From a virus: a stretch of 56,566 nucleotides of DNA. Both the position numbers and the translations under genes were made by a program. The DNA lies in the IMG/VR virus record IMGVR_UViG_3300045988_014023, positions 1 through 56,566 of that record. One strand, 5' to 3'. Below the pieces are notes generated by a model, which was not told where the DNA came from, did no database searches, and saw nothing but the letters and a program-made list of their open reading frames with translations. Below are positions 1-56,566 of this stretch, one piece after another; positions within the stretch are counted from its first letter, which is position 1, and every line of letters starts with the position of its first letter.

Positions 1-23
1 CAGTCCGTACGGGAATCGAACCC
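1..23 (-). other. tRNA 3'-end-like segment; putative attP/att core
   Basis: The reverse complement reads GGGTTCGATTCCCGTACGGACTG: T-loop TTCGATT, 3' T-stem, 7-nt acceptor strand and discriminator. tRNA likeness stops 5' of the T-loop. The integrase gene starts 77 bp away. Confidence 0.5.
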
Positions 24-73
24 TAAAGTAATTGTCTTGAAATGGCTTAAAATAGCCATTCTTTCAATTTTTC

Positions 74-92
74 TTTGAGTACCTTTGAGTAC
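74..92 (+). repeat. Two tandem TTTGAGTAC repeats (10-bp phase); candidate integrase arm-type sites
   Basis: TTTGAGTAC at 74-82 and 84-92. The same TTGAGTAC core occurs twice at 56400-56419, on the other side of the tRNA-like core. Confidence 0.4.
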
Positions 93-99
93 TAGGGAC

Positions 100-1296
100 T
101 CATAATGCTTCGATTAAGTCAAGTTCCTGTCTCTTTTCCTCAATTCCGGTACGATCAAAATAATAATGATCTTTTGTGCAACTAATGTCTGTATGCCCCA
201 TAGTATCAAGAATTGTGGACTCTTTCACTTTTCCGTCAAGAAGAATACTTCCGTATGTCTTTCGGATTTTGTGCGGAGATTTCACTTTCATTCGCAATTC
301 ATGTTCGCAGATATACCGCAAACGTTCACGAAAGTTGTAGGATTTCAAACGCTCTCCGTCTCTCTCGAATAGATATTCCCCGAAGGGATTTCTCTTTCGT
401 ACTTCATCAAGAATCCATTTGTACTTATCCGGCAATATGGCAAATCGCAATCCGGCTTCTGATTTCGGAAAATCTTTGACCTCATAGTGAAAGCCATCAT
501 CATCACGGTAACGAGTCTCTGTAGAATTGATAGCAACCGTGTAGTTTTCAACATCTTTCCGCTTTAATGCCGACAATTCCCCGACACGAACTCCTGTCTT
601 AAACATAAATAGCAATCCAAGGTTCACAATATCCAAGTGATTCCTTAAGTACATCTCCATGCGTTCCTTTTCATCCGGCATATATACTTGGTCTTTTGCC
701 TGCCGAACTACGTGCTTAAATGCTTTTGGCGATATATCCATATCTTTCAGCGTGTATGTAATTGAAAACTTAACATACTTCTTCCGCTTGGCATACTTAA
801 AGATTCCATAAATCAGCGTCCGAAAGTTTGAGAATGCCTTGGAAGTCATGTCGAAATCATGAATGCTGTTTCGTATAAACGTTTCAAGGTCGCATTCGTC
901 TACACTTTTGATTTTCTTATCCTTGATGTCGTCAAAGTATCTCTGAAAGTCCATTAAGTATCTGTCATAGGTTGCCCTGCTGATTTCTTCAAGTTCCAGC
1001 TTTTGTGAAATCCAACGGTTGAAGATTTCCTCTATCGTAGGGTCATCCTCTTTCTCTTTCCAATAATCAATGATTTTCTGCTCGACCGCTTCTCTGCGCT
1101 TTGCCTTGATTTTACGTCTGCCTTTTACTTCATCCGGCAGATATGAGTACCAGTTCTCATCCTTTCCTTGATAGATTTTATAAGGGTTTTTGTTGAGTAA
1201 TTTCTCTCTCTTTTGCATAGTGACTTGTTTCTGCACAAGTGCTATGTCGAGAATACCACTATCAACGGCATATTTCAACAGTTCTTTTTCATCCAA
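100..1296 (-). CDS. int: Tyrosine site-specific integrase
   Basis: 398 aa. C-terminal catalytic signature GVRVGELSAL...HKIRKTYGS...GHTDISCTKDHYY (R, H-x-x-R, H, Y). Adjacent to the tRNA-like core. Confidence 0.9.
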   Translation of the reverse strand: MDEKELLKYAVDSGILDIALVQKQVTMQKREKLLNKNPYKIYQGKDENWYSYLPDEVKGRRKIKAKRREAVEQKIIDYWKEKEDDPTIEEIFNRWISQKLELEEISRATYDRYLMDFQRYFDDIKDKKIKSVDECDLETFIRNSIHDFDMTSKAFSNFRTLIYGIFKYAKRKKYVKFSITYTLKDMDISPKAFKHVVRQAKDQVYMPDEKERMEMYLRNHLDIVNLGLLFMFKTGVRVGELSALKRKDVENYTVAINSTETRYRDDDGFHYEVKDFPKSEAGLRFAILPDKYKWILDEVRKRNPFGEYLFERDGERLKSYNFRERLRYICEHELRMKVKSPHKIRKTYGSILLDGKVKESTILDTMGHTDISCTKDHYYFDRTGIEEKRQELDLIEAL

Positions 1297-1502
1297 TCAA
1301 ATACCCCCGTTCTTTCTATTTTATCCTTTATATCTCTCACTCTGTACTCTATCGTTCTTAGTGATAGATTTTCTTTTGTGGATATTTGCTTTTGTGAAAA
1401 ACCACGGCAGAGAAGAGAGAAAATCCTCTCCTCTTCTTCCGTGAAATTGGCATTTTCTTTAATGTGTTCAAGTTCTGGCTTAATGAATTTTGTAAATTTC
1501 AT
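1275..1502 (-). CDS. Small LuxR/GerE-type (sigma-70 region-4-like) HTH protein
   Basis: 75 aa. EEEERIFSLLCRGFSQKQISTKENLSLRTIEYRVRDIKDKI fits the GerE-type HTH pattern. Overlaps the int start by 22 nt. Confidence 0.6.
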   Translation of the reverse strand: MKFTKFIKPELEHIKENANFTEEEERIFSLLCRGFSQKQISTKENLSLRTIEYRVRDIKDKIERTGVFDWMKKNC

Positions 1503-1576
1503 AAGCCATTTCTCCTTATTTTATTGGTTGATATTTAGATTTTTTAATTTTGGAAATCTGATAATAATTGATAAAA

Positions 1577-2285
1577 CTATTTATTTCTCCATATTTCTTC
1601 ATCAAGAATATATTGTCTGATAAATCTATCTGCGTACTGTGGATGTATCATTGACCTTTGCGTTTTAACTGATAGTCCATCGTCATTTACCCTACTTTTT
1701 GCTATTATTTTCGTTTTTACATAATCAATAGTTTCGAATACTAGATTGTTTTTGGGTTTAAAATTCACAAACCAATATTGTGTCGGCTTTTTTATAGTAA
1801 TCTCCATTTTGTGTTCTATCTTTGTCTACCAGGTCAGGCTTTAAGCACCAATACGATGTAAGATAATGCGGTTGATTATACGGATTTTCTATAACTAATC
1901 TTATTTTTCGCCTTATGCAATTTATGACTAATTTATTAAGTAATCCGTAAAATTCATTCAATGCATCGTGCCTTTTTATTGCACTTTCGCATTTCTTTTC
2001 CAAACTCCAATTTCTTTGTGAATAATTATTACCAGAAAACCATAATTGGCTTTGACATTCAAAATAAGTGCAAGGGAAAAATGCAAATATCAAATCATCA
2101 GTACTTATCTTATCAAACAAACTCGGCTCACCTTGATACCCCATATCAATCTCTTTAAAAAGGTCAATAACATAGTCGGTTTCGTTAAATTCATTCTGAA
2201 TATCATAGTCGTAGGCTTCAATTCCATACTTCTTGAAAGCGTTCTTGAATGTTCCTGACTGTTCAAATAAACAATGTACTATCAT
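1577..2285 (-). pseudogene. DNA (cytosine-5-like) methyltransferase-like gene split by a frame change in an A6 tract
   Basis: The 175-aa ORF has LFEQSGTF (motif I-like), FFPCTYFE (PC motif) and IENP (ENV-like), and ends ...GDYYKKADTILVCEF*. The overlapping ORF reads ...IKKPTQYWFVNF. Removing one A from TATAAAAAAGCC (~1789-1794) fuses the two frames. Confidence 0.5.
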
Positions 2286-2356
2286 TCTAAATCTACCAAA
2301 AGGAAACCTCGGTTTTATGTGCGCACAACCTATTCCTTTCTTTGATTTTTAGTTAG

Positions 2357-2530
2357 TTACTGGGGCTTTCTGCCTGTCTGAAAATACTCGTCATAAGCGT
2401 CAACCGTATCGCGTATTTCAACCATAGCCATATCAAGTGTTACATCTTTTTTATCCAAGGCTCTTTCTGCATAATCTTTAATTCTCATCATTAAAGCCTG
2501 TGCTATTACTATCTCTACATTGTCACTCAT
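2357..2530 (-). CDS. Hypothetical small protein (57 aa)
   Basis: Hand-translated ORF MSDNVEIVIAQALMMRIKDY..., below the track cutoff. It fills the gap in the minus-strand operon. Confidence 0.4.
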   Translation of the reverse strand: MSDNVEIVIAQALMMRIKDYAERALDKKDVTLDMAMVEIRDTVDAYDEYFQTGRKPQ

Positions 2531-2536
2531 TCTGAA

Positions 2537-2812
2537 TCACTCGCTTTCTTTTCTCTTAAAATCTTCACAGGGCACATCAAGCAAACAACCGCATTTTTCG
2601 ATTTCCATCCCTCCCAAATATGTTTTGTATCTGTAAGAGTTTTCACATTTAAAGCAGAAATCCTTACCATTGTTCAATTTGTAACTTGTCTTCTTATCCT
2701 CTAACTTTTTCCCAAGGCTTTCATTTATTCTTTTGAGTTCCTCGACCTTTTTCTGCAATTCCTCAAAATCATCAATGAGTTTATTGTATTCCTTCTTGCT
2801 TAAAATCTTCAT
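2537..2812 (-). CDS. Hypothetical protein (coiled-coil N-terminus, Cys-rich C-terminus)
   Basis: 91-aa ORF with an upstream GGGAG RBS. Packed in the early operon. Confidence 0.5.
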   Translation of the reverse strand: MKILSKKEYNKLIDDFEELQKKVEELKRINESLGKKLEDKKTSYKLNNGKDFCFKCENSYRYKTYLGGMEIEKCGCLLDVPCEDFKRKESE

Positions 2813-3266
2813 TCTGCTTCGCTCCCTTCAACTGTTCCGCTATCTGCTTTACTTGTCTTATGGCATTTTCCCAAGTTGCGCCCTCGGTTGGTAATCCGCT
2901 TGACATAGCCATTCCGGAAAAACGCTCAATGATGTTAGAGGTCAAATCATCAACAGCTTTGTCATAACTATCAATATTAGACTTTCGATATTTAAGCACC
3001 TCATTATTCAGAGCTTCTTTGCCCCAATCTCCGCTATCAAACCATTCAACAGCTTTGAATACAGGACTAAGCGCTTCAAAAAGTGTTTCTATTCGTATAC
3101 TTGCCGACTTGATATACTCAACTAATCTTTGTGTATCTTTAGCCACATCTTCAAAACCTGCACTGTTCAATCTGTCGGCCATATCTTGCAGTAATTCTGT
3201 TGACGAACCATTCATAAGCTCGTCAACATCTTTACAATACAAATAATTCCAACTTCCACCACTCAT
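2781..3266 (-). CDS. Hypothetical protein
   Basis: 161-aa ORF in the operon. No motif recognised. Confidence 0.5.
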   Translation of the reverse strand: MSGGSWNYLYCKDVDELMNGSSTELLQDMADRLNSAGFEDVAKDTQRLVEYIKSASIRIETLFEALSPVFKAVEWFDSGDWGKEALNNEVLKYRKSNIDSYDKAVDDLTSNIIERFSGMAMSSGLPTEGATWENAIRQVKQIAEQLKGAKQNEDFKQEGIQ

Positions 3267-3333
3267 TCGCTCTCACCTACTTTTAATAAATCCATAAACC
3301 TTTAAGTTGCAACCTCGGTTTACCGAGGATTCG

Positions 3334-3609
3334 TTATTCCTTTCCTAAAATCTTCTCTAAGCACACATTAAAGCCTGCCACAAATGCCCTCCCCAGACTC
3401 CCAAATTCATATTTTTCAGATGGAAGTTCTTCCATCTTCTCCGGCAGTTCCCGGAGTGGACACCAATCCGGCTTCTCTCCGTCTGGCAAAAGTTTTCCTG
3501 TCGCACAGCACAGATATTCGTCGTCATTCTCTGTCTCATAGCACAATGCACATTTCTGGCATACCTGTTCTGGCATATCCATAACCAATACTGCTTTAGA
3601 CATCTTCAA
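3334..3609 (-). CDS. Hypothetical Cys-rich protein
   Basis: 91-aa ORF with CxxC pairs (CQKCALC...CC). Confidence 0.5.
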   Translation of the reverse strand: MKMSKAVLVMDMPEQVCQKCALCYETENDDEYLCCATGKLLPDGEKPDWCPLRELPEKMEELPSEKYEFGSLGRAFVAGFNVCLEKILGKE

Positions 3610-3913
3610 ACCTCCTTAATGCTGACTTAGCAATTATATTTTTTATCCATCTTGGCAACATGCATTTCCATATAGGAACTCTAAAATCGTAATCAAATAG
3701 ACAACCACAATCGTCACATTCTCCCTCGTAGCTTCTTGTTTCCCACCCCATAGGGCAGTTTTCACAATCATTGTCATACCAACAGCTTATTTCCGTGTAA
3801 TTCTCCCATTTGCTTGAATTTTCAATAGGTCTGCTATAATGCAATGATGTTATCCGCATATTACCAATGGATTTATCCACTTCAATACGTTTGTGAATTT
3901 TTAATATCCTCAT
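3596..3913 (-). CDS. Hypothetical Cys-rich protein
   Basis: 105-aa ORF with multiple Cys (CENCPMGW...CDDCGC). Confidence 0.5.
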   Translation of the reverse strand: MRILKIHKRIEVDKSIGNMRITSLHYSRPIENSSKWENYTEISCWYDNDCENCPMGWETRSYEGECDDCGCLFDYDFRVPIWKCMLPRWIKNIIAKSALRRFEDV

Positions 3914-3928
3914 AATTCAACACCTCCA

Positions 3929-4579
3929 CTATGTTTTCGGCTTCTCGCACCGCTCAAATTCGATAACCCATACCCACGGATTAGCATCCCAACCGTAGCG
4001 ATTGAGGTCGGATTTCTTGATGGTGGAGTTCCAAAGTTTTTCCCATTCCATCATCACTTCATCACATTGACTGCACTGTTCTTCTGTCCCATAACAGCAC
4101 TGCGAACCGCTTTCTCCGTATGTATTAAGACAATCCCAACAGTCGGAATAAGCTCCCTCTTTTATCGCATCAACCGGCTTCATCTCTTGCAGCCGCTCCA
4201 CCCTGACATCCGTAACCTTTAGCCAGATACGTGCGGCTTCTTTCGGCATGTGGATGGACGGACGGTATATCAGTTTTGATGATTCCTTGAACGTTGGCAA
4301 GTCTGCCAGCTTATCATCAGCCCTGTAAATATATGTTCCCTCTTCATATGCTTCGCTCCATGTTTCTCTCACGTACAGTATATCGTCCGTGTGATACGGT
4401 GCTTTTCTGATACACGGCTCATTTTTTCCGTTATACAACATCAGTCCATCTTTAATATATCCAGTCCATCGTGGATTTTCTCCTGAAAAGAATTTTACAA
4501 GCCGTCTGGTACAGCTCTTTCTTCCGTCCAGAATCGCCCGAACCATCTCGTTATTGAACAAAATCGGTTTAATTGCCAT
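3929..4579 (-). CDS. ASCH-like domain protein
   Basis: 216 aa. The N-terminus KPILFNNEMVRAILDGRKSCTRR matches the phage ASCH/PUA-like N-terminal pattern as I recall it. Confidence 0.5.
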   Translation of the reverse strand: MAIKPILFNNEMVRAILDGRKSCTRRLVKFFSGENPRWTGYIKDGLMLYNGKNEPCIRKAPYHTDDILYVRETWSEAYEEGTYIYRADDKLADLPTFKESSKLIYRPSIHMPKEAARIWLKVTDVRVERLQEMKPVDAIKEGAYSDCWDCLNTYGESGSQCCYGTEEQCSQCDEVMMEWEKLWNSTIKKSDLNRYGWDANPWVWVIEFERCEKPKT

Positions 4580-4589
4580 TTACTCCACC

Positions 4590-4790
4590 TCACTTTCCCA
4601 TCATGTCCGGAGAATCACTCCATGATTTTTCAATTTCTAGTTCTTCGACTTTCGCTTTAAGTTGTTTATTTTCCGCTTTCAGATCTTTGTTTTCCGTCAA
4701 AATCTTTTGCAATTCGCAAGTATTTTTGTACTCACATTTTTCGTCAGCAGAATACTCCGTGCACATTTCACATAATTTTTTACTTGTCAT
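4590..4790 (-). CDS. Hypothetical protein
   Basis: 66-aa ORF with a GGTGGAG RBS. Coiled-coil. Confidence 0.45.
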   Translation of the reverse strand: MTSKKLCEMCTEYSADEKCEYKNTCELQKILTENKDLKAENKQLKAKVEELEIEKSWSDSPDMMGK

Positions 4791-5041
4791 TCTACTCCAC
4801 CGCCTTTCACAATTTTAATTGCGTCTGCAAGCTCCACTACTGGCATCGTTCCAAGTCTTTCTGCTTCATCTGCATTACTGTATGCTTCTAACTGTTCCAC
4901 AACCTTGTCCGGGTCATAGGCGGTCGGCTGCGCATCTATCACGCTCGCCAATGTTGCCAAACTTACTCTCCTAAAATCATCATCAGATTTACTCGCACGC
5001 ATGCAATATTCTTTTAGTGCGTCTGCATCAATCAGTCCCAT
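4787..5041 (-). CDS. Hypothetical protein
   Basis: 84-aa ORF with an AGGAGA RBS and ATGA start/stop overlap with the downstream gene. Confidence 0.5.
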   Translation of the reverse strand: MGLIDADALKEYCMRASKSDDDFRRVSLATLASVIDAQPTAYDPDKVVEQLEAYSNADEAERLGTMPVVELADAIKIVKGGGVE

Positions 5042-5046
5042 CGTTT

Positions 5047-5202
5047 TTATCTCCTTTTTTTCAAATAATCAAAAATCTCATGTCCGATCATTGCTATAAC
5101 TGACAGAACGCAAAAAAGATTGACTCCAAATTTTGTTAGAATATCTAACCTAATGGCTATAAGTATTAGTAGAATGAAATTTATGTACGATTGAAACATC
5201 AT
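5047..5202 (-). CDS. Hypothetical small membrane protein (51 aa)
   Basis: Hand-translated MMFQSYINFILLILIAIRLDILTKFGVNLFCVLSVIAMIGH... Its ATG overlaps the upstream stop (ATGA). Confidence 0.4.
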   Translation of the reverse strand: MMFQSYINFILLILIAIRLDILTKFGVNLFCVLSVIAMIGHEIFDYLKKRR

Positions 5203-5675
5203 TCTTCATCACTCCAATCAAATTCAATTTCTTCTGCACTATCAACGCCTAACTGCTCACACTTCGCTCTGGTAGATGTACCGCCGGAGTGGTTTGTGCC
5301 TAAAAGAAACAGTTCCTGTACAATGCGGAAGTATGATTTTCTAAAACAAAACCTCTCTTCCTTGTCAAGTTCCTCAATCGCATCCTCTCCATGTTGCCAT
5401 CTGTACCACTCTGCAAACTCATTAACCATTTCCTGCATAAGGCTGATACAGCATTCAAGAATGTGTTTTTCATCGTGACTTTCCAATTCCTTGTTGACGT
5501 TCTGTTTCTCCACCGCCGCCCGGCATTCTTCCAACGTGCCGATTGTGCGGTACTGTTGCACCTCTTCCAGTGCCTTAATCAAACATTTCCCCATATCTGA
5601 TTTAGGAAGAATACAAATCATGTCATTATCTCTATTGGCTTTTTTCAGCAATTCGATTGCTTCATTCTCTGTCAT
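5199..5675 (-). CDS. Hypothetical protein
   Basis: Track ORF 5199..5711. Start moved to MTENEAIE (GGAGG RBS), which overlaps the stop of the upstream small ORF. Confidence 0.5.
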   Translation of the reverse strand: MTENEAIELLKKANRDNDMICILPKSDMGKCLIKALEEVQQYRTIGTLEECRAAVEKQNVNKELESHDEKHILECCISLMQEMVNEFAEWYRWQHGEDAIEELDKEERFCFRKSYFRIVQELFLLGTNHSGGTSTRAKCEQLGVDSAEEIEFDWSDEE

Positions 5676-5848
5676 TCCGGCACCTCCGTCAACCCATCCA
5701 AGGCATAGCATCCGGCAAATCCTTCTAATTTAACAACCATCGTTCCACACATGTTGTACGGCTCGCTGACAACCTTAAATACCTTGCCTTTATTCTTCTC
5801 CGATACATAATACTTATCATTCATGGTTACTTTTTTACCTTTAATCAT
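5672..5848 (-). CDS. Hypothetical small protein (58 aa)
   Basis: Hand-translated MIKGKKVTMNDKYYVSEKNKGKVFKVV... ATGA overlap with the yopX-like stop. Confidence 0.4.
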   Translation of the reverse strand: MIKGKKVTMNDKYYVSEKNKGKVFKVVSEPYNMCGTMVVKLEGFAGCYALDGLTEVPE

Positions 5849-6270
5849 TTCTGCACCTCCAACAGTTCCGGATTGTCAAATCTGTTACCATTAACTTCAA
5901 TTGTGCTTCCATAGCATTCTTCAAACTCAGATTTGCGACCGTCTGCATCTTCAACATTCCAACACATATCCTCTTGCTTCCAGATAATCTCGTAAAAAGC
6001 TCTTTCGTCAGAATCCCATACTATATCATGTTCAAACACCAGCTTTTTGTTCTTATCGGGCATTGCGGTGCACTGGCAGACGGTGGCTGGGTCTACCTCG
6101 ACCATGTCCGGGATATCATTGGTCATTCCCCATAGGATATATCTTCTCTCCCAGATACCATATAAATATCCTTGTATCCATTCCCCATTATCAATCCGCT
6201 TTCCACGGGATAAAAATCTATTCTCCATCGCGTTCCACCTTTTTTCCTTTACAAACTCCTCTGTGTTCAT
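5845..6270 (-). CDS. yopX: YopX-family protein
   Basis: 141 aa. RGKRIDNGEWIQGYL and the C-terminal EVNGNRFDNPELLE match the YopX signature (...IGNIxxNPELL). Confidence 0.7.
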   Translation of the reverse strand: MNTEEFVKEKRWNAMENRFLSRGKRIDNGEWIQGYLYGIWERRYILWGMTNDIPDMVEVDPATVCQCTAMPDKNKKLVFEHDIVWDSDERAFYEIIWKQEDMCWNVEDADGRKSEFEECYGSTIEVNGNRFDNPELLEVQK

Positions 6271-6371
6271 GCACGGAGAAAGAAATACTTCCGGTCTGCT
6301 TCATGTAAGTCAATTTTTCTCCGGTCAGCTCACATTTGTGTTTACGTTCGTTTAAATACTGACATCTTCCA

Positions 6372-6803
6372 TCACAATACATCGCTTTCCCTCTCCATTT
6401 CTTTCAGCTTGGCTTTGGCTTCCTCTCTGGTAAGGAATACTGTTATTCCAAGTTCTGTTTTCGAGAAGCCTGCAACATTTTTACAAATCCCTTCAAGCAG
6501 TGTCCAATTAAATTGAATAACGTTGCACGGGTAGATGGTGATTGATTCAATCACAAATTTTGATATTCTTTTTCTTTCTGCATTAATTTCCCAAACGATA
6601 TCTCCAACCTTGCACGGCAACCGCAGAAGTAATCCCAGCTCTTCGGCTTGCTCTCTATTTGCAAGTCTTTCTGCAATCTCTTCCAGGGCTTTGTATCTTC
6701 CATCTTTCGCAAGCTGGGTAATGGTAATTCCCTCATCATCCGGTAAATCTGCTAGATGAAATAAAACTTCTCCATTCTCTGCCACATATGTTAATCTCTC
6801 CAT
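6372..6803 (-). CDS. Hypothetical protein
   Basis: Track ORF 6372..6833. Start trimmed to MERLTYV (GTGAGGA RBS), which abuts the upstream stop. Confidence 0.5.
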   Translation of the reverse strand: MERLTYVAENGEVLFHLADLPDDEGITITQLAKDGRYKALEEIAERLANREQAEELGLLLRLPCKVGDIVWEINAERKRISKFVIESITIYPCNVIQFNWTLLEGICKNVAGFSKTELGITVFLTREEAKAKLKEMERESDVL

Positions 6804-6804
6804 G

Positions 6805-7200
6805 CTATTCCTCACTTTCTGGTAACATAGCATATTTATAGCTACTCATTTTACCGTCGTATGTGCTCCATGACGTTTTTCCGTAATCCCATGTATAAAC
6901 CGTTTCATCTTCATATTTTGCAAAATGTTCTTTGCTCCACGCAAAAAGTTCAGAATCTCTGACCAAAATCGGTGTATCGACTGCAACCTTATTCCAATCA
7001 ACAGGCGGCTCAACATACCCCGAATTAAGCCATTCGCGGAAATTATACGTACTACCTTTGCACGAATCTGATTCATAAAAATCGCACTCTTCACATTTAA
7101 TTTCTTCGCAAATTGCAGGCTTTCCATTTTTTAATCCAAACACGGCTGTGTTTGTCGCAAGTTCTATAATCTCATCTCCGTATTTTTCTTTATTTGTCAT
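6805..7200 (-). CDS. Hypothetical protein
   Basis: Track ORF 6805..7239. Start trimmed to MTNKEKYG (GAGG RBS). Confidence 0.5.
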   Translation of the reverse strand: MTNKEKYGDEIIELATNTAVFGLKNGKPAICEEIKCEECDFYESDSCKGSTYNFREWLNSGYVEPPVDWNKVAVDTPILVRDSELFAWSKEHFAKYEDETVYTWDYGKTSWSTYDGKMSSYKYAMLPESEE

Positions 7201-7204
7201 ATTA

Positions 7205-7804
7205 TTAAACCTCAAAATCACATACAAACTTAATCTCATCAGCTAACGTTTCAGCTATCATAGGAACCGTCAACTGAAACTGCTTGTAATTAGCTAACGT
7301 ATCAATATAATCAACAAACTTATCCAAAAACTCCTGCAGCTGCTTAACAGACAGCTTAAATTCCTTTTTTAGAATCGTAAGCGTGAGTGCAAAATAGTTA
7401 AACAATGACGCGCTGGAAAGTCTGTAGGCTTCTCGCTCGATGCAGAATCCTTTCTTTGCGTACAAGATCATAAGCTGTCTTTGTGGCACACTTCTCACTT
7501 TCTCTTGAACGTCAATCTCATGTTTCTGTTTCAGTATTACGGACAAATCTCTCCCATTCTCACCGCCGGTCGCTGCAATATCTAAATACTGTTTCAATAA
7601 TTCCTGCAATCGCACAATGCGTTTCTGCCCGAATCCGAATTTGTCATGCAAGATAATGTAGCCGATCACGACAAACTCTTTGTATGATTTTGTGATAACC
7701 GCATCAGAATTTCGCTTTTCGAAGCTATTCCTGCCAATAATCTTCGTGTCCTGCTTTGTAAAAAACAGATTTTTATTACTTTTTCTCTTTAATGCATTGC
7801 TCAT
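7205..7804 (-). CDS. Hypothetical protein
   Basis: Track ORF 7205..7897. Start trimmed to MSNALKRK, giving an ATGA overlap with the upstream stop. Confidence 0.5.
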   Translation of the reverse strand: MSNALKRKSNKNLFFTKQDTKIIGRNSFEKRNSDAVITKSYKEFVVIGYIILHDKFGFGQKRIVRLQELLKQYLDIAATGGENGRDLSVILKQKHEIDVQEKVRSVPQRQLMILYAKKGFCIEREAYRLSSASLFNYFALTLTILKKEFKLSVKQLQEFLDKFVDYIDTLANYKQFQLTVPMIAETLADEIKFVCDFEV

Positions 7805-8076
7805 ACCTGCGAATACCTCCGATTCAGATTTTCCCACTGCTTGTACGTCTTTTTCGTAAATGGGTAAATTTTTGATTTCCGAAAGACTCTTTCGCACCGA
7901 TCGCCAAGTATTTGAACATACCAGTTTTTGTATGTTTTATCCTTGGAATTTGCAATTTGACCGATTTGAATATGTCTTGGCAACCCGATCACCGTTCTTA
8001 CCTCGTTGCTTTTCACCCGGTTGTATACCTGCCCTGTTTTGAGATTGACAATCTCATACAATCTTTGTTCCGACAT
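7801..8076 (-). CDS. Hypothetical protein
   Basis: Track ORF 7801..8112. Start trimmed to MSEQRLYE. Confidence 0.45.
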   Translation of the reverse strand: MSEQRLYEIVNLKTGQVYNRVKSNEVRTVIGLPRHIQIGQIANSKDKTYKNWYVQILGDRCERVFRKSKIYPFTKKTYKQWENLNRRYSQV

Positions 8077-8311
8077 TTTTACCCTTTCTGTATGTAATTT
8101 CCAACCATGCAAAGTGGCTTAATACAAGCTGTCTTGCACGCTCCTCGATTTCCATGCCTTTGTACTTGTTTATCAGTTTTTCTCCGGCTTTCATCACTTC
8201 CTGCCACCATGCATCGTCATTATCCGGCGCGTAGTAGTCTTGGATAAGCTTCCAATAATCCATAAATACTTGCCATTCTTCCGAACCCTTTTCGATCTTT
8301 GCACTTGCCAT
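8054..8311 (-). CDS. Hypothetical protein
   Basis: Track ORF 8054..8335. Start trimmed to MASAKIEK (GAGGTAG RBS). Confidence 0.45.
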   Translation of the reverse strand: MASAKIEKGSEEWQVFMDYWKLIQDYYAPDNDDAWWQEVMKAGEKLINKYKGMEIEERARQLVLSHFAWLEITYRKGKNVGTKIV

Positions 8312-8322
8312 AGCTGCTACCT

Positions 8323-9639
8323 CTAAAACGGACAATTGCCATTGTATGGCTTGAATCCGTCCCCACGTTCTTTCTTCTTGATTTCCGCAACAACATCATC
8401 AAATGGTTTGTCGATTTCAACAAACTTCATGTGATCTCCATCAAACTCCATTGCTTCACGCATTGTCATTCCCTGTCTGTTCTTTTCGATTTTTGCGCCC
8501 TTGGCTCCCTTGTCATTGTCTGACAGATTCCACAGCATAATTATGTTTGACGCATCCTGTTCGATTGCTCCAGATTCCCTCAACTCTGCCATGGTAGGCT
8601 CTTTTGTATCTCTGCTTTCGGAAGCTCTTGTTATCTGTGAAAGTGCTATTACATGTGCATTTAAGTCTCTTGCAACAGATTTTAAACCTCTTGAAATTGA
8701 TGCTACTTCTTCATTTCTTCCGGAATATCTGTTATCCGGCATAAGCAATTGCAGATAGTCAACAACGATAACGTCAAAGTTTTGGTGCCTGCATTCCGAC
8801 TTTATCTCTCTCGGAGATACAGTGCCGGACGCAACCCATAATTGATAATTACTCATTTCTTCATTTGCTCGGTTAAATTTTTCCTGTTCATCTCCAAGAA
8901 AAGCCTTTGCCCTTCTGATTCTCGTTAAGCCGATTCCCGTAAGCCTTGAAATAAATCGCTCATACACCTGTTTGTCAATCATCTCCAAATTGAAATATGC
9001 GACCTTAAGTCCATTTTTTGCCATATTCCCAATAATCTGCGTTGTGAGTGCGGATTTTCCAACTGCCGGTCTTGCAGCAATTACTGTTACATCACCGCGT
9101 TCAAGATCTCCAAGCGCATCATCAAGTTGCGATAACCCGATTTTTATGCCACCCTCTCCAACACTTTCGTTGAAATATTTGTCTTTATTCTCAACTGAAA
9201 TCTGCTTAATTGGTTTTAGCTTTACTTCCCTTCCCTCTTGCAAATGTTCAAGTCTTGTAAGAAGATCGCTGATTGTATCATCAATGTCACATGGTTTTAA
9301 ACTGGATTTCTGATACATGTCACGAACCGTTCTTGCTTTGTATTCTTTCGTAACCGCATCGGCATAGCTTTTAACCATAGTTGAAGTGATTGTTCCGGTA
9401 ATACAGGATTTCATCAATTCGCTAATCTGTTCCTGGGTGTATTTGTGGTTCTCAAGTGCCATCGATAAAGACATTGGGTCAATACTTTCATTTCGGTCAT
9501 ACATGGCAAGCATTTCCTTGTATGCGTCCTGCGCGAAATCAGAACTAAACATTTCCGGTTTCAGCGTTCGCCAAATGCTATTTAGCACATCATTGTCAAT
9601 CAATACGCACCCGATCACTCCGAACTCTGCTTCTGTCAA
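8323..9639 (-). CDS. dnaB: Replicative DNA helicase (DnaB family)
   Basis: 438 aa. Walker A ARPAVGKSALT, then FNLEM, DYLQLL and RGLKSVARDLNAHVIALSQITR, typical of DnaB. Confidence 0.9.
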   Translation of the reverse strand: MTEAEFGVIGCVLIDNDVLNSIWRTLKPEMFSSDFAQDAYKEMLAMYDRNESIDPMSLSMALENHKYTQEQISELMKSCITGTITSTMVKSYADAVTKEYKARTVRDMYQKSSLKPCDIDDTISDLLTRLEHLQEGREVKLKPIKQISVENKDKYFNESVGEGGIKIGLSQLDDALGDLERGDVTVIAARPAVGKSALTTQIIGNMAKNGLKVAYFNLEMIDKQVYERFISRLTGIGLTRIRRAKAFLGDEQEKFNRANEEMSNYQLWVASGTVSPREIKSECRHQNFDVIVVDYLQLLMPDNRYSGRNEEVASISRGLKSVARDLNAHVIALSQITRASESRDTKEPTMAELRESGAIEQDASNIIMLWNLSDNDKGAKGAKIEKNRQGMTMREAMEFDGDHMKFVEIDKPFDDVVAEIKKKERGDGFKPYNGNCPF

Positions 9640-10439
9640 CTACAATCACCTCGTTTTTCCGCAATCTGCAACCAATAGTCGGAATCATTTTTCAACCAAT
9701 CAACATATTTTGGAATGTACCGAAAATCCGTATCGTCTGGATTCTTTTCTTGATAGTCACTCAAATATGCTTCTGTGGCTTTGTATAACAGCCGTGCAAT
9801 GTCCGGTTGGTTCTCTTCGATAACTTCTAGCACTTTATCCATCCAAGCTGTTTTAGAGGTACTATACGCTGTTTTCTTGGGGTATATATTAAAAGTCTTT
9901 TTCCATGCATCGTCAAAATCAAAAAAATCTCCGGAATCGGTCGACGGCGAATTTTCTTTTATATTTTCTTTATCTCTATCTTCTTCTTTTTCTTCTTCTT
10001 TATCTGAAACAGCGACGTCAGACGATTTATCGGGCGATTTTTGTTCAATTAGATTTTTCTGTTTCTTTCTGCGATTCTGCTGATATAGCCTGTCACGTTC
10101 CTTTTTCTTCTCATAAGCATCAAGTGTCTGGTGCTTATTCCAATTCGGAATCGTTATCACGCTGTCAACAACTTCAATCATTCCAAACTCTTCAAAGGTC
10201 TTAAGCGCAAGCCTTACCGTGTTTAAATCTCTGCGAAAAATGGTGGCAAGCATTTCATCCGTGAACGGTAATTTGTTGCTCATCATAAACACACCGTTGT
10301 TATTCTGTTTTCCAGCAAGAATGAGAAGTTTGAACCAAATCGTAATGATGCTATCCGCACTCGGCATACTCTCAATCAGCAGAATCTTTTCATCATCAAA
10401 GACATCTGTTGTGATCTTAATCCACTTGACTTCTGCCAT
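9636..10439 (-). CDS. Phage replisome organizer (N-terminal domain) / DnaD-like
   Basis: 267 aa. The N-terminus MAEVKWIKITTDVFDDEKILLIESMPSADSIITIWFKLLILAGKQNNNG matches the replisome-organizer pattern. Sits directly upstream of dnaB. Confidence 0.8.
   Translation of the reverse strand: MAEVKWIKITTDVFDDEKILLIESMPSADSIITIWFKLLILAGKQNNNGVFMMSNKLPFTDEMLATIFRRDLNTVRLALKTFEEFGMIEVVDSVITIPNWNKHQTLDAYEKKKERDRLYQQNRRKKQKNLIEQKSPDKSSDVAVSDKEEEKEEDRDKENIKENSPSTDSGDFFDFDDAWKKTFNIYPKKTAYSTSKTAWMDKVLEVIEENQPDIARLLYKATEAYLSDYQEKNPDDTDFRYIPKYVDWLKNDSDYWLQIAEKRGDCS
10011..10027 (+). repeat. Iteron copy inside the replisome-organizer gene (AGCGACGTCAGACGATT)
   Basis: The 17-mer is identical to 49143-49159. 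A GGGCGATTT near-repeat follows. Confidence 0.6.
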
Positions 10440-11039
10440 TTAATCACTCTCCTCATATGTATTTTCAGAAATCAAAGCCATAAACTTCTCATACTGTTTT
10501 TCAGAAACTTTGTTGCCCTGTTTCTCCGGCTTCAAACGGATTTCAAGGTGCTTTTCAGCTATATGCGATAATTCCTTGGCAAGGCTCTTTTTGCCCTGCT
10601 TAATGCCGTCATAATAGCCTTTTGCTGGTTTAAATTCGTTTATCTTTTCTTTTCCTGCGCCTTGACCGCCAGCCGTTTTGTTGTAACGGCATTGATAACC
10701 TTTCTTTGTATATTCCAAAATCCAATATTGTTCCATTTCATCAAGTTTCTCTCTCGGATAATGGATAAAATCCAATTTCCATCCATACGGATTTTCTTCA
10801 CTATAAAATCCTCTTTTTTTAATCGAAAGATCTATGTGCTGATAACCGGATAAATGTGAAACATTTCTCTCTAAGCAGTCAACGCTCTGCCCAATGTAAA
10901 AGTAAGATATACCGTTTTCATCAGTCCTCGTGTAGAAATAAATTCCGCTCTGATTTTTCATTCTAGGGCAAACACTTAATATCCGTTTCTCGTTGTTCTT
11001 TTTTATTGCATATAGCTGCTTGTAATTTACATTCGGCAT
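10440..11039 (-). CDS. GIY-YIG nuclease-domain protein (homing-endonuclease-like)
   Basis: 199 aa. GIYFYTRTDENGISYFYIGQSVDCLERNVSH fits the GIY...YIG...R motifs. Confidence 0.65.
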   Translation of the reverse strand: MPNVNYKQLYAIKKNNEKRILSVCPRMKNQSGIYFYTRTDENGISYFYIGQSVDCLERNVSHLSGYQHIDLSIKKRGFYSEENPYGWKLDFIHYPREKLDEMEQYWILEYTKKGYQCRYNKTAGGQGAGKEKINEFKPAKGYYDGIKQGKKSLAKELSHIAEKHLEIRLKPEKQGNKVSEKQYEKFMALISENTYEESD

Positions 11040-11749
11040 TTTCTTCTACCTCTCAATGGCGTTGTTAATATCTCTTCAATAGTCCAACCCATATCCTTTC
11101 TATGTAATAAGCAATGTGCATTTATACCTACTATTTCAGCCCACTCAACAACCCTATGGGTTTGTCCGTTGTGCTCCCAAACAGGCGAACCTGATAAATC
11201 TTTACATTTTTTACTGCAATAAACTGCGTCATTGTAATGACCTCCTCTTTTGGCGTTAAATGATTTATTGCAAATAGGACATATTTTCATATAGTCTTTT
11301 GTGTTTGGATGCTCTCTGTAATAAAGAATCCTTCCGCAGTGATTACTACATGTTTTTTGCCCATTTCTCTGCTTTTTCACAAATTGCTTTCCGCAAACAG
11401 GACATTTTAAAAATTTTTCCTCTAAAGGAATGCTATTTCTTTTGTTTTTAGCTTGTTCTGCATTTGTTACAAACCTGCAATTGCTAGGCTCGTAATTCCC
11501 ATTAACATCAATTCTGTCAATGGTTAAAATGTTCAATCCCTTATCCGTCTTTTCCTCTTTATACCCGTTTGCGATTGCCCAATCGTGGAAACTTAGAAAA
11601 TCATTCTTCCATTCATCACACATTGCAATCCCTCTTCCACCGTAATTTTTATAGTCGCGAGAAGTTTTGCAATAGCAACGATATTTAATACTTTTCCACA
11701 GAGGATATAATCTACCGCATTTATTTGATAATCCGTGTTTATATCCCAT
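11027..11749 (-). CDS. Homing-endonuclease-like DNA-binding protein with Zn ribbons
   Basis: 240 aa. YKNYGGRGIAMCDEWKNDFLSFHDWAIANGY...LTIDRIDVNGNYEPSNCRFV (HNH_3/AP2-like pattern) plus CPVCGK...C..HC and CPICNK...CSKKC ribbons. Confidence 0.5.
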   Translation of the reverse strand: MGYKHGLSNKCGRLYPLWKSIKYRCYCKTSRDYKNYGGRGIAMCDEWKNDFLSFHDWAIANGYKEEKTDKGLNILTIDRIDVNGNYEPSNCRFVTNAEQAKNKRNSIPLEEKFLKCPVCGKQFVKKQRNGQKTCSNHCGRILYYREHPNTKDYMKICPICNKSFNAKRGGHYNDAVYCSKKCKDLSGSPVWEHNGQTHRVVEWAEIVGINAHCLLHRKDMGWTIEEILTTPLRGRRKCRM

Positions 11750-11753
11750 CCAA

Positions 11754-12101
11754 TCACTTCCTCTCCAATGGCTTCATGCTCATTTGAGCCACAAACTTTC
11801 CGTAGCTCATTCCGGAGGCGCGTGCCATATGATTCACAGCCTTGATTACATCGTCCTTTTTCTTTGGCTTTCTCAAGCGTTCTTTAACGTCAATGCTGAT
11901 GCAGTCTTGGCAATCAACTTTGCGTTCATCTATCGTCATAAACAGCCTGCCACATTTCGGGCATATTCTTGTATACACAATTCTTCCAGCCTTTTTAAAA
12001 TTTCTAAACTGCGCAGATCTTCTTGCACAGTCGGGTCTACAGTATTTCTGATCTGGTCGCTTCGGCTCAAATTCAACCATACAGTATTCACATAATTTCA
12101 A
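11754..12101 (-). CDS. Zn-ribbon protein, hypothetical
   Basis: 115 aa with CEYC...CRPDC and CPKC...CQDC pairs. Confidence 0.5.
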   Translation of the reverse strand: MKLCEYCMVEFEPKRPDQKYCRPDCARRSAQFRNFKKAGRIVYTRICPKCGRLFMTIDERKVDCQDCISIDVKERLRKPKKKDDVIKAVNHMARASGMSYGKFVAQMSMKPLERK

Positions 12102-12237
12102 TTTTTACCTCCAATCTTTTGTAAGGGCGGTGCGGTAAACGCACCGCCAAAACATGGCTTTCAATAAGCTTGTGATAACTATTATTCGCCAAACAAGATA
12201 GTTTCTTTTAGGCTTTCGCCAAGGTGTTTCAACCTAA

Positions 12238-12576
12238 TTATTCTTTTTCAAGTTCCGCTTTGATGGTCTCAAGTTTTTTCTCTTCATATTCAAGACGTGC
12301 TCGGCAACTCTCAACAATAGTGCCCTGCCTGCTAATAAGCATTTCAACAGCTTTTTTCTTGTTTTTCTCCGTCAGAATGACCCTATCCCGGCTGTAACCG
12401 CTTAACACACCAATTTCGTCCTTGCGGATTCTCTGTCCTTTATATCCAAATTCGGATTTTTCAGTAATGATATACGTTTTTGGCTTTTCTTCTACGTCTG
12501 CTTCTCTACAAGAAAATTTATTGCCCCAAAAACTGTAAATGTATAATTTCGTCTTTTCTCCTTTCAGAACGGACAA
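12238..12576 (-). CDS. Hypothetical protein
   Basis: 112-aa ORF overlapping the upstream gene end. Confidence 0.5.
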   Translation of the reverse strand: MSVLKGEKTKLYIYSFWGNKFSCREADVEEKPKTYIITEKSEFGYKGQRIRKDEIGVLSGYSRDRVILTEKNKKKAVEMLISRQGTIVESCRARLEYEEKKLETIKAELEKE

Positions 12577-13301
12577 AGGTTCATATCAACCTCTAGTCCT
12601 TTTTCTGCAACATAAACATTTGATCCATATTCAATTATTTCTTTCGTTCGTTGTAGGAATAACGCGGGATCTCCGCTTGTGTCCGATAAGTGTATTAAAA
12701 CGACATTTCGTAAAGCTGGGTTGTCGTTTGTCTGAATAAATTTAAGTGTTGTATCAAGGCTCATATGCCCTCGTAAACGGTGTTCATAATTTGGCTCATT
12801 CCGGTCTACCAAGTCCATGCTATAATTGGCTTCAACCATGATATGCTCAACCTTTATGCCGGAAAAGTCATATTTGCAATATTCCAAGTCGGTCAAGAAT
12901 AACAGTTTACCCATTTCCTCATGCTCGATTAAATAACCGTAGCACTCGATTTCTGTATCATGCGGTACATTGAAGGGTGTTACCGTAAAACTGCCGATTT
13001 GCCGTGCTCTGCGTGGTGGAATGGCTATTGTACGTTCTCCGGTAATAACTTCTAGTGCGGTTTGTGTTTCAAATGCCGTATAAACCGGAATACCGGATTG
13101 CATGAAATCTTTTATGTATCGTGCATGGTCTCCGTGTTCGTGACTCACAATGCATCCAGCCACGTTCGAGATTTTCCAATCAATCATTTTCTTAAAATCA
13201 AGAAATTTACATCCGGCTTCAATTGCAAGGATTTCTCCGTTATCGGCAATTAAGGCGTATGAGTTGCCGGAACTACTTGACCCCAAAACTCTAAGTTTCA
13301 T
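12564..13301 (-). CDS. MBL-fold metallo-hydrolase (possible recombination nuclease partner)
   Basis: 245 aa with the HEHGDH metal-binding motif. Located just downstream of recT. Confidence 0.8.
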   Translation of the reverse strand: MKLRVLGSSSSGNSYALIADNGEILAIEAGCKFLDFKKMIDWKISNVAGCIVSHEHGDHARYIKDFMQSGIPVYTAFETQTALEVITGERTIAIPPRRARQIGSFTVTPFNVPHDTEIECYGYLIEHEEMGKLLFLTDLEYCKYDFSGIKVEHIMVEANYSMDLVDRNEPNYEHRLRGHMSLDTTLKFIQTNDNPALRNVVLIHLSDTSGDPALFLQRTKEIIEYGSNVYVAEKGLEVDMNLCPF

Positions 13302-13304
13302 ACC

Positions 13305-13670
13305 CTACTCCAATTCTTCCTCTGCGGGAAACCGAAAGATAACATTGTTAATGCATTCTACTTTTGACGGCTGATTATCTGCTCGCACCAACACACCGCA
13401 TTTCTTTAATCTTTCAAATTCCTTCACCACATCTTCTGAAACATCAATATTCTGCATTACGATAGGTATACCGATATATGCATCTCTAAGCATTTCCATA
13501 GCTTTCTCGGCTTTTTCTTCCGTGGAATATTCAGCAATTTGCATGTCATCGTTAAGTGACTCAACACCTGTTAAGTTTTTATTCAGGAAATAAATCCTTG
13601 ACTTAAATCTCTGAATAATCACCATTTCATATGGCATATCAATCGTTCCGTCCTGTGATATAATTCTCAT
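13305..13670 (-). CDS. Hypothetical protein
   Basis: Track ORF 13305..13685. Start trimmed to MRIISQDG (GAGGAGGG RBS). Confidence 0.5.
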   Translation of the reverse strand: MRIISQDGTIDMPYEMVIIQRFKSRIYFLNKNLTGVESLNDDMQIAEYSTEEKAEKAMEMLRDAYIGIPIVMQNIDVSEDVVKEFERLKKCGVLVRADNQPSKVECINNVIFRFPAEEELE

Positions 13671-13681
13671 AGAAACCCTCC

Positions 13682-13894
13682 TCATCTAAAAAACAGAAAC
13701 CAAATAAGTGCCACGAACGAATCAATGAGTGCTGCGATAAACACGATTGCAAAAACAACCCTACCAAAAGTGTCCTTGTAAGGAACGCCAAGAGCATGAA
13801 GTCTTTTTTCTTCTGGACTAATGCCGGAAGCAACAAACTTTCCTATAACGAAGAACAACACCCATAACAAAATTGCAATTTTAACAAAAATCAT
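13682..13894 (-). CDS. Small membrane protein
   Basis: 70 aa with two hydrophobic segments. Confidence 0.5.
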   Translation of the reverse strand: MIFVKIAILLWVLFFVIGKFVASGISPEEKRLHALGVPYKDTFGRVVFAIVFIAALIDSFVALIWFLFFR

Positions 13895-13902
13895 AATTCC
13901 TC

Positions 13903-14688
13903 CTAATCTTTCATAAAGTCCGGTACGTTCTCGTCATTCTCAACGACTTCTCCGGCTACTTTCTCTGGCTCGACTGCTGCACTTTCGGTTGAACAAGGTT
14001 CCGCCGTAACAAATGGCTCACTGTTGGCGTTCTCCGTAATATCACGCTTGACCTGTTTCTGTAAATCTTCCATCGGATATTCCTTGAAATCGCCATCCTC
14101 GATTTCTTCCTTGGTATAAAGTCCCATTGTCAGTTCTGGGCAATTCAGACTAGAGAAAAAGGATGCCGCTCTGTAACGAAGCATTAACTGTGGCATGGTT
14201 TTCCACTTGCTACCGTTCTTCTTCGTCCAACCTTCATCATCTGCCATCTGCATATTAACTTCCATGCCCTCAATTCTTCGACCATTTTTCATAGTCCACG
14301 CAGTGCAAGAATAAGGTTTTCCGTTCTTGCCCTTGGTTTCGTCGTACTGCAACTCCATGTCGAATTTGCTGCTAGCATTGATAGACGCGATCAAAAACTT
14401 ACTGCTCCAGCTTGGCTTGCCCTGTATCAGAAAAAGGTTCTGCATAACCATAAGTGGGCTGATGTGCATTCTCTGCGCCTGCTCAATGGCGATCAAACAG
14501 TTAGATGGATTTTTCTGATACGTCTGCGGAACTATTGTTGACTCGGCTAACGCTTTTGCCATCTGCATAGCCATGATGAAATTGTCGGATGTTCCGAAAA
14601 TTCCAAGGCTGTAATCGGTAACCTTGTTGTTGTGTGTCGCAACCTCTGTCTTTTCTTCTGCCTTTACTAATTCTGCGTTCTCTGCCAT
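13903..14688 (-). CDS. recT: RecT-family single-strand annealing protein
   Basis: 261 aa. ...NCLIAIEQAQRMHISPLMVMQNLFLIQGKPSWSSKFL...MPQLMLRYRAASFF fits the RecT pattern. Confidence 0.75.
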   Translation of the reverse strand: MAENAELVKAEEKTEVATHNNKVTDYSLGIFGTSDNFIMAMQMAKALAESTIVPQTYQKNPSNCLIAIEQAQRMHISPLMVMQNLFLIQGKPSWSSKFLIASINASSKFDMELQYDETKGKNGKPYSCTAWTMKNGRRIEGMEVNMQMADDEGWTKKNGSKWKTMPQLMLRYRAASFFSSLNCPELTMGLYTKEEIEDGDFKEYPMEDLQKQVKRDITENANSEPFVTAEPCSTESAAVEPEKVAGEVVENDENVPDFMKD

Positions 14689-14694
14689 AATTAT

Positions 14695-14919
14695 TTATTC
14701 CTCGCTTTCTCCGGCATCTACCGGCTCTTCATACTTTTTCACAACCGCCACCTTATCAGCACCGTAGGTCTCCACCCACTTCATATCCACGATTTCATCT
14801 GTAACTGCCAGCTTTGCACACTTAGCATTTACAACCGTGTCACCGGCTTTTACGGAATCCTCGGTCTTAAAGATGTAACTGCGTGTGCTGTTTGGGTATT
14901 TTGCTTTGATATACTGCAT
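14695..14919 (-). CDS. Hypothetical protein
   Basis: 74-aa ORF in the operon. Confidence 0.45.
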   Translation of the reverse strand: MQYIKAKYPNSTRSYIFKTEDSVKAGDTVVNAKCAKLAVTDEIVDMKWVETYGADKVAVVKKYEEPVDAGESEE

Positions 14920-14921
14920 AA

Positions 14922-15098
14922 TTACCTCTCCTTTTTCACATATCCATTTGACAAATTTTCAAGAATACGCAAAAGTCTTTCGTTTGTTTCTGAGACTTTT
15001 CTAAGTTTTTCTATATGGCTATATTTATTACGCTCAAGGTCATTTACCCTTGTTCGCAAATCCGAGTTTTCAGCCTTCAACTTTTCAATATCATCCAT
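14922..15098 (-). CDS. Hypothetical coiled-coil protein
   Basis: Track ORF 14922..15224. The likely start is MDDIEKLK (GAGAGG RBS). Confidence 0.4.
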   Translation of the reverse strand: MDDIEKLKAENSDLRTRVNDLERNKYSHIEKLRKVSETNERLLRILENLSNGYVKKER

Positions 15099-15265
15099 GT
15101 ACACGACCTCTCTTTCCTTTATTTCTCGCGTCTTTTTCGCAATACGGAAGAGAACAATGTCCGTCTCTTCCCCAGAACCCTTTACTTGCACTCTTCCAAC
15201 GCTTGCACGACATACACCGTGCATCCGGCTGTGTGATGTTGTTGCTTGTCCCTACTCTTGACATT

Positions 15266-17263
15266 CTACACACCCTCCACTTTCAACTGTTTGTCCTTGG
15301 AAACCGTCAGAAGAATTAGCTGGGTATCAACGACCGGCACATATTCGTCATTGATGCTCTCAGCACCATCAAGGAAGATAGGAACATACATATTAAAGAA
15401 CTTCTGAAAACTGTTGCAAATATCAATCTTCGCTTCAATTTCTCTGCCAGTGTTAGTCGTGTCACCGAACACCTTGTAAATGCCAGCTTCTTCATCAAGC
15501 ACCGTAGGAATACAAACTTCCTTATATTCTCCGTTTTTCTGGAAATCGAACAACTTCCAACGTACAATACCGAAATGCTGATTGATTTCTTCAACAAGTA
15601 ACTTATCCTTTCGTTTTGAAACTTCTTTGAGCTGATAAAGAATCCTCTCGGCATCTGCCTTTGCTTGTCCATACTCGCTCTGTTTATGTTGCATATCTGC
15701 AATCTGTTCATCAATGCGAACATTGTTTTCAGCCTGTGCAATAATCTTATTTACTTCATCAAGCTGGCTCTTTAATTTTGTAATATCAGCTTTTGCGTAA
15801 TCAGCCGCCTTATCTGTGCCCTTGGATTCTAACTCTGCAATATCAGCAAGCAATTTATCCTGTTTAGCCTTTAACTTGGCATATTCAGCGTTCTGCATAC
15901 AATAAGCGAAAGACGGAATCTCAGAAATCTGTTCATCGAATTTCTTGATAATGTCAATTTCTTCCGCTTCGTGCAGTTTCAAGGCGTTAATCATGTTTTC
16001 TAATTTCTTGTTATCCTTGGTCAACTTCTTAATCATTTCAGCACACGCATTTCCATCATCAACAATCATGGCAAGTGTTTTCGCGTGTTCTTCATTAAAT
16101 ATTTCGATTGCATCTGCCTTTCTCTGCGAAAAATCGGCTCTTAAAGACTCTATTTTATCTTCTGGCAACTTCTGACCGCACAGTGAACAAACAGTGCTAT
16201 TTTCATCAAATACCCACTTGGAATCATCAAACTTCTTTTCCTTTTCCTCTTTGTACTTTTTTACAAGGTCGGCTTTCTTAATAGTCTGTTCGGAAATTGT
16301 TTTCTTATTTCTTTCAATGGAATCCTGCGCTTTTCTGATAGATGAACGAACATCCTCTAACTTCCGTTCGTGGTTATATTTTTGATTTTCAATCTCACGT
16401 TTCTTGCTTGAAAGTTCGTCATTCATGGTCTGCGCGATAGCTGACATTTCAAACTGACAATGCATTTCTTCGCTGCGCATTTCATCAATCCGAACATCAG
16501 ATTTCGCCATTAAATCTTCAAGTGCTTCAATCTTTCTCTCTAAGTCGGCTTTCAATAACTCCTGCTCCGCCACATCTACATCAACCTTTGCTTTCTCCAG
16601 CCCGATGATCTGATTTGGAATAGCGTCTAACTGCTCAACCGCCTTTTTCTTGGAAGCGTTATTCATGGCTTCAATTTCCTCGAATTTATAAGATTCAAGT
16701 AGTTTTGCAACATCGGCTGTATCTTTGCACATTTTCGCAATCTCTAAATCTGTTTTTGCACTTGCCATAGCGAATAAGGATTTTCTCATTTCATCCTGTT
16801 TTTTCTTCAACGACAAATCCTTAGTGAACGCATTCGGGTGCGAACAAATGAGGAATTTATCAAACTCAAACCCTAATTCTTCCAGATATGCCTTAAAATC
16901 ACGTTCTGTCTTAGGCACAGAATTGATCTCATATGTATTTGTGATAGTAACTTTCGAAACTCCATTTTTATCCGGTTTTCCAACTTTTCGCTTCTGCATC
17001 TTGGAAAGAGTGATTTCTTTTCCACCTACATCGACAGTTGCAGTAACGGTTGGAATGCAATCTTCTGCATTGTCCGGTTTGATGTTCGGGTTGCTTGTAA
17101 GTTCATAGTTCTTATCAGAAATCAGCCAGTACCATGCCGCCCCGATTGTGGTCTTTCCTCTCCGGTTCATGCCGGAAACCCTTGTTGTCTTGCCAAATTC
17201 GTATGTCTTATCCTTTACCCCTTTGAAATTCTCTATATGTAACGATTTCAAAATCATTCGCAT
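15266..17263 (-). CDS. AAA/SMC-like ATPase (RecF/SbcC/Rad50-like)
   Basis: 665 aa. N-terminal LHIENFKGV...GMNRRGKTT (Walker A), a long coiled-coil middle, and C-terminal IFLDGAESI (Walker B/D-loop-like). Confidence 0.8.
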   Translation of the reverse strand: MRMILKSLHIENFKGVKDKTYEFGKTTRVSGMNRRGKTTIGAAWYWLISDKNYELTSNPNIKPDNAEDCIPTVTATVDVGGKEITLSKMQKRKVGKPDKNGVSKVTITNTYEINSVPKTERDFKAYLEELGFEFDKFLICSHPNAFTKDLSLKKKQDEMRKSLFAMASAKTDLEIAKMCKDTADVAKLLESYKFEEIEAMNNASKKKAVEQLDAIPNQIIGLEKAKVDVDVAEQELLKADLERKIEALEDLMAKSDVRIDEMRSEEMHCQFEMSAIAQTMNDELSSKKREIENQKYNHERKLEDVRSSIRKAQDSIERNKKTISEQTIKKADLVKKYKEEKEKKFDDSKWVFDENSTVCSLCGQKLPEDKIESLRADFSQRKADAIEIFNEEHAKTLAMIVDDGNACAEMIKKLTKDNKKLENMINALKLHEAEEIDIIKKFDEQISEIPSFAYCMQNAEYAKLKAKQDKLLADIAELESKGTDKAADYAKADITKLKSQLDEVNKIIAQAENNVRIDEQIADMQHKQSEYGQAKADAERILYQLKEVSKRKDKLLVEEINQHFGIVRWKLFDFQKNGEYKEVCIPTVLDEEAGIYKVFGDTTNTGREIEAKIDICNSFQKFFNMYVPIFLDGAESINDEYVPVVDTQLILLTVSKDKQLKVEGV

Positions 17264-17265
17264 TA

Positions 17266-17850
17266 TTACACCCCCACGATTCCTTTTATTGATAACTCAT
17301 ATGTAACTTTTTCCACAACGCAACCATCTTTACACGTTTTCTTATATCTCCTGCTCTGCAATCTGCCGTATGCGCTTACCTTATCGCCTAAAGCAAGTGA
17401 GTCCGTATACTCTGCACACTTTCCCCATGTAATGCAAGTAATTAAATCCTCTTTTCCATTTTCTCTTAAGGTTTTGAGTTTCACATCACAGATTTTACGA
17501 CCAAGTGGTGTTTCTCTAAGCTGCTTTTCCTCGATAATTCCATCAAGGCTTACTTCATTCAAAGGGCTATCGTCCTCTGGTTTTGTGATTGTATCAGCCA
17601 TAACATATGTAAGAATGGCTTTTCCGGGTCCTGTTTTTACGCGCCTGGTAATTATCTTCCCACTGACGAATACTGTTCCGCTGATTTCTGTATCGCTAAT
17701 TTCTTTGTCAAACAGTACCGGAAGTATATCTGCAACACCGCTTTTTCTTTCAACTCCGATGAAAAATTTATAAAAAATCTTACCGCTTGATTTATGGCTT
17801 TCCCTTGGTGCTGATACAACATCACCGATCAGTGTTATTTTGTTCTCCAT
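17266..17850 (-). CDS. ssb: SSB-like protein with two OB-fold-like halves
   Basis: Start set at MENKITLIGDVV (GGAAGGAG RBS). ITLIGDVVSAP... and ...VSAYGRLQSRRYKK resemble SSB OB-fold edges. Confidence 0.55.
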   Translation of the reverse strand: MENKITLIGDVVSAPRESHKSSGKIFYKFFIGVERKSGVADILPVLFDKEISDTEISGTVFVSGKIITRRVKTGPGKAILTYVMADTITKPEDDSPLNEVSLDGIIEEKQLRETPLGRKICDVKLKTLRENGKEDLITCITWGKCAEYTDSLALGDKVSAYGRLQSRRYKKTCKDGCVVEKVTYELSIKGIVGV

Positions 17851-17991
17851 TGCTTCTCCTTCCCATTTCTCTGTCAAGAACCTTTTCAAAATTATCTTTA
17901 TCATTCTGTTTCTTTCGTTTCCCTGCCAAAAGTTCAGCAAGCATACGCTTTTCTTTCGTGGAACATCTCGTGCCACTTATATACACAACGC

Positions 17992-18222
17992 CTACCATGC
18001 ATCCTCTCTCATTCTGCGTTTTCTCTTAATTCGCTTGTCAAGTTCAGCTCTCTTTCGGTCTATTTCCGACCAGTAATACATGATTGCCGCAATTACTGCC
18101 CCTACTACGAATTTAATAGCTGACACATTCCCGGCCGCGCCCTCGCTATCCATATAGCAAGCGGCAACCAAGGAATACTCCATTGCAACCGCACCTATGA
18201 TGAATTGGATTACTTTTTTCAT
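17992..18222 (-). CDS. Small membrane protein
   Basis: 76 aa with two TM-like segments and a basic tail. Confidence 0.5.
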   Translation of the reverse strand: MKKVIQFIIGAVAMEYSLVAACYMDSEGAAGNVSAIKFVVGAVIAAIMYYWSEIDRKRAELDKRIKRKRRMREDAW

Positions 18223-18981
18223 TCATGCTCCTTTCAGAAACTTGTTTACAAAGTAAACCTGTCCTTTTCCGGTAACTTTCGTTGTCTTTGTAATTCTTAC
18301 GGAACCGTCCGGATTCTGAATGTTGCTTTCCTTAACCTCGAACAGTCCCTGTTCCACATATCTCTGTTTTGGCATGTTCCTAGAAGTACCGCTTTTAATA
18401 AGGAAGTTATTCTCTCTCAACCACTCAAATAACCGCTTCTGTCCTATCTGCACACCGTTCTGACAAATCAGCTTTGCTAAATCTCCAATGAGGATTGATG
18501 TATGGCTTGCTGATACTGCATCAGCGAAAATCTCTTTAGGTATCATTCCTTGGATTCGTGAGTCCTGCATAGCAATGATATTGTTCTTTTCGTCAATCTT
18601 TCGTTGTGCCACCATAAGTGCCTTGGAAAGCAACTCTTCATCAGATAAGGTTTCCTGTCCTGCTATGTAACCGCCATTCTTACGGATTGACGGAAGGACT
18701 TCATGCGTAATCCATCTTTTAAAATCTTTGGCTTCTCTTTTTCTGCTTGCAAGTACCAATGAGTAAAGACCGTATTCGTTTACACAGTTTGTCTCTCCAC
18801 CAGATAACCCTAAATTAAATTTAGCCTTTTCATCATCGTCAATTCTTTGCATAGCCATTGTTGGGTTTGACAAATCTAACGACCTGCATATGTCACTTGC
18901 GACAAACCAAGGCTCATTATCTTTAGTAATTGTCCGAATCTCTCCAAACTCTTCCGAATTAAAAATCTGTAATTCGTTCAT
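18223..18981 (-). CDS. ant: Bro-N / KilAC-type antirepressor
   Basis: 252 aa. IFNSEEFGEIRTITKDNEPWFVASDICRSLDL...FKRWITHEVLPSIRKNGGY is a Bro-N domain. The C-terminal half is antirepressor-like. Confidence 0.85.
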   Translation of the reverse strand: MNELQIFNSEEFGEIRTITKDNEPWFVASDICRSLDLSNPTMAMQRIDDDEKAKFNLGLSGGETNCVNEYGLYSLVLASRKREAKDFKRWITHEVLPSIRKNGGYIAGQETLSDEELLSKALMVAQRKIDEKNNIIAMQDSRIQGMIPKEIFADAVSASHTSILIGDLAKLICQNGVQIGQKRLFEWLRENNFLIKSGTSRNMPKQRYVEQGLFEVKESNIQNPDGSVRITKTTKVTGKGQVYFVNKFLKGA

Positions 18982-18995
18982 AGTTCTCCTTTCTG

Positions 18996-19004
18996 TGGTA
19001 TAAT
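18996..19004 (+). promoter_or_regulatory. Extended -10 promoter element (TGgTATAAT) for 19039..19248
   Basis: TGGTATAAT read at 18996-19004, followed by RBS AAGGGAGG and a TTG start at 19039. Confidence 0.4.
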
Positions 19005-19038
19005 CCCCTTATCATCAAATAAGGGAGGTGAAAATCTT

Positions 19039-19248
19039 TTGAAACAAAGAATCATAAATGGTTATTGTGAGCAACAGCGTTCTGATTATCAAGTTAAGGT
19101 CAATGTTATTGAAAGCAAAACTACTGAATCGTCAGAAGAATACTGTGGTACTTACGATTGCAAATATAAGCGTGACGGCAATATTTGCAGTCAATCAAGT
19201 TGCTCTGTCCTTTCATCAAACAATATTTTTGTTGGCGAAAAGATGTAA
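19039..19248 (+). CDS. Cys-rich small protein, cassette 1 (paralog of 20586..20774)
   Basis: 69 aa with a TTG start and strong RBS. The GYCE...V.V.VI...YCGTYDC...C...C pattern is shared with the 62-aa ORF. Confidence 0.55.
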   Translation: MKQRIINGYCEQQRSDYQVKVNVIESKTTESSEEYCGTYDCKYKRDGNICSQSSCSVLSSNNIFVGEKM

Positions 19249-19272
19249 CCATTATTCCCCGGACTTAAAATC

Positions 19273-19533
19273 TCACGTTCGGGGAATTTCTTCGTCTGCA
19301 ATCTGTAGATTAATTGCCCCGATTTTTTCCTGATATATCAAGCAAACGGCATCAACAGTCAAATTAAATGCCTGTAAATCAAGCACCAAATGCGGAAGAC
19401 CGTTTGGTTCTACAGAAAAATCAAGTTTTCTAATTCCTTTGATTTCATGTCCATCTACAAAAAGATGAATGCTTGACGGTGGTTCTCCCTCTCTTCTCGG
19501 CTTGATTTCAATTTTTTGTGGTTTGTGTTCCAT
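19273..19533 (-). CDS. Hypothetical protein, cassette 1 (paralog of 20749..21003)
   Basis: 86 aa. VDGHEIKGIRKLDF...LVLDLQAFNLTVD aligns with IDGHVIHGVRSVRF...VHLDFNCINMSID. Confidence 0.55.
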   Translation of the reverse strand: MEHKPQKIEIKPRREGEPPSSIHLFVDGHEIKGIRKLDFSVEPNGLPHLVLDLQAFNLTVDAVCLIYQEKIGAINLQIADEEIPRT

Positions 19534-19792
19534 ATTCTAACCCCCTTTCGTCACTCTCTTCTTGTGGTAAAAGCAAATGAATATTTTCCAAACGGAGATT
19601 AGGATATAATCTCTTTGTTTCTTCATATACGGTTTTGGTTTTCAGCCATTTCCGCATATGGAGAACCTGTTCCATGACATCCATATCGTGAATATCCACT
19701 TTGTTTAAAATCTTCTGCAATTCCTTTTCCATTCCATTGAAATAGGAAACCGGAACAACAACCAAATCATTCACGGATTTAATTTCTTTCAT
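19508..19792 (-). CDS. Hypothetical protein
   Basis: Track ORF 19508..19837. The likely start is MKEIKSVN (AGGAGAGGA RBS). Confidence 0.5.
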   Translation of the reverse strand: MKEIKSVNDLVVVPVSYFNGMEKELQKILNKVDIHDMDVMEQVLHMRKWLKTKTVYEETKRLYPNLRLENIHLLLPQEESDERGLEYGTQTTKN

Positions 19793-19820
19793 TTCTTCCT
19801 CTCCTTTCTGCTCAAAATCT

Positions 19821-20009
19821 TTATTCTTTGCGATCAATTAACTCGGCTACATCAATTCCTAGTATTTCGGAAACCCTTACAACTTTGTCAAACGAAGGGC
19901 TAATCTCTCCCCATTTGCAAATACTGCCCTGCGAAATATTAGCCATCATTTCTAGTTTTCTGATTGGAATTCCCTTTTCCTTACTGAACCGTTTGATTTT
20001 TTCGTACAA
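19821..20009 (-). CDS. Cro-like XRE-family HTH regulator
   Basis: TTG start 7 nt after GGGAGG. LYEKIKRFSKEKGIPIRKLEMMANISQGSICKWG is an HTH_3 pattern. First gene of the leftward early operon. Confidence 0.7.
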   Translation of the reverse strand: MYEKIKRFSKEKGIPIRKLEMMANISQGSICKWGEISPSFDKVVRVSEILGIDVAELIDRKE

Positions 20010-20037
20010 GTTAAAACCTCCCTTCCTTTTCTTTAAG

Positions 20038-20053
20038 TTCTGAAAAAATCGCA
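20038..20053 (-). promoter_or_regulatory. Operator copy a (TGCGATTTTTTCAGAA, inverted)
   Basis: Exact 16-mer, reverse-complement orientation, 9 bp upstream of the -35 of the rightward promoter. Confidence 0.6.
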
Positions 20054-20061
20054 CATATATG

Positions 20062-20090
20062 TTGACTATTCTCTGAAGATATTCTATAAT
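20062..20090 (+). promoter_or_regulatory. Rightward sigma-70-type promoter (TTGACT-17-TATAAT)
   Basis: -35 at 20062-20067 and -10 at 20085-20090, with the spacer counted as 17 nt. Points toward the repressor-like gene at 20254. Confidence 0.6.
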
Positions 20091-20149
20091 TTGAGTTGCG
20101 AGCAAAAATCATAGAAATTAATTACGGCATGCGAATGTCGCTATTTTGT

Positions 20150-20165
20150 TGCGATTTTTTCAGAA
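20150..20165 (+). promoter_or_regulatory. Operator copy b (TGCGATTTTTTCAGAA)
   Basis: Exact 16-mer, about +5 to +20 of the leftward promoter. Confidence 0.6.
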
Positions 20166-20176
20166 CCTTTAAGTAC

Positions 20177-20204
20177 ATTATACGCGATATATTCAGAATG
20201 TCAA
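20177..20204 (-). promoter_or_regulatory. Leftward sigma-70-type promoter (TTGACA-16-TATAAT)
   Basis: On the minus strand, -35 = rc of 20199-20204 and -10 = rc of 20177-20182. Points toward the Cro-like gene and faces the rightward promoter. Confidence 0.6.
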
Positions 20205-20214
20205 TAATTATTTT

Positions 20215-20230
20215 TGCGATTTTTTCAGAA
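20215..20230 (+). promoter_or_regulatory. Operator copy c (TGCGATTTTTTCAGAA)
   Basis: Exact 16-mer, 11 bp upstream of the -35 of the leftward promoter. Same relative geometry as copy a has to the rightward promoter. Confidence 0.6.
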
Positions 20231-20253
20231 TTTTATTTTGTGGAGAAAATCAA

Positions 20254-20583
20254 ATGACATTAAAAGAAAGAGTTAAAGAATTGTGCGATGAAAACGGTGT
20301 AAAAAGCTACCAATTAGAGGAGTATTGCGGATTTGCAAAGGGATATTTGAGCAAGCTGGATCATCCAAATGTGGACAAAGTAAATGCAATAGCTGAATAT
20401 TTTGGTGTTTCTCTTGACTATCTCGTAAATGGTAAAGAAGACAGATTGGAAAAATATGCAAATATGTCAGCAAAATTAATGAAGGACGAAGAATTGACCT
20501 GCTCATTAAAGAAATATTTCAACTTATCAGACGCTAAAAAGAAACACGTTATTGAATTAATAAACCTATTAAGTGAGGAATAA
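20254..20583 (+). CDS. CI-like XRE-family repressor (no peptidase domain)
   Basis: 109 aa. LKERVKELCDENGVKSYQLEEYCGFAKGYLSKL...IAEYFGVSLDYLVNG is an HTH_3 pattern. One of very few plus-strand genes, divergent from the early operon. Confidence 0.7.
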   Translation: MTLKERVKELCDENGVKSYQLEEYCGFAKGYLSKLDHPNVDKVNAIAEYFGVSLDYLVNGKEDRLEKYANMSAKLMKDEELTCSLKKYFNLSDAKKKHVIELINLLSEE

Positions 20584-20585
20584 TT

Positions 20586-20774
20586 ATGTTTATAAAAGAA
20601 TATGGATTTTGTGAATTGGTAAATAAAAATGTAACAATAGAAATTGACCAAGTTCCGTACAAGAACAATGAAGGAATTGTATACGCAAAAGGCAAGATAC
20701 GTTGCGGTTATAGCGACACAACGTATCATTGCGAAAGAAACGATTGCCCTATATGGCGTGGTCTTGATTCTTAA
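20586..20774 (+). CDS. Cys-rich small protein, cassette 2
   Basis: 62 aa. Starts 2 nt after the repressor stop, so it is probably co-transcribed. Paralog of 19039..19248. Confidence 0.55.
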   Translation: MFIKEYGFCELVNKNVTIEIDQVPYKNNEGIVYAKGKIRCGYSDTTYHCERNDCPIWRGLDS

Positions 20775-21003
20775 ATTTAATCTCAATCTCGCTCTCTCCG
20801 TCATTTCCTTCTAATCTTGTAACAAACGGAGAGTCTATTGACATATTGATGCAATTAAAATCAAGGTGAACAACCGGCATTTCCATAGCCTTCTTTTCAA
20901 ATCGAACGCTACGAACACCATGAATCACATGACCGTCAATAAGAACTTCGCAAAAAATACTGTCTTCATTAATGGATCTGATTTCAAGTTTTGAATTTTT
21001 CAT
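20749..21003 (-). CDS. Hypothetical protein, cassette 2
   Basis: 84 aa. Its 3' end overlaps the convergent 62-aa gene by 26 bp. Paralog of 19273..19533. Confidence 0.55.
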   Translation of the reverse strand: MKNSKLEIRSINEDSIFCEVLIDGHVIHGVRSVRFEKKAMEMPVVHLDFNCINMSIDSPFVTRLEGNDGESEIEIKFKNQDHAI

Positions 21004-21110
21004 TTACAGAACTCCTTTACGATATTTGATACAATAATATAAATACAACGTAAGACCTTCCGGTCTTCAATCTTATCAATCAATTCTATTATCTTCTTTT
21101 TGTAATCCAT
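21000..21110 (-). CDS. Hypothetical small protein (36 aa)
   Basis: Hand-translated MDYKKKIIELIDKIEDRKVLRCIYIIVSNIVKEFCK. Strong AGGAGGGG RBS and ATGA overlap with the next gene. Confidence 0.4.
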   Translation of the reverse strand: MDYKKKIIELIDKIEDRKVLRCIYIIVSNIVKEFCK

Positions 21111-21300
21111 TTGCAACCCCTCCTATCGATATACCCCATTATAGAACGTGTGTTCGGCATAGTCAATCCCCAATTATGGGCGGAGCCATGCCAAACCCCA
21201 CCCATGCCAGAACTTGAAGTGTCCTTTCGGACAAGTCCATAGTATCACTGTAATATGCATGATTTCAACATTTTTCGGTCGCAAGTTTCGACAAGAAATG

Positions 21301-21426
21301 TCATTGCAGAGAAGCGGAAAGCTGTTTCTCAATCTCTTCTTGCACTTTTGCGCGCCAACGCATCGGCACTTCATCAATCGTCATTTTCTTATCTACCAAG
21401 ATTCTGCGCACATAAAACTTAACCAT
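21301..21426 (-). CDS. XkdX-like small protein (41 aa)
   Basis: Hand-translated MVKFYVRRILVDKKMTIDEVPMRWRAKVQEEIEKQL... Resembles the XkdX-type mini-proteins found after tail fibre genes. Confidence 0.45.
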   Translation of the reverse strand: MVKFYVRRILVDKKMTIDEVPMRWRAKVQEEIEKQLSASLQ

Positions 21427-21429
21427 ATC

Positions 21430-21810
21430 CTACACCTCACTTTCTGCTGCAATGCTTGCCAGTTCTTCGATTGCTTCTGCGTTTGCTTCGTGCCCTGCTT
21501 TAAGTTCATCGATTGCTTTTTCCATTTCCGTCTTTGTTCTAAGTCTTACCGTTACGGTATATGTACCGTCTTCTGCGCCATCTTCTCCCACGTTCGGATT
21601 GTAAGAAAACCCATCGGATTTCAGATCGGTGTATTCTCCAGACGCTTCCCCGTTGTGGGTGAATGTCACTTTTGCAAGGTTGTCCCCGGAAAACGCTTTC
21701 GTGATGGTCTTGACGGCTTCGAAATTCTCTGCCTTGATCTGGATGTTTCCAAGGCTTGCTCCATCGGCAATTTCAAATTCTGTTTTGTTGGCTAAAATAA
21801 TTTTGTCCAT
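21430..21810 (-). CDS. Hypothetical protein (XkdW position, downstream of the fibre genes)
   Basis: 126-aa ORF. The call is based on position only. Confidence 0.5.
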   Translation of the reverse strand: MDKIILANKTEFEIADGASLGNIQIKAENFEAVKTITKAFSGDNLAKVTFTHNGEASGEYTDLKSDGFSYNPNVGEDGAEDGTYTVTVRLRTKTEMEKAIDELKAGHEANAEAIEELASIAAESEV

Positions 21811-21851
21811 GATTTTTATTCCTTTCTATGTGTAAATTTATGGGTTACTAA

Positions 21852-22085
21852 ACTTATTTAAACGGCAGTTTTAAAAGTTTTGCGCCACGACCAGGGCTTA
21901 TATATGATGGTACAGTAAATAGTGCCACAATTATTTTCTACAAATATTCCAATGAGAATTGGGCTGGTATTGGCGTTAAAGGAGACGGAACACCAGTTCT
22001 TCGTATTGGGGTAAGTAATGCGGGCAAAGTAGAATATACATTCGGGAAAGATGGCTATATTTATACACCGTCAAGAAGAATATAA
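21852..22085 (+). other. Startless alternative tail-fibre C-terminal coding cassette (77 codons + stop)
   Basis: Open frame TYLNGSFKSFAPRPGLIYDGTVNSATIIFYKYSNENWAGIGVKGDGTPVLRIGVSNAGKVEYTFGKDGYIYTPSRRI*. It has no ATG/GTG/TTG and no RBS, and lies tail-to-tail with the fibre gene. Confidence 0.6.
21856..21871. repeat. Inverted repeat, left copy (ATTTAAACGGCAGTTT); candidate recombination crossover site
   Basis: Its reverse complement is identical to 22365-22380. Lies within the dyad ATTTAAA-CGGCAG-TTTTAAA. Confidence 0.75.
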
Positions 22086-22087
22086 AT

Positions 22088-23185
22088 TTAACTTACAGTT
22101 ACTGTAAATACAGCGAAATGTCCGGTATATCTTTCCGTTATTCCATTATGGACAAGCAGCAAAATGCTAGGATATTTAAACACCGTAGAAGACCCTGGCA
22201 ATTCGATTTCCGATGCGCTTTCTTGCACTCGGCATTTATTTATTGTTATCGTTTTGTTTCGCAGAGCATCCGATATTGGAGCGGCTACTGACATGCCTCC
22301 AAACCCCATCATAAATGCCCCAGGAATATCATATGTGCCATTTACTCCACGCAAAAAATCATTTAAACTGCCGTTTAAATCACTTAACTGTTTCGCCAGC
22401 GTGCCGTCTATATTCGGGTTAGCCTGCCGCGCGTCCAACGCATATCCGGCAACCGTGGTTGTCTGATTATTCACTACACTTGTTTTCGTGTCCGGTGGTG
22501 TTTGCCATGTGCCATCTTCTCTTAGATATTTACTCGTTCCTGCTGTAGTCGATGGTGCAGGAACAAGACCGGCTTTTGCGCCGGTTCCGGATTTTACAAA
22601 ATTGGAATATGTTGTGTTATTATCAGCATTCCAGTCCATGCACAACCAAAATGTACCATCATAAGTAAATATATGGGTCGCATTATTATAGAAGAAATTT
22701 CCGCTTGCATAAGAAATAGCCGCCTTATTCCCGTTTCGAACATATCCTATAGTTTTCGCCCCGGTGCCATTTACATTAAGTGTAAGGTTCCCGGTTGTTG
22801 GATTTGCTGTGCCCACCGTATCCGTAAATTTAACCGCAATGCTCGTACCGACTTGTAATACAAAGTTTGCCAATGTTGCAACTTTAGCCGCCGTAGCTCG
22901 ACCGGTCGCGCAAGTAGCCAGCGGTTTTTTCAAAACCTCAATTGCTTTTTTGTCGGTTGCGGACATTAGACCGTTAGATGTGGTTGTCGCTGGTGCGCTT
23001 GATCCTGCAGATGGTCCGCTCATCCAATAGTCTTTTGTATCTGCTCCAGGTACTTTCCCTGCCGGAACATTCTTTTTCGCAATGTAAAGCGTGTTGTTAT
23101 GCATTACTGCATCCAACCGTTTGTAAATCAAGGATGCGTCATAGTCATCCTTTGGTACAATTGCCACTCTTCCTGCTATAGCCAT
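22088..23185 (-). CDS. Tail fibre / receptor-binding protein
   Basis: 365 aa, the last large gene of the tail module. T/N/G-rich beta-type sequence. Carries the right inverted repeat in frame (…SDLNGSLND…). Confidence 0.6.
   Translation of the reverse strand: MAIAGRVAIVPKDDYDASLIYKRLDAVMHNNTLYIAKKNVPAGKVPGADTKDYWMSGPSAGSSAPATTTSNGLMSATDKKAIEVLKKPLATCATGRATAAKVATLANFVLQVGTSIAVKFTDTVGTANPTTGNLTLNVNGTGAKTIGYVRNGNKAAISYASGNFFYNNATHIFTYDGTFWLCMDWNADNNTTYSNFVKSGTGAKAGLVPAPSTTAGTSKYLREDGTWQTPPDTKTSVVNNQTTTVAGYALDARQANPNIDGTLAKQLSDLNGSLNDFLRGVNGTYDIPGAFMMGFGGMSVAAPISDALRNKTITINKCRVQESASEIELPGSSTVFKYPSILLLVHNGITERYTGHFAVFTVTVS
22365..22380. repeat. Inverted repeat, right copy (AAACTGCCGTTTAAAT) inside the fibre gene
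   Basis: Perfect 16-bp match to rc(21856-21871). Lies within the dyad ATTTAAA-CTGCCG-TTTAAAT. Confidence 0.75.
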
Positions 23186-23917
23186 TTAAGCCACCTCCCA
23201 ATTTAAATTTCCGTCATTATCAACGACAAAGTTATATGCAGAATTGTCCGTGTAAATCAACTCCCCATCCTCATTCACATCAAACTCTGCCATTGAAAGT
23301 TTCTTGTTAATCTCGCTTTCGATTCCCTGCGCCCTGTCTGCGCTGTCCTTGGCATCTATGGCAGATTTTGCCGCCTTGGTTTCGGACTCTTTTGCGCTTT
23401 TGGCAGATGCTGCTGCCTTGGCAGATTCCACTTTAATATCTGCAAGATAATCCGGGCGCAGATGCTTTTCTTGAATACTTCCCTCTTTCACGATTGCGGA
23501 CACCTTACCGTCACTGCTAATTTCAAATGCAATGGTATTGCTATCTATAAATTCATACTGCGTGATCAGAGCGGACAAATCAACATTCTGCGTTGTGCCA
23601 TCGTCAAGCGTGATTACTAATTGCTGTTTCTGCGAATCATAAGCGAAGTTTACCGCCAGTTTTTCCAGCTTAGTATCAATTATAGCCTGTGAACCGTTCA
23701 TTTTTACTATGGTCAATGTTCCGTTTGATTCATCCCACAGAATTTCTTTCACAAGCTCATTTGCCTTTGTCAAATCAACCTTAGACGCATCCATAGCAAC
23801 CACACGATCATCCAGATTGTCAATCGCCAAGTCCATCTTATTAAGATTAGATTCATTTACCGCTGTTTTTTCACTTGGGAAATTCTCCCAGTTGATACGG
23901 TTATATATTTTCTGCAT
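23186..23917 (-). CDS. Tail fibre protein (N-terminal INWEN.PS...LNKMD motif type)
   Basis: 243 aa. MQKIYNRINWENFPSEKTAVNESNLNKMDLAIDNL resembles the conserved N-termini of Firmicutes phage fibre proteins. Confidence 0.55.
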   Translation of the reverse strand: MQKIYNRINWENFPSEKTAVNESNLNKMDLAIDNLDDRVVAMDASKVDLTKANELVKEILWDESNGTLTIVKMNGSQAIIDTKLEKLAVNFAYDSQKQQLVITLDDGTTQNVDLSALITQYEFIDSNTIAFEISSDGKVSAIVKEGSIQEKHLRPDYLADIKVESAKAAASAKSAKESETKAAKSAIDAKDSADRAQGIESEINKKLSMAEFDVNEDGELIYTDNSAYNFVVDNDGNLNWEVA

Positions 23918-26165
23918 GGCTCACACTCCTTTCTAACGCGGATAGCCTGCGTTCAAAATCGTTACACCTGTTCTGCAGTTTCTGTATCATGGCAGTATTT
24001 AAAGCAATAAACTCTTGATAGCACAATGTATACATATCATTTGCGCCACCATTCCGCTCTAAGAATTTTTCAAATTCCTTATTAGATTGAAAATCTTTTT
24101 CGGAGAATACCGCATGTTCCAGTCCGTAAAACTCATTTTCAGATATGTCGCAATCCGTCATTGCCTGTTCAACATCCTGTGCAACGAATCCAATGTGCAT
24201 TTTTTCGTCATTTTCTATGAGCCGATATTCCATCGGTTGTAGCAACTCGAAAAATCTCACAAACCGATCATCCTCTAACAGCTTTCGGAAATCTTTTTTC
24301 TTCCTGCGATCAGACGTTGTTTTCCAACCGCCAGAAGAATATCCTCCAGCAAATGGATTTGGGGTTGTTCCACAGTACACGGAACTAGAACTTGGGATTA
24401 AATTTCCGTTGCCGGAAATTTGTACATTATCATCTATTCCAATACCTTTTAAATAATATGCAGTTGATGCCATTATACACTGTCTTGCACTTTCTGCGGT
24501 TGTTGCGCTTCCTGCGGTTGTTGCATAATCTGCCGTACTCGCATGATCCCCTATGGCATCACCATTTGCGTCAGTAACAGACGATAAATCCAACCTAACA
24601 TTCTGCAATAGCGCATTATTTCTTCCGTCATGCCCTAATATCTCTACCCCATATGCATCGCCACTGTCAAAAAGCAGAGAGTCTATTATATGTACTCGTC
24701 CAAGAGCGTCCAGCTCGAAATTGTTACACTCTACAATCAATCTGTTTCCGCGCAACACGATTTGGTCTGCACTGGCATTAATCATCGAAATAACTTGGTC
24801 GTTTTCATCTCTACCTAATTTCAATTCCAATGATGCGTCTAATTGCCCTTCCGCTTTTTGTGCACGATTGACTTCTGCGACAATGCTTTTTGCGGTCTGC
24901 TCAAACTTGGTATTTGTCTGTTCCTCTAAATCCTCGTATGTGGATTGAAGATGGTCTGCGTTCCTCTCTAACTTTCCGGTACGTCTTTGCACGCTTTCAA
25001 TCGTGTCTCTGATAGAATTAACCTTTACAGAGTGTGTCTGCGTGCCCTGTGCCGAGATTGAATCTCTCTTGCTTTGCACTCCGGTTAGGGTGCGTTGCAA
25101 AAGATACGTTTCAACGATTTCTCTCGTGGTGTTGAACCGGATTGGTTCGCCAAGTGTCAGACATGGATTTCCGACACAAGTGCAACTTTTAATCGGTGTG
25201 TATGCCGCCTGTTTCATAATCGGCAACAGGTTATTTGCAATCTGTTCCAGCTCCGCTCCGGTCTTGTCTGATACAAGAAAGTTTCCTGTAATCGAATAGT
25301 TGTTCCCGGCAGTTCCAACAATAGCACCGGCATTATCTTCGCTTGTCTTGATTTCAAGCTGTGTGATTGCCTTGCTTTGGAAGTCCTCATAATCAAACGT
25401 GATGTAGTGCCCGGTCATGGACTCCGTGTTTGCATCACTTGGAAACAGATCATCTGCCGGGAACAAATCCTCTCGCGGATAAAGCGCGCTTGTGATTGCT
25501 TTCAGAAAGACGTACTCAAACTTGCCATTCCGGTTGATATTGCCAAAGCATCCGTTAATCTCACAGATTGCCGTTACAACGGTTTTTCCACTGATAGAGG
25601 ACTCTTCTGTGACCGCACTTGAATCGTCCGTCTGTGTGGCTACAATCGTCTTATTTACCGTCATGGAATCATTGACAAGGCTTGTTTCAACTTGCGCAAT
25701 TCCAAGATGTGCAAAGAAGCTATCGCGGAACTGCTTAAGCGTCATTGGAAAGCTAAGTCCTGCATACCAAGCCTTTACATCTGTATTGATAATGTCGTAC
25801 ATAGCGTCATATGCCGTAATCTGCCGTTTTGTACGGTCAGCCGTAGGAACATCGGATGCCACCTTAAAAACTCCGTATGGCATCGGATTTTGGCTATCTC
25901 CGTCAATCGTTTCTTCAATAGAGATTGTCTTTCCAATAATGTTTCCTGCGGTGTTTCGTGCTGTGAATTTTACACAATTCGCTTCGCACGCTCCAAACTT
26001 TAATTCAGACTCCGAACAAAGGCTTTCTTCAAGCGCAAACGTACCGATTTCAAGCATCGAATTGTCTATTTTCTGATTCGTTCCAACAACAGATATGACC
26101 ATCTGTTTATCTGTCGAGGAATCCCAATACTTTTCTTTCAAATTGCTATTTATCATATACACCAC
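23901..26165 (-). CDS. Tail tip/spike protein with C-terminal S74-type intramolecular chaperone domain
   Basis: 754 aa. The C-terminal TSDRRKKKDF...MHIGFVAQDVEQ matches the Peptidase_S74 (SD.R.K) auto-cleaving chaperone pattern. In the Tal position. Confidence 0.65.
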   Translation of the reverse strand: MVYMINSNLKEKYWDSSTDKQMVISVVGTNQKIDNSMLEIGTFALEESLCSESELKFGACEANCVKFTARNTAGNIIGKTISIEETIDGDSQNPMPYGVFKVASDVPTADRTKRQITAYDAMYDIINTDVKAWYAGLSFPMTLKQFRDSFFAHLGIAQVETSLVNDSMTVNKTIVATQTDDSSAVTEESSISGKTVVTAICEINGCFGNINRNGKFEYVFLKAITSALYPREDLFPADDLFPSDANTESMTGHYITFDYEDFQSKAITQLEIKTSEDNAGAIVGTAGNNYSITGNFLVSDKTGAELEQIANNLLPIMKQAAYTPIKSCTCVGNPCLTLGEPIRFNTTREIVETYLLQRTLTGVQSKRDSISAQGTQTHSVKVNSIRDTIESVQRRTGKLERNADHLQSTYEDLEEQTNTKFEQTAKSIVAEVNRAQKAEGQLDASLELKLGRDENDQVISMINASADQIVLRGNRLIVECNNFELDALGRVHIIDSLLFDSGDAYGVEILGHDGRNNALLQNVRLDLSSVTDANGDAIGDHASTADYATTAGSATTAESARQCIMASTAYYLKGIGIDDNVQISGNGNLIPSSSSVYCGTTPNPFAGGYSSGGWKTTSDRRKKKDFRKLLEDDRFVRFFELLQPMEYRLIENDEKMHIGFVAQDVEQAMTDCDISENEFYGLEHAVFSEKDFQSNKEFEKFLERNGGANDMYTLCYQEFIALNTAMIQKLQNRCNDFERRLSALERSVSHAENI

Positions 26166-26562
26166 CTACAAACGAAAATTTGATTGCGTCATACTTAATC
26201 TTCCCATGTGCCACAGAATAGAACGTGGGCTGAATATCAGCGATATATCCGTACTGTGTCACATATCCGCGTTTTTCCGGCACGTATGCCGTGATATAGC
26301 CACCGCGCTCCTTTGCCTTGGTATAGTTCTTTTCTATGTTCTTCCAAAAATCATCAAACTGCTTTTCGGTCAGCATGGCTTTGGTTTCAAACTCAACCTT
26401 TAGGGCTTTCAGTTCCACGGCATCACGATGCTCATATCCGTTTTCATCCGTCCAAGGGTCTTTATCCTGCATGTTTACATAGGAACTAAACGTGTCCTGC
26501 TTTATTAAATTGTTTGGTATGGTATAATTGCCAAACTTTACTAAATATCCGCCATATCCCAT
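26146..26562 (-). CDS. Tail component (distal-tail position)
   Basis: 138-aa ORF immediately upstream of the tail tip gene. Positional call only. Confidence 0.4.
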   Translation of the reverse strand: MGYGGYLVKFGNYTIPNNLIKQDTFSSYVNMQDKDPWTDENGYEHRDAVELKALKVEFETKAMLTEKQFDDFWKNIEKNYTKAKERGGYITAYVPEKRGYVTQYGYIADIQPTFYSVAHGKIKYDAIKFSFVGGVYDK

Positions 26563-26633
26563 CGTTTACCTCCTAAAAATGGGTATAAAAATAGCACCTA
26601 CCGTTTGGTAGATGCTATCCATTTGATTAAATT

Positions 26634-27437
26634 TTAAGCTACTACTGATTCCCATTCAGATTTCAGCTTTTCTACATCGTTTTCAAAAAGTTTGCAAGCG
26701 ATTTCGTACAACTGCGGAATCATTCCCATTTCCCTGTCAATATAATCCATCTTGTTTCTTACTTTTGGTTTGAGCGCGCACCCTTCCATCCTTGATTTAA
26801 GGTTGCAGTGATATTTCCTTTCAAATTCTCCATAAAGCAACGAATAGCGTTCTTGATACTTTCCATCGGCACCAAAACGGACAATCTGCGTTATCCGCTG
26901 TCTCTTGGTCGCCAAGTCAATATCATCAACAAGTCCGATAATAACATCTTCCTTATGGATGATTTCTTTCTGCTGTCTTTTAATGGTTTCGTTCTGCTCT
27001 CTAACAGTTTTTAATGTCTGTGAAAATATCAGTTTAGTGTTTTCATCTGCATATGGTAGGTAAGTAGAAATAAATAATTCATCATTATTGACATACCCAC
27101 CTGTTTTACGGATTGCAGGTAGAACCTCGGATGTTACCCACTTGCGAAACTTCTTTGCGTTCGGCTTGTCGCTCCGAACGATAACCGCATATAAGCCGCT
27201 CTCTGTAATGAAATTTGATTCTCCTGCACGACCGCCTAGATTTAATCTAGTCAGTTCATCTTCATCAAGCCTTTTTGCTACGTCTGTAGCATTTTTAATT
27301 TCCAATGCCCTGCAAACATCAATAAGGCAAAACATCGGTTCATCATCGACCATGACCATTCTGATCTGTCCGAATATTGGATTCTCAAATACCTCAATGC
27401 CGTTTTGAATCTTAAGCATAAGTTGTGATTTTTTCAT
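26634..27437 (-). CDS. Second Bro-N domain antirepressor-like protein
   Basis: 267 aa. VFENPIFGQIRMVMVDDEPMFCLIDVCRALEI...FRKWVTSEVLPAIRKTGGY. Paralogous to 18223..18981. Confidence 0.8.
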   Translation of the reverse strand: MKKSQLMLKIQNGIEVFENPIFGQIRMVMVDDEPMFCLIDVCRALEIKNATDVAKRLDEDELTRLNLGGRAGESNFITESGLYAVIVRSDKPNAKKFRKWVTSEVLPAIRKTGGYVNNDELFISTYLPYADENTKLIFSQTLKTVREQNETIKRQQKEIIHKEDVIIGLVDDIDLATKRQRITQIVRFGADGKYQERYSLLYGEFERKYHCNLKSRMEGCALKPKVRNKMDYIDREMGMIPQLYEIACKLFENDVEKLKSEWESVVA

Positions 27438-27466
27438 TCGTGTCTACCTCCATACATTTTTATCTG

Positions 27467-27511
27467 AATAAAAAAGAGGAAGCCACTTGTGAAATCACAT
27501 TGGTTTCCTCT
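27467..27511 (-). terminator. Hairpin + U-tract upstream of the Bro-N gene
   Basis: Minus strand: AGAGGAAACCA-15 nt loop-TGGCTTCCTCT, then TTTTTTATT. 10/11 bp stem, but the loop is long. Confidence 0.35.
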
Positions 27512-27620
27512 TTCGTACAGTATGGCGTTCAAGTAAGTAATCCGCATCTTCACGGATAAGGTTGTTTCCTTAGTAATAAGGATAGACTATTTTTGATTTT
27601 GTGTCAATCCGATTTTGGAA

Positions 27621-27647
27621 TTAAAATAAGCCGTGTTTCCACGGCTT
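27621..27647 (-). terminator. Rho-independent terminator after 27654..28340
   Basis: AAGCCGTG-GAAA-CACGGCTT, an 8-bp perfect stem followed by ATTTTAA on the minus strand. Confidence 0.6.
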
Positions 27648-27653
27648 ATGCTT

Positions 27654-28340
27654 TTATTCTTCTGCCACTATTGAAAATTTTACTTTTGAATTTCCATAAT
27701 AGCTTGTGCTATATTCTGTGTCAAAAACTTTCGTGTCCATAGGAACTTCAAAATATATCGAACCTTTAGTTTTTTTACCCGGACTAAGCGTTGTGTCAAA
27801 TGTGCTGTCTATGTAATCAACAGCATAATCGTCTGCGTATGCCGAAAAATCATATCCAGAAATGTCTTGATCTTCATCTGATATATTTTCAAACTCGAAA
27901 TCTAGTTTCATAAACGCATTTCCATCATTAGGACTTTGATATGCAACATCGTCCAATGTTAATTTTGCGGATGAAAATGTTATTATCAAGTCATTAGTCT
28001 CAACCGAATCACCTAATGTGAAGTAGTCATCGGATGAATCGGTTGATTCTTCCGTTTCATCATCCGATGCTTCCACATCTGGACTGCTTTCAACTTTTTC
28101 TGGTTGGTCTGAATCACTTTCATCAAATACAAGTGCCGCAAAAATAAAAATAATTATCGCAACTATTGAACAAGCAAGACCCGCAATTGCAGTTCCATGC
28201 CCTTTCCATTTTTGCGTAAGTGCAATTATTGCGCATACGAGACCGATTATTGCAGGGACTACACCTATCGCAACACATGCTAACAAAATTCCTGCTATTC
28301 CGTACACTAAAGATGCAATTCCCCATCCACTTTGTTTCAT
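27654..28340 (-). CDS. Membrane protein: N-terminal TM bundle, acidic linker, DUF4352-like extracellular domain
   Basis: 228 aa. GIASLVYGIAGILLACVAIG..., then a D/E/S-rich linker, then the beta-rich ...GKKTKGSIYFEVP pattern. Confidence 0.6.
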   Translation of the reverse strand: MKQSGWGIASLVYGIAGILLACVAIGVVPAIIGLVCAIIALTQKWKGHGTAIAGLACSIVAIIIFIFAALVFDESDSDQPEKVESSPDVEASDDETEESTDSSDDYFTLGDSVETNDLIITFSSAKLTLDDVAYQSPNDGNAFMKLDFEFENISDEDQDISGYDFSAYADDYAVDYIDSTFDTTLSPGKKTKGSIYFEVPMDTKVFDTEYSTSYYGNSKVKFSIVAEE

Positions 28341-28369
28341 AATCGAATTCCTCCCAAAAATCCTTTAAC

Positions 28370-29056
28370 TCATTTTAGTAACCCAAAAGAATCTGTCACG
28401 TAGTAGTCGGAATCTTCCGAGTCCTCATTCCAGACAACTAGAGATAGTTGTATGTTGTCAATATTCTTTATTGGCAAGCTCACAATGTTATCATCCATTG
28501 TCCACCACGTTACATAAGCTTTTTTATGTGGAGATAGGTCTTGATATAACGTCCCTTCCGCCATAACATCATTTACTGATGATGTGTCAGAATTAACCGT
28601 AATATTATTGTCTGTAATATTTTCGATTGTCAAGCAAGCTATAAGTTCGTCCGGATATGTTCCCTTCTTTAGCCCTGTAAAATAAACCCTAATGCTCGAA
28701 TCTTCGTATGCAAGTCTGTTGATTTTCTCTTTCACGGTTACTTTGCAAGACATTACTTTCTTTCCGACTTTAGCTTTGATCGTTGCCGTTCCGGATGATA
28801 CTGCCGTAACAATTCCGCTTTTACCTACCTTTGCAATGCTTGGTTCGGTTGAACTCCATTTAACTCGTGCTTTTGTTCCGGTAACTTTCAATTTCTGTGT
28901 TTTCCCAACATCAAGCGAAATTGCTTTCTTGTTTAATTTGATAGTTGCCGCCTGAGCAACAATCTGTCCCTCATCTGCATTTTGGATTGGCATAGCCGAA
29001 ATCAAAACGGCAAATGCCAACCCCATAGCTACTAATAATTTTTTTACGCTTCTCAT
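28370..29056 (-). CDS. Secreted Big_2 (Ig-like) domain protein
   Basis: Start set at MRSVKKLLVAMGLAFAVLISA (signal peptide, AGGAG RBS). LNKKAISLDVGKTQKLKVTG...WSSTEPSIAKVGKSGIVTAVSSGTATIKAKV is a Big_2 pattern. Confidence 0.65.
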   Translation of the reverse strand: MRSVKKLLVAMGLAFAVLISAMPIQNADEGQIVAQAATIKLNKKAISLDVGKTQKLKVTGTKARVKWSSTEPSIAKVGKSGIVTAVSSGTATIKAKVGKKVMSCKVTVKEKINRLAYEDSSIRVYFTGLKKGTYPDELIACLTIENITDNNITVNSDTSSVNDVMAEGTLYQDLSPHKKAYVTWWTMDDNIVSLPIKNIDNIQLSLVVWNEDSEDSDYYVTDSFGLLK

Positions 29057-29118
29057 AATGACTCCTTTCTTGTGATATAATTTATTTAGAATTATATCAC
29101 GTTTAATTATAGAAGTCA

Positions 29119-32100
29119 CTAAAAAACATAGGCATTGTCTCCGGTTCGATTGTAATATTCTCTCCCATAATCCCTTGCGGCTTTTCCTATGTCGTTTGTA
29201 GTAATTCCGAAATTTTTCTGTAAAATAGCTTGTAATAACTGATTTTGCTGTCGCAATAAGGAAACCTCTTGCGCAGATGTTGAATTGATAGCATCTTTGA
29301 TTCCGGTAATTTCTTGGCTTCCTGCGACCGCTGGCTTACCTCCGACTGTTCCCATAATTTCCGGAAGTCCATTTTCTCCAACTGTTGCTATGCTATATTT
29401 ATCCATAAAACCGCCCGTTGCATAAGCCTTTACTTTAGGTAGGCTCACTTTCGGCACAAGATCGACTCCACTCCACTTTACCTTTGCTACTTTAGCCGCC
29501 GCAGAAACAACACTGTTGAACCCTTTCAAAACGGTATTCACCCCACCGATCAATGAATTTATTGCTGTTTCAATTCTTGAAATTACGGTGTTCATTGCCC
29601 CGGCAACACCACTTTTCACGCTATTCCATAATTTGCTGAATATTTCAGTTACACTTTCTTTCATCTTCGAGAAAGCATTTTTTATCGGGGTGGTTACATG
29701 TTCTTTAAACCAACTAGAAACACTGTTCCACGCCCCGGTTACCGCTGTCTTTGCCGCGCTAAATGCTTTCTGAATAGATTCTTTTGCTGAACCAAAAGCA
29801 TTCTTAATAGGTGTTGTAACATGTTCCTTAAACCAACCGGAAACCACCGCCCATACCGATTTCACAGTTGCCCATAGAACCTTGAATATGGTTGATACTG
29901 CCGATTTCAATAATTCAAAGTTCTTCTTTATTGGCTCTATTACCTTTGATTTAAACCAATCAGAAACAACAATCCATACCGCCTTGACAATAATCCACAA
30001 TCCTTCAAAGATTTGACCAACTCTTTTCGAAAATCCTTGGAAAAATGAAACAATAGGAGTTATAACATTAGTATTGAACCATCCAGAAACTGTTTCCCAT
30101 ACACCGGATATATCTTTCCATAAAGAAGAGAAAAAACCGGAAACGGATTTCCATAATCCCTCAAAAAATCCGCTTATTGGCTTAATCACATTAGTATTAA
30201 ACCAATCTCCGGCTTTTGAGAAAATTCCTTTTATTTCTTCCCAATGATCCTTGACTACTACAGCCGCCGTTGCAACACCGGCTACTATTCCTGCGGTAAT
30301 CGCTGCAGGTGCTGCCGCTACCCCTAAAATAACCGCCCCGACTGCCGTAATCGTAACTCCGACAAGCATAAGTGCTTCATTAAGCCAACTGAATCCGTTC
30401 TTTAACATGGTCACAAAGTTTGATATTGCAGTAAATGCGCCAATCGCAACGGAGCCTATTCCGGTTATTGCTTTTGCAACAGGGCTTATAAATGCAAGCG
30501 CGCTCTCTGCGGCTCCACTGCCGAATAAGGCTTTTGCGCCAGCCGAAACAGTTGCCCCAAGTGTAGCAAACGCCCCTCCTATTTTTTTTGACAGAGCGGT
30601 AGACAATACCGCTGAAATTCCCTCATTTGCCGCAATTTCAACGCCAAGCCTTGATGCAAGTGAACCGGCTATTGCTTTCGAAATGGAAGTTCCGATTATA
30701 TCAAGTGCTGTTTTTGCAAGATGCAATCCAAGAATTTTTTTGATTGTCAGCGCGCCGATTATAATTTCAACCGTCTTTACATCTAAGTTACTTAAAAACT
30801 CCTTTGCTCCGTTCCAAACATCCTTCCAAGAGATTTTACTTAATGCTGTCGTAACTGCATCAAACGCGCCTTGCGCCCACGAATTAAGCGTTTGAGCCAA
30901 TAATGCAAAATCAAAGTTTTGGAAAAACTTGTTGATTCCGTCTGCGATTGAATTTCCAAATTGTTTCCAATCAAACGTCGTGCCAAATGAATCCAATCCG
31001 TGAAGAACTGTATTTAATGAATTAGCTATCAGCTTTCCGGTTTCTCCGAAAAGCGTTGTGCCTTTTTGCCCTTTAAATAGTCCGTTAAGGAATTTGGCTA
31101 ATCCTCTTCCAAAACCTTCAGCTTTTGCATACACTTTTTTCCATTTAATTTTTTTCATTGCGTTAATTAACGCACCGGAAATAGACTCTCCCAACTGTTC
31201 AAGGTCTTTGATGTTGCTTTTGAATTTCTTAAAGATGGTGTCGGTCTGAACTAAACCACCATCAGCCCCGGTGCCGCCACCAGCACCTGAACCAGATCCA
31301 GAACCAGAACCTTTATTCCCCGAACCGGAACCCTTGTCTTTACTCTGTTTTGAAATAACCTTTAATTCATCAAATGCACGAGTTGCCTGTTGGATTTCCT
31401 TTTTTGCTTTCTTGGCATTCTTTGCGATACCGCCTGTGTTTTTCCCTGCGTTTCCTGCGGCATTACTTAAATCATCCATGCCATCAGACGCGCTCCCAAT
31501 ATCATCAGCAAGACCGCTGATTCCTGCCCCTTTGCTTGCTTCATACTTCCATCCAAAGATAGAACCTAAAGCATTTGTGACCATTTCCGCAAAAGAAATA
31601 ACCTTTTGCAGAACTGCATTAAGTACCTTGATAAACGGCTTAAATGCATTGATTAAACCACCACCAACAACCGCTCCAAGTGCTTTGAAATTCTCTTTAA
31701 GCATGGTTATCTGGTTATGCCACGTATCTGCTGTACGTGCGAAATCTCCGGTAATATTGGTTGTATGCGCAAGCACATACTGATAACGCAACATGGCTTT
31801 TTGAGCCTGCGTCATGGATGATATATTCGCATCAAGCCCTTGCTTTAACGCCCATTCCTTTAATGTTGCCTGTGTCAAGTCGATACCATAACGCCGCATA
31901 GGCGCCGTGGTACCGGAAAATACAGATTGCAGACTCTTGGCAATATCTTCTTGACTCACATCATAGAATGAAGCCATATCTCCGGCTAATTCTGTCAACC
32001 GGATGGACATTTTTGCCATTTTCCCCTGTGGAATATCAAGGGCTGTTCCCATTGCTTGGAAACGGCTTGCAAACTGTTTTGCGGACAATTCGGACATACC

Positions 32101-32892
32101 AAATTTTTCAATTGATGTTTTTGCGAAATTGTTAATTAGGCTTTCATACTGCCCGAATGTCTGCCTTACAACGTTCTCAACCTCTGTCAGTGAGGATGAT
32201 ATATCAATAGCATCTCCAAGTAGCCTAAATCCTCGGAATAGAGTCCAATACGTTGCATACACTTTTCCGATTGCAGACGCAAGAGAGAAAGACTTCTTAG
32301 TAACCGCAGAAGCACCGGAACTAAATCCGCTAAATGAGCTTGTGATGCTTTTTGCCGCTGTTCCTGCCGCTCCACCGGTACGCGATAATTTTGCCAATGC
32401 GTTTGTCATGTCAATAATATTCCGGCTTACGCTAGGGGCTTTCGACAGTTCAGACATAAGCTGTCGCATTGCCGTGGCAAGTTTCGGTATATTTTCAATC
32501 GCCTTGGTGGAACTCTGGTAGCCAAGCTGTTTGATTGCAGATGCAAGTTCGGTCAGACCCTTAACAGATGCTGACATTCCAGAAAGCCCTTTTACCGCAT
32601 TGGAAATCTGACGCATAGAACCAGCCGCGGCATTAATCTGTCTGCTGTTGATAGAGCCTAATTTGCTCACATTTCTTGCCACTGCAGAAAAAGTCCGTGT
32701 GTCAATTCCGCGCATTGCCGTCATTGCCACTGCAAGTCGGTTTACCCCTGTGGAAAGGCTATTCAAATTCCCGGTACTAAGTCCGGAAAGTGCGGAAGAT
32801 AATCTCCCAAGCCTTGTCACAAGCGCATCTATCTGACTGCTTGCCTGTTGTGCCTGTGCTTGGATTTTTATTTCAAGAGACTCTAATTCCAT
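29119..32892 (-). CDS. Tape measure protein
   Basis: 1257 aa. Follows the chaperone genes, is helical/Gly-Ala-rich with hydrophobic stretches, and has repeated ...WFKEHVTTPIKNAF... units. Confidence 0.9.
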   Translation of the reverse strand: MELESLEIKIQAQAQQASSQIDALVTRLGRLSSALSGLSTGNLNSLSTGVNRLAVAMTAMRGIDTRTFSAVARNVSKLGSINSRQINAAAGSMRQISNAVKGLSGMSASVKGLTELASAIKQLGYQSSTKAIENIPKLATAMRQLMSELSKAPSVSRNIIDMTNALAKLSRTGGAAGTAAKSITSSFSGFSSGASAVTKKSFSLASAIGKVYATYWTLFRGFRLLGDAIDISSSLTEVENVVRQTFGQYESLINNFAKTSIEKFGMSELSAKQFASRFQAMGTALDIPQGKMAKMSIRLTELAGDMASFYDVSQEDIAKSLQSVFSGTTAPMRRYGIDLTQATLKEWALKQGLDANISSMTQAQKAMLRYQYVLAHTTNITGDFARTADTWHNQITMLKENFKALGAVVGGGLINAFKPFIKVLNAVLQKVISFAEMVTNALGSIFGWKYEASKGAGISGLADDIGSASDGMDDLSNAAGNAGKNTGGIAKNAKKAKKEIQQATRAFDELKVISKQSKDKGSGSGNKGSGSGSGSGAGGGTGADGGLVQTDTIFKKFKSNIKDLEQLGESISGALINAMKKIKWKKVYAKAEGFGRGLAKFLNGLFKGQKGTTLFGETGKLIANSLNTVLHGLDSFGTTFDWKQFGNSIADGINKFFQNFDFALLAQTLNSWAQGAFDAVTTALSKISWKDVWNGAKEFLSNLDVKTVEIIIGALTIKKILGLHLAKTALDIIGTSISKAIAGSLASRLGVEIAANEGISAVLSTALSKKIGGAFATLGATVSAGAKALFGSGAAESALAFISPVAKAITGIGSVAIGAFTAISNFVTMLKNGFSWLNEALMLVGVTITAVGAVILGVAAAPAAITAGIVAGVATAAVVVKDHWEEIKGIFSKAGDWFNTNVIKPISGFFEGLWKSVSGFFSSLWKDISGVWETVSGWFNTNVITPIVSFFQGFSKRVGQIFEGLWIIVKAVWIVVSDWFKSKVIEPIKKNFELLKSAVSTIFKVLWATVKSVWAVVSGWFKEHVTTPIKNAFGSAKESIQKAFSAAKTAVTGAWNSVSSWFKEHVTTPIKNAFSKMKESVTEIFSKLWNSVKSGVAGAMNTVISRIETAINSLIGGVNTVLKGFNSVVSAAAKVAKVKWSGVDLVPKVSLPKVKAYATGGFMDKYSIATVGENGLPEIMGTVGGKPAVAGSQEITGIKDAINSTSAQEVSLLRQQNQLLQAILQKNFGITTNDIGKAARDYGREYYNRTGDNAYVF

Positions 32893-32953
32893 TTATCCAC
32901 CAACTTTCTACATAAGAAAAAGACGGTAGGATTTGACCCCTACCGCCCTTGAA

Positions 32954-33643
32954 TTACTTTTTCAGTTTTCCCTTTTTCAGAAGAGAAAGCATCTTTGAAT
33001 TTTCCTCTGACGTAAACTTAAAATTGGAAAATCCGTTCTTTTTTGCGATTTCCTCACGATGTTCTTTCGATACATCATCTTCCCCAACAGCTTTTAATGC
33101 TTCTACGATTGAGTTTGAGTTTCCTTTATACTTCGGATAATACTTTCCTTTGCTTTTCTTTGCACCGCTTACAACAATAACTGTGTGCCCTTTTATGCGT
33201 GTCACAAGAATATCTCCGTTGCGAAGAATAAACCCGGCATGATAAGAACCCATATCATCAAACAAACCGGATTTCAAAATTACCGGTCGTTCATTGGATG
33301 TATTGAAATCTCCCACATCCTTACCGGATGCATAGATAATACAGGCACGTACAAGAGAAGAACAATCGCATTCCGTCTTGACTTTTGTGTTGATTCCATG
33401 CTTAATGACTCCGTAGCGTTCCGATTGGTCATAGCCGATATTTTTGTTATCAGATGCAATCTTCATAGCTTCGGCTAACTTCTCCGCAACCCTATCGTCC
33501 TTCGCTCTTAGCACGTACCATCCCTTAGAATGGTTGTAAAACTTCTGCGTAGACACTTCCTGTCCGGTCTGGTCTCCAGCTTTTCCACCAGAATAGCAAT
33601 TTCCGTGTTCATCATGCCTAGCACTTCCGATAATTACTGCCAT
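32954..33643 (-). CDS. Peptidoglycan hydrolase (Amidase_5 / NlpC-P60-like) with C-terminal binding-type domain
   Basis: 229 aa. GNCYSGGKAGDQTGQEV...GYDQSERYG...CDCSSLV...GHTVIV, a catalytic Cys/His pattern recalled from phage Amidase_5 lysins. Confidence 0.6.
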   Translation of the reverse strand: MAVIIGSARHDEHGNCYSGGKAGDQTGQEVSTQKFYNHSKGWYVLRAKDDRVAEKLAEAMKIASDNKNIGYDQSERYGVIKHGINTKVKTECDCSSLVRACIIYASGKDVGDFNTSNERPVILKSGLFDDMGSYHAGFILRNGDILVTRIKGHTVIVVSGAKKSKGKYYPKYKGNSNSIVEALKAVGEDDVSKEHREEIAKKNGFSNFKFTSEENSKMLSLLKKGKLKK

Positions 33644-33659
33644 AGCAATACCTCTTTTC

Positions 33660-33998
33660 TTAAACTATCTTTGGTTTTGGTAAATGTGATTGTCTTGATT
33701 TAGCCGCCCATTCTTCTTCTGCCTTAAGCATTTCTCGTATCTCTGCATCTGGATCGTCCGTATTCTGCTTTTCAATGGAATCATAGCAAGTTTCTTTCAC
33801 GTACTTACTATTACCCTTTCCGAATGTCGCGTCTATTGCGGTCACAAGTGCTGACGTTGCATATCTGCCGAACCACATATACATTTCCATGTCGCGTTGC
33901 TTCCATTCTGCCTTATATGCATCCACATAAGGCTTAAGCAACTCTGGATTCATCATATCTATATCATCAACTGAAAATCCGTATCCTTTTGTTACCAC
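33660..33998 (-). CDS. Tail assembly chaperone, T-like ORF (-1 frame relative to G)
   Basis: GTG-start ORF. Its frame stays open upstream to 34151 and is the -1 frame of 34040..34462. Confidence 0.6.
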   Translation of the reverse strand: MVTKGYGFSVDDIDMMNPELLKPYVDAYKAEWKQRDMEMYMWFGRYATSALVTAIDATFGKGNSKYVKETCYDSIEKQNTDDPDAEIREMLKAEEEWAAKSRQSHLPKPKIV

Positions 33999-34039
33999 AA
34001 GGTAAAACGGACGGATTTCCGCAACGTAATATTCCCATG

Positions 34040-34462
34040 TTAATTCTTGTTGGCTGTCTTGGATGGAGTTTTCTTCGCCGGGGTTCGATTCTTTTTCTCC
34101 GTCTCCATCATTTGCGCTAAAAAACTGTTTGACTCCAGCTCGGACTCTAACTCATTAAACAATTCAAGGCAGTTGATTTCGCCATTGTCAATCTTTTCAG
34201 AAAGCATATCAAGCACCTTCTGGAACTGCTCGTCATATCCTTCCCCTGTTTCGTAGTCATATCCAAACTCGTCCTTATGGCTTACTTGCAGTCCTACAAG
34301 AAGCATCTTAGGAAGTGTTTCAAGTAACAGTTTCTCTACAGACTCTAAGCTTCCGTCCTGCTCACTTACCGACTCTGATACATCTTTGATAAGATGTGAC
34401 TTTAATGTTGGCTTAAAACCAAATTTGATTGAATATTCGCTATTTCCTAACTTTGCTTTCAT
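34040..34462 (-). CDS. Tail assembly chaperone, G-like
   Basis: 140 aa, acidic, between the tail tube and tape measure genes. Confidence 0.65.
   Translation of the reverse strand: MKAKLGNSEYSIKFGFKPTLKSHLIKDVSESVSEQDGSLESVEKLLLETLPKMLLVGLQVSHKDEFGYDYETGEGYDEQFQKVLDMLSEKIDNGEINCLELFNELESELESNSFLAQMMETEKKNRTPAKKTPSKTANKN
34118..34124 (-). promoter_or_regulatory. Candidate -1 slippery heptamer T_TTT_TTA in the G frame
   Basis: Minus strand aac agT TTT TTA gcg lies inside the G/T frame overlap. A second candidate, G_AAA_AAG, is at 34091-34097. Confidence 0.5.
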
Positions 34463-34605
34463 GTTTTACCTTGCCTTTCTGCCCTATATTGGCAAGGGGC
34501 AGTGTTGCCACCGCCCCATTGTTGCTTATCTCATTGCTTCAAGTTCTGCTATCGACCGTTCATCCTCGCCTACCGGTGCGGTCGATTGCTCGTCCGATAG
34601 GCTTT

Positions 34606-35091
34606 TTACCCCACCACTGTTACGGTGAATGTTCCATCGTTGTTATCAACGACAGTCAGCTTATCTGTAACAAGCTCTGATGCTGTACTTGGAATAACTG
34701 TTACCGTCATTTCAAGGATTTCATCGTTTCCACCTACATCGTTAGGTGTGGCTGTTGCGGTTCCTACATATGCGTACTTCGCTACACCGCCAATGCCGTC
34801 CGTTCCATACAGATGAATAATATCAAGTTTTTTATCTCCATATCCATCCACCTTTGAAAGATATTCTTTTTCAAGGTTTCCTGTGATTTCTCTTGAATCA
34901 GAAGTCTTAATACCTTTTTCAAAAGTCTGCTGGTCATCTTCCATTGTGGTTGACTCAACCGTGTTTGGCGGTGATGCAGGGCTTGGAACTGACTTAGCCG
35001 CAACCAAAAGATTGTATGTTCCTGCAAAGTCAGCTTGTTTTTCCGTGTGCTCTTTTACAATGACACGTGTTCTATAGCTTGTTGATGCCAT
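34606..35091 (-). CDS. Major tail (tube) protein
   Basis: 161 aa, immediately upstream of the chaperone pair. Positional and compositional call. Confidence 0.6.
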   Translation of the reverse strand: MASTSYRTRVIVKEHTEKQADFAGTYNLLVAAKSVPSPASPPNTVESTTMEDDQQTFEKGIKTSDSREITGNLEKEYLSKVDGYGDKKLDIIHLYGTDGIGGVAKYAYVGTATATPNDVGGNDEILEMTVTVIPSTASELVTDKLTVVDNNDGTFTVTVVG

Positions 35092-35111
35092 ATTTTCTAC
35101 TTCCTTTCTGC

Positions 35112-35540
35112 TTATAGCTGATCTAAATGCTCAACGTTTCCAATTACGCGAGTTGCGCGGAATGTAACCGTTCGCACTTGCTTGGAAATTGTTGGTATTA
35201 CATTTGATACCTCAAACATTTGTTGCTTAAAAAAAGACACCGCATATGCTGCGATGTCCTTAGTTGCTTTTCTTGAACCTTTGTTTGTAATTGTGATCTG
35301 AAATGTTGGGCGAATTGCATTGATTGTCTTTGCTTCATTCGTTCGTCCGGCTTCTGTGACACCGATTTGTCTGACTAAAAGTGTCGGGAATGTTGCGGTA
35401 CCGCCCGATTCTTCATCTTGCGTCACTTTAATTCCTCTTACCTTGCTTTCCATGTACGATTTCAAAAGGGAACATAAGGTATCTTCAAAATCAAGTGCCC
35501 AACTGTTTAACTCATTTTCCACCGAATACCTCCCTTGCAA
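35112..35540 (-). CDS. Tail completion/terminator-position protein
   Basis: 142-aa ORF between the neck genes and the tube gene. Confidence 0.4.
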   Translation of the reverse strand: MQGRYSVENELNSWALDFEDTLCSLLKSYMESKVRGIKVTQDEESGGTATFPTLLVRQIGVTEAGRTNEAKTINAIRPTFQITITNKGSRKATKDIAAYAVSFFKQQMFEVSNVIPTISKQVRTVTFRATRVIGNVEHLDQL

Positions 35541-36054
35541 TCTTTACATACTGTTGAATAATCTGTTGTTCCGCATTGTACATAGGCATTGTGGCTTTGA
35601 TACCGTGGGTATAACGCCATGTTTCGGTCTTATCGTCCCAATAGTACCAACCATCTTCAAAAGCGTGTATTTGCCCCGGATATGTGCCGACACCGAAGCC
35701 AAGTTCCGGTGCTTTCGGGTTCTCTTCGGAGTTATAAAAAATACCGGCTCCAAACTCTACTGCCAACAAAGTGTAGAACGGTTCTCTATCTTCTGACGTT
35801 ACCGTTTTTCCGGTTGCAATCAGAATCGCGTTCGTGGTCATTAACTGTGGTGATTTATCTACTCTTATCGTTATCGTGTTCCCTATTGGAGATTCCGATA
35901 TGTGTTGTATTGCCACCGTCTGACCTATCTGTGCAAGCCTAGAAACAAGCAAATCGCATTTAGCCTGTAAACTATCGCGGTACTTTTCTAATTCCTTTAT
36001 AGCGGCTTGTATGGACTTAGTGGATAATGTCATTGAAATAGTTTTCTTTGCCAT
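35512..36054 (-). CDS. HK97 gp10-like neck protein (by position)
   Basis: 180-aa ORF in the neck module. Confidence 0.4.
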   Translation of the reverse strand: MAKKTISMTLSTKSIQAAIKELEKYRDSLQAKCDLLVSRLAQIGQTVAIQHISESPIGNTITIRVDKSPQLMTTNAILIATGKTVTSEDREPFYTLLAVEFGAGIFYNSEENPKAPELGFGVGTYPGQIHAFEDGWYYWDDKTETWRYTHGIKATMPMYNAEQQIIQQYVKIAREVFGGK

Positions 36055-36062
36055 GCAATCAC

Positions 36063-36521
36063 CTACTTAATATTCTTCCGAAGAAGAAACAAATCCGTGG
36101 TCAATCCTTCATCAGCAACGCCTTTTACGATGTAATCTGCGGTTTCTGAATCCACAAGTCCATCATCAGTGCGTTTGACTTCCGAACGTTTCCACACAAC
36201 GTCACCGGCTTTCAGTGGCAAATATCCTTTATCCGTGACAAGCTGACAGTATGATGTACTATCATCAATTCCAAATTCTTTCACAAGGGCTTCTGACAGC
36301 TTATTGCTGATATTGGCTTGGAATGCCGTAGGTTCTGAAAACCCTTCAACTTCCTCGCCTTTTGGAATCTTGTTTCCTTCTGAATCTAAATAAGGTACAA
36401 AGTTCCCATCGGAATCCTTGTACCCTTCATAGACAATATCTCCATTTTCGTCAGTCTGCGGGATGAATATCCTCTGACCGGATTGCGAATACTTCATAGC
36501 CTGCTTATTAATATCAAGCAT
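36063..36521 (-). CDS. Neck/head-closure-position protein
   Basis: 152-aa ORF. No motif recognised. Confidence 0.35.
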   Translation of the reverse strand: MLDINKQAMKYSQSGQRIFIPQTDENGDIVYEGYKDSDGNFVPYLDSEGNKIPKGEEVEGFSEPTAFQANISNKLSEALVKEFGIDDSTSYCQLVTDKGYLPLKAGDVVWKRSEVKRTDDGLVDSETADYIVKGVADEGLTTDLFLLRKNIK

Positions 36522-36848
36522 TTACTTCACATCCTTGCCAAAACGCTTCCATAAATCGGATAATTTCTCCCAGCCAAACATTGCAACAAACGCAACGATA
36601 AAGCCTGCCATAATAGCCGCAAGTATCATATACCACAGTATCGTCATATGAATGTACTGCATATATGCGATAAACGCCGTAACTGTGATACCGATAGATA
36701 AAACGAACACAATTATGTCCGTAGGTACTTTATTGAATATGCTTATATTCTTGATTACCTGTGTAATTACAGATACAAGAAAAGCAATAACTCCGATAAT
36801 TGCTAATATAAGTGTCATGTTTGCAATTAATGTCTGAATAATATCCAT
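36522..36848 (-). CDS. Holin-like membrane protein (3 TM segments)
   Basis: 108 aa with three hydrophobic helices and a charged C-terminus (KLSDLWKRFGKDVK). Confidence 0.45.
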   Translation of the reverse strand: MDIIQTLIANMTLILAIIGVIAFLVSVITQVIKNISIFNKVPTDIIVFVLSIGITVTAFIAYMQYIHMTILWYMILAAIMAGFIVAFVAMFGWEKLSDLWKRFGKDVK

Positions 36849-36851
36849 TAT

Positions 36852-37175
36852 CTACACCTCCTTGTCATCATTAAGTCTTGTCTCTATGCCATCAATTCTG
36901 TGATGCGCCGACTTAACACTTTCTTCAACTTTAATTATCCTACTATCGTGAGAATTAAGCTCTTTCCGCATTTCTGTGACTTCGTTCTTAATCTCCGTTG
37001 TATTGTTGGATATTGCGTCAAGTTTCATATTTATTCGCGTGTTCTCTTTCACACGTTCTTCAAGTTCTACTCTGTCACTTCGTTTATCATTCTTAGAGTT
37101 GAATGATAAACTGAAAAATCCGAAAAAGACGGAAAAAGCAACTGAAATTATGCTTATAATTACTGCTATTGGCAT
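36852..37175 (-). CDS. BhlA/UviB-like holin-type protein (N-terminal TM + coiled coil)
   Basis: 107 aa. MPIAVIISIISVAFSVFFGFFSL followed by a coiled coil. The call rests on architecture only. Confidence 0.35.
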   Translation of the reverse strand: MPIAVIISIISVAFSVFFGFFSLSFNSKNDKRSDRVELEERVKENTRINMKLDAISNNTTEIKNEVTEMRKELNSHDSRIIKVEESVKSAHHRIDGIETRLNDDKEV

Positions 37176-37286
37176 TGATATACCGCCTTTCTAAATTAAT
37201 AGGCACACCGCCCACCACCCTTAATGTGTGCCGCCTGCTAACATATTGCTGACATCAGCAAAATGCTAACGCACAATCTTCTTTAA

Positions 37287-37646
37287 TTACATTGATTTTA
37301 CAAACGGAAACACTTCAGCAAAAAGGCTTTCACGGTCTTTCCATGTCCGGCTCACACCGTTTTCGGAGAAACTTGCCATGTACGCTTCTCCTGCCTGCGA
37401 CCGGTCGTACACTGCCAAATTGACCATAATGTTTTCATAGTTCTTAACATCACTGTCAATCTGGTCTTGCGTGTATGTGTCCGGATAGTTCCGTCTGCTG
37501 ATAACCTCTTTTCTTGCCTGCTCTAAAAGCTGTTCAATCAAAGGGTTATCTTCAAGGCCATCAAACACAACCTCGGAGGTTTCGCTATCAATATGAAATT
37601 GTTTCAATCTGATTTTTACTTGCTCCAAGGTTGTGTAATCTGCCAT
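37287..37646 (-). CDS. Head-tail connector (gp6-like)
   Basis: 119 aa directly after the capsid gene. The N-terminus TLEQVKIRLKQFHIDSE... is typical of gp6-like connectors. Confidence 0.6.
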   Translation of the reverse strand: MADYTTLEQVKIRLKQFHIDSETSEVVFDGLEDNPLIEQLLEQARKEVISRRNYPDTYTQDQIDSDVKNYENIMVNLAVYDRSQAGEAYMASFSENGVSRTWKDRESLFAEVFPFVKSM

Positions 37647-37656
37647 GATTTACCTC

Positions 37657-38973
37657 TTATTCATCTTTTGCGACAACTTTAGTGATTCCTGCCTTAACAG
37701 CACGATAGTTAGGATCGCATTCGATAATCATAATTTCTTTTCCGGTCTGTGCTTCAATCTCGGAAGTTCCGTCCCAGGTTGCGTAAGTCTTCACGTTTCC
37801 AAGATAAGGAGGAAGTTTGCAATCATCCGCTACCTTGTACTTGTAAGAATTATTAGAAGTCTTAGAAGGACTTACAGTAATTTTGGTGAAACCAGTGTCA
37901 GAAGAACTTGCTGCACTATTTACGACCAGAGTATCAAGTCCAGCTTCTCCCTCTGTCAGTGTTCCGATTACGATTCCGTAAGGGTTAGGCAGAACAGGAA
38001 TAAATACGCCGCTTGCCTTAGTCCATTCAGCAACAGGGTCTGGTGTCGCCCACTGTGAAATTGTAATGAACTGTTTCATGGAAAGACTGGTAAATGCACT
38101 TGCCTTTTCCTCTTCCGGGGTAACACCCCATAATCCAGTACCAACTCTTCCGTTTCCGTTAGAAGCATACAGAGTAAATACATTGTCGGGTAAGAATCTC
38201 TTAGGGGTTCTTGTGGTATTCTCCTTATTGGCAACTCCATACATATCATCATCAATCACCAAAGAAATACCGTACAGGCTCATTAACAGGTTATTTACTT
38301 CTGCCTGAGTAATAGCCATTCCAACAAAATTTACACCCTTAATAGCTTTCATAATGCCTTCGTTCTTAAGCATATAAGAACGCATTTTGGTAGAAGTTAA
38401 TGCGGTATTTACAACATATCCTTTATCAAGAGCCATTTGCACCATATCCGCAACATCACCAAGAATGTCATGTGTAGGGTCTTCCCAACCTTTGAGTGTC
38501 TTAAACTTATTGACCTGGAAGTCAATAGCAAAATTAAGACCGTTTTCGTTAATGGTCATCTTACCGGTAGACATAACTTCCATTTTTGCAATTTCAGTTC
38601 TTGTCTTTACGGAATCGGAAAGTCTTCCCATATCATCATACACATAATCAATGAGATTGCTTTCTCTTACTCCATGATTAAGAAGCTGGCGAAGTCTTTC
38701 AGACTGGTTGATTTTCTCCTTAATAAGCAGTTTCTCAACATTAACTTTCTCGAATCCCGGTCTGACACCAATAGCAGCTTCGGTATCAAACGCATGAACC
38801 ATAGCTGCGGTAGGTAAATCCATACCTTCGGAAAGCCTTTCGTATTCTGCTTCAAGGTTTTCTGTCTTAACGTCAGGAAAAAGTCTATCACCTACATAGT
38901 TTCTTGCGATAGAATAGTTCTGGGAAAAGTCCAGTCTATCCTTATCTGTAATCATTGTTAATACACTAGGCAT
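37657..38973 (-). CDS. Major capsid protein (lambda gpE-like family) with C-terminal Ig-like extension
   Basis: 438 aa. The N-terminus ...DRLDFSQNYSIARNYVGDRLFPDVKTENLEAEY... resembles Phage_cap_E. Follows the scaffold and decoration genes. Confidence 0.8.
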   Translation of the reverse strand: MPSVLTMITDKDRLDFSQNYSIARNYVGDRLFPDVKTENLEAEYERLSEGMDLPTAAMVHAFDTEAAIGVRPGFEKVNVEKLLIKEKINQSERLRQLLNHGVRESNLIDYVYDDMGRLSDSVKTRTEIAKMEVMSTGKMTINENGLNFAIDFQVNKFKTLKGWEDPTHDILGDVADMVQMALDKGYVVNTALTSTKMRSYMLKNEGIMKAIKGVNFVGMAITQAEVNNLLMSLYGISLVIDDDMYGVANKENTTRTPKRFLPDNVFTLYASNGNGRVGTGLWGVTPEEEKASAFTSLSMKQFITISQWATPDPVAEWTKASGVFIPVLPNPYGIVIGTLTEGEAGLDTLVVNSAASSSDTGFTKITVSPSKTSNNSYKYKVADDCKLPPYLGNVKTYATWDGTSEIEAQTGKEIMIIECDPNYRAVKAGITKVVAKDE

Positions 38974-38993
38974 ACTGTTTTTACCTCCGTAAT

Positions 38994-39317
38994 TTAATCA
39001 AAGTAAATTCCGCTTGTTTTAAGTGCGGTTTCGGCATTGGTATCTACTGCAACAGGCAAATTTGCCTTAATAACACGGCCTGCAATAATTACAGAAATGG
39101 GCTTCTTTGCGTCATCTGTAATATCAACATCTTCAAAGACAATTCCCTTTGCAGAAGCGTCATTTGCGGGAACTACAGTTCCTGCCTTGATAATCTTCTT
39201 ATCATCTACCTGTGTTGCCATTGCCTGTGTTCCCTCAAAGGTTTTTAACACAAGTCCGACTTCACTTGCTAAAATGTTTACACCAGAAGTGTAAGTAGTG
39301 GTTTTCATATAAGCCAT
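38994..39317 (-). CDS. Head decoration-like protein
   Basis: 107 aa between the scaffold and capsid genes. ...AKGIVFEDVDITDDAKKPISVIIAGRVIKANLP... resembles gpD/DUF2190-type proteins. Confidence 0.5.
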   Translation of the reverse strand: MAYMKTTTYTSGVNILASEVGLVLKTFEGTQAMATQVDDKKIIKAGTVVPANDASAKGIVFEDVDITDDAKKPISVIIAGRVIKANLPVAVDTNAETALKTSGIYFD

Positions 39318-39336
39318 AACGTTTATACCTCCTTGC

Positions 39337-39861
39337 TTACTGTTCGATTACATAGCGCTGATTATATTTCTTTGCCATTTCAGCGCCTTTGCTTTCAGTT
39401 CCATCTCCACCGCCAGCCGTGCCACCGCCCGGATTGGTACTGCCATTTGCAATCTCCTGTTCCTTGGCCTGCGCTGCGGCGGTCTCTTTTTCAGAGATAA
39501 TCTTTCCAAGAACGTCATAATCAAAGCTGCCATCGTCTTTTACGATTTGTGTTGCCTGCTCTGCGGTAACATTAAATTTAGATGCGGCATCGGCTCTCTG
39601 CGTGGCTATTGCCTGCGCTTTTTCAAGTTCCGCGATTCTCGCATTGGCTTTTTCGAGGTTCTTATTTGCCTGCTCGACTTCCGTGAGCTTTCCCTGTTCG
39701 ATATCATCAAGCTGCTTCTGCAACTCTTCGACTTTGTCAGCCTTTGTCTTGTACTCGTCAGCCTTTGCTTTGGCTTTCTGTACGGAACTTCCATAATCTG
39801 CCATGATCTTGTCCGCGTTTTCCTCGCTTAATCCCATAGCAATCAGATCTTCTCTTTTCAT
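39337..39861 (-). CDS. Scaffolding protein (DUF4355-like)
   Basis: 174 aa, helical and K/E/A-rich. MKREDLIAMGLSEENADKIMADY... Sits between the portal and capsid genes. Confidence 0.7.
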   Translation of the reverse strand: MKREDLIAMGLSEENADKIMADYGSSVQKAKAKADEYKTKADKVEELQKQLDDIEQGKLTEVEQANKNLEKANARIAELEKAQAIATQRADAASKFNVTAEQATQIVKDDGSFDYDVLGKIISEKETAAAQAKEQEIANGSTNPGGGTAGGGDGTESKGAEMAKKYNQRYVIEQ

Positions 39862-39976
39862 CCATTACCTCCGATATGTCATACGAATTTTTATACGGTG
39901 CAACGACACCGAACGACATTGTTGATTTTTACGCTCACAACTTTGCGAATTTTTATAAAATAAAAACAGCCACCGA

Positions 39977-41437
39977 TTACTCGGTGACCGTCTTATCTTT
40001 GTTTATTTGGCCCTGTGTGCCATCTGTATTCATTTTATTTATCAATTCTTGTGCTTTCTGTTCCTGTGATTCTGCATCATCAATCGTTTTCCACAAATTA
40101 TCCAAGTATGGCTTTGACAACAGGAATGTCTTTTCTGCATCTCCCCATAACCCAACCGACTTGATTGCGACAAGTGGATGAATACCGGCTTGTAAAAGCT
40201 GATATAATGTCTGTGACTTGGTATACATATTGTCTTGCGGGCTATGGTTAATCTGAACATCAAAGTCGCGCAAACTCAATCCCAAATCGTGATCCTGTAT
40301 ACGAATCACATTCAAAACAACTTTCGCAAGTCTTTTTTCAGCCGACTTTACAATTGGGTCTTTCAGCTTTGCTCTCGACTTCGAGAAGTCCCATCCGTTT
40401 CTAAGTTCAACCGCTCCCTGTGTATCTCCACCGGAATTATTGTTGTTCTTATTTGGTATAGCAAGAATGGACTGTGCATTGTCCCACAAATCATCCTTTG
40501 CGACTTGGCACTCGGTCTGATTCAGCTCTTGTGTCATAATGTCAACATCTGATTTATTCTGCTCATTATTGGATTTTACCGTCAGTGCATGGGAAATCTT
40601 CATTTCTTCAAAGGTTTTCGGGTCGATTTCGCAATTTACAAACTTTATCCAAAACTGAACAAACTGCTCAACACCATCCATTCGGTTTGACTGCATTGTA
40701 TTGATTGCATCTAATAGTCCGATCACAAGCTCAATATCAGAAATGCGCTCATGGTTGTTCGGAAACTCAACAATTGGGATTCCACCAAAAGCATGCAGTT
40801 GCCAATCTCGAACCTCTCCGTTCACAATCTTGCACTCATAAGAGTCCGTGTAGCAGAGTTTATACATCTGTCCATCGGCATCTTTAAGCTCTTGGATTGC
40901 TAAAAGTGGTTCTTCTGTGGAACGACTGTAGATAACAAAAGTATTCATTGGTGTCGGTGCGACAATTCTAAATGGTATATCTCCATTTTTTGTAATCTGC
41001 ACCGCCTTAAATGACGTTCCGGTTGCTGATTGCCACTCTCCTGCCTTAATGTCCTTTTCCTGCTTATTAGCATCGGTCAGATAATCGTTAAATTCATCAA
41101 CCGCATTGTTTATCCGGTCATCGTCTTTCCTACTGATAAGCTGAATTGGCTCACCGTAAGTCTGACCAACCTTGAATTGAACAATCTCATAGGCATGGTT
41201 TTCAGATACTTTATTGGTTATATCCGCATTCTGTACCTTTGTTCGGTACAATACAGGCTGATCGCCCTTGTAGTAGTTCCACAGATACCGAATAATCGTC
41301 TTGTTGAAATAAAATGCACCGATGCAGTTTCCCACAACCTTTATGATGTTGTCTGCCGTAATGGTTTCAACATCCGTATATGTAATTTTTCTTCCATATC
41401 TGCCTTTTACAATGTCATGAAAATACTGTGTATTCAT
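39977..41437 (-). CDS. Portal protein (SPP1 gp6-like)
   Basis: 486 aa. ...IIRYLWNYYKGDQPVLYRTK... matches the SPP1-family portal N-terminal motif. Close to terL. Confidence 0.85.
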   Translation of the reverse strand: MNTQYFHDIVKGRYGRKITYTDVETITADNIIKVVGNCIGAFYFNKTIIRYLWNYYKGDQPVLYRTKVQNADITNKVSENHAYEIVQFKVGQTYGEPIQLISRKDDDRINNAVDEFNDYLTDANKQEKDIKAGEWQSATGTSFKAVQITKNGDIPFRIVAPTPMNTFVIYSRSTEEPLLAIQELKDADGQMYKLCYTDSYECKIVNGEVRDWQLHAFGGIPIVEFPNNHERISDIELVIGLLDAINTMQSNRMDGVEQFVQFWIKFVNCEIDPKTFEEMKISHALTVKSNNEQNKSDVDIMTQELNQTECQVAKDDLWDNAQSILAIPNKNNNNSGGDTQGAVELRNGWDFSKSRAKLKDPIVKSAEKRLAKVVLNVIRIQDHDLGLSLRDFDVQINHSPQDNMYTKSQTLYQLLQAGIHPLVAIKSVGLWGDAEKTFLLSKPYLDNLWKTIDDAESQEQKAQELINKMNTDGTQGQINKDKTVTE

Positions 41438-41625
41438 ATAAATAAAACTCCACTACTGCAAGCGCGTTTCGGTATTGGCTTCGTTTCAATTTTGCCTGTT
41501 GCCACGCGATAAATTACAATATGATTGCATTTTTTACATTTACATGGATGGTCTATCGTAGATCTCCCATCATAATGTCCAGCAATTCTTCCGCAATCCG
41601 GGCAATATATAGTTACTTTTTTCAT
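41434..41625 (-). CDS. Zn-ribbon mini-protein
   Basis: 63 aa with CPDC...CKCKKC. ATGA-type overlap with the portal start. Confidence 0.5.
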   Translation of the reverse strand: MKKVTIYCPDCGRIAGHYDGRSTIDHPCKCKKCNHIVIYRVATGKIETKPIPKRACSSGVLFI

Positions 41626-41642
41626 AGCAACCTCTTTCTTGT

Positions 41643-41676
41643 AAATAAAAAGGCACTGCCATTTCTGACAGTGTCT
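41643..41676 (-). terminator. Rho-independent terminator between the DUF1492-like gene and the portal operon
   Basis: Minus strand AGACACTG-10 nt-CAGTGCCT (7/8 bp) followed by TTTTTATTTAC. Confidence 0.5.
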
Positions 41677-41787
41677 TTTACGGGTTATACGCTTTTTGGG
41701 GGTTGTAGGAATTTGTTTTTCTACTCTTTTAGTATATCATGCAAGTTTTAGGAAATGTTGTGAAAGAGTGTGAACTATTGTGTACTT

Positions 41788-42222
41788 TTATGCACTCTTT
41801 TCAGAATAAAGTTGTCCATAACGTCTTTCAAACTCCTGCAATGCTCTTTTCCTAAGTTTCATAATGTTTCTGTAGGAATATTTCATCTCAACGGAAATCA
41901 AGTTCCAATCTTTTCCGTTGACATAATGCGATGAAAGCACGATATATACATCTGTATTATCCATACTGTCAATTTGTGATATGATAATACGTCTTTTATC
42001 AACCAATTCATCTACAAGTGTCTGAACCTCATTCTGCAAATCAACAATCTTCGATACCGCGCTCCCCATTTTGTCGGGATTGCCAGATGATTGCACATCC
42101 ACCTCTTTCGGAGATATAGATATAGAAGTTGCCATATCGGATAGCCTTTTAATTTCTTCCAGTTTATTTGCAATCGCATGGTCAATTCTGCTTATCTGTG
42201 AAAGATATTTGTCTGTTGTCAT
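41788..42222 (-). CDS. DUF1492/RinA-ArpU-like putative late transcriptional regulator
   Basis: 144 aa. The C-terminus ...YIVLSSHYVNGKDWNLISVEMKYSYRNIMKLRKRALQEFE resembles the sigma-70 region-4-like phage regulators. Confidence 0.45.
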   Translation of the reverse strand: MTTDKYLSQISRIDHAIANKLEEIKRLSDMATSISISPKEVDVQSSGNPDKMGSAVSKIVDLQNEVQTLVDELVDKRRIIISQIDSMDNTDVYIVLSSHYVNGKDWNLISVEMKYSYRNIMKLRKRALQEFERRYGQLYSEKSA

Positions 42223-42225
42223 ATC

Positions 42226-43974
42226 CTAATACCTCCTAAATGGGTTTACTGCCGCTTCTACCTTTGCTTGTGTTCCGCTTCGCATTTCGTTTTCAAACAA
42301 GGCAACTGAATCCGGTGCATCATCATGCTTTACTTTTCCACTTCTTGTCATGGTCGTAAGTTCTTTCATAAACTTGTAATATTGGCTCTGCCTGTCCATT
42401 TTATTGAAATCTCGGAAATAATAATCACGAATGATATTATCTCTCGCATTTTCCATTCGAGTTATTTTGTTTGAACAATTAAACTTGAACCGTGCGCTAC
42501 ATCTTCCGCCTTGCTTTTTTACAATGTCCATTACATCACGACCAAAATATTCTCCGGCACTGTTGCTCTCAAATGTAACCGTCTTTACGTTGTGCTTAAT
42601 AAGCATATTTGCGCATTCCGGCTTGGTAAACTGTGTTCCGGCATTATCAAACACTACATCTACGATATAAACCTCGTTGCCGTACACATATCCAATCGGC
42701 ATTGAGCAACTATCTTCTCCCTTATCAGCACTATCACAAGCCGCCATAATTGCATCTGGTTCTCGGTCAACAGGAAGTTCCTCAAAATAATTAAGCTCAT
42801 TCTCTGCAAACATTCGCCCTTTTGCTTCAAATGGTTCTTGCTGAAACTCTGCCGCCCACGTTTCTTCCGAAACAAGTTTTCTTTCCTTTTGGTAGTAACC
42901 GGTTGTGAATATCTTCCGCAATCCCTTTTTATCTTTTCGATAAATCTCCCAATTGCTTTCATCTGTGATCGGGTCAAGTGCCGGAATCGCAACTTCTTTC
43001 CATCTCCACTCCAATTCATCAGCTTTATTTTGTAAAGCCGTAATTGGGTCATACAAGCTGTATTTCGTTCCCTGTATGATAATAGGCGTTCCCTCTAATC
43101 GTCTACCAAGAACATCGTCTGTTACCTTCTCGCAAAGAAACTCTAATCTATCTCTATTTCGTGCTTCTTCATGGTTTTTAACACAGTCATCAATATAGAC
43201 AAGTACATTTGCTTCGGTACATCCTACGATTGCGCCATCAATCGGTCTACAAGTAAATGTTGGGAAGATATTTTTGCTTTTAAGGTCGATTGATAGATTT
43301 TCAGCACTTTTATAGTCCTTTTCGCCTATCTTTGTTGCTTCCGGGAAAACACTTAAGAATCTATTGTACGTGCTTTCTGTTTCAAAGCCTTGCAATAAGC
43401 CACCATAAAATCGCTTAACAAGTCCTTCGCCTTTTCCGACACCAAATATACTTCCGTCCGGGTCGCGTCCACCCATCATCTGCGCCAATTTCAGACCGCC
43501 TGTTGTTTTTCCGGTTCTTTTCGGTTGAGATACAGACAAAAAATCCAATTTTCCATCGTAAATCTCCTGGTATGCTCCGACTACAGGTTGTAGCACTTTT
43601 CTTCTCGGGAAATAAAATCTTTTCCATGGATCCTTTTCATCAATTTCAATGTAATAAAAAAAGCTGTCCACAAGATAGGCTGATTCATACATCAAAACAT
43701 CGTAAAATTGTTGAAGCACCTTGTATGTCGTATCATGTTCCCCGGCATACATTTCTAAGTCTGCAACTCTGCCACCTGTGTATTGCTTGACATAGCTTGC
43801 TATAAGTTGTTTCGCCCTTGCGGATATTTTCAATCCATAATCAACGTCATGCTCTGTCTTTAAGGCAACCGCTACGGCTTGTATGTATGCATCTATTACC
43901 TGTTCATCAACGCCTTTTCTCTGTATGTAGTTTTCATATCCATTTACTGCATTGATTAACTGCTTTGAAGCCAA
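42226..43974 (-). CDS. terL: Terminase large subunit
   Basis: 582 aa with a TTG start. Walker A-like SQPKRTGKTT, and a nuclease-domain Asp cluster ...IMAACDSADKGEDS... Confidence 0.85.
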   Translation of the reverse strand: MASKQLINAVNGYENYIQRKGVDEQVIDAYIQAVAVALKTEHDVDYGLKISARAKQLIASYVKQYTGGRVADLEMYAGEHDTTYKVLQQFYDVLMYESAYLVDSFFYYIEIDEKDPWKRFYFPRRKVLQPVVGAYQEIYDGKLDFLSVSQPKRTGKTTGGLKLAQMMGGRDPDGSIFGVGKGEGLVKRFYGGLLQGFETESTYNRFLSVFPEATKIGEKDYKSAENLSIDLKSKNIFPTFTCRPIDGAIVGCTEANVLVYIDDCVKNHEEARNRDRLEFLCEKVTDDVLGRRLEGTPIIIQGTKYSLYDPITALQNKADELEWRWKEVAIPALDPITDESNWEIYRKDKKGLRKIFTTGYYQKERKLVSEETWAAEFQQEPFEAKGRMFAENELNYFEELPVDREPDAIMAACDSADKGEDSCSMPIGYVYGNEVYIVDVVFDNAGTQFTKPECANMLIKHNVKTVTFESNSAGEYFGRDVMDIVKKQGGRCSARFKFNCSNKITRMENARDNIIRDYYFRDFNKMDRQSQYYKFMKELTTMTRSGKVKHDDAPDSVALFENEMRSGTQAKVEAAVNPFRRY

Positions 43975-44005
43975 ATAAAAAGCACCTCCGCAAAAGCAGA
44001 AGTGC
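43973..44005 (-). terminator. Terminator-like hairpin whose 3' arm contains the terL Shine-Dalgarno
   Basis: Minus strand GCACUUCUGC-UUUU-GCGGAGGUGC (10 bp including 2 G-U), then UUUUUAUUUG. GGAGGUG is the only RBS for the TTG start at 43974. Confidence 0.55.
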
Positions 44006-44170
44006 CTTGACCTCTGCCTATAATTTTTCTAGGTTAGCGACTACAGTCAATCTGTAGCCGGCAATATGCGTAGTCAGTAGTAAAAGCTATTCTTAGCACA
44101 CAAATATTGTACGCACCTCTTAGTGTTTTGGAAATTATTTAACGACTATTTTCTTCGTCTGAATTGTTAT

Positions 44171-44455
44171 TTATTTTATATCCGCAATGCTTTCCACAAA
44201 GCAATTGTAGTAGATATATCTCTTGCCGTTAAAATCAAACTTAACATATCCACCATTGTTTGTATCAATATCAATCTTGCCTTTATATGTTGCAAGTTCT
44301 TTACCATCTGCCGTATATACAGTAATTGTTCTCTGCATACCGCCATTGATATTGCTCTTAAAATCAATTACACTTCTTTCCCATTGTGCGGTACATCCTG
44401 TCATTCCAAAACACAATGTCAGCACTAATACAATTGCTATAATTTTCTTTTTCAT
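44171..44455 (-). CDS. Lipoprotein (DUF5052-like)
   Basis: Start at MKKKIIAIVLVLTLCFGMTGC (lipobox). ...TVYTADGKELATYKGKIDID...GKRYIYYN. Confidence 0.6.
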   Translation of the reverse strand: MKKKIIAIVLVLTLCFGMTGCTAQWERSVIDFKSNINGGMQRTITVYTADGKELATYKGKIDIDTNNGGYVKFDFNGKRYIYYNCFVESIADIK

Positions 44456-44466
44456 AAAATCTCCTT

Positions 44467-44700
44467 TCAATTCATACATAGAACTTTTTCGCAAACCTTA
44501 ATACATTCTTTTCTCTTCTCATCATTGGTGCACTTTCCATCTGCATTGTATCGGCAAGAAGTCAAGTTGCATTTTTTATTTGCATAAGCATTATTCACAT
44601 TATCAATCCATTCACGAAACGGAATATCGTTGATTGTGGCATTGTCTAATACCGTGTCAGCTATCTCCTGTACCATTTTTCTGTATTGAAATTCCATCAA
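44467..44700 (-). CDS. Hypothetical Cys-rich protein
   Basis: 77-aa ORF with several Cys in the C-terminal half. Confidence 0.45.
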   Translation of the reverse strand: MMEFQYRKMVQEIADTVLDNATINDIPFREWIDNVNNAYANKKCNLTSCRYNADGKCTNDEKRKECIKVCEKVLCMN

Positions 44701-44745
44701 TTATCGCTCCTTAAAGCAATGCCTCAAACAATTTTGGTATTTTCT

Positions 44746-44961
44746 TCATTTCCAATGCACCTTGAACCCTTTCTTTTTATACTCCCCTACGGCTTTTTTA
44801 AGGCTCATATCGTCCTCATACTTTTCATTCAGCATAATCACCACATTGCCTTTTTCAATGCCGTATATGTTGCAATTTGCAAGTTTCTTAGCCGTTCCAA
44901 GGATAGCTTTTGCCTGCTTGCGGCTCATTTCATAGGTTTGGGTTCCCATATTAACAGTCAT
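44746..44961 (-). CDS. Hypothetical protein
   Basis: 71-aa ORF in the operon. Confidence 0.45.
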   Translation of the reverse strand: MTVNMGTQTYEMSRKQAKAILGTAKKLANCNIYGIEKGNVVIMLNEKYEDDMSLKKAVGEYKKKGFKVHWK

Positions 44962-45193
44962 TTCTCATAAACTCCTCAAAATCTTTCCTGCACTTAGGGC
45001 ATAATTCATAAGTTTTCTTAAGTTTTCCGCAAAATCTTGTTTTGTAAAGCTCGCACGAAATTTCATCTTCTGTAAATCTAGCTACCGGTTCTGAATATGT
45101 ACCACAAGGCACATATTGTAGCTGTTGTCTTGGCTTGAATTTTATTTCAGCACCGCACCTGTCGCAAGTGTGCCATTCTTTTTGATGTTTCAT
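44951..45193 (-). CDS. Zn-ribbon mini-protein
   Basis: Start at MKHQKEWHTCDRCG... A second CPKC pair lies near the C-terminus. Confidence 0.5.
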   Translation of the reverse strand: MKHQKEWHTCDRCGAEIKFKPRQQLQYVPCGTYSEPVARFTEDEISCELYKTRFCGKLKKTYELCPKCRKDFEEFMRNDC

Positions 45194-45360
45194 TCTTCCA
45201 CCAACTTTCTTCCGCAGATAGGGCAAAAATTAATTTTTACGGCTCCTGCAGCCTCTTTTCCATCGCTATTGTCGAAAATCATGTTATTTTCAGCTCCAAA
45301 AAGAACTAAATTTCCTTTACCATCAATGATTTTCTTTTTATTCCGACAAAAATCACACAT
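45190..45360 (-). CDS. Zn-ribbon mini-protein
   Basis: Start at MCDFCRNKK (GGGGAGGGG RBS) with a C-terminal CPICGRKL. Confidence 0.5.
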   Translation of the reverse strand: MCDFCRNKKKIIDGKGNLVLFGAENNMIFDNSDGKEAAGAVKINFCPICGRKLVEE

Positions 45361-45538
45361 TCTTCCGCCCCTCCCCTTTATTAAATACCACGTTTTCAAA
45401 TATTGCCGTTTCCACCTTATCCGGCTGACTTTCTGGAACGTTCCTTGCCGGAATCTGTGTAAATAGGTATTTGCAATAAGGGCACCCATTAACTTCGGAG
45501 TCAAGTATTAGCATTCCACAACACAAGCAACTTGTCAT
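45353..45538 (-). CDS. Zn-ribbon mini-protein
   Basis: 61 aa with CLCCG...CPYC. Confidence 0.45.
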   Translation of the reverse strand: MTSCLCCGMLILDSEVNGCPYCKYLFTQIPARNVPESQPDKVETAIFENVVFNKGEGRKNV

Positions 45539-45632
45539 AATTCACACCCCAATCATAGCAAAAATCGGAATCCCCGTGAGATTCCGTGTCTTTTGTTTGA
45601 TATAAATATTCCACAATGTTTTTACCATCGAA

Positions 45633-45736
45633 TAGCGACACAGGGAATCGAACCCTGTCAGTCAAAACCATGCCAACCGCTTTCAAATCTGCAATTTCTA
45701 ATCACGGAAGGGTTTTCTGTTTCCAATGATACCGCT
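45633..45736 (-). ncRNA. tRNA-like element: canonical T-arm and pairable acceptor stem, but no foldable D or anticodon arm
   Basis: The minus strand ends ...CAGGG-TTCGATT-CCCTG-TGTCGCT-A. The 5' AGCGGTA can pair with TGTCGCT. I tested every 5-7-5 window in the 104-nt body and found no anticodon arm. Confidence 0.3.
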
Positions 45737-45805
45737 ACCATCCATAAGTCTCCCATCGACCGGAACTATTGCAGTAGCACCCGACTAAGTGGAGATAAGG
45801 ATAAA

Positions 45806-45893
45806 CGCAGATATTCGGACTCGAACCGAAACACCGTTTCCGGCTACTGACTGTTTAGCAAACAGTTTCCTTGCCAATTAGGATTATATCTGC
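45806..45893 (-). tRNA. tRNA-Ser (anticodon GCU), type II
   Basis: Hand-folded: acceptor GCAGATA/TATCTGC, anticodon arm ACTGT-TTGCTAA-ACAGT, long variable arm, T-arm TTCGG-TTCGAGT-CCGAA. Confidence 0.75.
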
Positions 45894-45971
45894 ACGCGCC
45901 GGGCATGGAAGTTCCCTACCCGAACCATTCCTTGCGCTTCAGAATGGCACGGTTCTACTAACACCGCTCAA

Positions 45972-46043
45972 TGGCTTGTGGCGGTATCGAGCCGCCCTAT
46001 ACAGATTTTCAGTCTGTCGCTAATCCATCTCAGCTAACAAGCC
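45972..46043 (-). tRNA. tRNA-Phe (anticodon GAA)
   Basis: Acceptor GGCTTGT/ACAAGCC, anticodon arm ACAGA-CTGAAAA-TCTGT, T-arm GGCGG-CTCGATA-CCGCC (the T-loop is slightly atypical). Confidence 0.75.
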
Positions 46044-46234
46044 ATGTCGTGTAGTTTCCGTTTTTCCTTGTTCCACGCTACACTAAGTGCAAGGTTCTTT
46101 TAGTCAGCGGTTACCGCCATCTTTTGAATGACAACCGCTCAATCCAGTTACCTGTGCTAAGTTTAACCGGTATATTGATTAGCACCTGCATTTCTGTAAT
46201 AAACACACTAGGGGTGTACTGGCAACATCACCTG

Positions 46235-46305
46235 TGGGGATTACAGGAATCGAACCCGCGACAACCCGGATATAAGCCGTGTCTTCTGCCACTGAATTAA
46301 ACCCC
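46235..46305 (-). tRNA. tRNA-Ile (anticodon UAU) candidate
   Basis: Acceptor GGGGTTT/AATCCCC (one T-T mismatch), anticodon arm CACGG-CTTATAT-CCGGG (one A-G mismatch), T-arm GCGGG-TTCGATT-CCTGT. Confidence 0.55.
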
Positions 46306-46312
46306 AATGCAG

Positions 46313-46384
46313 TGATCGGTACGAGATTTGAACTCGTGTTACCACCGTGAAAGGGTGGTGTCTTGGCCACTTGACTAACCGATC
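46313..46384 (-). tRNA. tRNA-Glu (anticodon UUC)
   Basis: GATCGGT TA GTCAAGTGGCCAAGAC A CCACC-CTTTCAC-GGTGG TAAC ACGAG-TTCAAAT-CTCGT ACCGATC A. Close to the typical Firmicutes tRNA-Glu layout. Confidence 0.85.
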
Positions 46385-46517
46385 AAAGACACGCGGTCGA
46401 TTGTGACACCAATCCACGCCTGCTGTGACGCAATTTAAGTCTTTGCTATTCACATCCAAATAACCTAGGATAATCTCGCAAACCGGTAACGCGGGAATAA
46501 ATGGATGCTTTCGCTCA

Positions 46518-46609
46518 TGGGGAAGAGAGGAATTGAACCTCCAGCGTTTATACCACTTGGGAACTGATTTACAGTCAGCCGCAACACCGCCAATCGTTGC
46601 CGCTTCCCC
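46518..46609 (-). tRNA. tRNA-Tyr (anticodon GUA), type II
   Basis: Acceptor GGGGAAG/CTTCCCC, D-stem GCAA/TTGC, anticodon arm GCTGA-CTGTAAA-TCAGT, ~20-nt variable arm, T-arm GGAGG-TTCAATT-CCTCT. Confidence 0.75.
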
Positions 46610-46836
46610 AGAACCGCCACAAGACGGTTAGCAATATGTTTTACGTGCTATGCGTTACACGATCATGCGCCGTGGGATAGACGCATGATAGAATACCACC
46701 GGACGGTCTCGCACCGTACTTAACAGAATCGTCCTAGTGGCGAAAGGAGGAACCCAAATGCTTGAATCACTCAACCAAGGGTTCAAGTACGTATGGAAAA
46801 CATACGTGGCTACATGGAACGTCAACATGTAACCAA

Positions 46837-46907
46837 TTAGGCTACCGGGATTCGAACCCGGAATGCAGGAATCAAAATCCTGTGTCTTACCGCTTGGCGA
46901 TAGCCCA
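46837..46907 (-). tRNA. tRNA-Gln (anticodon UUG)
   Basis: TGGGCTATCGCCAAGCGGTAAGAC... with anticodon arm CAGGA-TTTTGAT-TCCTG and T-arm CCGGG-TTCGAAT-CCCGG. Resembles Firmicutes tRNA-Gln. Confidence 0.8.
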
Positions 46908-47060
46908 TCATTTCCAAATGACCATAATATTCATTGCAAAGATCGCGTATGAAAGCAAATACCCCATTGCGTTTGAATTGTCTTTTTGTTTTACCTGTTC
47001 TCTCATAAGTCCCAGTATTACGAGGGCATCTGCCGCTGTTGCAATAACTTTCAAAGCCAT
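46908..47060 (-). CDS. Small membrane protein (50 aa)
   Basis: Track ORF 46908..47114 trimmed to MALKVIATAADALVILGL... (GGGAG RBS). Ends at the tRNA-Gln 5' end. Confidence 0.4.
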   Translation of the reverse strand: MALKVIATAADALVILGLMREQVKQKDNSNAMGYLLSYAIFAMNIMVIWK

Positions 47061-47061
47061 A

Positions 47062-47421
47062 TCAATATCTCCCATCCTCAAAGCTGTGTTCCTGTTTGAA
47101 TCGTTCCATTTCACTTACGCTCATACCGAAGATCCCGGCAGATGAATCAGAGTCCGTATGTTCGAAATACTCCCCTGTTTTTGGAAACATGAACCGGAAC
47201 ATGGCATAATTCGCAACATCACACAGATATTCAAGGTTCCCGGTCTCTTCAAACTTGGCAAGATTCATTTTCAAACTTTCGATTGCATCCACATTCCCGT
47301 TTGCAAAATTCATTATTGCCGGTCCGTATTTGTAATATGACTGCTCAATCAATCCTTTGCGTTTTTCATCAAAGGTTTCGGAATACTCGGTTTTCATCAA
47401 CTCATTGCCGCAGCTTGCCAT
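47062..47421 (-). CDS. Hypothetical protein (possibly a nucleotide pyrophosphohydrolase-associated domain)
   Basis: 119 aa. ...KYGPAIMNFANGNVDAIESL...NLEYLCDVANYAMF. Start/stop coupled to the MazG-like gene. Confidence 0.45.
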   Translation of the reverse strand: MASCGNELMKTEYSETFDEKRKGLIEQSYYKYGPAIMNFANGNVDAIESLKMNLAKFEETGNLEYLCDVANYAMFRFMFPKTGEYFEHTDSDSSAGIFGMSVSEMERFKQEHSFEDGRY

Positions 47422-47828
47422 TACACATCACCTTCCGCTCTGTGGTTTGCTCTTTCAATGTCAAAACCTTCCGGATAACGCGACTTAAGCTTGTCTACGT
47501 TCATTTGCATGATTTCATCAAGGCTCCAGCCGAAGGATTCGCAAAGCATTGCAAGATACCAACAAATATCGCCAGCTTCTTTCTTAGCATGGTCAATATC
47601 AAGCTGTTTCTCGTGAAAAATCCATTTTTTGATTATGTCGTTAAATTCTCCAACTTCACCGGATAGTCCAAGGCAAGCATTAAAGATTCCGCCAAGGTCG
47701 TAATCTTGCAACGATGCGATATTGTTCTTCTTGCAAGATTTAAGCAAATCAAGTTTATCCGAAATTCTTTCTGTTGCCTTGCGATCATTTGTCCGCATGG
47801 CTAATGACTGATACTCATTTCCGGTCAT
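47421..47828 (-). CDS. mazG: MazG-like nucleoside triphosphate pyrophosphohydrolase
   Basis: 135 aa. EYQSLAMRT...LGLSGEVGEFNDIIKK...EAGDICWYLAML...NVDKLKSRYPEGF is the MazG signature. Confidence 0.85.
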   Translation of the reverse strand: MTGNEYQSLAMRTNDRKATERISDKLDLLKSCKKNNIASLQDYDLGGIFNACLGLSGEVGEFNDIIKKWIFHEKQLDIDHAKKEAGDICWYLAMLCESFGWSLDEIMQMNVDKLKSRYPEGFDIERANHRAEGDV

Positions 47829-47886
47829 ATATCATTCTCCTGTCCGAAACACTCTTTTTTGTTTTTAAAATTTTTTTGGAAATTTA

Positions 47887-47901
47887 GTTGCGATTCGCAA
47901 C
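47887..47901. promoter_or_regulatory. Palindrome GTTGCGA-T-TCGCAAC in the leader of the MazG/tRNA operon
   Basis: Perfect 7-bp arms. Located about +17 to +31 of the promoter at 47926-47953. Flanked by ACTTTCAC repeats (rc at 47902-47909 and 47943-47950). Confidence 0.45.
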
Positions 47902-47925
47902 GTGAAAGTGAATTGTTATAAATTT

Positions 47926-47953
47926 ATTATAGCCTATTTACTGTGAAAGTCAA
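47926..47953 (-). promoter_or_regulatory. Sigma-70-type promoter (TTGACT-16-TATAAT) for the MazG/tRNA/Zn-ribbon operon
   Basis: Minus strand: -35 = rc(47948-47953), -10 = rc(47926-47931). Confidence 0.55.
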
Positions 47954-48247
47954 TGGGTGTTGTAAGTGGCTTTTTATTTTTTGAGGAATTTGAGAAACTT
48001 AGTAGCCGCCCGGTGGTCTTTCTGCCAGACCCCCTCCCCATCCTTTTTCTGCAAACATGGAAATCTAAAATATTTTCCGTTTCGTTTTGTTGTCATTGTG
48101 TGAAAATCAAATTGTTTTAATACAATTCATGTCATACCCTTGCAACTATTCGCAAAACCTAACTTTCCCGAATAGTTGACGAACAGTAGAAACGCTACAG
48201 CCCTTGGTATTACTGCATTTGTGAATTGTAGAATAATCACACACAAT

Positions 48248-48922
48248 TTAAACTGTATTATTTACCGCTGCATCTGTAAATTGTGTATCAATTGCGTGCA
48301 ATTCTTGGCTCTTTTTCTCGTCCAGTCTTGGCAGCTCCTGCGCTGTGATTGCCTTGCGTTGCGTGGCATTATCGCCAATGCCCGGCTGATTCATTCCGAA
48401 TTCGTTGTTTCCCACGAACATGGTACCGACAGGGCTGTTGGAGTCATACGCTCTATCGAGTATACAATCCTTGCGAGATCGTTGCAATTTTTGCCACATC
48501 TTGAAAGCCAACGAGCTTGGTTCTTCTGTGCTCCATATATCCATTGTGTTTGTAGGTATATTACAAAAATAACTAAATGCTACTGTACTTACCAGCTTAC
48601 TGTACACATTGGATATATATATATAATAATCACAAAGTTTATATAATACCTCTCTGTCGTATCTATTGCAGTTAGTCGGTATAGTTGCATTACCAAGAGG
48701 TTTCAAACTCTTGTCTTTAAGTACCGATGTATCCGGGAATAAATGCATACCAACATACTGCATTACAGCTTTCCATTGTCTCTGTCCAGCTTTCAGCAGA
48801 TCTTCGATGTGAAATTCTATACAAGCGTTGTCTATTAAATCTTGTACAGTTGATGTGTATATCTGTACTGTACCTAGATCCACTATAAGCCTTGTAATAT
48901 CTACATTCTCTACATCCTGCAT
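48248..48922 (-). CDS. terS: Terminase small subunit-like protein
   Basis: 224 aa. ...YDREVLYKLCDYYIYISNVYSKLVSTVAFSYFCNIPTNTMDIW...VGTMFVGNNEFGMN resembles TerS HTH and C-terminal patterns recalled from Firmicutes phages. Confidence 0.5.
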   Translation of the reverse strand: MQDVENVDITRLIVDLGTVQIYTSTVQDLIDNACIEFHIEDLLKAGQRQWKAVMQYVGMHLFPDTSVLKDKSLKPLGNATIPTNCNRYDREVLYKLCDYYIYISNVYSKLVSTVAFSYFCNIPTNTMDIWSTEEPSSLAFKMWQKLQRSRKDCILDRAYDSNSPVGTMFVGNNEFGMNQPGIGDNATQRKAITAQELPRLDEKKSQELHAIDTQFTDAAVNNTV

Positions 48923-49142
48923 ATATTCACACCTCCAATCTGTTAATCTCTCTGCTTTTGGTATACACTATTTCCGGGTTTAAAGTCAAGCCTTAATTTT
49001 TTACGGTGGTATTTATATACTTACGCCGCGCGCATATGCGGATATACACTTACTCTACAACCTATAGGCTTTAAATACAGTGTATTATTATTAATTTAAA
49101 AGATTAAGAAAAAGAGAGAGAAAGAGAACATAGTTCTGAAAA

Positions 49143-49193
49143 AGCGACGTCAGACGATTGTGTCGTGTTATGTCAGACGATTGTCAGACGATT
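49143..49193 (+). repeat. Iteron cluster: GTCAGACGATT x3 (49149, 49172, 49183) in a non-coding AT-rich region; candidate origin
   Basis: The repeats were read directly. The first copy extends to a 17-mer identical to 10011-10027. Preceded by a polypurine tract at ~49098-49130. Confidence 0.55.
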
Positions 49194-49396
49194 TTTTGTA
49201 AAAACTGATACTATTCTATCATTTTTGGACTTGTCAAAGACCTAATGAACCTAGCCTTGTTTATAAAGATTTAAGAAAAGTTTTATAGTTTGTTTACAGT
49301 TTTTCGGAGATTTTTTAAGATATGCCCGGTAGAGTTGTTGATTTTGGACATGGCAAAAAAGAAAAGGCAGCCGGAAAACTGCCCTTGTCCAATCTT

Positions 49397-49909
49397 TTAT
49401 TTATCCTGTTTATCATCCTCGGTCGGAATCACTGACCAACCTTTATAACTATATCCGGGGCGTTGCCCTTCTGGAAGTGTCCCAAGAACCGATCTTTTAA
49501 CGCGGCTCAACCCCGCAATTATATTAAAAAATTGCTTGCTGTCCGGCTCTACTCCAAAATATTTATTGCAATTTTCCCTAAGCCAAAAGGACAGGGAGTG
49601 AATATAAAAGTGCTCTCCCTCTGGGCTTACTAAATGCCAATCTATCGCCGCCCTGTTTGTTTCAAACCGTCCGGATTTCGGACTGTTCTTTGCGGCTTCT
49701 GTAGCTTTTCGCTGTATTTCTGTATTTCGCGGATTCGCGCGCCTTGTTTCTGACATCCTGCGCTTGCTCTCTTCGGAGCGCTTTAACCCCGTATGTGTTT
49801 GGCTCAAATGTATCAACCGGCATTCTTTCGAGCAGGTCACAATGTCACGCGATGATTCGCAATAAAACTCTTTCCCGCAGACAACGCATTTTTTTACAAC
49901 TTTAGCCAT
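49397..49909 (-). CDS. NUMOD3-like/Zn-ribbon DNA-binding protein (homing-endonuclease-associated motifs)
   Basis: 170 aa. CVVCGKEFYC...CSKEC ribbon, then GLKRSEESKRRMSETRR (NUMOD3-like). Confidence 0.45.
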   Translation of the reverse strand: MAKVVKKCVVCGKEFYCESSRDIVTCSKECRLIHLSQTHTGLKRSEESKRRMSETRRANPRNTEIQRKATEAAKNSPKSGRFETNRAAIDWHLVSPEGEHFYIHSLSFWLRENCNKYFGVEPDSKQFFNIIAGLSRVKRSVLGTLPEGQRPGYSYKGWSVIPTEDDKQDK

Positions 49910-49964
49910 GTTTTTATTTGCTCCTTAATGCAGAATAGCGGAGCTTATCGGCTCCGCTAGCCTT

Positions 49965-50387
49965 TTATTTGTTCAATGTAAAAGTGTATTCGCCCTGGAA
50001 TTCATCATCTGTAACCCATTCAATTTTTACTGCCTTTTCTTCCTCTGAAAGTTCTTTTCCAAGTTTTCCGAGTGGTATAAAATCTACAACTAAATTCGCA
50101 TACCCATCTTCCTTTTGTAATTTAACAGACTTCAATTTCAAGCCTGAAACGCCGCCAAGATCATAATCTTTTATGATCTGATCAAAGCCTTTCTCTATTG
50201 TGTCTATTAAAGTTTCACCCGTGATTTCCCGATAGTTTGCAGTGCCGCTTGTATAATATGGGGCGTAATATCTCCACACGGTTTTTTCTGTTACTTCCGT
50301 GTTCAGATCAGCGGCTTTCTTAGCAGCCTTTTCTTTGTTGTCATAACTCCATTCAATGCCCCGATCTTTTACAATATATTTTTTCAT
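49965..50387 (-). CDS. Hypothetical protein
   Basis: 140-aa ORF downstream of the palindrome-containing promoter at 50442-50470. Confidence 0.5.
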   Translation of the reverse strand: MKKYIVKDRGIEWSYDNKEKAAKKAADLNTEVTEKTVWRYYAPYYTSGTANYREITGETLIDTIEKGFDQIIKDYDLGGVSGLKLKSVKLQKEDGYANLVVDFIPLGKLGKELSEEEKAVKIEWVTDDEFQGEYTFTLNK

Positions 50388-50441
50388 GGTGTTTCTCCTT
50401 TCTTGGCTTTCGCCGTTGCTCTGTTTTCTTGATCTGTCATT

Positions 50442-50470
50442 ATAATATCATGAGTGCCTTATAATGTCAA
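50442..50470 (-). promoter_or_regulatory. Promoter TTGACA-17-TATTAT with the 13-bp palindrome in its spacer
   Basis: Minus strand: -35 = rc(50465-50470), -10 = rc(50442-50447). Operator copy 1 (50450-50462) fills the spacer. Confidence 0.5.
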
Positions 50471-50496
50471 GTGATATTTTTCAAAAAGTGCCTTAT
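50450..50496 (+). repeat. Two degenerate copies of the palindrome ATAAG-TGC-CTTAT (50450-50462, 50484-50496)
   Basis: ATGAGTGCCTTAT and AAAAGTGCCTTAT. Each differs from the consensus at one base. Confidence 0.7.
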
Positions 50497-50499
50497 ATT

Positions 50500-50697
50500 T
50501 TATTTTAATCTCTCCAACTGCTCTAACTGGATCAACACCGCCTCTTTTATAAAGGCGTTTATACTTTTTCCGCTTACTTTCTTGATCCGTTCTTTTGTCC
50601 CGGATGGCAACAGGCAATTAACACGGTCTACTGTTTTTGTATACTTAGCTACTGCTTGCCGCCTTTGTTCGGTCTGTTTTTCTGTATATTCTGCCAT
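50500..50697 (-). CDS. Ribbon-helix-helix (Arc/CopG-like) DNA-binding protein
   Basis: 65 aa. ...VDRVNCLLPSGTKERIKKVSGKSINAFIKEAVLIQLE fits a beta-strand plus two helices RHH pattern. Confidence 0.5.
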   Translation of the reverse strand: MAEYTEKQTEQRRQAVAKYTKTVDRVNCLLPSGTKERIKKVSGKSINAFIKEAVLIQLEQLERLK

Positions 50698-50731
50698 TTG
50701 TTTTCCTCCCTGCTTTTATATATGTACTTTA

Positions 50732-50760
50732 AATATAGCATAAGTGCCTTATTATAGCAA
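50732..50760 (-). promoter_or_regulatory. Promoter TTGCTA-17-TATATT for the RHH gene with the palindrome in its spacer
   Basis: Minus strand: -35 = rc(50755-50760), -10 = rc(50732-50737). Operator copy 3 (50740-50752) is centred in the spacer. Confidence 0.5.
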
Positions 50761-50894
50761 GGATTATTTTTCTTTCTATATTATAGTAATCCTATAAATG
50801 TTTTATAAATAAGTGCCTTATGTATTATTCACAATTCCATTGATATTATAAGTGCCTTATTTTGTTTATTTCGCATATTGCATAAGTGCCTTAT
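50740..50894 (+). repeat. Four perfect copies of ATAAGTGCCTTAT (50740, 50809, 50848, 50882)
   Basis: Read directly. All copies are in the same orientation (asymmetric centre TGC), within the divergent intergenic region. Confidence 0.85.
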
Positions 50895-50906
50895 ATTTAC
50901 TATAAT
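50878..50906 (+). promoter_or_regulatory. Promoter TTGCAT-17-TATAAT for the plus-strand island; palindrome copy 6 overlaps the -35 and spacer
   Basis: -35 at 50878-50883 and -10 at 50901-50906. Confidence 0.55.
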
Positions 50907-50944
50907 ACAAGTATCAAATGAAGTACGAAAGCGAGGAGAACAAC

Positions 50945-51121
50945 ATGAAAGATATGAAAGCGGCAGAAGCATTATTAGAAAGCAAAGGTTATTATATTTC
51001 GAACCAGTTTGACGGTTTCGCTACTCTTCCAGATGAATACGAATTGAGCGACGTAAACGGAAACGTTGTTATTGATCATTTGAGCGAAGCACAGATTTTA
51101 CAGATTTCGGAAATTTTATAG
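50945..51121 (+). CDS. Hypothetical protein (58 aa)
   Basis: Track ORF 50918..51121. The start was moved to the ATG after the GAGGAG RBS. Confidence 0.5.
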   Translation: MKDMKAAEALLESKGYYISNQFDGFATLPDEYELSDVNGNVVIDHLSEAQILQISEIL

Positions 51122-51134
51122 GGAGGGCTTAAAC

Positions 51135-51332
51135 ATGAGAAAGACGGGAATGCGTTTTACATGGGAAACAACAAAGAACGGTGACGCGATCAACGAACTG
51201 AAAAAGAACGGAATCGCGTTTGAGTATAACCACTTCGGGGAACTCACAGCCGACTTTTACGGAATCGGCATTTTTGAAAAAGTCGATTTTGAACACGTCC
51301 AAGGCGATGTATTTGAAATCTGCATAGCATAG
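51135..51332 (+). CDS. Hypothetical protein
   Basis: 65-aa ORF with a GGGAGGG RBS. Confidence 0.5.
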   Translation: MRKTGMRFTWETTKNGDAINELKKNGIAFEYNHFGELTADFYGIGIFEKVDFEHVQGDVFEICIA

Positions 51333-51410
51333 CCGAAACGCTCCAAGATCGGAGCGTCAGCCGTGGGATGGTCGCCCGGCTCTGATGATGGCAGACCAGA
51401 AAGGGAAAAT

Positions 51411-51572
51411 ATGAAGAATTGGACAATGGAACAATTATATGACCTTTGGAGGAATCGAGGATATACGAAAAAAGTAGCGCAGGCGAAAGCTGAAAAAGAC
51501 TACAAGGAAATGCACCGAAAGAAATCGGACATAGAACAGCATCAGACCATGCAAGAAATGCTTTACAACTAA
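51411..51572 (+). CDS. Hypothetical protein (53 aa)
   Basis: Track ORF 51363..51572 trimmed to MKNWTMEQLYDLW (AAGGGA RBS). Confidence 0.45.
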   Translation: MKNWTMEQLYDLWRNRGYTKKVAQAKAEKDYKEMHRKKSDIEQHQTMQEMLYN

Positions 51573-51657
51573 GTCGAAACCGCCCACGCGGCGGTCTGCA
51601 GGAACTGCCCCACCTGCACCGATGAGACAGGGCGCACAATGAATGGAGGAAATAAAC

Positions 51658-51987
51658 ATGAAAAAGAAAATCTTAGCCATTGTATTAGCTGCAGTTACCC
51701 TTGTAAACCTTGCACCAGCAACAACGGAAGCAAAGGCCGCGCGCACCTACAAAGTGCGCGGAACCGTACGGAATTTTAGTTATACCTATACCTACGAGGA
51801 CGGTGAAAAGCTGACCGGGAAAGGCTTTGACATTTACACGGCAGACGGTAACATCTGGGAAATGTCCGACACGGACACCGACTTGCATTTTAAAGACGGA
51901 CAGAAAGTTATTGTTAAGATCAGCGACAACGGCATGCCAAAGGATAAAACCGATGATCGTATTATATCGGTTAAAAAAGCAAAATAA
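51658..51987 (+). CDS. Secreted small protein (signal peptide)
   Basis: Start at MKKKILAIVLAAVTLVNLAPATTEAKAA (GGAGGA RBS). Confidence 0.55.
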   Translation: MKKKILAIVLAAVTLVNLAPATTEAKAARTYKVRGTVRNFSYTYTYEDGEKLTGKGFDIYTADGNIWEMSDTDTDLHFKDGQKVIVKISDNGMPKDKTDDRIISVKKAK

Positions 51988-51995
51988 AGCACTTA

Positions 51996-52014
51996 GGGCG
52001 GTACTCTTCCGCCC
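51996..52014 (+). terminator. GC-rich hairpin after the secreted-protein gene
   Basis: GGGCGG-TACTCTT-CCGCCC followed by CTTTCC, a short and imperfect U-tract. Confidence 0.4.
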
Positions 52015-52041
52015 CTTTCCGCGTGCCTGGTGGCGTTGTGA

Positions 52042-52066
52042 GCCGGTTCGATTCCGGCGGCGTGGA
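52042..52066 (+). other. Isolated tRNA T-arm-like hairpin plus 3' strand (GCCGG-TTCGATT-CCGGC-GGCGTGG-A)
   Basis: The T-arm consensus is perfect, but no matching 5' acceptor, D arm or anticodon arm is found upstream. Confidence 0.3.
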
Positions 52067-52369
52067 TTTATTAACCGATGGTCATATATTGGGACTGCAT
52101 CGGGTTATATGGCGGCATATTGCCGTCACACGGCGCGCCGCAGCCGTAAATAATCGCGGTTGATCTGCTTTAATGCAGACGCAAGACACGCGGGAAAGCT
52201 CGTTTCTACCGTTCTATCATTAAGAGCGGCGGCAAGATCGCAAGCCGTCACTATTGCGGCACTTTGGAGCTTGTGCATCTCCAACAAAAAACAGATTGCA
52301 CACCGTTCCGCCGGATGCGGACATATAACGCGCATTGACAAATAAACACGATATAAGGAGGTGTGAAAG

Positions 52370-52615
52370 ATGGGGAAATATGAGTATATCGGCAAAAGGG
52401 AAGTCATGCGCCGGGTGGATGCTCTTGGCTATCCTGTGGAATCCGGCAAAATGTGCGGCTATTCCAAATTTGAGGGCGTGGAATGGGTGGAGTCTGCAAA
52501 AATCAAAATAACCGCCCAACGTGGCGGCGATTGGTTGCAGATCACGCAAAGACCGGAAAACATAACACACACTTACAGTCGGTACGATGGGAAAAACTAT
52601 CTTGACAAGTGGTAA
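52370..52615 (+). CDS. Hypothetical protein
   Basis: 81-aa ORF with a strong AAGGAGGTG RBS. Confidence 0.55.
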   Translation: MGKYEYIGKREVMRRVDALGYPVESGKMCGYSKFEGVEWVESAKIKITAQRGGDWLQITQRPENITHTYSRYDGKNYLDKW

Positions 52616-52820
52616 AATGCGGTCTATGCTAGACTATAACTACAGCCGGGCAAGCGTCTTCTGGCGTTTGCCTGTGATCTGCAACACCGTCAAATATCAT
52701 CAATGAATTATCTATATATGACATAACATATAGTGTATTTGTGTTATTTGCGAAATGCCGAAGATAATTGCACGTTTGTTACACGTTTTTGAGAATCCGT
52801 GAAAATGGAATCTCGACCCC

Positions 52821-52842
52821 AAAAACGCTACCCCAGGGGGTA
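52821..52842 (-). terminator. Weak terminator at the end of the orphan module
   Basis: Minus strand UACCC-CCUG-GGGUA followed by GCGUUUUU. Confidence 0.35.
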
Positions 52843-52850
52843 CAAAAAAA

Positions 52851-53009
52851 TTACGAAATATTTTTTGGCGCGCGGAGAAAATTTTCTTTCGTAAAAATTA
52901 AAGACCGCGCCGCATAATCGCTTTTGCTCAACTCTTCTATCAGCTTTTCCCTAGTCATTTCCGGATTCGTCCGGTGAACGTACTGTAAGAGTTCTGAAAT
53001 TTTATCCAT
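52851..53009 (-). CDS. Hypothetical small protein (52 aa)
   Basis: Hand-translated MDKISELLQYVHRTNPEMTREKLIEELSKSDY... TAATG overlap with the upstream gene. Confidence 0.4.
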   Translation of the reverse strand: MDKISELLQYVHRTNPEMTREKLIEELSKSDYAARSLIFTKENFLRAPKNIS

Positions 53010-53344
53010 TATGCAACAACCTCCATAAGTTCAATCAATAGTCTGTCTGCTATTTCAAATACTTCTCTTCCGTATGTAGCCAAAAAGTCTGCTACAATTT
53101 CCTCGGTGCTAATATCCATGTATACATTATACGAAAGACAGAACGCATGGCATAATTCGTGACATAACACACGGTCAAGGAATTTTCCGCGCAGATCATC
53201 CGCAAGATATATCGTTTTCGTGTCTCTGTCGGTCATGCCTACCGTTCTGCTCCCATCGCTTCTCTGTAGCATATCGCTGTAACGCGATACTTTGACCAAA
53301 TTCCACATTTCATTGTTTATTGTGAACAATTTACCACCTCGCAA
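53009..53344 (-). CDS. Small HExxH zinc-metallopeptidase-like protein
   Basis: 111 aa with ...TIYLADDLRGKFLDRVLCHELCHAF.... The start codon is uncertain (TTG in the track). Confidence 0.5.
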   Translation of the reverse strand: MRGGKLFTINNEMWNLVKVSRYSDMLQRSDGSRTVGMTDRDTKTIYLADDLRGKFLDRVLCHELCHAFCLSYNVYMDISTEEIVADFLATYGREVFEIADRLLIELMEVVA

Positions 53345-53370
53345 ACAAAGAGGGCAAAATGCCCTCTCTA

Positions 53371-54051
53371 TTACATTTTCGTAACAAGCGTAGTCAGCTT
53401 AGTCTTGGTCAACTGTTTCTCTTCCGGGGACATGCCGGAAAACAGTTCGGTCACATCTTCCGAAAGAGATTTCATGTACTTTTCGAGTTCTTTCATCTTT
53501 GCGTCCTTATCTTCCGGTGAATTTCCGTTATGCATTTCCTTTGTCTCCATGTAACTTCTCCGGCTCATACCGGCTCTGCCCTCTCTTGCATCGTGAGTAC
53601 CGGTACTCATGCCGTTATTTCCGCTCATAGGCTCTGAATAATACATCTTTCCAATACTCATTCGGTCAAGGTCTCTCATTCGGTCGTATTCCGGCATTCT
53701 CTCCCATTCGTGGTAATCTTCCGGCATCTGATGATAATATGGCGGTTCTATATATCCTCTGCGTGTTCCGCGCCCCTTCGGTGCGAATCTGCCATTTGAG
53801 TACCGGTACTCATTGTAGTATCTTCTTCCCGGATAATCCCCAAATTCTTCCTCCATGCGCATGATTTCTTCGTTTTCAGACTTTTTCATTGCTTCAACAA
53901 TGTTATAGTCCTTGTCAAAGCACACGATGTTCTTTGCAATCTCCGTCCAATCCTTGAGATCATCAAGGTTTTGACCCTCGAAATTCTCAATTCCGATGCC
54001 GTCAACGTGGGCTTTCACGCAATCCATAATCTGTTTCGCAAACTTATGCAT
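53371..54051 (-). CDS. Hypothetical Tyr/Arg/Met/Glu-rich protein
   Basis: 226 aa. The central segment YPGRRYYNEYRYSNGRFAPKGRGTRRGYIEPPYYHQMPEDYHEWERMPEYDRMRDLDRM is low-complexity. Confidence 0.55.
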   Translation of the reverse strand: MHKFAKQIMDCVKAHVDGIGIENFEGQNLDDLKDWTEIAKNIVCFDKDYNIVEAMKKSENEEIMRMEEEFGDYPGRRYYNEYRYSNGRFAPKGRGTRRGYIEPPYYHQMPEDYHEWERMPEYDRMRDLDRMSIGKMYYSEPMSGNNGMSTGTHDAREGRAGMSRRSYMETKEMHNGNSPEDKDAKMKELEKYMKSLSEDVTELFSGMSPEEKQLTKTKLTTLVTKM

Positions 54052-54055
54052 AATA

Positions 54056-54475
54056 TCAAGCCTCCCTTACCGCAATCAAATTACTGTTCTGCACCTCGAT
54101 AGCCTGTGTAGATGTATTCTGCACCGCTACTGTACTGCAACAGCCACAAGGTACATCAACGTATGCCTGAGCCGAAACGTTAAATAAATTTTGTACTGCT
54201 GCCGGAGTAACTATCATTCGTGTTGACTGTAAAGGTTCTCCATCCACTGCAATAGCAAGCGAAATCTCTTCAACTGTACCGCCTGTCGGTATCTGAATGT
54301 TTCCACTATAAGATACTAAAAATCTAGCCTTGCACTGATTTGTGATACCTCTTAACTTGATAATTCCACTTCCTTGTCTGTGTACGATACATTTTGTTCC
54401 GTTTACTGCTGTTTCTGTGAATGCAACATCTTCTCCAGCAGCAACGGTTTGTAATGCAATTCCTGTTACTTCCAT
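54056..54475 (-). CDS. All-beta protein resembling BclA-C/DUF3992 (TNF/C1q-like jelly-roll) domains
   Basis: Start at MEVTGIAL (GAGAGG RBS). The pattern ...GIIKLRGITNQCKARFLVSYSGNIQIP...ISLAIAVDGEPL...VPCGCCSTVAVQN...IEVQNSNLIAV is recalled from exosporium/appendage proteins. Confidence 0.35.
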   Translation of the reverse strand: MEVTGIALQTVAAGEDVAFTETAVNGTKCIVHRQGSGIIKLRGITNQCKARFLVSYSGNIQIPTGGTVEEISLAIAVDGEPLQSTRMIVTPAAVQNLFNVSAQAYVDVPCGCCSTVAVQNTSTQAIEVQNSNLIAVREA

Positions 54476-54598
54476 TATTTTTACCTCTCTTTCATAAAAA
54501 TAAGGGCAAACATTACAGTCTGCCCTTTGATTCAAAAGTAATACTGCATAGCAGACATGATCGAGTTAAACTCAATTAAGATACTCAATTATTTAGTT

Positions 54599-55360
54599 TT
54601 AGCAGCCACATCCTGTGTTGCATCCACATCCATATGCATAAGCATTTGGGTTAGGTACGACATATGCCGGGATAGCAGACGGATTTACTGCATTGATAAT
54701 CTGCTGTGTCTGAGCCGCCATCTGAGTTGTAAGCAATGCGCTCTGGCGATCCTGTGAAGCCGCTCTGCGAAGGTCGCTATTTTCTGCCTGTAAGCTAGAA
54801 ATCTTCTCATTGCAGAGATAATCAAGAATAGCGCGTGTTCCTGCGTTCTGACTGTCGATAATGTCTCTCGTGTTGCTGTTCATGGTGTTCTGCAAAGCGC
54901 AAGTGTTAGTTGCCATGTTGTAGTTTACGCCCTGAATAGCTTCTCTCGTTTCACAGCAGCAGTTAGCGATCTGTGCCTGTAATGCATTTGTATTCTGCAT
55001 ATTAGCGACTGTATCAGCGTTGATAGCCTGCTGAATGCCGAAACCTGTTTGTAAAATGTTTGTGCTGATTCCGTTCATGCCGTTTTGTACTGCATAGAAT
55101 CCGTCACAAAGACCATTTGAAATGCCATCAAGCTTTGACACAACCGCTTGGTTGTCGAATCCGCGCTGAATTTCGCTTCCGACACCACCATTCATTCCGT
55201 TTCCTCCGAATCCGTTACCGAATCCACCCCATCCAAAGATGGCAAAGATAACGATAATGAACCATAACCATGAGCCTTCTGCGCCCCATCCGTTGTTATT
55301 TCCGTTTCCGTCAATGTTTGCGACAAGCGGAACAGATGCACAATTACCTGTGTTAAACAT
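54599..55360 (-). CDS. Gly/Asn/Gln-rich membrane protein with CCC and C-terminal GCGCNTGCGC motifs
   Basis: Start at MFNTGNCAS (GGAGG RBS). One TM (WLWFIIVIFAIFGW) flanked by GNG repeats, then GLCDGFYA...NCCCETREA...YGCGCNTGCGC. Confidence 0.6.
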   Translation of the reverse strand: MFNTGNCASVPLVANIDGNGNNNGWGAEGSWLWFIIVIFAIFGWGGFGNGFGGNGMNGGVGSEIQRGFDNQAVVSKLDGISNGLCDGFYAVQNGMNGISTNILQTGFGIQQAINADTVANMQNTNALQAQIANCCCETREAIQGVNYNMATNTCALQNTMNSNTRDIIDSQNAGTRAILDYLCNEKISSLQAENSDLRRAASQDRQSALLTTQMAAQTQQIINAVNPSAIPAYVVPNPNAYAYGCGCNTGCGC

Positions 55361-55408
55361 AGAATTTACCTCCATAATTCATTTTTATATAATCTTGCAA
55401 GATTAGTA

Positions 55409-55636
55409 TCACATTCCTAATTGGCTTTTAAACGACTCAAAAGCCTTATCTGCGTCAATTCCCTTTTCTTTGCACAAATTCCTAGCCATCTGCTCGATGC
55501 CCTTGGAATCTCCCTTTTGTGCCATATGCATAGCGTTTCTAGCCATAGGGTTGCTCATTACGCTGTTATTCCCCATCATTTGTTGTAAAAACTGCTGTGG
55601 GTTTCTCATACCCTGTAACATCTGCATAGGATTCAT
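55409..55636 (-). CDS. Met/Gln-rich small protein
   Basis: 75 aa with 12 Met counted by eye (MNPMQMLQGMRNPQQFLQQMMGNN...). Confidence 0.5.
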   Translation of the reverse strand: MNPMQMLQGMRNPQQFLQQMMGNNSVMSNPMARNAMHMAQKGDSKGIEQMARNLCKEKGIDADKAFESFKSQLGM

Positions 55637-56112
55637 TAAGACTCACTCTCCTTTTGTGTTCGTGAAGATTTTCTTTGCGTTTGCGAAGATAACTTATCTT
55701 CCAACTCTTCCATCTTTCCAAACAAACAATCTAATTTGTCAGTAATAGCCTTTGTCGCATCATCAGACAGCCCTATTTCAATTCTTTTATCATCAATCGA
55801 AGAATCTGCCATCTGCTCATTAAAAGGCTTGTAAACGGTCTTTCTGATTGTTCCATTGGCATCCCATTGTTTTGCAACGATTGCGCTCATGTCCTGCATT
55901 GGGAAAAACGCAACGCTTCCATCCATAGGCACATCATTCGCCATGATCGCTGATTCCGACTGCACTACTTTTCCTTGGATTCCAAGAAATTGAGGTTGCA
56001 TCTGCGGAATCTGCGGCTCTGGCTGTTGAAACCTCTGCATTGGGTTGTACTGATATGCGGCATAGCTTGGGTTTTGGTTAAATGCCATATTCTGATTTTG
56101 CATCTGATACAT
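55636..56112 (-). CDS. Protein with a Q/N-rich (prion-like composition) N-terminus
   Basis: 158 aa. The first 46 residues contain 13 Q and 5 N by my count. GGAGGAAGAG RBS. Confidence 0.55.
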   Translation of the reverse strand: MYQMQNQNMAFNQNPSYAAYQYNPMQRFQQPEPQIPQMQPQFLGIQGKVVQSESAIMANDVPMDGSVAFFPMQDMSAIVAKQWDANGTIRKTVYKPFNEQMADSSIDDKRIEIGLSDDATKAITDKLDCLFGKMEELEDKLSSQTQRKSSRTQKESES

Positions 56113-56230
56113 TCTCTTCCTCCAATACTTCCTTGATTGCGTGAATCATTGCTGACTGATACACAAGCGGAACCTTCGACACATCTTCTCTCGTTAAGAT
56201 TTTTTCAAGAATTTCATCTGTAAATAACAT
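56078..56230 (-). CDS. Hypothetical small protein (50 aa), first gene of the orphan module
   Basis: Hand-translated MLFTDEILEKILTREDVSKVPLVYQSAMIHAIKEVLEEE... with a GGAGGG RBS. Confidence 0.4.
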   Translation of the reverse strand: MLFTDEILEKILTREDVSKVPLVYQSAMIHAIKEVLEEENVSDAKSEYGI

Positions 56231-56307
56231 TCCGCATCCCTCCTATGCTTATATTTTTGCATAAAAAAATACGGTTCTTCCGCAAAAAATAAGCAGAAAA
56301 ACCGCAT

Positions 56308-56331
56308 AAAAAAAGAACGCCCAAAGCGTTC
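56308..56331 (-). terminator. Rho-independent terminator between the att region and the orphan module
   Basis: Minus strand GAACGC-TTTGG-GCGTTC followed by TTTTTTT. Confidence 0.65.
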
Positions 56332-56399
56332 CAATTCTACCATTTACAGAAAAGAATCTAAAGCACTTGCGCAGACTCCTTTCTTTTGTGTTCAGTTTT

Positions 56400-56419
56400 T
56401 TGAGTACCATTTTGAGTAC
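56400..56419 (+). repeat. Two TTGAGTAC(C) repeats (56400-56407, 56412-56419); candidate integrase arm-type sites
   Basis: Same core as at 75-82 and 85-92. Lies ~50 bp from the tRNA-like core on the opposite side. Confidence 0.4.
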
Positions 56420-56467
56420 CAATTTTTTTAAGACGCCGCAAACACAGTGTTTATGCGACTTTTAAAA

Positions 56468-56566
56468 CAGTCCGTACGGGAATCGAACCCTAAAGTAATT
56501 GTCTTGAAATGGCTTAAAATAGCCATTCTTTCAATTTTTCTTTGAGTACCTTTGAGTACTAGGGAC
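56468..56566. repeat. Right copy of the exact 99-bp terminal direct repeat
   Basis: Identical to 1-99. Confidence 0.95.

Follow-up and report, generated by a model that had tools for sequence, protein, structure and literature searches.

Two diverged copies of a convergent two-small-protein module on either side of the cI/cro switch of a temperate phage, apparently of Lachnospiraceae

Several described systems resemble, each in some respect, the small genes around the immunity switch treated here. Mnt and Arc of phage P22 are ribbon-helix-helix DNA-binding proteins, and Tum of coliphage 186 is a LexA-controlled antirepressor of a non-cleavable repressor. The rexAB genes of lambda are co-transcribed with the repressor gene, the type I pairs of Bacillus prophages (txpA/RatA and bsrG/SR4) are convergent with overlapping 3' ends, and the interaction between SinI and SinR uses helical hooks. 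To our knowledge, hardly any work has addressed how lysis and lysogeny are controlled in the temperate phages that abound in gut Clostridia. The report on the Gifsy phages describes GfoA and GfhA as small antirepressors that LexA controls directly and that bind repressors in their uncleaved form (PMC3121763). In modules composed of a transcription factor and a small ORF, the transcription factor activates the small ORF, which inactivates cI (PMC10432266).

The window, that is, the whole stretch of 56,566 nucleotides analysed here (IMG/VR record IMGVR_UViG_3300045988_014023), apparently belongs to a temperate phage of Lachnospiraceae. A first-pass annotation had described four small ORFs in two convergent cassettes bracketing the cro/cI region, each with a cysteine-rich plus-strand member, hereafter Cys, and a minus-strand member, hereafter DGH. 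ORF calling confirms the four genes where they had been placed (Table 1), and the distances given for their 3' ends, a 24-nt gap in cassette 1 and a 26-nt overlap in cassette 2, are correct. Exactly two Cys and two DGH members are detected in the window by hmmsearch. The claimed paralogy is genuine for both gene pairs, as indicated by BLASTP for the minus-strand genes (E=1e-8, 31% identity over 59 aa) and by intermediates, HMM searches and a 24-sequence alignment for the plus-strand genes, so that two paralogous convergent cassettes do lie on either side of the switch. The direct similarity between Cys69 and Cys62 is weak (E=9e-4, 20% identity); a phmmer search with the 69-aa Cys69 matches the 62-aa subtype B at 1e-5 among 8393 ORFs of relatives, and an HMM of the Cys proteins of the window lineage retrieves distant members at 1e-8 to 1e-12, exactly at the predicted places. 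A chance low-complexity match, the fallback of the annotation should the pairings not be conserved in related phages, is ruled out by paralogy well above chance, by pN/pS values below 1 and by the pairing itself, which is kept in related and distant phages. The cassettes thus represent a single conserved module that encodes two small proteins and is complete in itself, present here in two copies that have diverged.

Table 1. Features of the immunity region, with positions in the window.
Feature	Position	Strand	Description
Bro-N + KilAC "Ant"-type gene	18223..18981	-	Pfam Bro-N 1.5e-25, ANT 1.6e-32; PHROG 130 2.4e-89
Cys69 promoter (predicted)	18977..19004	+	Extended -10 TGgTATAAT at 18996-19004; promoter scan
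Cys69 leader (predicted)	19005..19038	+	Inverted repeat CCCTTAT 19006-19012 / ATAAGGG 19019-19025
Cys69	19039..19248	+	69 aa, TTG start, cassette 1; hmmsearch E=3e-23
Likely Cys69 terminator	19254..19287	+	Hairpin, then UUUCUUCGU; -17.8 kcal/mol, z=-4.0, 0/200 shuffles as stable
DGH86	19273..19533	-	86 aa, cassette 1; hmmsearch E=8.7e-25
orf109	19508..19837	-	Early gene located between the cro and DGH86 genes; likely product 94 aa, starting MKEIK...
Cro-like HTH gene	19821..20006	-	HTH_3, HTH_26; 60-aa form, TTG start at 20006, as called in relatives
Immunity switch	20037..20231		Four operator-like sites TGCGATTTTTTCAGAA and two face-to-face promoters
Switch promoters (predicted)	plus 20062..20090; minus 20204..20177		Promoter scan
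cI-like repressor	20254..20583	+	109 aa; Pfam HTH_19, HTH_3, Phage_CI_repr; PHROG 8 and 4; RstR-like
Cys62	20586..20774	+	62 aa, cassette 2; hmmsearch E=1.6e-25
Possible SOS-operon terminator	20692..20732	-	Hairpin and U-tract inside the Cys62 coding region; z=-2.6, 3/200 shuffles as stable
DGH84	20749..21003	-	84 aa, cassette 2; hmmsearch E=1.3e-27
orf36	21000..21110	-	MDYKKKIIELIDKIEDRKVLRCIYIIVSNIVKEFCK; first gene of the LexA-box operon
SOS-type promoter (predicted)	21138..21166	-	TTGACT-17-TATAAT, 11/12 consensus match
LexA (Cheo) box, putative	21143-21157	-	CGAACACACGTTCT in the promoter spacer, abutting the -10; core GAACGTGTGTTC at 21144-21155

The annotation recognised neither family, and neither is described in any library searched, Pfam, NCBIfam and PADLOC among them. 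Cys proteins are about 62 aa long, and six residues (G7, C9, G36, C40, C49 and C54) are invariant in an alignment of 24 diverse sequences. The four cysteines (C9, C40, C49 and C54), which are candidate metal ligands, are spaced C-x30-C-x8-C-x4/5-C, with no CxxC. Cys62 (P0036) occurs on 421 contigs, and pN/pS in the family ranges from 0.07 to 0.52. The AF2 model of Cys, with beta strands and no helix, is unusable (pLDDT 60.5, below 50 in the cysteine-rich tail), and the PDB profile matches are non-significant (E at least 0.14). DGH proteins, with at least 166 cluster representatives of about 85 aa, have pN/pS values of 0.11-0.78 and are acidic (pI below 7 in 97% of the members, median charge -4.2), which fits a protein binder. 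Five beta strands are predicted for DGH86 (AF2, pLDDT 82.7), a fold for which no characterised structural relative was found in the PDB or with Foldseek; for DGH there was likewise no match in Pfam, PHROG-function, PADLOC, NCBIfam or PDB. Neither family matches a Pfam ribbon-helix-helix entry, and the models of both consist of beta strands without helix. Searches of Pfam and NCBIfam returned no match for the cassette proteins, nor did PADLOC for these four or for orf36. No enzymatic motif or membrane segment was found in either family, and inspection of the four cassette sequences showed no hydrophobic segment.

The association of the two families is strict on one side. In the fetched phage loci, all 208 testable Cys genes converge on a DGH gene, at gaps of -26 to +42 nt, and the 3' ends of the two genes always touch or overlap. 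Paired Cys genes number 130 of 131 in loci fetched mostly through DGH and 78 of 80 in loci fetched through Cys; the three unpaired copies all lie at cut locus ends and were hence left out of the testable set. Found in hundreds of related metagenomic phage genomes, the pairing holds down to about 25-30% identity, and the genes remain neighbors in two distinct genomic locations, the cassette acting like a mobile unit inserted at differing junctions. Solo DGH genes make up 61 of the 191 in loci fetched mostly through DGH, and solo Cys genes 0 of the 208. This one-sided dependency, Cys needing DGH and DGH often standing alone, had not been noted in the annotation. Two unrelated accessory genes might simply have been joined once and have stayed adjacent by descent, the duplication being a recombination accident, but we consider such a lack of functional coupling improbable. 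Partner divergence is correlated (r=0.90 for 94 unique pairs), as linkage alone would give, and mosaicism is pronounced throughout the immunity region, where different genes can occupy a given slot. However, mosaic break-up would leave solo Cys genes as often as solo DGH genes, in contrast to the counts above. The adjacency retained at two positions and at low identity also argues against an accident, as does the way in which the genes face cI and the lytic units, which never varies: Cys always reads in the lysogenic direction and DGH always in the lytic one.

Two contexts account for the plus-strand genes. A same-strand ORF lies just upstream of 88 Cys copies, cI-type repressor genes forming the largest groups and some of the 88 being antisense artefacts over Ant genes. 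As the annotation had proposed, Cys62 goes with the repressor: it starts 2 nt past the repressor stop codon and is therefore predicted to be co-transcribed with cI. No promoter of their own was found for the cI-linked copies. The other 123 copies stand alone and have a conserved promoter and leader in common; in about 107 cases, a divergently oriented ORF lies no more than 300 nt away, usually a Bro-N, Rha, ORF6N or AntA gene at a distance of 45-108 nt. In cassette 1, Ant and Cys69 diverge from a control region of 57 nt between their start codons, and distant phages have the same divergent layout with Bro-N, Rha, ORF6N or AntA genes. The extended -10 promoter that had been assigned to Cys69 (TG-n-TATAAT) was recovered by the promoter scan, and its -35 region overlaps the RBS and start codon of Ant on the opposite strand. 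The TTG start codon is preceded by a strong Shine-Dalgarno sequence, AAGGGAGGTG, which includes the 3' arm of the leader repeat; all of the approximately 30 leader variants fold alike, with compensatory changes such as CCCT/AGGG vs CACT/AGTG. The predicted terminator of Cys69 covers the stop codon of DGH86 together with the codons just before it.

The promoter element CTCCTTTC-TGTGGTATAAT is conserved ahead of stand-alone Cys genes in many lineages, and the slot upstream of Ant sometimes holds an unrelated reverse-strand gene, alt62 or alt85, behind the same promoter, so that selection in that slot might be on the reverse promoter rather than on the Cys protein. Selection could accordingly act on a strong reverse promoter opposing the early or SOS unit, with transcriptional collision or antisense insulating Ant in cassette 1 or cI in cassette 2 and the Cys ORF as secondary cargo. 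The conservation of this element beside the antirepressor RBS, even with alt62 as cargo, the touching or overlapping 3' ends and the face-to-face promoters of the switch itself are compatible with such a purely transcriptional role, to which we nevertheless assign a low probability. The Cys protein keeps its six invariant residues, four of them cysteines, at about 20-25% identity, and its pN/pS is below 1; the cI-linked copies do without a promoter of their own; the strong terminator predicted after Cys69 would limit the antisense reach; and the need of Cys for DGH specifically would be left unexplained.

The minus-strand genes face the opposite side of the switch. Close copies of TGCGATTTTTTCAGAA (with 0 mismatches, and one with 3 at 20183) are confined to the switch intergenic region; two other matches with 3 mismatches lie at 22920 and 41791, and neither cassette promoter has a cI operator-like site. 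DGH86 closes the unit cro-orf109-DGH86, predicted to be controlled by cI, in which orf109 has only a weak PADLOC match to a "control protein." DGH84 is the second of two genes in a LexA-box operon, its start overlapping the stop of orf36 (ATGA). That the minus-strand genes are part of lytic or SOS transcription units is an addition to the first description of the locus. The fetched loci contain 224 orf36-like (orf38-like) genes, 155 of them with a LexA box upstream, and these represent 155 of the 189 LexA boxes in 2.43 Mb of loci; TATAAT directly follows about 158 of the 189. In other lineages, an orf36-like gene converges alone on cI, or DGH84 is present without Cys. As DGH84 is optional in the SOS operon, DGH is not the primary SOS trigger, for which orf36 is the primary candidate. 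The repressor itself matches only HTH families in Pfam, with no S24 peptidase domain, and has a CapH-like HTH match in PADLOC (2.1e-5).

DGH genes are found directly behind, and often overlapping, at least seven different Cro-like HTH genes, and at least four proteins carry DGH as a C-terminal fusion to an HTH domain (P0056, P0099, P0169 and P0057). This link or fusion of the minus-strand domain to Cro-type HTH proteins is a further feature not noted in the annotation. In the L093 lineage, DGH holds the position of cro opposite cI with no other HTH gene present; in L256, it lies opposite an ImmA-type (Peptidase_M78) gene and an unannotated neighbor; in L090, a Cys gene converges even on an HTH-DGH fusion. 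The small number of fusions, four among 166 representatives, counts against the reading favored below.

The reading that we favor, tentatively and with somewhat less than even confidence, is that DGH promotes lysis by acting against immunity and that Cys, a zinc protein expressed in lysogeny, is its antagonist. The pairing recurs in hundreds of related phages, and the pair is probably an extra layer of control on the choice between dormancy and killing. DGH would work with Cro-type regulators, or as an extension of them, and would antagonize the lysogenic state by binding a protein rather than DNA. Cys, produced in the lysogen and binding zinc, would bind and neutralize its cognate DGH, thereby setting a threshold such that leaky activity of PR or of the SOS promoter fails to flip the switch, and convergent, overlapping transcription might add mutual antisense and collision damping. 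Upon DNA damage, release of LexA would fire orf36-DGH84 against the non-cleavable cI, and after induction DGH would outrun Cys. The two paralogous pairs might be mutually insulated, one pair acting as guard of the SOS trigger and its paralogue as guard of the early operon.

The annotation had suggested toxin/antidote, exclusion or abortive-infection functions. Its toxin component is not borne out by PADLOC, Pfam or NCBIfam matches or by any hydrophobic segment, whereas exclusion combined with a self-antidote, although unlikely, deserves serious consideration. Cys would then be an exclusion factor expressed in lysogeny, with some step in the lytic growth of phages as its target, and DGH the cognate antidote, expressed early or under SOS control, that frees the resident phage from its own block on induction, solo DGH genes serving as counter-defence. 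The asymmetry fits this well, Cys never occurring without DGH and DGH often being solo in several lineages, and so do the predicted co-transcription of Cys62 with cI, as for lambda rexAB, the fast evolution of Cys (pN/pS 0.36-0.52 in three subfamilies), the two diverged pairs per genome and the mobility of the cassette among junctions. On the other hand, for neither protein was there a defence match in PADLOC, Pfam or NCBIfam, an enzymatic motif or a membrane segment. A simple antidote would not be expected to be fused and translationally coupled to Cro-type HTH proteins as repeatedly as DGH is, and the consistent back-to-back arrangement of stand-alone Cys with antirepressor-type genes points to regulation. 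A classical toxin-antitoxin or Abi pair, of type II or type I-like with its 3' overlap, appears very improbable. Small convergent prophage genes with overlapping 3' ends do recall the type I systems of Bacillus, and Cys depends on DGH as a toxin does on its antitoxin. However, the never-solo Cys is predicted to be expressed with cI and its would-be antidote from a cI-repressed or LexA-box promoter, so that a lysogen would hold the toxin without the antitoxin. No known fold of a toxin or antitoxin, no PADLOC match and no hydrophobic peptide resembling a toxin was found, and both genes encode conserved proteins, so that neither is a plain antisense RNA.

The antagonist and the defence readings both predict cognate binding and orthogonality between the two paralogous pairs. 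The immunity regions of hundreds of metagenomic phage genomes contain this strictly conserved pair of genes from two unknown families, which is connected to a cI-type repressor on its one flank and to units of the Cro or LexA-box type on its other flank. As a threshold-setting device, the pair would add a layer of protein titration to the repressor/Cro and antirepressor schemes and give a handle on the differing inducibility of gut prophages; as a defence, it would amount to a novel, compact form of exclusion that brings its own escape gene. A bolder proposition, possible but rather doubtful, is that cognate-specific Cys-DGH antagonist pairs form an unrecognised second bistable layer of temperate-phage decisions, widespread in gut Firmicutes phages, in which the zinc protein of the lysogen titrates an anti-immunity protein that is Cro-associated or SOS-induced, with orthogonal duplicates and solo DGH as a "master key"; cross-talk and competition among phages residing together in a host or superinfecting it would then also be under the control of the module.

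With zinc ribbons and treble clefs, Cys shares four invariant, putatively metal-binding cysteines; their spacing includes no CxxC. Unlike type II toxin-antitoxin systems, with their co-directional, jointly expressed and autoregulated gene pairs, the cassettes are not bicistronic operons and have no recognisable toxin or antitoxin domain (Pfam, NCBIfam, PADLOC, PDB, Foldseek); their genes are convergent and belong to separate units under different predicted control, cI/PRM or an own promoter for Cys and PR or the LexA-box promoter for DGH. The convergent 3' ends, with 26 nt of coding overlap in cassette 2, are as in the Bacillus type I pairs, but both partners are conserved, soluble-looking proteins, with no hydrophobic peptide or non-coding RNA. 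Like lambda rexAB/sie, Cys62 lies immediately downstream of cI in the same predicted transcription unit; in contrast to these, Cys has no membrane segment, an obligate convergent partner and stand-alone copies inside the early operon. The occurrence of the DGH domain both fused to HTH domains and as a stand-alone small protein recalls SinI/SinR, although DGH is a beta domain and the cI and cro of the window lack it.

As in the Gifsy phages and 186, the repressor has no autocleavage domain (109 aa, HTH families only), and a small-protein operon with a putative LexA box within its promoter lies next to it. Unlike in those phages, DGH84 is an optional second gene, and the opposing, lysogeny-side Cys has no counterpart there; their antirepressors have no sequence similarity to the window proteins. 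Similarly, small-ORF induction modules and Qtip-type antirepressors place a small protein that acts on the lysis-lysogeny decision beside an HTH regulator, with diverse sequences and a common logic (PMC10432266), but DGH lies behind or is fused to a Cro-like HTH and is opposed by a convergent gene, and its action on cI is putative. With regard to immI of P22, the invariant partner of Cys is DGH and not Ant, there is no sequence relation (Pfam, PHROG), and four-cysteine proteins with predicted beta strands (Cys) and acidic all-beta proteins (DGH) differ from Mnt and Arc. Nevertheless, immI (mnt/arc-ant, with the sar antisense RNA) is likewise a second immunity layer outside cI/cro with antisense transcription, and its arrangement, a small gene expressed in lysogeny and divergent from an antirepressor across a compact control region, is that of cassette 1 and of most stand-alone Cys genes, which are presumably expressed in the lysogen.

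The window holds a complete temperate tailed-phage genome, with an integrase (100..1296), a DnaB-type helicase, a large terminase and a portal gene, and its minus strand carries almost every gene. Two cassettes bracket the immunity switch, and in each of them a plus-strand gene for a small four-cysteine protein (Cys69 and Cys62) converges on a minus-strand gene for an acidic β protein (DGH86 and DGH84). The coordinates proposed in the first-pass annotation for the cassette ORFs were all correct on re-check, as were the 24-nt gap in cassette 1, the 26-nt overlap in cassette 2 and the 2-nt spacing between the cI-like gene and Cys62; the extended -10 promoter assigned to Cys69 is present at 18996-19004.

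Features of the immunity region and its flanks (positions in the window)
Feature	Position	Strand
Ant-type gene (Bro-N + KilAC)	18223..18981	-
Control block of Cys69	18986-19038	
Cys69	19039..19248	+
DGH86	19273..19533	-
orf109 (early gene)	19508..19837	-
Cro-like HTH gene	19821..20006	-
Switch region, between the Cro-like and cI-like genes	20037-20231	
Plus promoter in switch	20062..20090	+
Minus promoter in switch	20204..20177	-
cI-like HTH gene	20254..20583	+
Cys62	20586..20774	+
DGH84	20749..21003	-
orf36	21000..21110	-
orf36-DGH84 promoter	21166..21138	-

Tail-fibre genes lie beyond orf36. A 41-aa ORF at 21301-21426 (-) (MVKFYVRRILVDKKMTIDEVPMRWRAKVQEEIEKQ...) and the preceding 126-aa ORF at 21430-21810 (-) are presumably of the XkdX/XkdW type. 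Genes of this type come after the tail fibres in Firmicutes phages, and in the window they have no holin or lysin after them. In some close relatives (L001 and L002, 5129-6358, -), a 409-aa reverse transcriptase (RVT_1) gene, which suggests a diversity-generating retroelement, has the immunity region on one side and a DUF6273 tail-fibre-like gene on the other; it is absent from the window at the corresponding position. A second Bro-N antirepressor-like gene (26634-27437, -; PHROG 130, 1.8e-48) is located among the tail genes, a long way from the immunity region. The name 'Ant' reflects annotation alone, and a Listeria AntA+KilAC protein proved to inhibit the SOS response (PMC9043618).

Both members of the cassettes are paralogous, as had been proposed. 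DGH86 and DGH84 match in BLASTP at E=1e-8, while Cys69 and Cys62, weakly similar to each other (E=9e-4), are bridged by intermediate subtypes in relatives. An exhaustive profile search (E <= 0.001) yielded 166 cluster representatives of the DGH family, mostly of 75-100 aa, with the consensus KIEIK..TE..IDGHKI.GVRS..L....P.LTLDLNA.D.S.D. Two candidate multidomain relatives, P0117 and P0118, were rejected as repeat proteins that represent low-complexity false positives of that search. In the Cys family, G7, C9, G36, C40, C49 and C54 are invariant in an alignment of 24 sequences. Values of pN/pS are below 1 in both families, and the genes of both have good Shine-Dalgarno sequences.

The first-pass annotation had recognized neither family, and searches of profile libraries bore this out. 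No significant match was obtained in Pfam, PHROGs, PADLOC or NCBIfam for the four cassette proteins or orf36, nor any PHROG of known function, and PDB sequence profiles gave nothing significant for DGH or Cys. The predicted structure of DGH (pLDDT 82.7) consists of a five-strand β unit with a floppy tail; with this model, Foldseek found no PDB match at E <= 0.001, and a BFVD search returned only uncharacterized phage proteins, with no characterized structural neighbor. The AF2 model of Cys was unreliable and too poor for a structure search. Judged by their sequences, DGH and Cys thus appear to be two undescribed families. Among GenBank phages, neither a DNA search with the region nor tblastn with a consensus-like DGH gave a match, and no cultured-phage record carries the genes. 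A first scan of GTDB genomes found nothing and a second one a single Lachnospiraceae MAG; because this is the only genome match, the assignment of the host to Lachnospiraceae is weak.

Conservation of the pairing in related phages had been set beforehand as the test able to refute the module, and counts across loci (4-6 kb flanks) retrieved with this lineage's Cys proteins, with DGH and with a distant Cys subfamily gave a clear outcome. A convergent DGH gene is present within -26 to +42 nt for 130 of the 131 Cys genes in the first 176 sequences, and for 78/80 at the 80 loci found through Cys; the three unpaired Cys genes are all at cut locus ends. The pairing persists with partners just ~25-30% identical to the window proteins, as well as behind a fusion of DGH to an HTH domain (L090), and the partners co-diverge (r=0.90, 94 unique pairs). 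That the two genes are merely adjacent by descent is improbable in our estimation. Whereas Cys is paired, DGH is often solo (61 of 191 DGH genes), as in the 86-type followed by an unrelated alt75/alt62 pair or the 84-type facing a different repressor, and the dependency is therefore one-sided. Overall, the case for a real and widespread functional module is strong.

In many relatives, the slot upstream of Ant is occupied by another convergent pair, in which alt75 (~75-121 aa) faces alt62 (~62 aa). The pair sits downstream of a solo DGH gene (L001 2570-2982; L120 5194-5716) and may be an analogous module. The 85-aa plus-strand ORF alt85 of relatives, antisense to orf109 over 89 nt, may be spurious.

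The units that contain DGH run in the lytic direction, and DGH is linked to Cro-type regulators both by genome position and by fusion. In one lineage or another, at least seven different kinds of small Cro-type HTH gene have DGH as their immediate downstream neighbor, often with an overlap. The DGH domain is also fused C-terminally to Cro/XRE-type HTH domains (P0056, P0099, P0169 and P0057; loci L090 1574-2128 and L256 3001-3543) in several independent architectures, one of them with two HTH domains. At L256, DGH is opposite an ImmA-type (Peptidase_M78) gene and an unannotated neighbor. In the L093 lineage, DGH is the first gene opposite cI, and the three small ORFs between it and the Bro-N gene have no Pfam match. 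This cro position prompted the idea that DGH is a DNA-binding Cro analogue, which is disfavored by the acidity of the family (97% of members below pI 7).

Cys, for its part, always has the orientation of cI (211 copies classified), and the orientation of the module relative to the lysogenic and lytic units is invariant. A same-strand ORF was scored just upstream of 88 of these copies, cI-type repressor genes forming the largest groups, although the 88 include antisense ORFs over Ant genes and the true cI-linked count is lower. The first-pass annotation had suggested toxin/antidote functions. A classical toxin-antitoxin pair is very unlikely, since Cys, the partner that is never solo, would be expressed together with cI under conditions in which DGH would be repressed.

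The other 123 Cys copies are stand-alone, and ~107 of them are accompanied by a divergent ORF no more than 300 nt away, most frequently a gene of the Bro-N/Ant, AntA, Rha or ORF6N type at a distance of 45-108 nt. The stand-alone copies share a control block made up of CTCCTTTC (the neighbor's RBS), TGTGGTATAAT, an inverted repeat and the start codon, located at 5463-5519 in L096 and also found in L093, L133, L244 and others. The 3' arm of the repeat is the Shine-Dalgarno sequence, and compensatory changes distinguish lineages. Since its 5' arm begins right after the -10, the repeat may work as a DNA element or within the early mRNA of the opposite strand. The order CTCCTTTC-TGTGGTATAAT-inverted repeat-Shine-Dalgarno is kept beside antirepressor-type genes in distant phages, even with unrelated cargo (alt62, alt85). 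We consider a purely transcriptional role of this reverse promoter improbable. The early regions of distant relatives repeatedly host small cysteine-containing genes in lysogeny orientation, and a reverse-strand gene for a zinc-ribbon-like protein (CxC...CPxCG, ~60-70 aa) is present in early operons (L093 6116-6523, -; L151 5588-5803, -).

As to mechanism, we infer, tentatively and at somewhat below even chances, that DGH would promote lysis as a protein binder, in concert with Cro or with the SOS trigger, that Cys, produced in the lysogen, would bind zinc and neutralize its cognate DGH, and that overlapping convergent transcription would add mutual damping. The one-sided dependency, the rapid evolution of Cys and the duplication of the pair would be explained equally well if Cys were a prophage exclusion factor and DGH a self-antidote or counter-defense; this reading, which accounts less well for the HTH fusions and the antirepressor neighborhood, we hold to be unlikely, if the main competitor of a pro-lytic DGH antagonized by Cys.

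The switch contains four copies of TGCGATTTTTTCAGAA, three direct and spaced by 32-33 nt, and one inverted. Its predicted promoters are face to face, so that the two transcripts would overlap by ~70 nt, as do those of coliphage 186. Close copies of the operator-like site occur only between cro and cI; the other matches (22920 and 41791, three mismatches each) are far from the cassette promoters. Because the repeats are confined to this interval, neither cassette promoter looks cI-controlled, and such control was rejected. A strong hairpin terminator is predicted after Cys69 (z=-4.0), which makes a PRE-like establishment promoter, reading from Cys69 through cro into cI, unlikely. A weaker minus-strand hairpin is found inside Cys62, downstream of DGH84.

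orf36 and DGH84, in this order, make up an operon of two genes that overlap at ATGA. The near-consensus promoter (TTGACT-17-TATAAT) harbors in its spacer, abutting the -10, CGAACACACGTTCT, a predicted Gram-positive LexA (Cheo) box. The related loci (2.43 Mb) contain 189 GAAC-N4-GTTC sites, of which 155 are upstream of orf36-like genes and ~158 are directly followed by TATAAT; this layout is present at orf36-like genes in ~155/224 related loci. LexA boxes were looked for at other DGH genes and none was found, the box going with orf36-like genes and not with DGH. In other lineages, the orf36-like gene converges directly on cI; in the window, orf36 converges on the cI operon. The cI-like repressor (109 aa) has an HTH domain only and, to judge from its sequence, is not cleavable. 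PMC3121763 describes induction of Gifsy phages through an SOS-controlled small protein, and by analogy the natural reading would be that such a protein induces this phage. orf36 is the primary candidate trigger, with DGH84 as a candidate add-on in this lineage, and the orf36-like proteins are candidates for a family of very small antirepressors that are induced by SOS and act on HTH-only repressors.

Several known systems share features with the module. Its geometry resembles that of P22 immI, its SOS wiring that of Gifsy and 186, the occurrence of DGH as a stand-alone or fused domain that of SinI/SinR, and the predicted co-transcription of Cys62 with cI that of rexAB; none of these is a family match to DGH or Cys. 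Control or antagonism exerted by small proteins in the immunity regions of phages is known as a kind of system, and the module would be a version of it built from two apparently undescribed families.

Follow-up and report, generated by a model that had tools for sequence, protein, structure and literature searches.

The window analysed here is the whole stretch of 56,566 nucleotides in IMG/VR virus record IMGVR_UViG_3300045988_014023. It belongs to a phage of a gut bacterium and contains a small gene predicted to encode a repressor of the ribbon-helix-helix (RHH) family, flanked by a two-gene unit on the same strand (the P1 unit, named after its candidate promoter) and by a divergent island of small genes on the opposite strand. 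The genes and other features considered below are:

50500..50697, minus strand: 65-aa RHH-family predicted repressor gene; open reading frame with a strong ribosome-binding site, GGAGGA
49965..50387, minus strand: 140-aa gene, first of the P1 unit; no family match, database name hypothetical
49397..49909, minus strand: second P1-unit gene, for a zinc-ribbon protein of 170 aa; no significant Pfam match
49363..49386, minus strand: intrinsic terminator-like hairpin closing the P1 unit; 10-bp stem, then a T run
50945-51121, plus strand: island gene 1, 58 aa; no family of known function
51135-51332, plus strand: island gene 2, 65 aa; no family of known function
51331..51400, plus strand: type II hammerhead ribozyme (Rfam RF02276), between island genes 2 and 3
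51411-51572, plus strand: 53-aa island gene
51643-51987, plus strand: 114-aa island protein whose N-terminus is hydrophobic and signal-peptide-like
51990-52369, in the plus-strand island: GC-rich non-coding stretch of 380 nt
52370-52615, plus strand: 81-aa island gene
100-1218: tyrosine integrase of the phage element
18223-18981: Bro-N/KilAC protein, not adjacent to the RHH node

When the RHH protein and nine neighbours were scanned against Pfam and PHROG, none of them matched a functionally characterised family with a significant E-value. A partial match of the 170-aa protein to an HNH-endonuclease PHROG is the only one that carries a function label; source labels for this protein are YacG-like or ‘DNA gyrase subunit A’. 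Database names of the cargo are ‘hypothetical’ or structural labels (CcmE, YacG-like). Neither the window cargo nor 10 diverse ribozyme-flanking proteins sampled from relatives, for which Pfam returned nothing, gave a significant Pfam or PHROG match of known function or were recognisable as anti-CRISPR or anti-defence proteins. The sequences of island genes 1 and 2 are each present on at least 1000 contigs.

The hammerhead is a full-length match to RF02276 (64.8 bits against a gathering score of 37) with its core elements CUGAUGA, GAAA and GUC intact, and 8 further matches at gathering level were found in 7 of the 20 relatives scanned. Type II hammerheads recur between the variable small genes of the divergent unit in many relatives. 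BLAST searches of the region against annotated phage records yielded short matches only, which correspond to the hammerhead, and the 380-nt GC-rich stretch matched no Rfam family.

An array of 13-bp sites around the RHH gene

The RHH gene lies within an array of the 13-mer ATAAGTGCCTTAT, present in four perfect and two one-mismatch copies within 445 bp, all in one orientation (plus strand), exactly as the earlier note had described:

Site A, 50882..50894, plus strand: perfect 13-mer, overlapping the -35 box and spacer of P3
Site B, 50848..50860, plus strand: perfect 13-mer, 34 bp from Site A; auxiliary, upstream of P3
Site C, 50809..50821, plus strand: perfect 13-mer, abutting a possible extra minus-strand promoter
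Site D, 50740..50752, plus strand: perfect 13-mer, exactly centred in the P2 spacer
Site E, 50484..50496, plus strand: one mismatch, AAAAGTGCCTTAT, 3 nt past the stop codon of the RHH gene, and 14 bp upstream of the -35 box of P1
Site F, 50450..50462, plus strand: one mismatch, ATGAGTGCCTTAT, exactly centred in the P1 spacer

The rest of the window is free of the 13-mer at up to one mismatch, including the HTH (Cro/CI-type) region near 20 kb, in agreement with the earlier proposal that the node stands apart from the main switch. At up to two mismatches, the window holds 11 matches against 1.52 ± 1.21 in shuffled sequence (maximum 4; none of 100 shuffles reached 11), and each of the five matches outside the cluster has two mismatches. 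The flanks of the copies are only 61-74% alike, and the 13-mer itself is therefore the repeated unit. Its description as a palindrome holds for the arms, ATAAG and CTTAT, which are perfect inverted repeats; the central TGC is asymmetric, so the palindrome is approximate and each site has an orientation. That every copy has the same orientation is unexplained by a symmetric protein binding to a near-symmetric site.

Repeats of one orientation in an AT-rich stretch (25-34% GC), as here, could be iterons of a replication origin. We nevertheless find this reading hardly credible: the spacing is irregular (34, 39, 69, 256 and 34 bp), the sites coincide with promoter elements, and the replication module, with its replisome-organiser and DnaB genes at 8.3-10.4 kb, is 40 kb from the array, next to which there is no initiator gene.

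Candidate promoters that contain or adjoin the sites

Three candidate promoters, and possibly a fourth, can be read in the array:

P1, 50442..50470, minus strand (50470->50442): TTGACA-17-TATTAT, with TG, 11/12; predicted to serve the unit 49965-50387 and 49397-49909
P2, 50732..50760, minus strand (50760->50732): TTGCTA-17-TATATT, with TG, 9/12; predicted promoter of the RHH gene
P3, 50878..50906, plus strand: TTGCAT-17-TATAAT, 9/12; candidate promoter of the divergent island
Possible extra promoter, 50809->50780, minus strand: TTTATA-18-TATAAT, abutted by Site C

Three promoters carrying sites had been claimed. P1 and P2 stand, with their sites exactly centred; P3 is present but is the weakest of the three calls and weaker than had been implied, since its -35 box scores only 3/6, for which reason it was not listed by the promoter scanner. 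Sites B, C and E have no convincing promoter around them. Positions 49300-52800 contain 16 promoter-like matches against 6.9 ± 2.8 in shuffled sequence, an excess at which lone matches mean little and comparative data carry the weight.

Among 85 distinct relatives, 77 have the site downstream of the RHH gene inside a promoter with a score of 11/12 or more, and in 52 of these the promoter is a perfect TTGACA-17-TATAAT; only 24 of 5000 random windows reach 11/12. Sites in the RHH gene's own promoter score at least 9/12 in 64 of 83 cases; the homologues of Site D lie between TTGACA or TTGAAA and TATAAT, and P2-homologous promoters score up to 12/12. The divergent promoters homologous to P3 mostly score 8-9/12, and the homologue of the distal Site A overlaps a -35 box of the TTGTAT or TTGCTT type.

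The 65-aa protein and its family

The AF2 model of the 65-aa protein (pLDDT 85) comprises helix 3-22, an extended segment 23-33 and helices 34-42 and 46-64, and thus contains the strand-helix-helix topology of about 40 residues with an extra helix, 3-22, in front of it. The protein matches phrog_31631 (E 7.7e-13), a PHROG of function unknown. Pfam gave no RHH match for the window protein or for any of 19 close homologues, while family members retrieved at E <= 1e-7 match Arc (8.2e-9), RHH_5, CB_ParB_C (five members), RHH_1, ParG, NikA-like and, in one member, PSK_trans_fac.

The best four matches of a first family profile (A1) among PDB sequences are all RHH proteins (three PutA entries and AmrZ); a second profile (A2) has a spurious top match, followed by Arc, AmrZ, HP0222 and PutA. 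E-values against PDB sequences are 0.057 for Arc, 0.098 for AmrZ and 0.22 for PutA, and hhalign places the family profile in register with Arc (E 0.0023) and with ParG (E 0.00065, the best profile match); E-values to solved RHH proteins are weak overall (0.0007 to 0.2). Foldseek with the monomer model, which lacks the inter-chain sheet, found no match in the PDB and only a family homologue in BFVD. Aligned to Arc, R25 corresponds to Q9, N27 to N11 and the variable residue 29 to R13; Q9, N11 and R13 are the residues with which Arc contacts the bases in the Arc-operator structure.

Profile searches and predicted topology make the 65-aa protein a probable member of the RHH (MetJ/Arc) superfamily. 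An RHH-like gene had been proposed here. The open reading frame and its GGAGGA bear out the gene; the predicted RHH likeness draws on indirect evidence, from profile alignments and the AF2 topology rather than from a Pfam match. The family comprises 631 clusters at 50% identity and is widespread but uncharacterised, being listed under ‘unknown function’ in PHROGs and absent from Pfam.

Some of these matches invite other functions. NCBI gives the name ‘ParG’ to a protein 98% identical to this one, and this name, together with ParG as best profile match and the five CB_ParB_C matches, could indicate partition. The array would then be a centromere, and a ParG-like RHH adaptor on it would recruit a ParA/ParF ATPase; as omega illustrates, one RHH protein can act both as repressor and as centromere binder. 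A centromere or iteron array had previously been thought equally probable, a parity that the data do not support. The Walker A motif KGGxGK[ST] is absent from all frames of the window and of 157 related loci (679 kb in all), and none of 49 further window proteins scanned with Pfam matched ParA. The phage encodes a tyrosine integrase and the same phage is found inside contigs of 433 and 546 kb, so it is maintained by integration, and the sites are embedded in promoters rather than arranged as a tight tandem array. A partition role is therefore very unlikely.

The PSK_trans_fac match in one family member raises the further option of a toxin-antitoxin pair, with the RHH protein as autoregulating antitoxin and the 140-aa downstream protein as its toxin; self-repressing RHH proteins are numerous among type II antitoxins. 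We give this pairing very little credence, because a strong promoter of its own serves the downstream gene from 113 bp away, its place is taken in relatives by genes for proteins of 143 aa, of 198 aa (GIY-YIG-like) or of 51-66 aa, and the 140-aa protein matches no toxin family in Pfam or PHROG. The RHH protein, for its part, ends directly after helix 2 and so lacks a C-terminal toxin-binding tail.

Conservation and covariation of protein and sites

Conservation of the palindrome in relatives with the same genes, on which the earlier note had staked its proposal, is found in about 100 distinct relatives. These Lachnospiraceae phages share a layout of three to five sites upstream and one or two downstream of the gene; one site lies in the promoter of the RHH gene itself, another in a near-consensus promoter directly beyond the gene. 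Relatives whose proteins are 60-70% identical keep the same-orientation sites while their flanking genes differ. The site directly past the RHH stop codon is conserved, and a spacing of 34-36 bp between the two distal sites is common to subfamilies. The L041 clade has the RHH gene in second place within an operon, and the three sites lie in the promoter region of that operon. A search from the DNA side, using a double-site pattern, found only contigs that carry the RHH gene.

The site sequence shifts with the predicted DNA-reading beta-strand of the protein, defining at least seven specificity classes (strand sequence, then site):

DRVNCL[LF]P: ATAA[GA]GCACTTAT
DRVNCQ[FL]P: ATTA[GA]GCACAAAT or ..CACACAT
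DRVNCMFP: ATAAAGCACACAT
ERVNCRFA: ATAAGGCACAAAA
YRLNIVFP: AT[AT]ACGCACATAT
YRLNLTFP: ATAACGCACTTAT
DRVNVRLP: ATATGGCACATAT
DRIAVNLP: ATATATAAGTTGAAT

The outer boxes are symmetric or nearly so across several subfamilies (for example ATAT..ATAT and ATAA..TTAT), and closely related mosaic phages carry cassettes of differing protein and site specificity at the same genomic position. The covariation is imperfect: the L041-43 clade is L29 yet has mixed CACA and CACT sites, and Q29 proteins occur with two site variants. Many loci share descent, so that the number of independent covariation events is small.

We weighed and discarded a strict code of one residue to one base: most classes show residue 29 changing with site position 10, but the L041-43 clade breaks the rule.

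[quoted passage not shown] Such a binder is improbable all the same. Since the flanking genes vary, the RHH gene is the only constant neighbour of the sites and the only gene that always adjoins them; the sites shift with the RHH beta-strand among phages from one bacterial family, Lachnospiraceae; and elsewhere in the phage the motif does not occur.

A proposed autoregulated repressor and its operators

We propose, with a probability of roughly three in four, that the 65-aa product is an autoregulated RHH repressor and that the 13-mers are its operators, gating the two flanking accessory units. The idea of an autoregulated RHH node for accessory genes, first put forward in the earlier note, draws support from the conservation of the cassette, from the embedding of sites in promoters and from the covariation of protein and site; from these we infer binding and repression at the 13-mers.

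RHH proteins usually require adjacent sub-sites for cooperative binding, and the isolation of the 13-mers, 34-69 bp apart, counts against reading them as RHH operators. The operators of Arc and CopG are 13-bp pseudo-symmetric elements with inverted 4-bp boxes 5 bp apart and a dyad through a G:C pair (PMC2724298). The 13-mer has this geometry, ATAA-GTGCC-TTAT with a central G:C, and overlaps P1, P2 and P3. By analogy with such inverted boxes (ATAA/TTAT), two dimers per 13-mer would be the likeliest stoichiometry, one dimer centred on GGCAC being a conceivable alternative.

Binding to Site D in the P2 spacer would repress the repressor's own gene and, via negative feedback, set a steady level. 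Binding to Site F, which lies in the spacer of the strong promoter P1 and has Site E 34 bp upstream of it, would repress 49965-50387 and 49397-49909; binding to Site A over the P3 -35 box, with Site B 34 bp upstream, would repress the divergent island, 50945-52615. In each case, repression would probably occur by occlusion of RNA polymerase. Upon entry into a cell without the protein, these host-type promoters would fire immediately; as the repressor builds up they would be silenced, remaining low in the lysogen. The result would be a burst-then-shut-off control of accessory or establishment genes, of the kind that has been described with Reg576 and with Aca proteins. This timing logic is deduced from the arrangement of sites and promoters and is less certain than the operator roles. 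As the cargo has no recognisable function, its role as ‘establishment genes’ is conjecture.

A resident prophage might instead use the repressor to silence the P1 and P3 units of incoming relatives, in the manner of P22 immI, rather than to time its own burst. Such secondary immunity is compatible with the repressor-operator explanation and does not exclude it. The occurrence of differing specificities at the same position in related mosaic phages is the pattern of immunity repressors, autoregulation would maintain the RHH protein in lysogens, and Arc/Mnt of P22 is a precedent. PMC2724298 cites the action of Arc at Pant. On the other side, no need for the P1 or P3 cargo in infection is apparent, and no antirepressor adjoins the node, the Bro-N/KilAC protein being encoded at 18223-18981; we consider secondary immunity possible but doubtful.

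Equally tentative is a broader extension of the autoregulated-repressor reading, in which the cassette would serve Lachnospiraceae phages widely as an ‘entry switch’ of diversifying specificity. Here, an RHH family might gate host-type consensus promoters that fire upon arrival and fall silent afterwards, and the divergent operon might consist of rapidly exchanged small anti-defence or establishment genes split by type II hammerheads. The hammerheads could then cut the transcript into single-gene mRNAs, or act as conserved recombination joints between cassettes. If this extension is true, bacterial hammerheads gain a defined promoter, regulator and inducible context for tests of their function, and hundreds of small genes are flagged as anti-defence candidates.

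The autoregulated-repressor reading accounts for a conspicuous repeat cluster and defines three probable transcription units and a likely regulator for this phage. Beyond it, a large family common in human-gut Lachnospiraceae prophages can be assigned a probable role as autoregulated multi-promoter repressors, together with its probable operators; its natural series of protein and site variants is a ready data set for the rules of RHH recognition. The cassette also marks the adjoining variable small genes and the intervening hammerheads as a co-regulated unit, and is of practical use in the search for early or anti-defence genes and in tests of what prophage hammerheads do.

Comparison with known systems

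Like the present protein as proposed, omega (pSM19035) and ParG (TP228) are RHH proteins whose targets are arrays of short repeats at several promoters. Both serve partition together with a Walker ATPase and bind contiguous short repeats. Here, in contrast, the 13-mers are isolated, and no such ATPase was found in the window or related loci.

Arc and Mnt of Salmonella phage P22 (immI) share with this node the presence of a small phage RHH repressor apart from the main immunity switch. The Arc operator overlaps divergent promoters (PMC2724298). The family profile and Arc align in register, and Pfam Arc matches occur in some members, though not in the window protein; unlike Arc, the protein here has an extra conserved N-terminal helix. 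Where P22 has one operator, there are six dispersed sites for three promoters, with neither a second repressor nor an adjacent antirepressor.

CopG of pMV158 is likewise an autoregulated RHH repressor, whose 13-bp target overlaps a promoter box and whose binding excludes RNA polymerase (PMC2724298). It controls a single promoter, in plasmid copy number, and spreads over about 50 bp, whereas separate sites would serve several promoters of a phage here.

Aca14 (NAR 2026, gkag862) is an RHH protein of phages and prophages with a helical extension, from Proteobacteria (Pasteurella); it binds inverted repeats at its own promoter and at that of a neighbouring small anti-defence operon, and represses both (PMC13551039). 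Here too, predicted operator sites lie both at the promoter of the RHH gene itself and at those of adjacent operons, where they would serve repression. Aca14 differs in that its repeat overlaps the -10 box and in being defined by association with known acr genes, none of which is recognisable here.

Finally, Reg576 of the Bacillus pumilus plasmid p576 is an autoregulated RHH repressor with repeated operators at four sigma-A promoters, some of them in the promoter spacer, and confers transient expression of establishment genes (e.g. ardC) upon entry (PMC6294495). No sequence relationship to the 65-aa protein was detected, and Reg576 differs in its dual direct heptamer operator (TTATCCC), in having its extra helix at the C-terminus and in belonging to a conjugative plasmid, not a phage. 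Its logic, multi-promoter and autoregulated, is like that proposed here. The type of off-switch is familiar; here it would belong to a protein family that is uncharacterised but widespread.

Phage context

The window represents a temperate tailed phage, complete or nearly so, with most of its genes on the minus strand. The features needed for orientation are as follows.

100-1218, minus strand, tyrosine integrase
8323-9552, DnaB
9636-10439, replisome organiser
within 13903-17904, RecT-like protein and SSB
18223-18981, Bro-N/KilAC antirepressor
20254-20583, plus strand, Cro/CI-type HTH protein
42226-43974, large terminase
45805-46907, minus strand, six tRNA genes
47421-47828, MazG
50500-50697, minus strand, 65-aa candidate ribbon-helix-helix (RHH) repressor
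50945-52615, plus strand, island of small genes

Database names and genome matches point to hosts among the Lachnospiraceae (Roseburia, Eshraghiella, Acetivibrio ethanolgignens and Eubacterium), and the same phage was found within contigs of 433 and 546 kb. The integrase lies on the early-gene strand, with no obvious attachment site adjoining it within the window. The tRNA cluster (Ser-GCT, Phe-GAA, Ile-TAT, Glu-TTC, Tyr-GTA and Gln-TTG; five of the six genes confirmed by Rfam) lies between the terminase and the control node, that is, the RHH gene with its surrounding 13-mers.

The node itself separates the early/replication genes from the packaging genes. On its left, the predicted promoter P1 drives genes for a 140-aa protein and a 170-aa zinc-ribbon protein, a unit that ends at a terminator-like hairpin (49386->49363). 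To its right, promoter P3 faces the plus-strand island, which runs against the rest of the genome. The cargo genes of both units have no recognisable function by Pfam, PHROG or database names. Between the P1-unit terminator and a 224-aa gene, a promoter-like TTGACA (49237->49208) is followed a short way downstream by three direct repeats of (A)ATCGTCTGAC (about 49145-49195, minus strand); this repeat differs from the 13-mer and is possibly the site of another regulator.

The 13-mer sites and their predicted promoters

The earlier note had described a 13-mer, ATAAGTGCCTTAT, around the RHH gene, and a motif search of the window recovered it at exactly those places. Perfect copies start at 50740, 50809, 50848 and 50882 and one-mismatch copies at 50450 and 50484, all six on the plus strand. 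With up to two mismatches allowed, the window holds 11 matches versus 1.5 ± 1.2 in shuffled sequences, none of which reached 11; the five matches outside the cluster have two mismatches each. The six-site cluster is real. Sequences flanking the copies are only 61-74% alike, and therefore the 13-mer itself is the repeated unit. It is a near-palindrome, in which the 5-bp arms ATAAG and CTTAT form perfect inverted repeats around an asymmetric central TGC. On the minus strand, which is the coding sense of the RHH gene, it reads ATAAGGCACTTAT. In the related locus L001, where sites and spacing are identical to those of the window, the sites start at -197, -163, -124, -55, +201 and +235 relative to the RHH ATG. 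Repeated sites could also be replication iterons, a reading rejected because 40 kb separate the sites from the replication module and the site spacing is irregular.

A further sequence, ATAAAGCACTTAG (51984-51996, plus strand), located where the 114-aa island gene has its stop codon, differs by one mismatch from the site variant ATAAAGCACTTAT of relatives. Its orientation is opposite to that of the six sites, and it may be either a weak additional site, the seventh, or a chance match.

Three promoters had been proposed at the sites.

P1, 50470->50442, minus strand, TTGACA-17-TATTAT, 11/12, with TG
P2 (RHH gene), 50760->50732, minus strand, TTGCTA-17-TATATT, 9/12, with TG
P3, 50878-50906, plus strand, TTGCAT-17-TATAAT

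P1 and P2 were recovered by a promoter scan; P3 is present in the sequence, yet was skipped by the scanner because its -35 matches at 3/6 positions only. In P1 and P2, the 13-mer lies exactly in the centre of the 17-bp spacer, and the site at 50809 abuts a possible extra promoter. The AT-rich region around the node contains 16 promoter-like matches versus 6.9 expected, and with so many matches promoter calls on the window alone are weak evidence.

The probable RHH protein

The 65-aa product matches no Pfam family, and the two PHROGs that it matches are both of unknown function. In an AlphaFold model (pLDDT 85), residues 3-22, 34-42 and 46-64 are helical and residues 23-33 are extended, which is a predicted RHH topology with an extra helix at the N-terminus; fold searches with this monomer model were uninformative. 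Profile searches support the assignment of the product to the RHH superfamily, which is probable. A profile of 19 close homologues retrieved 631 clusters (50% identity, E ≤ 0.001, 1.8 billion proteins), and among 100 of these the Pfam matches were Arc (best 8.2e-9), RHH_5, CB_ParB_C, RHH_1, ParG, NikA-like and RepB-RCR_reg, all seven of them RHH families. Solved structures of Arc, AmrZ, HP0222 and PutA were matched at weak E values (0.06-0.75), and hhalign gave E values of 0.0023 to Arc and 0.00065 to ParG (sequence checked against 1P94). The profile alignments all share one register, V23-D-R-V-N-C-L-L-P31 with Arc M7-P-Q-F-N-L-R-W-P15, so that R25, N27 and L29 correspond to Q9, N11 and R13, the base-contacting residues of Arc. 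One relative, L019, has a second ORF (371-721, plus strand; 116 aa) 2.6 kb upstream of its main RHH gene; the product shares 45% identity with the RHH protein across 49 residues and is possibly a paralogous regulator.

A 98%-identical protein is named 'ParG' by NCBI, and the earlier note had allowed for a centromere-like array, to be checked by looking for a partition ATPase. That reading is not supported: neither the window nor 679 kb of related loci contains a ParA-type Walker A motif, and the phage integrates. A toxin-antitoxin module was likewise rejected, since the gene downstream differs between relatives and is served by a promoter of its own, and the protein is without a C-terminal tail.

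Conservation and covariation in relatives

Comparative evidence is the decisive part of the case. Near-identical phages retain all six sites. Where the protein is 66-70% identical and its strand is again VNCL[LF]P, the site ATAA[GA]GCACTTAT is retained, five times upstream of the gene and once or twice downstream. Flanking genes are unrelated among these loci, and hence the conserved unit is the gene plus its sites. The earlier note had made its reading depend on 13-mer copies being present in relatives, and sites are indeed kept across subfamilies, with the same layout and a different site sequence in each.

Beta-strand of the RHH protein and site sequence in related loci
DRVNCL[LF]P: ATAA[GA]GCACTTAT
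DRVNCQ[FL]P: ATTA[GA]GCACAAAT or ..CACACAT
DRVNCMFP: ATAAAGCACACAT
ERVNCRFA: ATAAGGCACAAAA
YRLNIVFP: AT[AT]ACGCACATAT
YRLNLTFP: ATAACGCACTTAT
DRVNVRLP: ATATGGCACATAT
DRIAVNLP: ATATATAAGTTGAAT, an unrelated motif

Site position 10 follows residue 29: it is T where that residue is L or T, and A where it is Q, M, R or V. The one exception is the L041-43 clade, which combines L29 with mixed sites. Here the RHH gene is second in its operon and three sites lie within the operon promoter region, one of them at the centre of TTGCTT-17-TATAAT and another overlying the -35 of a divergent TTGTAT-17-TATAAT. It is possible to imagine another factor binding the sites, but the RHH gene alone is constantly linked to them and they covary with it; a search with a two-site DNA pattern returned only contigs with the RHH gene.

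The site after the gene lies inside a promoter of at least 11/12 in 77 of 85 distinct loci (a perfect TTGACA-17-TATAAT in 52 of those 77), a score reached by only 24 of 5000 random windows. In 64 of 83 loci, the own-promoter site lies in a match scoring 9/12 or better. The divergent promoter of relatives is weaker, mostly 8-9/12. Two distal sites 34-36 bp apart recur across subfamilies.

In relatives, the third site is preceded at a distance of about 10 bp by a conserved element, TTGTGCA(A/T) (examples are L019, L028, L005, L062, L095 and L146). It contains the inverted core GTGC and, in some loci, forms TTGTGC-N11-GCACAA with the GCAC of the third site. The version in the window (50822-50838) is degenerate (TTGTGA).

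Hammerhead ribozymes and island RNA

The P3 island contains a type II hammerhead ribozyme (51331-51400, plus strand; Rfam RF02276, 64.8 bits versus a gathering score of 37). Gathering-level matches to RF02276 were found in 7 of 20 diverse relatives.

L142, 821-886
L036, 1481-1548
L062, 981-1046
L033, 2042-2111
L017, 1373-1440 and 1040-1108
L095, 757-826
L154, 658-725

A core-motif scan found about 50 copies in about 45 of 158 sequences. In many relatives they belong to the divergent unit beside the RHH cassette, and in all loci that were oriented on the RHH gene they are upstream of it and on the opposite strand. Each fills a short gap between small genes of high variability, and in some cases two copies stand in tandem. 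The stop codon of the preceding gene comes 2-3 nt ahead of the GAAAC core, and the following ATG is about 22 nt past CUGAUGA; the stems have compensatory changes. Clustered hammerheads flanking variable prophage genes, including ardA, have been described (Perreault et al. 2011, PMC3088659). The literature searched yielded no link of hammerheads to an RHH-gated promoter, and no paper combining 'hammerhead', 'ribbon-helix-helix' and 'phage'.

Between the 114-aa and 81-aa island genes, a GC-rich (about 55%) non-coding stretch of 380 nt (51990-52369, plus strand) folds better than 100 of 100 shuffles (z = -2.8). It has a tRNA T-arm-like GCCGGTTCGATTCCGGC at 52044-52060, matches no Rfam family and may be an unclassified structured RNA.

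Proposed mechanism and comparison with known systems

Operators of Arc and CopG consist of two 4-bp inverted boxes 5 bp apart, a 13-bp pseudo-symmetric element with its dyad through a G:C pair, which overlaps a promoter and binds one dimer per half (Hernandez-Arriaga et al., PMC2724298). The 13-mer has this geometry, and we therefore favour, by analogy, two dimers per site over a single dimer centred on the core. The beta-ribbon would read the outer boxes, consistent with the boxes, and not the GGCAC centre, changing with the strand residues. Protein bound in the 17-bp spacer or on the -35 of an intrinsically strong sigma-A-type promoter would repress by occlusion, so that the node would set its own level via P2 and gate P1 and P3. 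The sites at 50848 and 50484 lie 34 bp upstream of the promoter-embedded sites at 50882 and 50450, and might stabilise binding; contacts between dimers might be made by the conserved N-terminal helix. Both suggestions are guesses.

The earlier reading of an autoregulated RHH node for accessory genes is right in kind, and the node is predicted to be a new member of a well-known class, the RHH autoregulators of mobile elements. What it adds is the breadth of cassette conservation, a natural series of protein and site variants, and a link to ribozyme-punctuated accessory operons. Its logic matches that of Reg576, an RHH repressor that regulates its own gene through repeated operators placed at four promoters and leads to transient establishment-gene expression after plasmid entry (PMC6294495), and that of Aca14, a recently described RHH Aca regulator that represses both its own operon and an anti-defence operon next to it (PMC13551039). 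Burst-then-shut-off behaviour, as in the Reg576 and Aca systems, is proposed here, and an immunity-like role against incoming relatives, compatible with such behaviour, would fit because specificity has diversified among mosaic relatives.

Follow-up and report, generated by a model that had tools for sequence, protein, structure and literature searches.

Gene content and organisation

Eight open reading frames, here named g1 to g8 and all on the minus strand, lie near one end of the window (the whole 56,566-nucleotide stretch of viral DNA that was analysed). They are tightly coupled. The overlap between g1 and g2 is 35 nt, g2 and g3 have one nucleotide in common, as do g7 and g8, and the remaining gaps are 4–33 nt, with the exception of the 123-nt spacer between g4 and g5. 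The first-pass annotation had described such a set of eight coupled genes, and a direct reading of the ORFs bears out its account of their compositions and motifs. All eight are intact in about 20 close relatives, across which pN/pS is 0.03–0.15 for every gene, even the tiny g1 and g8. These are real genes, each under strong purifying selection. None of the eight resembles known virion or replication proteins in sequence, in agreement with the earlier description of them as neither structural nor replicative.

Table 1 Features of the locus, with positions in the window
Feature	Position	Strand	Description
att repeat	56468..56566	.	Minus strand has tRNA 3'-end-like GGTTCGATTCCCGTACGGACTG and GGTACTCAAA repeats
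Sigma-70-like promoter match	56334..56362	-	TTTAGA-17-TAGAAT with upstream TG; consensus match only
Upstream terminator-like hairpin	56314..56332	-	8-bp stem and T7, strong; 5' of g1
Second, weaker hairpin	56270..56284	-	Followed by T-run
Leader motif	56248..56265	-	TTTATGCAAAAATATAAG; -10-like TATAAG directly before RBS
g1	56078..56230	-	50 aa, acidic, helical; pN/pS 0.05
g2 (family F2)	55636..56112	-	158 aa; core gene; pN/pS 0.03
g3 (family F3)	55409..55636	-	75 aa, Met/Gln-rich, helical; core gene; pN/pS 0.07
g4 (family F4, phrog_16490)	54599..55375	-	258 aa (253 aa from the gene callers' Met); signature gene
g4-g5 spacer hairpin	54502..54527	-	10-bp stem; strongest terminator-like hairpin of the region
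g5 (family F5, phrog_20016)	54056..54475	-	139 aa; jelly roll; mechanical ORF runs on to 54535
g6 (family F6)	53371..54051	-	226 aa
g7 (phrog_1233)	53009..53344	-	111 aa, HELCH zincin-like; pN/pS 0.13
g8	52851..53009	-	52 aa; translationally coupled to g7; pN/pS 0.15
Downstream hairpin	52829..52842	-	5-bp stem; after g8

Prophage setting and transcription signals

Positions 1–99 of the window are identical to the 99 nt at its other end, and the integrase gene follows at 100–1296. This att repeat includes the tRNA 3'-end-like sequence GGTTCGATTCCC, and its GGTACTCAAA repeats may be arm-type integrase sites; analogous GTAATCAAA repeats are found in a relative integrated at tRNA-Thr. This close relative is found in a 2-Mb contig of a Roseburia faecis MAG, where it immediately follows tRNA-Thr and is bordered by host genes at its far end. 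The locus is thus the att-proximal end of a Roseburia prophage, opposite int, as the first-pass annotation had placed it. Being inserted between attP and the late region, it comes to lie beside the host tRNA gene in the prophage.

The genes had also been described as bracketed by terminators. This holds well upstream, and the downstream hairpin is indeed weak, its stem being so short. Over the whole region there are 10 terminator-like sites against 5.8 ± 2.8 expected, which is not a significant enrichment. The upstream hairpin is 100% conserved in L114, a relative whose att region differs, and it probably shields the genes from tRNA/int read-through. The promoter match abuts this hairpin, so that a transcript would start within the hairpin 5' arm. 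The hairpin in the g4-g5 spacer, which the first reading overlooked, is a possible internal attenuator, and the spacer itself is a hot spot of insertion and recombination among relatives.

There is a single copy of the leader motif in the window. In L114 the leader is 100% identical even though the att site is different, and the motif is also found just 5' of the homologous genes in otherwise unrelated L054-type phages. A strong terminator stands 36–103 nt 5' of F2 in at least eight diverse loci. The whole looks like an insulated, moron-type transcription unit with its own upstream terminator and leader. Phage morons (those of HK97 and lambda, and the Sie genes between lysin and int) are autonomous promoter-gene-terminator insertions, and like them the genes described here are found at module boundaries, flanked by terminators, in a mosaic and horizontally moving form, and in the prophage at the att end. 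The differences are that morons have one or two genes rather than five to eight co-ordinated ones, that the present genes are found in virulent phages too, as well as within a head-gene cluster, and that their expression from the prophage is putative. The moron slot suggested by the first-pass annotation suits the insulated unit with its travelling leader, but hardly a purely lysogenic role.

A widespread accessory cassette

The first reading considered these genes an orphan module. In fact PHROG has a family for each of g4 and g5, and for the g4 family there are more than 8,000 matches and 1,640 clusters at 50% identity. Around the g4 family the order F2-F3-F4-(F5 or F5')-F6 is conserved across diverse contigs and isolates, F5' being a family that takes the place of g5. 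The conserved unit is hence g2 to g6 and not all eight genes: g1, g7 and g8 are lineage-specific additions by which the Roseburia-type lineage extends the core, g1 being confined to cassettes of the window type. In many other lineages a small Cys-His-Asp thiol enzyme (family F0) precedes the cassette instead.

The insertion site is not one prophage slot. The cassette follows int/attP in the window, in Dulem virus 39 and in L084; it follows the lysin in Bajarodcaudo virus 5 and in Butyrivibrio phage Ceridwen, for which only lytic growth has been observed; and in L054 and MT835739 it separates the minor head protein from the scaffold/capsid genes. A phage lineage of 44–46 kb has it inside the head-gene cluster. 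In the temperate MT835739 the real lysin-int junction is occupied by a Sie-like gene. Clostridium perfringens phage CPD1 has a g4 homologue after the lysis genes, beside KilA and a recombinase and among early-type genes. The version in Bacteroides and crAss-like phages is reduced, and in one crAss-like phage (cr52_1) it lies inside the structural block. The cassette is carried by thousands of gut phages, some of them virulent. There is good support for regarding it as an accessory unit of gut Caudoviricetes that is self-contained and moves horizontally, that has the core g2-g3-g4-[beta-sandwich partner]-g6, and that has been inserted at differing module boundaries in different phages.

The exchangeable partner g5

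The AF2 model of g5 (pLDDT 76, pTM 0.72) is a compact, all-beta jelly roll. In a Foldseek search of the PDB with this model, C1q/TNF-type jelly rolls dominate the top matches, with ExsFA having the highest TM-score (0.52) and identities in the alignments of 8–14%. Matches in BFVD include a phage 'BclA protein' (TM 0.76), the best match having an E value of 2e-8. The protein thus models as a stand-alone C1q/TNF jelly roll of the BclA-C/ExsF type, which matches the resemblance to BclA-C seen in the first reading. Membership of DUF3992/Ena, also suggested there, is not supported, because Pfam gives no match to DUF3992 (nor to BclA_C) and the N-terminal Cys connector is absent. ExsFA (BxpB) is a stand-alone domain of around 140 residues, as is g5, and g5 is encoded beside Cys-rich proteins. 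It differs from BclA, ExsFA and ExsF in having no detectable sequence similarity, collagen-like stalk or exosporium-targeting N-terminus, and in being phage-encoded, also in phages of non-sporulating hosts; a g5 trimer is only putative.

Identity among g5 sequences is bimodal (around 50%, or 87–99%) and independent of the similarity of g4 and g6, with otherwise similar cassettes having alleles that are either about 50% or about 95% identical. In other phages the Cys-rich beta family F5' replaces g5, and no relatedness of F5' to F5 is detectable. On these sequence comparisons, g5 is an exchangeable partner. The g5 protein contains CGCC and has a conserved GCC.

On the basis of the composition and position of the genes, the first-pass annotation suggested a moron for lysogenic conversion whose genes, active in the prophage, would make or alter a layer on the host, be it of surface, spore-coat or exosporium type. 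The att-proximal position with terminators on both flanks, the exosporium proteins ExsFA/ExsF as the closest PDB structures to g5 by TM-score, and the Cys-, Tyr/Arg-, Gln- and Gly-rich compositions, which recall coat proteins, are all in keeping with this, and spore-forming groups account for many of the hosts (Lachnospiraceae, Oscillospiraceae, C. perfringens). The distribution of the cassette, in virulent phages, a head cluster, early genes and Bacteroides/crAss-like phages, speaks against the building of a spore layer and against a role confined to lysogenic conversion. Neither Butyrivibrio, the host of Ceridwen, nor the hosts of the Bacteroides and crAss-like phages are known to sporulate. 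In addition, a different gene fills the true moron slot of a temperate phage with the cassette in its head cluster, the partners of g4 have no signal peptide, the predicted topology favours a cytoplasmic bulk, and Pfam matches to BclA_C, DUF3992 or coat proteins are absent. We consider this reading very unlikely indeed, and take the eight genes to be one copy of a widespread gut-phage accessory cassette rather than a spore-related module.

The fold of g5 suggests another possibility, namely a virion-associated accessory fibre, decoration or ejection complex, on the capsid or tail. Here g4 would form a trimeric coiled-coil shaft and g5 a C1q-like receptor- or glycan-binding head (compare BclA, C1q, reovirus sigma1 and phage RBP heads), the hydrophobic segment of g4 would be buried or inserted into the target membrane at infection, and g3 would be a chaperone. 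A C1q/TNF fold is what fibre tips and RBP heads commonly show, the matches of g5 include the Tuc2009 BppU/A/L baseplate tripod (5e7t_G) and giant-virus collagen/C1q proteins besides the phage 'BclA protein', and the swapping of g5 alleles and families is like that of RBP heads. The head-cluster and structural-block locations and the presence in virulent phages would also fit, and depositors have labelled the g4 homologues of cr52_1 and of Bacteroides phage C3_41T2LP as 'spike protein/glycoprotein' and 'outer capsid protein/viral fiber', respectively. However, even within the head cluster a strong 12-bp terminator separates the cassette from the upstream genes, its position varies widely, with early-type genes around it in CPD1, and no structural family is matched by sequence or profile. 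A membrane-type hydrophobic segment together with Q/N/M/R/Y-rich low-complexity proteins is atypical of virion parts. On balance a virion role seems unlikely.

The signature protein g4

Members of the g4 family are all around 200–300 aa long, with no recurrent domain fusion. An acidic N-terminal tail of about 29 aa (net charge about -2, with on average about 0.45 Lys/Arg) is followed by a short hydrophobic core of about 11–14 residues between Gly/Asn-rich stretches, and then by long helices (one of them spanning residues 124–225) with a CCC motif, a PxPAYxVPNP linker and, at the C-terminus, a tail rich in Gly and Cys. In the window the protein contains GLCDGFYA, NCCCETREA and a C-terminal YGCGCNTGCGC. 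The CCC is near-invariant, being kept in at least 90% of 66 aligned sequences. The structure model is poor (pLDDT 50), and Foldseek found no match with it. The only PADLOC match, to the coiled coil of ZorA, is marginal. Variation in the C-terminal Cys pattern of F4 does not follow the type of partner (F5 or F5'), which is neutral to negative evidence for a contact between tail and partner.

The i-spanin Rz, the T4 holin T and phi29 p16.7 resemble g4 in being anchored by a hydrophobic segment near the N-terminus and in having a long helical or coiled-coil stretch as well as conserved cysteines, and they are of similar size (~150–250 aa). On the other hand, g4 has no sequence or profile match to them, its CCC motif and Gly/Cys tail are unique in this comparison, and its N-terminal tail is acidic rather than basic, so that its predicted topology is opposite to that of Rz and T. 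A lysis or egress module can nonetheless be envisaged, in which g4 would be a large holin- or i-spanin-like protein with a single TMD, its partners would regulate it in the manner of antiholins, and the protease would serve in lysis or processing. Besides this bitopic architecture, one may cite the cassette directly after holin and endolysin in Bajarodcaudo virus 5 and after the endolysin in Ceridwen, the CPD1 homologue downstream of the lysis genes (beyond about a dozen small genes and KilA), a cassette neighbour annotated as LysB/FtsL-like in cr52_1, and the fact that no endolysin was recognised in the window. But the window already has two holin-like genes (36522–37175), the endolysin of MT835739 is normal and encoded far from the cassette, there are no matches to holin or spanin families, and g7 is without a cell-wall-binding or known lysin domain. 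The family is moreover most abundant in Lachnospiraceae, which as monoderms need no spanins. A lysis role is in our view improbable.

The remaining proteins

In the g2 protein a Q/N/P/Y-rich low-complexity N-terminus (13 Q and 5 N in the first 46 residues) is followed by a small beta-rich domain, which is conserved, and then by a C-terminal helix and a basic tail; the protein has no match in Pfam or the PDB. The g3 protein, with 12 Met in its 75 residues, is always encoded directly 5' of g4. In g6 a helical N-domain precedes an Arg/Tyr/Met/Glu-rich disordered centre and a helical C-terminus, and the protein encoded at position 6 in L054-type cassettes has this N-domain too (hhalign probability 86%, E 5e-6). 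A direct reading of the translations found no signal peptide in g1–g3 or g5–g8.

These compositions would suit a membrane-anchored organiser of phage replication or assembly, with g4 tethering a condensate-like or cross-linked scaffold of prion-like Q/N/Y-rich g2, M/Q-rich g3 and R/Y-rich g6, by analogy with viral factories or phi29 p16.7/p1. Low-complexity 'sticker' compositions are a feature that g2, g3 and g6 keep across families, the membrane anchor and coiled coil parallel phi29 p16.7, a papain/transglutaminase-like Cys-His-Asp enzyme accompanies the Gln-rich proteins in many lineages, and both virulent and temperate phages have the cassette. The basis of the idea is, however, purely compositional, a nucleic-acid-binding or replication domain is absent, and an accessory, variably placed cassette is unexpected for a core replication organiser. 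We regard this as very unlikely.

A proposed function

We tentatively favour a mobile cassette whose g4-g5 complex acts on the membrane in phage conflict, and would give this explanation as a whole somewhat less than an even chance. No characterised system matches it, and none of the cassette proteins has homology to a characterised protein that would support the role. Further observations count against it: the hydrophobic core of g4 is short and may therefore fail to span a membrane; the exclusion systems known to us are single genes, not sets of five to eight; and MT835739 has a Sie-like gene elsewhere.

In the proposed mechanism, g4 would oligomerise into a coiled coil through its helix of about 100 residues and be held at the cytoplasmic membrane by the Gly-flanked hydrophobic segment. 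The bulk of g4 would be on the cytoplasmic side, since there is no Lys/Arg in the acidic N-terminal tail and none of the partners has a signal peptide. Through metal or disulfide chemistry, the CCC of g4 and its Cys-rich tail would join it to a trimeric C1q/TNF-like cap, formed by g5, and g5 would be the exchangeable specificity element. Oligomeric state, topology and the g4-g5 contact are all predictions here. The Met/Gln-rich g3 could shield or escort the hydrophobic segment of g4, and g2 and g6 could be low-complexity adaptor or scaffold proteins. The complex would act at the cell envelope during infection or lysogeny, in conflict between phages or between phage and host, most likely in the exclusion of incoming phage or in the control of entry or egress. 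A novel exclusion system had been the alternative named in the first-pass annotation.

The protease (g7 here, F0 elsewhere) would process or regulate the complex. The HELCH of g7 stands in a helix-like context. In Pfam the protein resembles DUF6782, SprT-like and M78 weakly, every score being below the gathering threshold. The metallopeptidase-like character given to it earlier thus holds for the HExxH motif but only sub-threshold for the family, and g7 is a candidate zincin-like protein. It shares the helix-like HExxH with the minimal zincins of mobile elements (ImmA/IrrE M78, SprT-like, DUF6782, MPTase-PolyVal), but differs in that no cognate XRE repressor adjoins it. Bacteroides phage C3_41T2LP has a PolyVal metallopeptidase which, while not significantly similar to g7 (E 5.3), occupies the equivalent downstream position.

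Genes of the cassette

Eight minus-strand ORFs lie between positions 52851 and 56230 and are here called g1 to g8, in the order of their transcription. All eight were found where the first-pass annotation had placed them, and the compositions and motifs that it described for g2, g3, g4, g5 and g7 are correct on direct reading. There are 13 Gln and 5 Asn among residues 1–46 of g2, and 12 Met in g3. g4 contains GLCDGFYA and NCCCETREA and ends in YGCGCNTGCGC, CGCC is present in g5, and residues 62–66 of g7 are HELCH, an HExxH motif. The genes are tightly packed: g1 and g2 overlap by 35 nt, g2/g3 and g7/g8 have 1 nt in common, and the other gaps are 4–33 nt, except for a spacer of 123 nt between g4 and g5. 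The eight ORFs are real genes. All are intact in about 20 close relatives (viral contigs), and the pooled pN/pS in this set is 0.03–0.15 for each, including the 50-residue g1 and the 52-residue g8.

g2 consists of a Q/N/P/Y-rich N-terminal part, a small conserved β-type domain and a C-terminal helix. g3 is helical and rich in Met and Gln, and g6 has a helical N-domain and a disordered, Arg/Tyr-rich centre. Among the sequences of g1 to g8, only g4 has a signal peptide or hydrophobic segment.

Scans of the eight proteins with Pfam, PHROGs, NCBIfam and PADLOC identified no functional family. The sole match to a defence-system model (PADLOC) is marginal, between g4 and the coiled-coil tail of ZorA (E 0.007, 13 bits). 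The suggestion that g7 is metallopeptidase-like agrees with its HExxH motif, but every Pfam score is below the curated threshold (DUF6782, 21.7 against 27 bits; SprT-like, 20.7 against 25.6; M78, 16.9 against 22). Membership of the MPTase-PolyVal family was considered and dropped, the pairwise comparison not being significant.

Families and conserved gene order

The module had been described as an orphan, which is not borne out. g4 and g5 each match a PHROG family of unknown function (phrog_16490, 7e-60, and phrog_20016, 1e-65, respectively), and g4 gives more than 8,000 hits in a large protein collection, with certain single variants present on 86–281 contigs. An exhaustive search of representatives yielded 1,640 g4 clusters at 50% identity, all of around 200–300 residues. 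No recurrent domain fusion was found among these clusters or the 66 g4 relatives scanned.

Gene order was surveyed in two ways: by tblastn of the eight proteins against 83 loci, and by iterative HMM searches of the ORFs that surround g4 homologues (29 diverse loci). Taken together, they reveal a conserved order, namely homologues of g2, g3 and g4 (families F2, F3 and F4), then a β-rich protein of 110–180 residues, and then a helical or disordered protein. The β-rich slot is occupied by a g5-like protein (F5) in 16 loci and by a Cys-rich protein (F5') in 13. These two are not distant homologues (hhalign probability 0.1%). The N-terminal part of g6 is a helical domain that recurs in the position-6 protein of another lineage (hhalign probability 86%, E 5e-6). 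g1, g7 and g8 are confined to the window-type lineage, of which Dulem virus 39 and locus L084 are members. The signature of the cassette is F4 paired with an exchangeable β-sandwich partner.

Many other lineages have a further small protein, F0, immediately before F2; it is not present in the window. F0 has 125–148 residues, an invariant Asp-Cys...His...Asp pattern and a C-terminal FDSWDSGxEIPxYYW, and is predicted from its sequence to be a papain- or transglutaminase-like thiol enzyme.

When 66 relatives of g4, 19 of g2 and 11 F5' proteins were scanned with Pfam, no match recurred. Profile searches of the PDB with g4, g5, g2, g3, F5', F0 and g7 returned only chance-level coiled-coil or low-complexity matches and no relative of g7 or F0; a match to the Cpl-7 'lysozyme' (E 3e-4) was among these and was discounted.

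Features of the window and of related loci (L054, 44–46 kb lineage; L002, Butyrivibrio phage Ceridwen; L109, crAss-like cr52_1)
Locus	Feature	Position	Strand	Remarks
Window	Tyrosine integrase	100-1296		
Window	Early genes	~19800 down to 100		Ant, SSB, SbcC-like, RecT, DnaD-like, DnaB, methylase; towards integrase
Window	XRE-type repressor	20254-20583	+	Marks genetic switch
Window	Terminase, head and tail genes	~44000 down to 22000		
Window	Holin-like gene	36522-36848	-	
Window	Holin-like gene	36852-37175	-	
Window	Predicted lipoprotein	44171-44494	-	107 aa; lipobox ...FGMTGC
Window	Six tRNA genes	45805-46907	-	Ser-GCT, Phe, Ile-TAT, Glu, Tyr, Gln; upstream of packaging genes
Window	Direct-repeat family	50445-50900		Three to four copies, with AGTGCCTTAT
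Window	Type II hammerhead ribozyme	51331-51400	+	Rfam gathering level, RF02276, 64.8 bits, E 3e-11
Window	Protein with signal peptide	51643-51987	+	114 aa
Window	Downstream hairpin	52842-52829	-	Consensus scan; stem only 5 bp
Window	Hairpin in g4–g5 spacer	54527-54502	-	10-bp stem; strongest of the region
Window	Second, weaker hairpin	56284-56270	-	Consensus scan
Window	Upstream hairpin	56332-56314	-	Consensus scan; 8-bp stem, T7; convincing
L054	F0 gene	6223-6606		Just upstream of F2
L054	Two genes preceding cassette	6611-7140		101-aa TM-plus-coiled-coil protein; 68-aa Sigma70_r4-like HTH protein (Pfam E 0.007, sub-threshold)
L054	tRNA gene	10393-10460		After cassette, ahead of scaffold gene
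L002	RAGATH-18 RNA match	1612-1684	+	Rfam gathering level, 75.4 bits
L002	F0 gene	6984-7361		Just upstream of F2
L091, L092, L097, L098, L108	F0 gene			Just upstream of F2
L109	Diversity-generating retroelement	178-2709		Mtd-like tail protein and reverse transcriptase; just 5' of reduced cassette

Genome and integration site

The window covers the whole genome of a temperate, siphophage-type phage, with nearly all of its transcription on the minus strand. Positions 1–99 and 56468–56566 are an identical repeat, so that the order on the circular map is integrase, attP, cassette. On the minus strand the repeat reads as a tRNA 3'-end-like GGTTCGATTCCCGTACGGACTG plus GGTACTCAAA repeats. A near-identical cassette is found in a 2.06-Mb MAG contig of Roseburia faecis (L114), where it directly follows a host tRNA-Thr(CGT) gene reading toward g1, with host ABC-transporter genes beyond. 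The end repeat, the position of the integrase and this tRNA-Thr integration together confirm that the cassette lies next to the att site and opposite int, as had been proposed.

The integration site of this close relative, tRNA-Thr(CGT), is not that of the window. When L114 4784–5130 is set against window 56231–56566, the att core and the arm-type repeats differ (GTAATCAAA against GGTACTCAAA), yet everything from the hairpin of the terminator through to the start codon of g1 is 100% identical. It follows that exchange of the integration module has been independent of the cassette next to it. Literature searches on Roseburia faecis prophages produced nothing relevant.

Terminators and leader

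The cassette was originally described as bracketed by a strong upstream and a weaker downstream terminator. The upstream one is convincing and the downstream one is a short stem; the strongest hairpin of the region, between g4 and g5, had not been noted. Terminator-like sites are not significantly enriched across the region (10, against 5.8 ± 2.8 expected). The upstream terminator is probably best read as an insulator against read-through from the tRNA or from int. In L054, a 12-bp terminator hairpin followed by a T7 run separates the preceding gene from F2, and no fewer than eight diverse loci have a comparable strong hairpin 36–103 nt 5' of F2.

The sequence from the hairpin to the start codon is similar in the window (TTTTTTTATGCAAAAATATAAGCATAGGAGG) and in L054 (TTTTTTTATGTAAAAATAGTCATAG...). 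A motif derived from this leader has a single occurrence in the window, and in both lineages one per locus, in each case just 5' of the cassette. It is therefore not a general late-promoter motif but a signal that accompanies the cassette. The leader may be a promoter without a −35 element and hence activator-dependent, the promoter evidence consisting of consensus-level matches, at 56362–56334 and in a −10-like TATAAG within the conserved leader.

In the window-type lineage the cassettes are mosaic: identity of g5 to the window protein is either about 50% or 87–99%, independent of that of g4 (73–99%) and g6 (41–99%). In several relatives 0.7–1.7 kb of extra DNA is inserted between g3/g4, g5/g6 or g6/g7.

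The signature protein g4

The features of g4 were read from 66 diverse relatives. The N-terminal tail of around 29 residues has a net charge of about −2 and hardly any Lys or Arg. There is a short hydrophobic core, with the consensus WWIIILFALIF, between Gly/Asn-rich stretches, and the CCC triplet is kept in at least 90% of the 66 sequences. A PxPAYxVPNP linker leads into a Gly/Cys/Asn/Tyr tail with several Cys within the last 14 residues; no co-variation was seen between this tail and the type of partner (F5 or F5'). The AlphaFold2 model is poor (pLDDT 50) and has three predicted helices, one of TM type and two of 34 and 100 residues. From the length of the last of these we infer that it would be stable solely in an oligomeric coiled coil. 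A Foldseek search with the model, which is too poor to use, found nothing.

A lysis role for the cassette is possible, in that no endolysin is recognised anywhere in the window, and five different lysins taken from related loci had no tblastn match there. However, the window has holin-like genes of its own at 36522–37175, which make a lysis role for the cassette unneeded and weaken the idea that it is the missing lysis module. g4 has no Pfam, PHROG-lysis or NCBIfam match to holins or spanins, and it adjoins no lysin in the window. Adjacency to an endolysin is seen only in Bajarodcaudo virus 5 and Ceridwen; in Clostridium perfringens phage CPD1 there are several kb of small genes between. The holin-like pair is located between the major capsid and head-tail connector genes and not after the tail genes. 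One member has three TM segments, and the other an N-terminal TM and a coiled coil, an architecture like that of BhlA or XhlA. Dulem virus 39 carries 'holin' annotations at the same relative place.

The β partner g5

The AlphaFold2 model of g5, made from a 50-sequence alignment, is better (pLDDT 76, pTM 0.72) and is all-β with nine strands. Most of its Foldseek matches in the PDB are of C1q/TNF type (probability 0.9–1.0, E 5e-3 to 5e-2, TM up to 0.52). The PDB matches include cerebellins (Cbln), EDA-A1, ExsFA (TM 0.52), the ExsF/F-Anchor complex, Pgp3-C and C1q; ExsFA is an exosporium protein of Bacillus cereus. Among predicted viral structures (BFVD), the matches to g5 include a phage 'BclA protein' (TM 0.76), siphophage proteins that are uncharacterised (E 2e-8) and giant-virus collagen/C1q proteins. 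On the model, g5 is predicted to be a compact β jelly roll of the C1q/TNF type at the level of the fold.

The first guess of a BclA-C/DUF3992 jelly roll therefore holds for the BclA-C-like fold but not for membership by sequence. There is no Pfam hit to g5 at E ≤ 1 (C1q or BclA_C), and a profile search of PDB sequences at E ≤ 10 gave nothing. DUF3992/Ena is unsupported, with no Pfam hit and no Cys before residue 29 of g5. The alternative partner F5' has a CxxxCxxC at its N-terminus, but likewise no Pfam or PDB hit. g5 is a stand-alone domain of 139 residues, with no collagen-like or other stalk on its chain. Literature searches on ExsFA/C1q in phages gave nothing relevant.

The cassette in other phages

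The position of the cassette varies. It follows int/attP in the window, Dulem virus 39 and L084; a GH73 endolysin and a predicted terminator in Ceridwen; and a holin and a peptidase-type lysin in Bajarodcaudo virus 5. In the 44–46 kb lineage (L054, MT835739) it has the minor head protein (phrog_581) on one side and the scaffold/major capsid genes on the other. In CPD1 the g4 homologue and its neighbours are found 3' of the lysis genes, around a dozen small genes and KilA, and before recombinase/ThyX/SSB. A reduced form, F4 with F5', is present inside the structural block of cr52_1 and after the recombination and replication genes of Bacteroides uniformis phage C3_41T2LP. The latter has a PolyVal metallopeptidase five genes 3' of the g4 homologue, a downstream placement that recalls that of g7.

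Carriers include both temperate and lytic phages. MT835739 is temperate, with a serine integrase and a Sie-like gene at the lysin-int junction; Ceridwen has no integrase and its observed growth is only lytic (PMC7372960). Cassette-bearing MAG contigs were binned to Lachnospiraceae, Oscillospiraceae and other Clostridia, and some to Bacteroidales, Collinsella, Atopobium and others, the binning of phage contigs being unreliable.

The cassette thus resembles a moron in its flanking terminators and in an inter-module position that differs among relatives. These observations show it to be a portable, autonomously organised accessory unit of gut phages. This distribution is least compatible with the spore-layer or exosporium role that the first-pass annotation put forward.

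On the main rival explanation, the cassette would encode a virion fibre or decoration. In favour of this are the fold of g5, the swapping of partners and the two structural-block contexts, and depositors have labelled F4 'spike protein/glycoprotein' in cr52_1 and 'outer capsid protein/viral fiber' in C3_41T2LP. Against it, a terminator isolates the cassette even within the head cluster, the context in CPD1 is an early region, and g4 has a membrane-type segment. A tblastn search for homologues in the phiCP39O/phiCP26F group, for which virion proteomics is published, returned only CPD1-type relatives.

Possible function

An exchangeable partner, together with mosaicism, suggests a specificity element in an arms race, which favours a role at the cell envelope. 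With modest confidence, we hypothesise that the cassette acts there in conflict between phages or between phage and host. g4 would be a coiled coil tethered to the membrane, most of it lying in the cytoplasm, given its acidic N-terminal tail, the positive-inside rule and partners that carry no export signals. Its cysteines may join it to the Cys-bearing partner. g3 might escort the hydrophobic segment of g4, on the analogy of Met-rich domains with affinity for transmembrane segments; g2 and g6 would be adaptors, and the putative protease would process or regulate the complex.

A bolder proposal, which we consider unlikely, is that the cassette is a portable kit, used by gut phages of several bacterial phyla, for the membrane-anchored assembly of coat-like materials cross-linked by Cys or metal, and possibly by Gln-Lys bonds via F0. 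Its parts would be the CCC coiled coil, an ExsF/BclA-like trimer and prion-like low-complexity proteins rich in Q/N/Y, M/Q and R/Y. If true, viruses would here be making a new kind of structure, subcellular or on the virion surface, whose specificity head can be exchanged.

The families are catalogued (in PHROGs) but uncharacterised, and we rate the cassette as outside the known kinds of system, since it shows none of their defining features beyond the fold class of a single protein and an isolated HExxH motif. g4 abounds in the gut metagenomes of humans and animals, yet the cassette proteins have no characterised relative. A five-gene block that moves with its own leader among temperate, virulent and crAss-like phages must bring a general advantage in the gut. 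Finding its role, be it exclusion, adhesion, egress or assembly, would give a function to a sizeable piece of the 'dark matter' of the gut virome, and could reveal a new viral use of C1q/TNF-type domains and Cys-rich coiled coils. The system is directly testable, its carriers being the isolated phage Ceridwen and Roseburia lysogens.

Other features of the window

The hammerhead ribozyme is found in a stretch with few genes, on the opposite strand, that separates the cassette from the HNH/MazG/tRNA/terminase block. The direct repeats resemble an operator or iteron array and adjoin small ORFs on both strands. Between the tail-fibre gene (22088–23185) and the repressor there are only small acidic ORFs.

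It is worth adding that the window encodes two exported proteins outside the cassette: the predicted lipoprotein, located between the terminase gene and the tRNA cluster, and the signal-peptide protein on the opposite strand. These are candidates for true lysogenic-conversion or exclusion genes.
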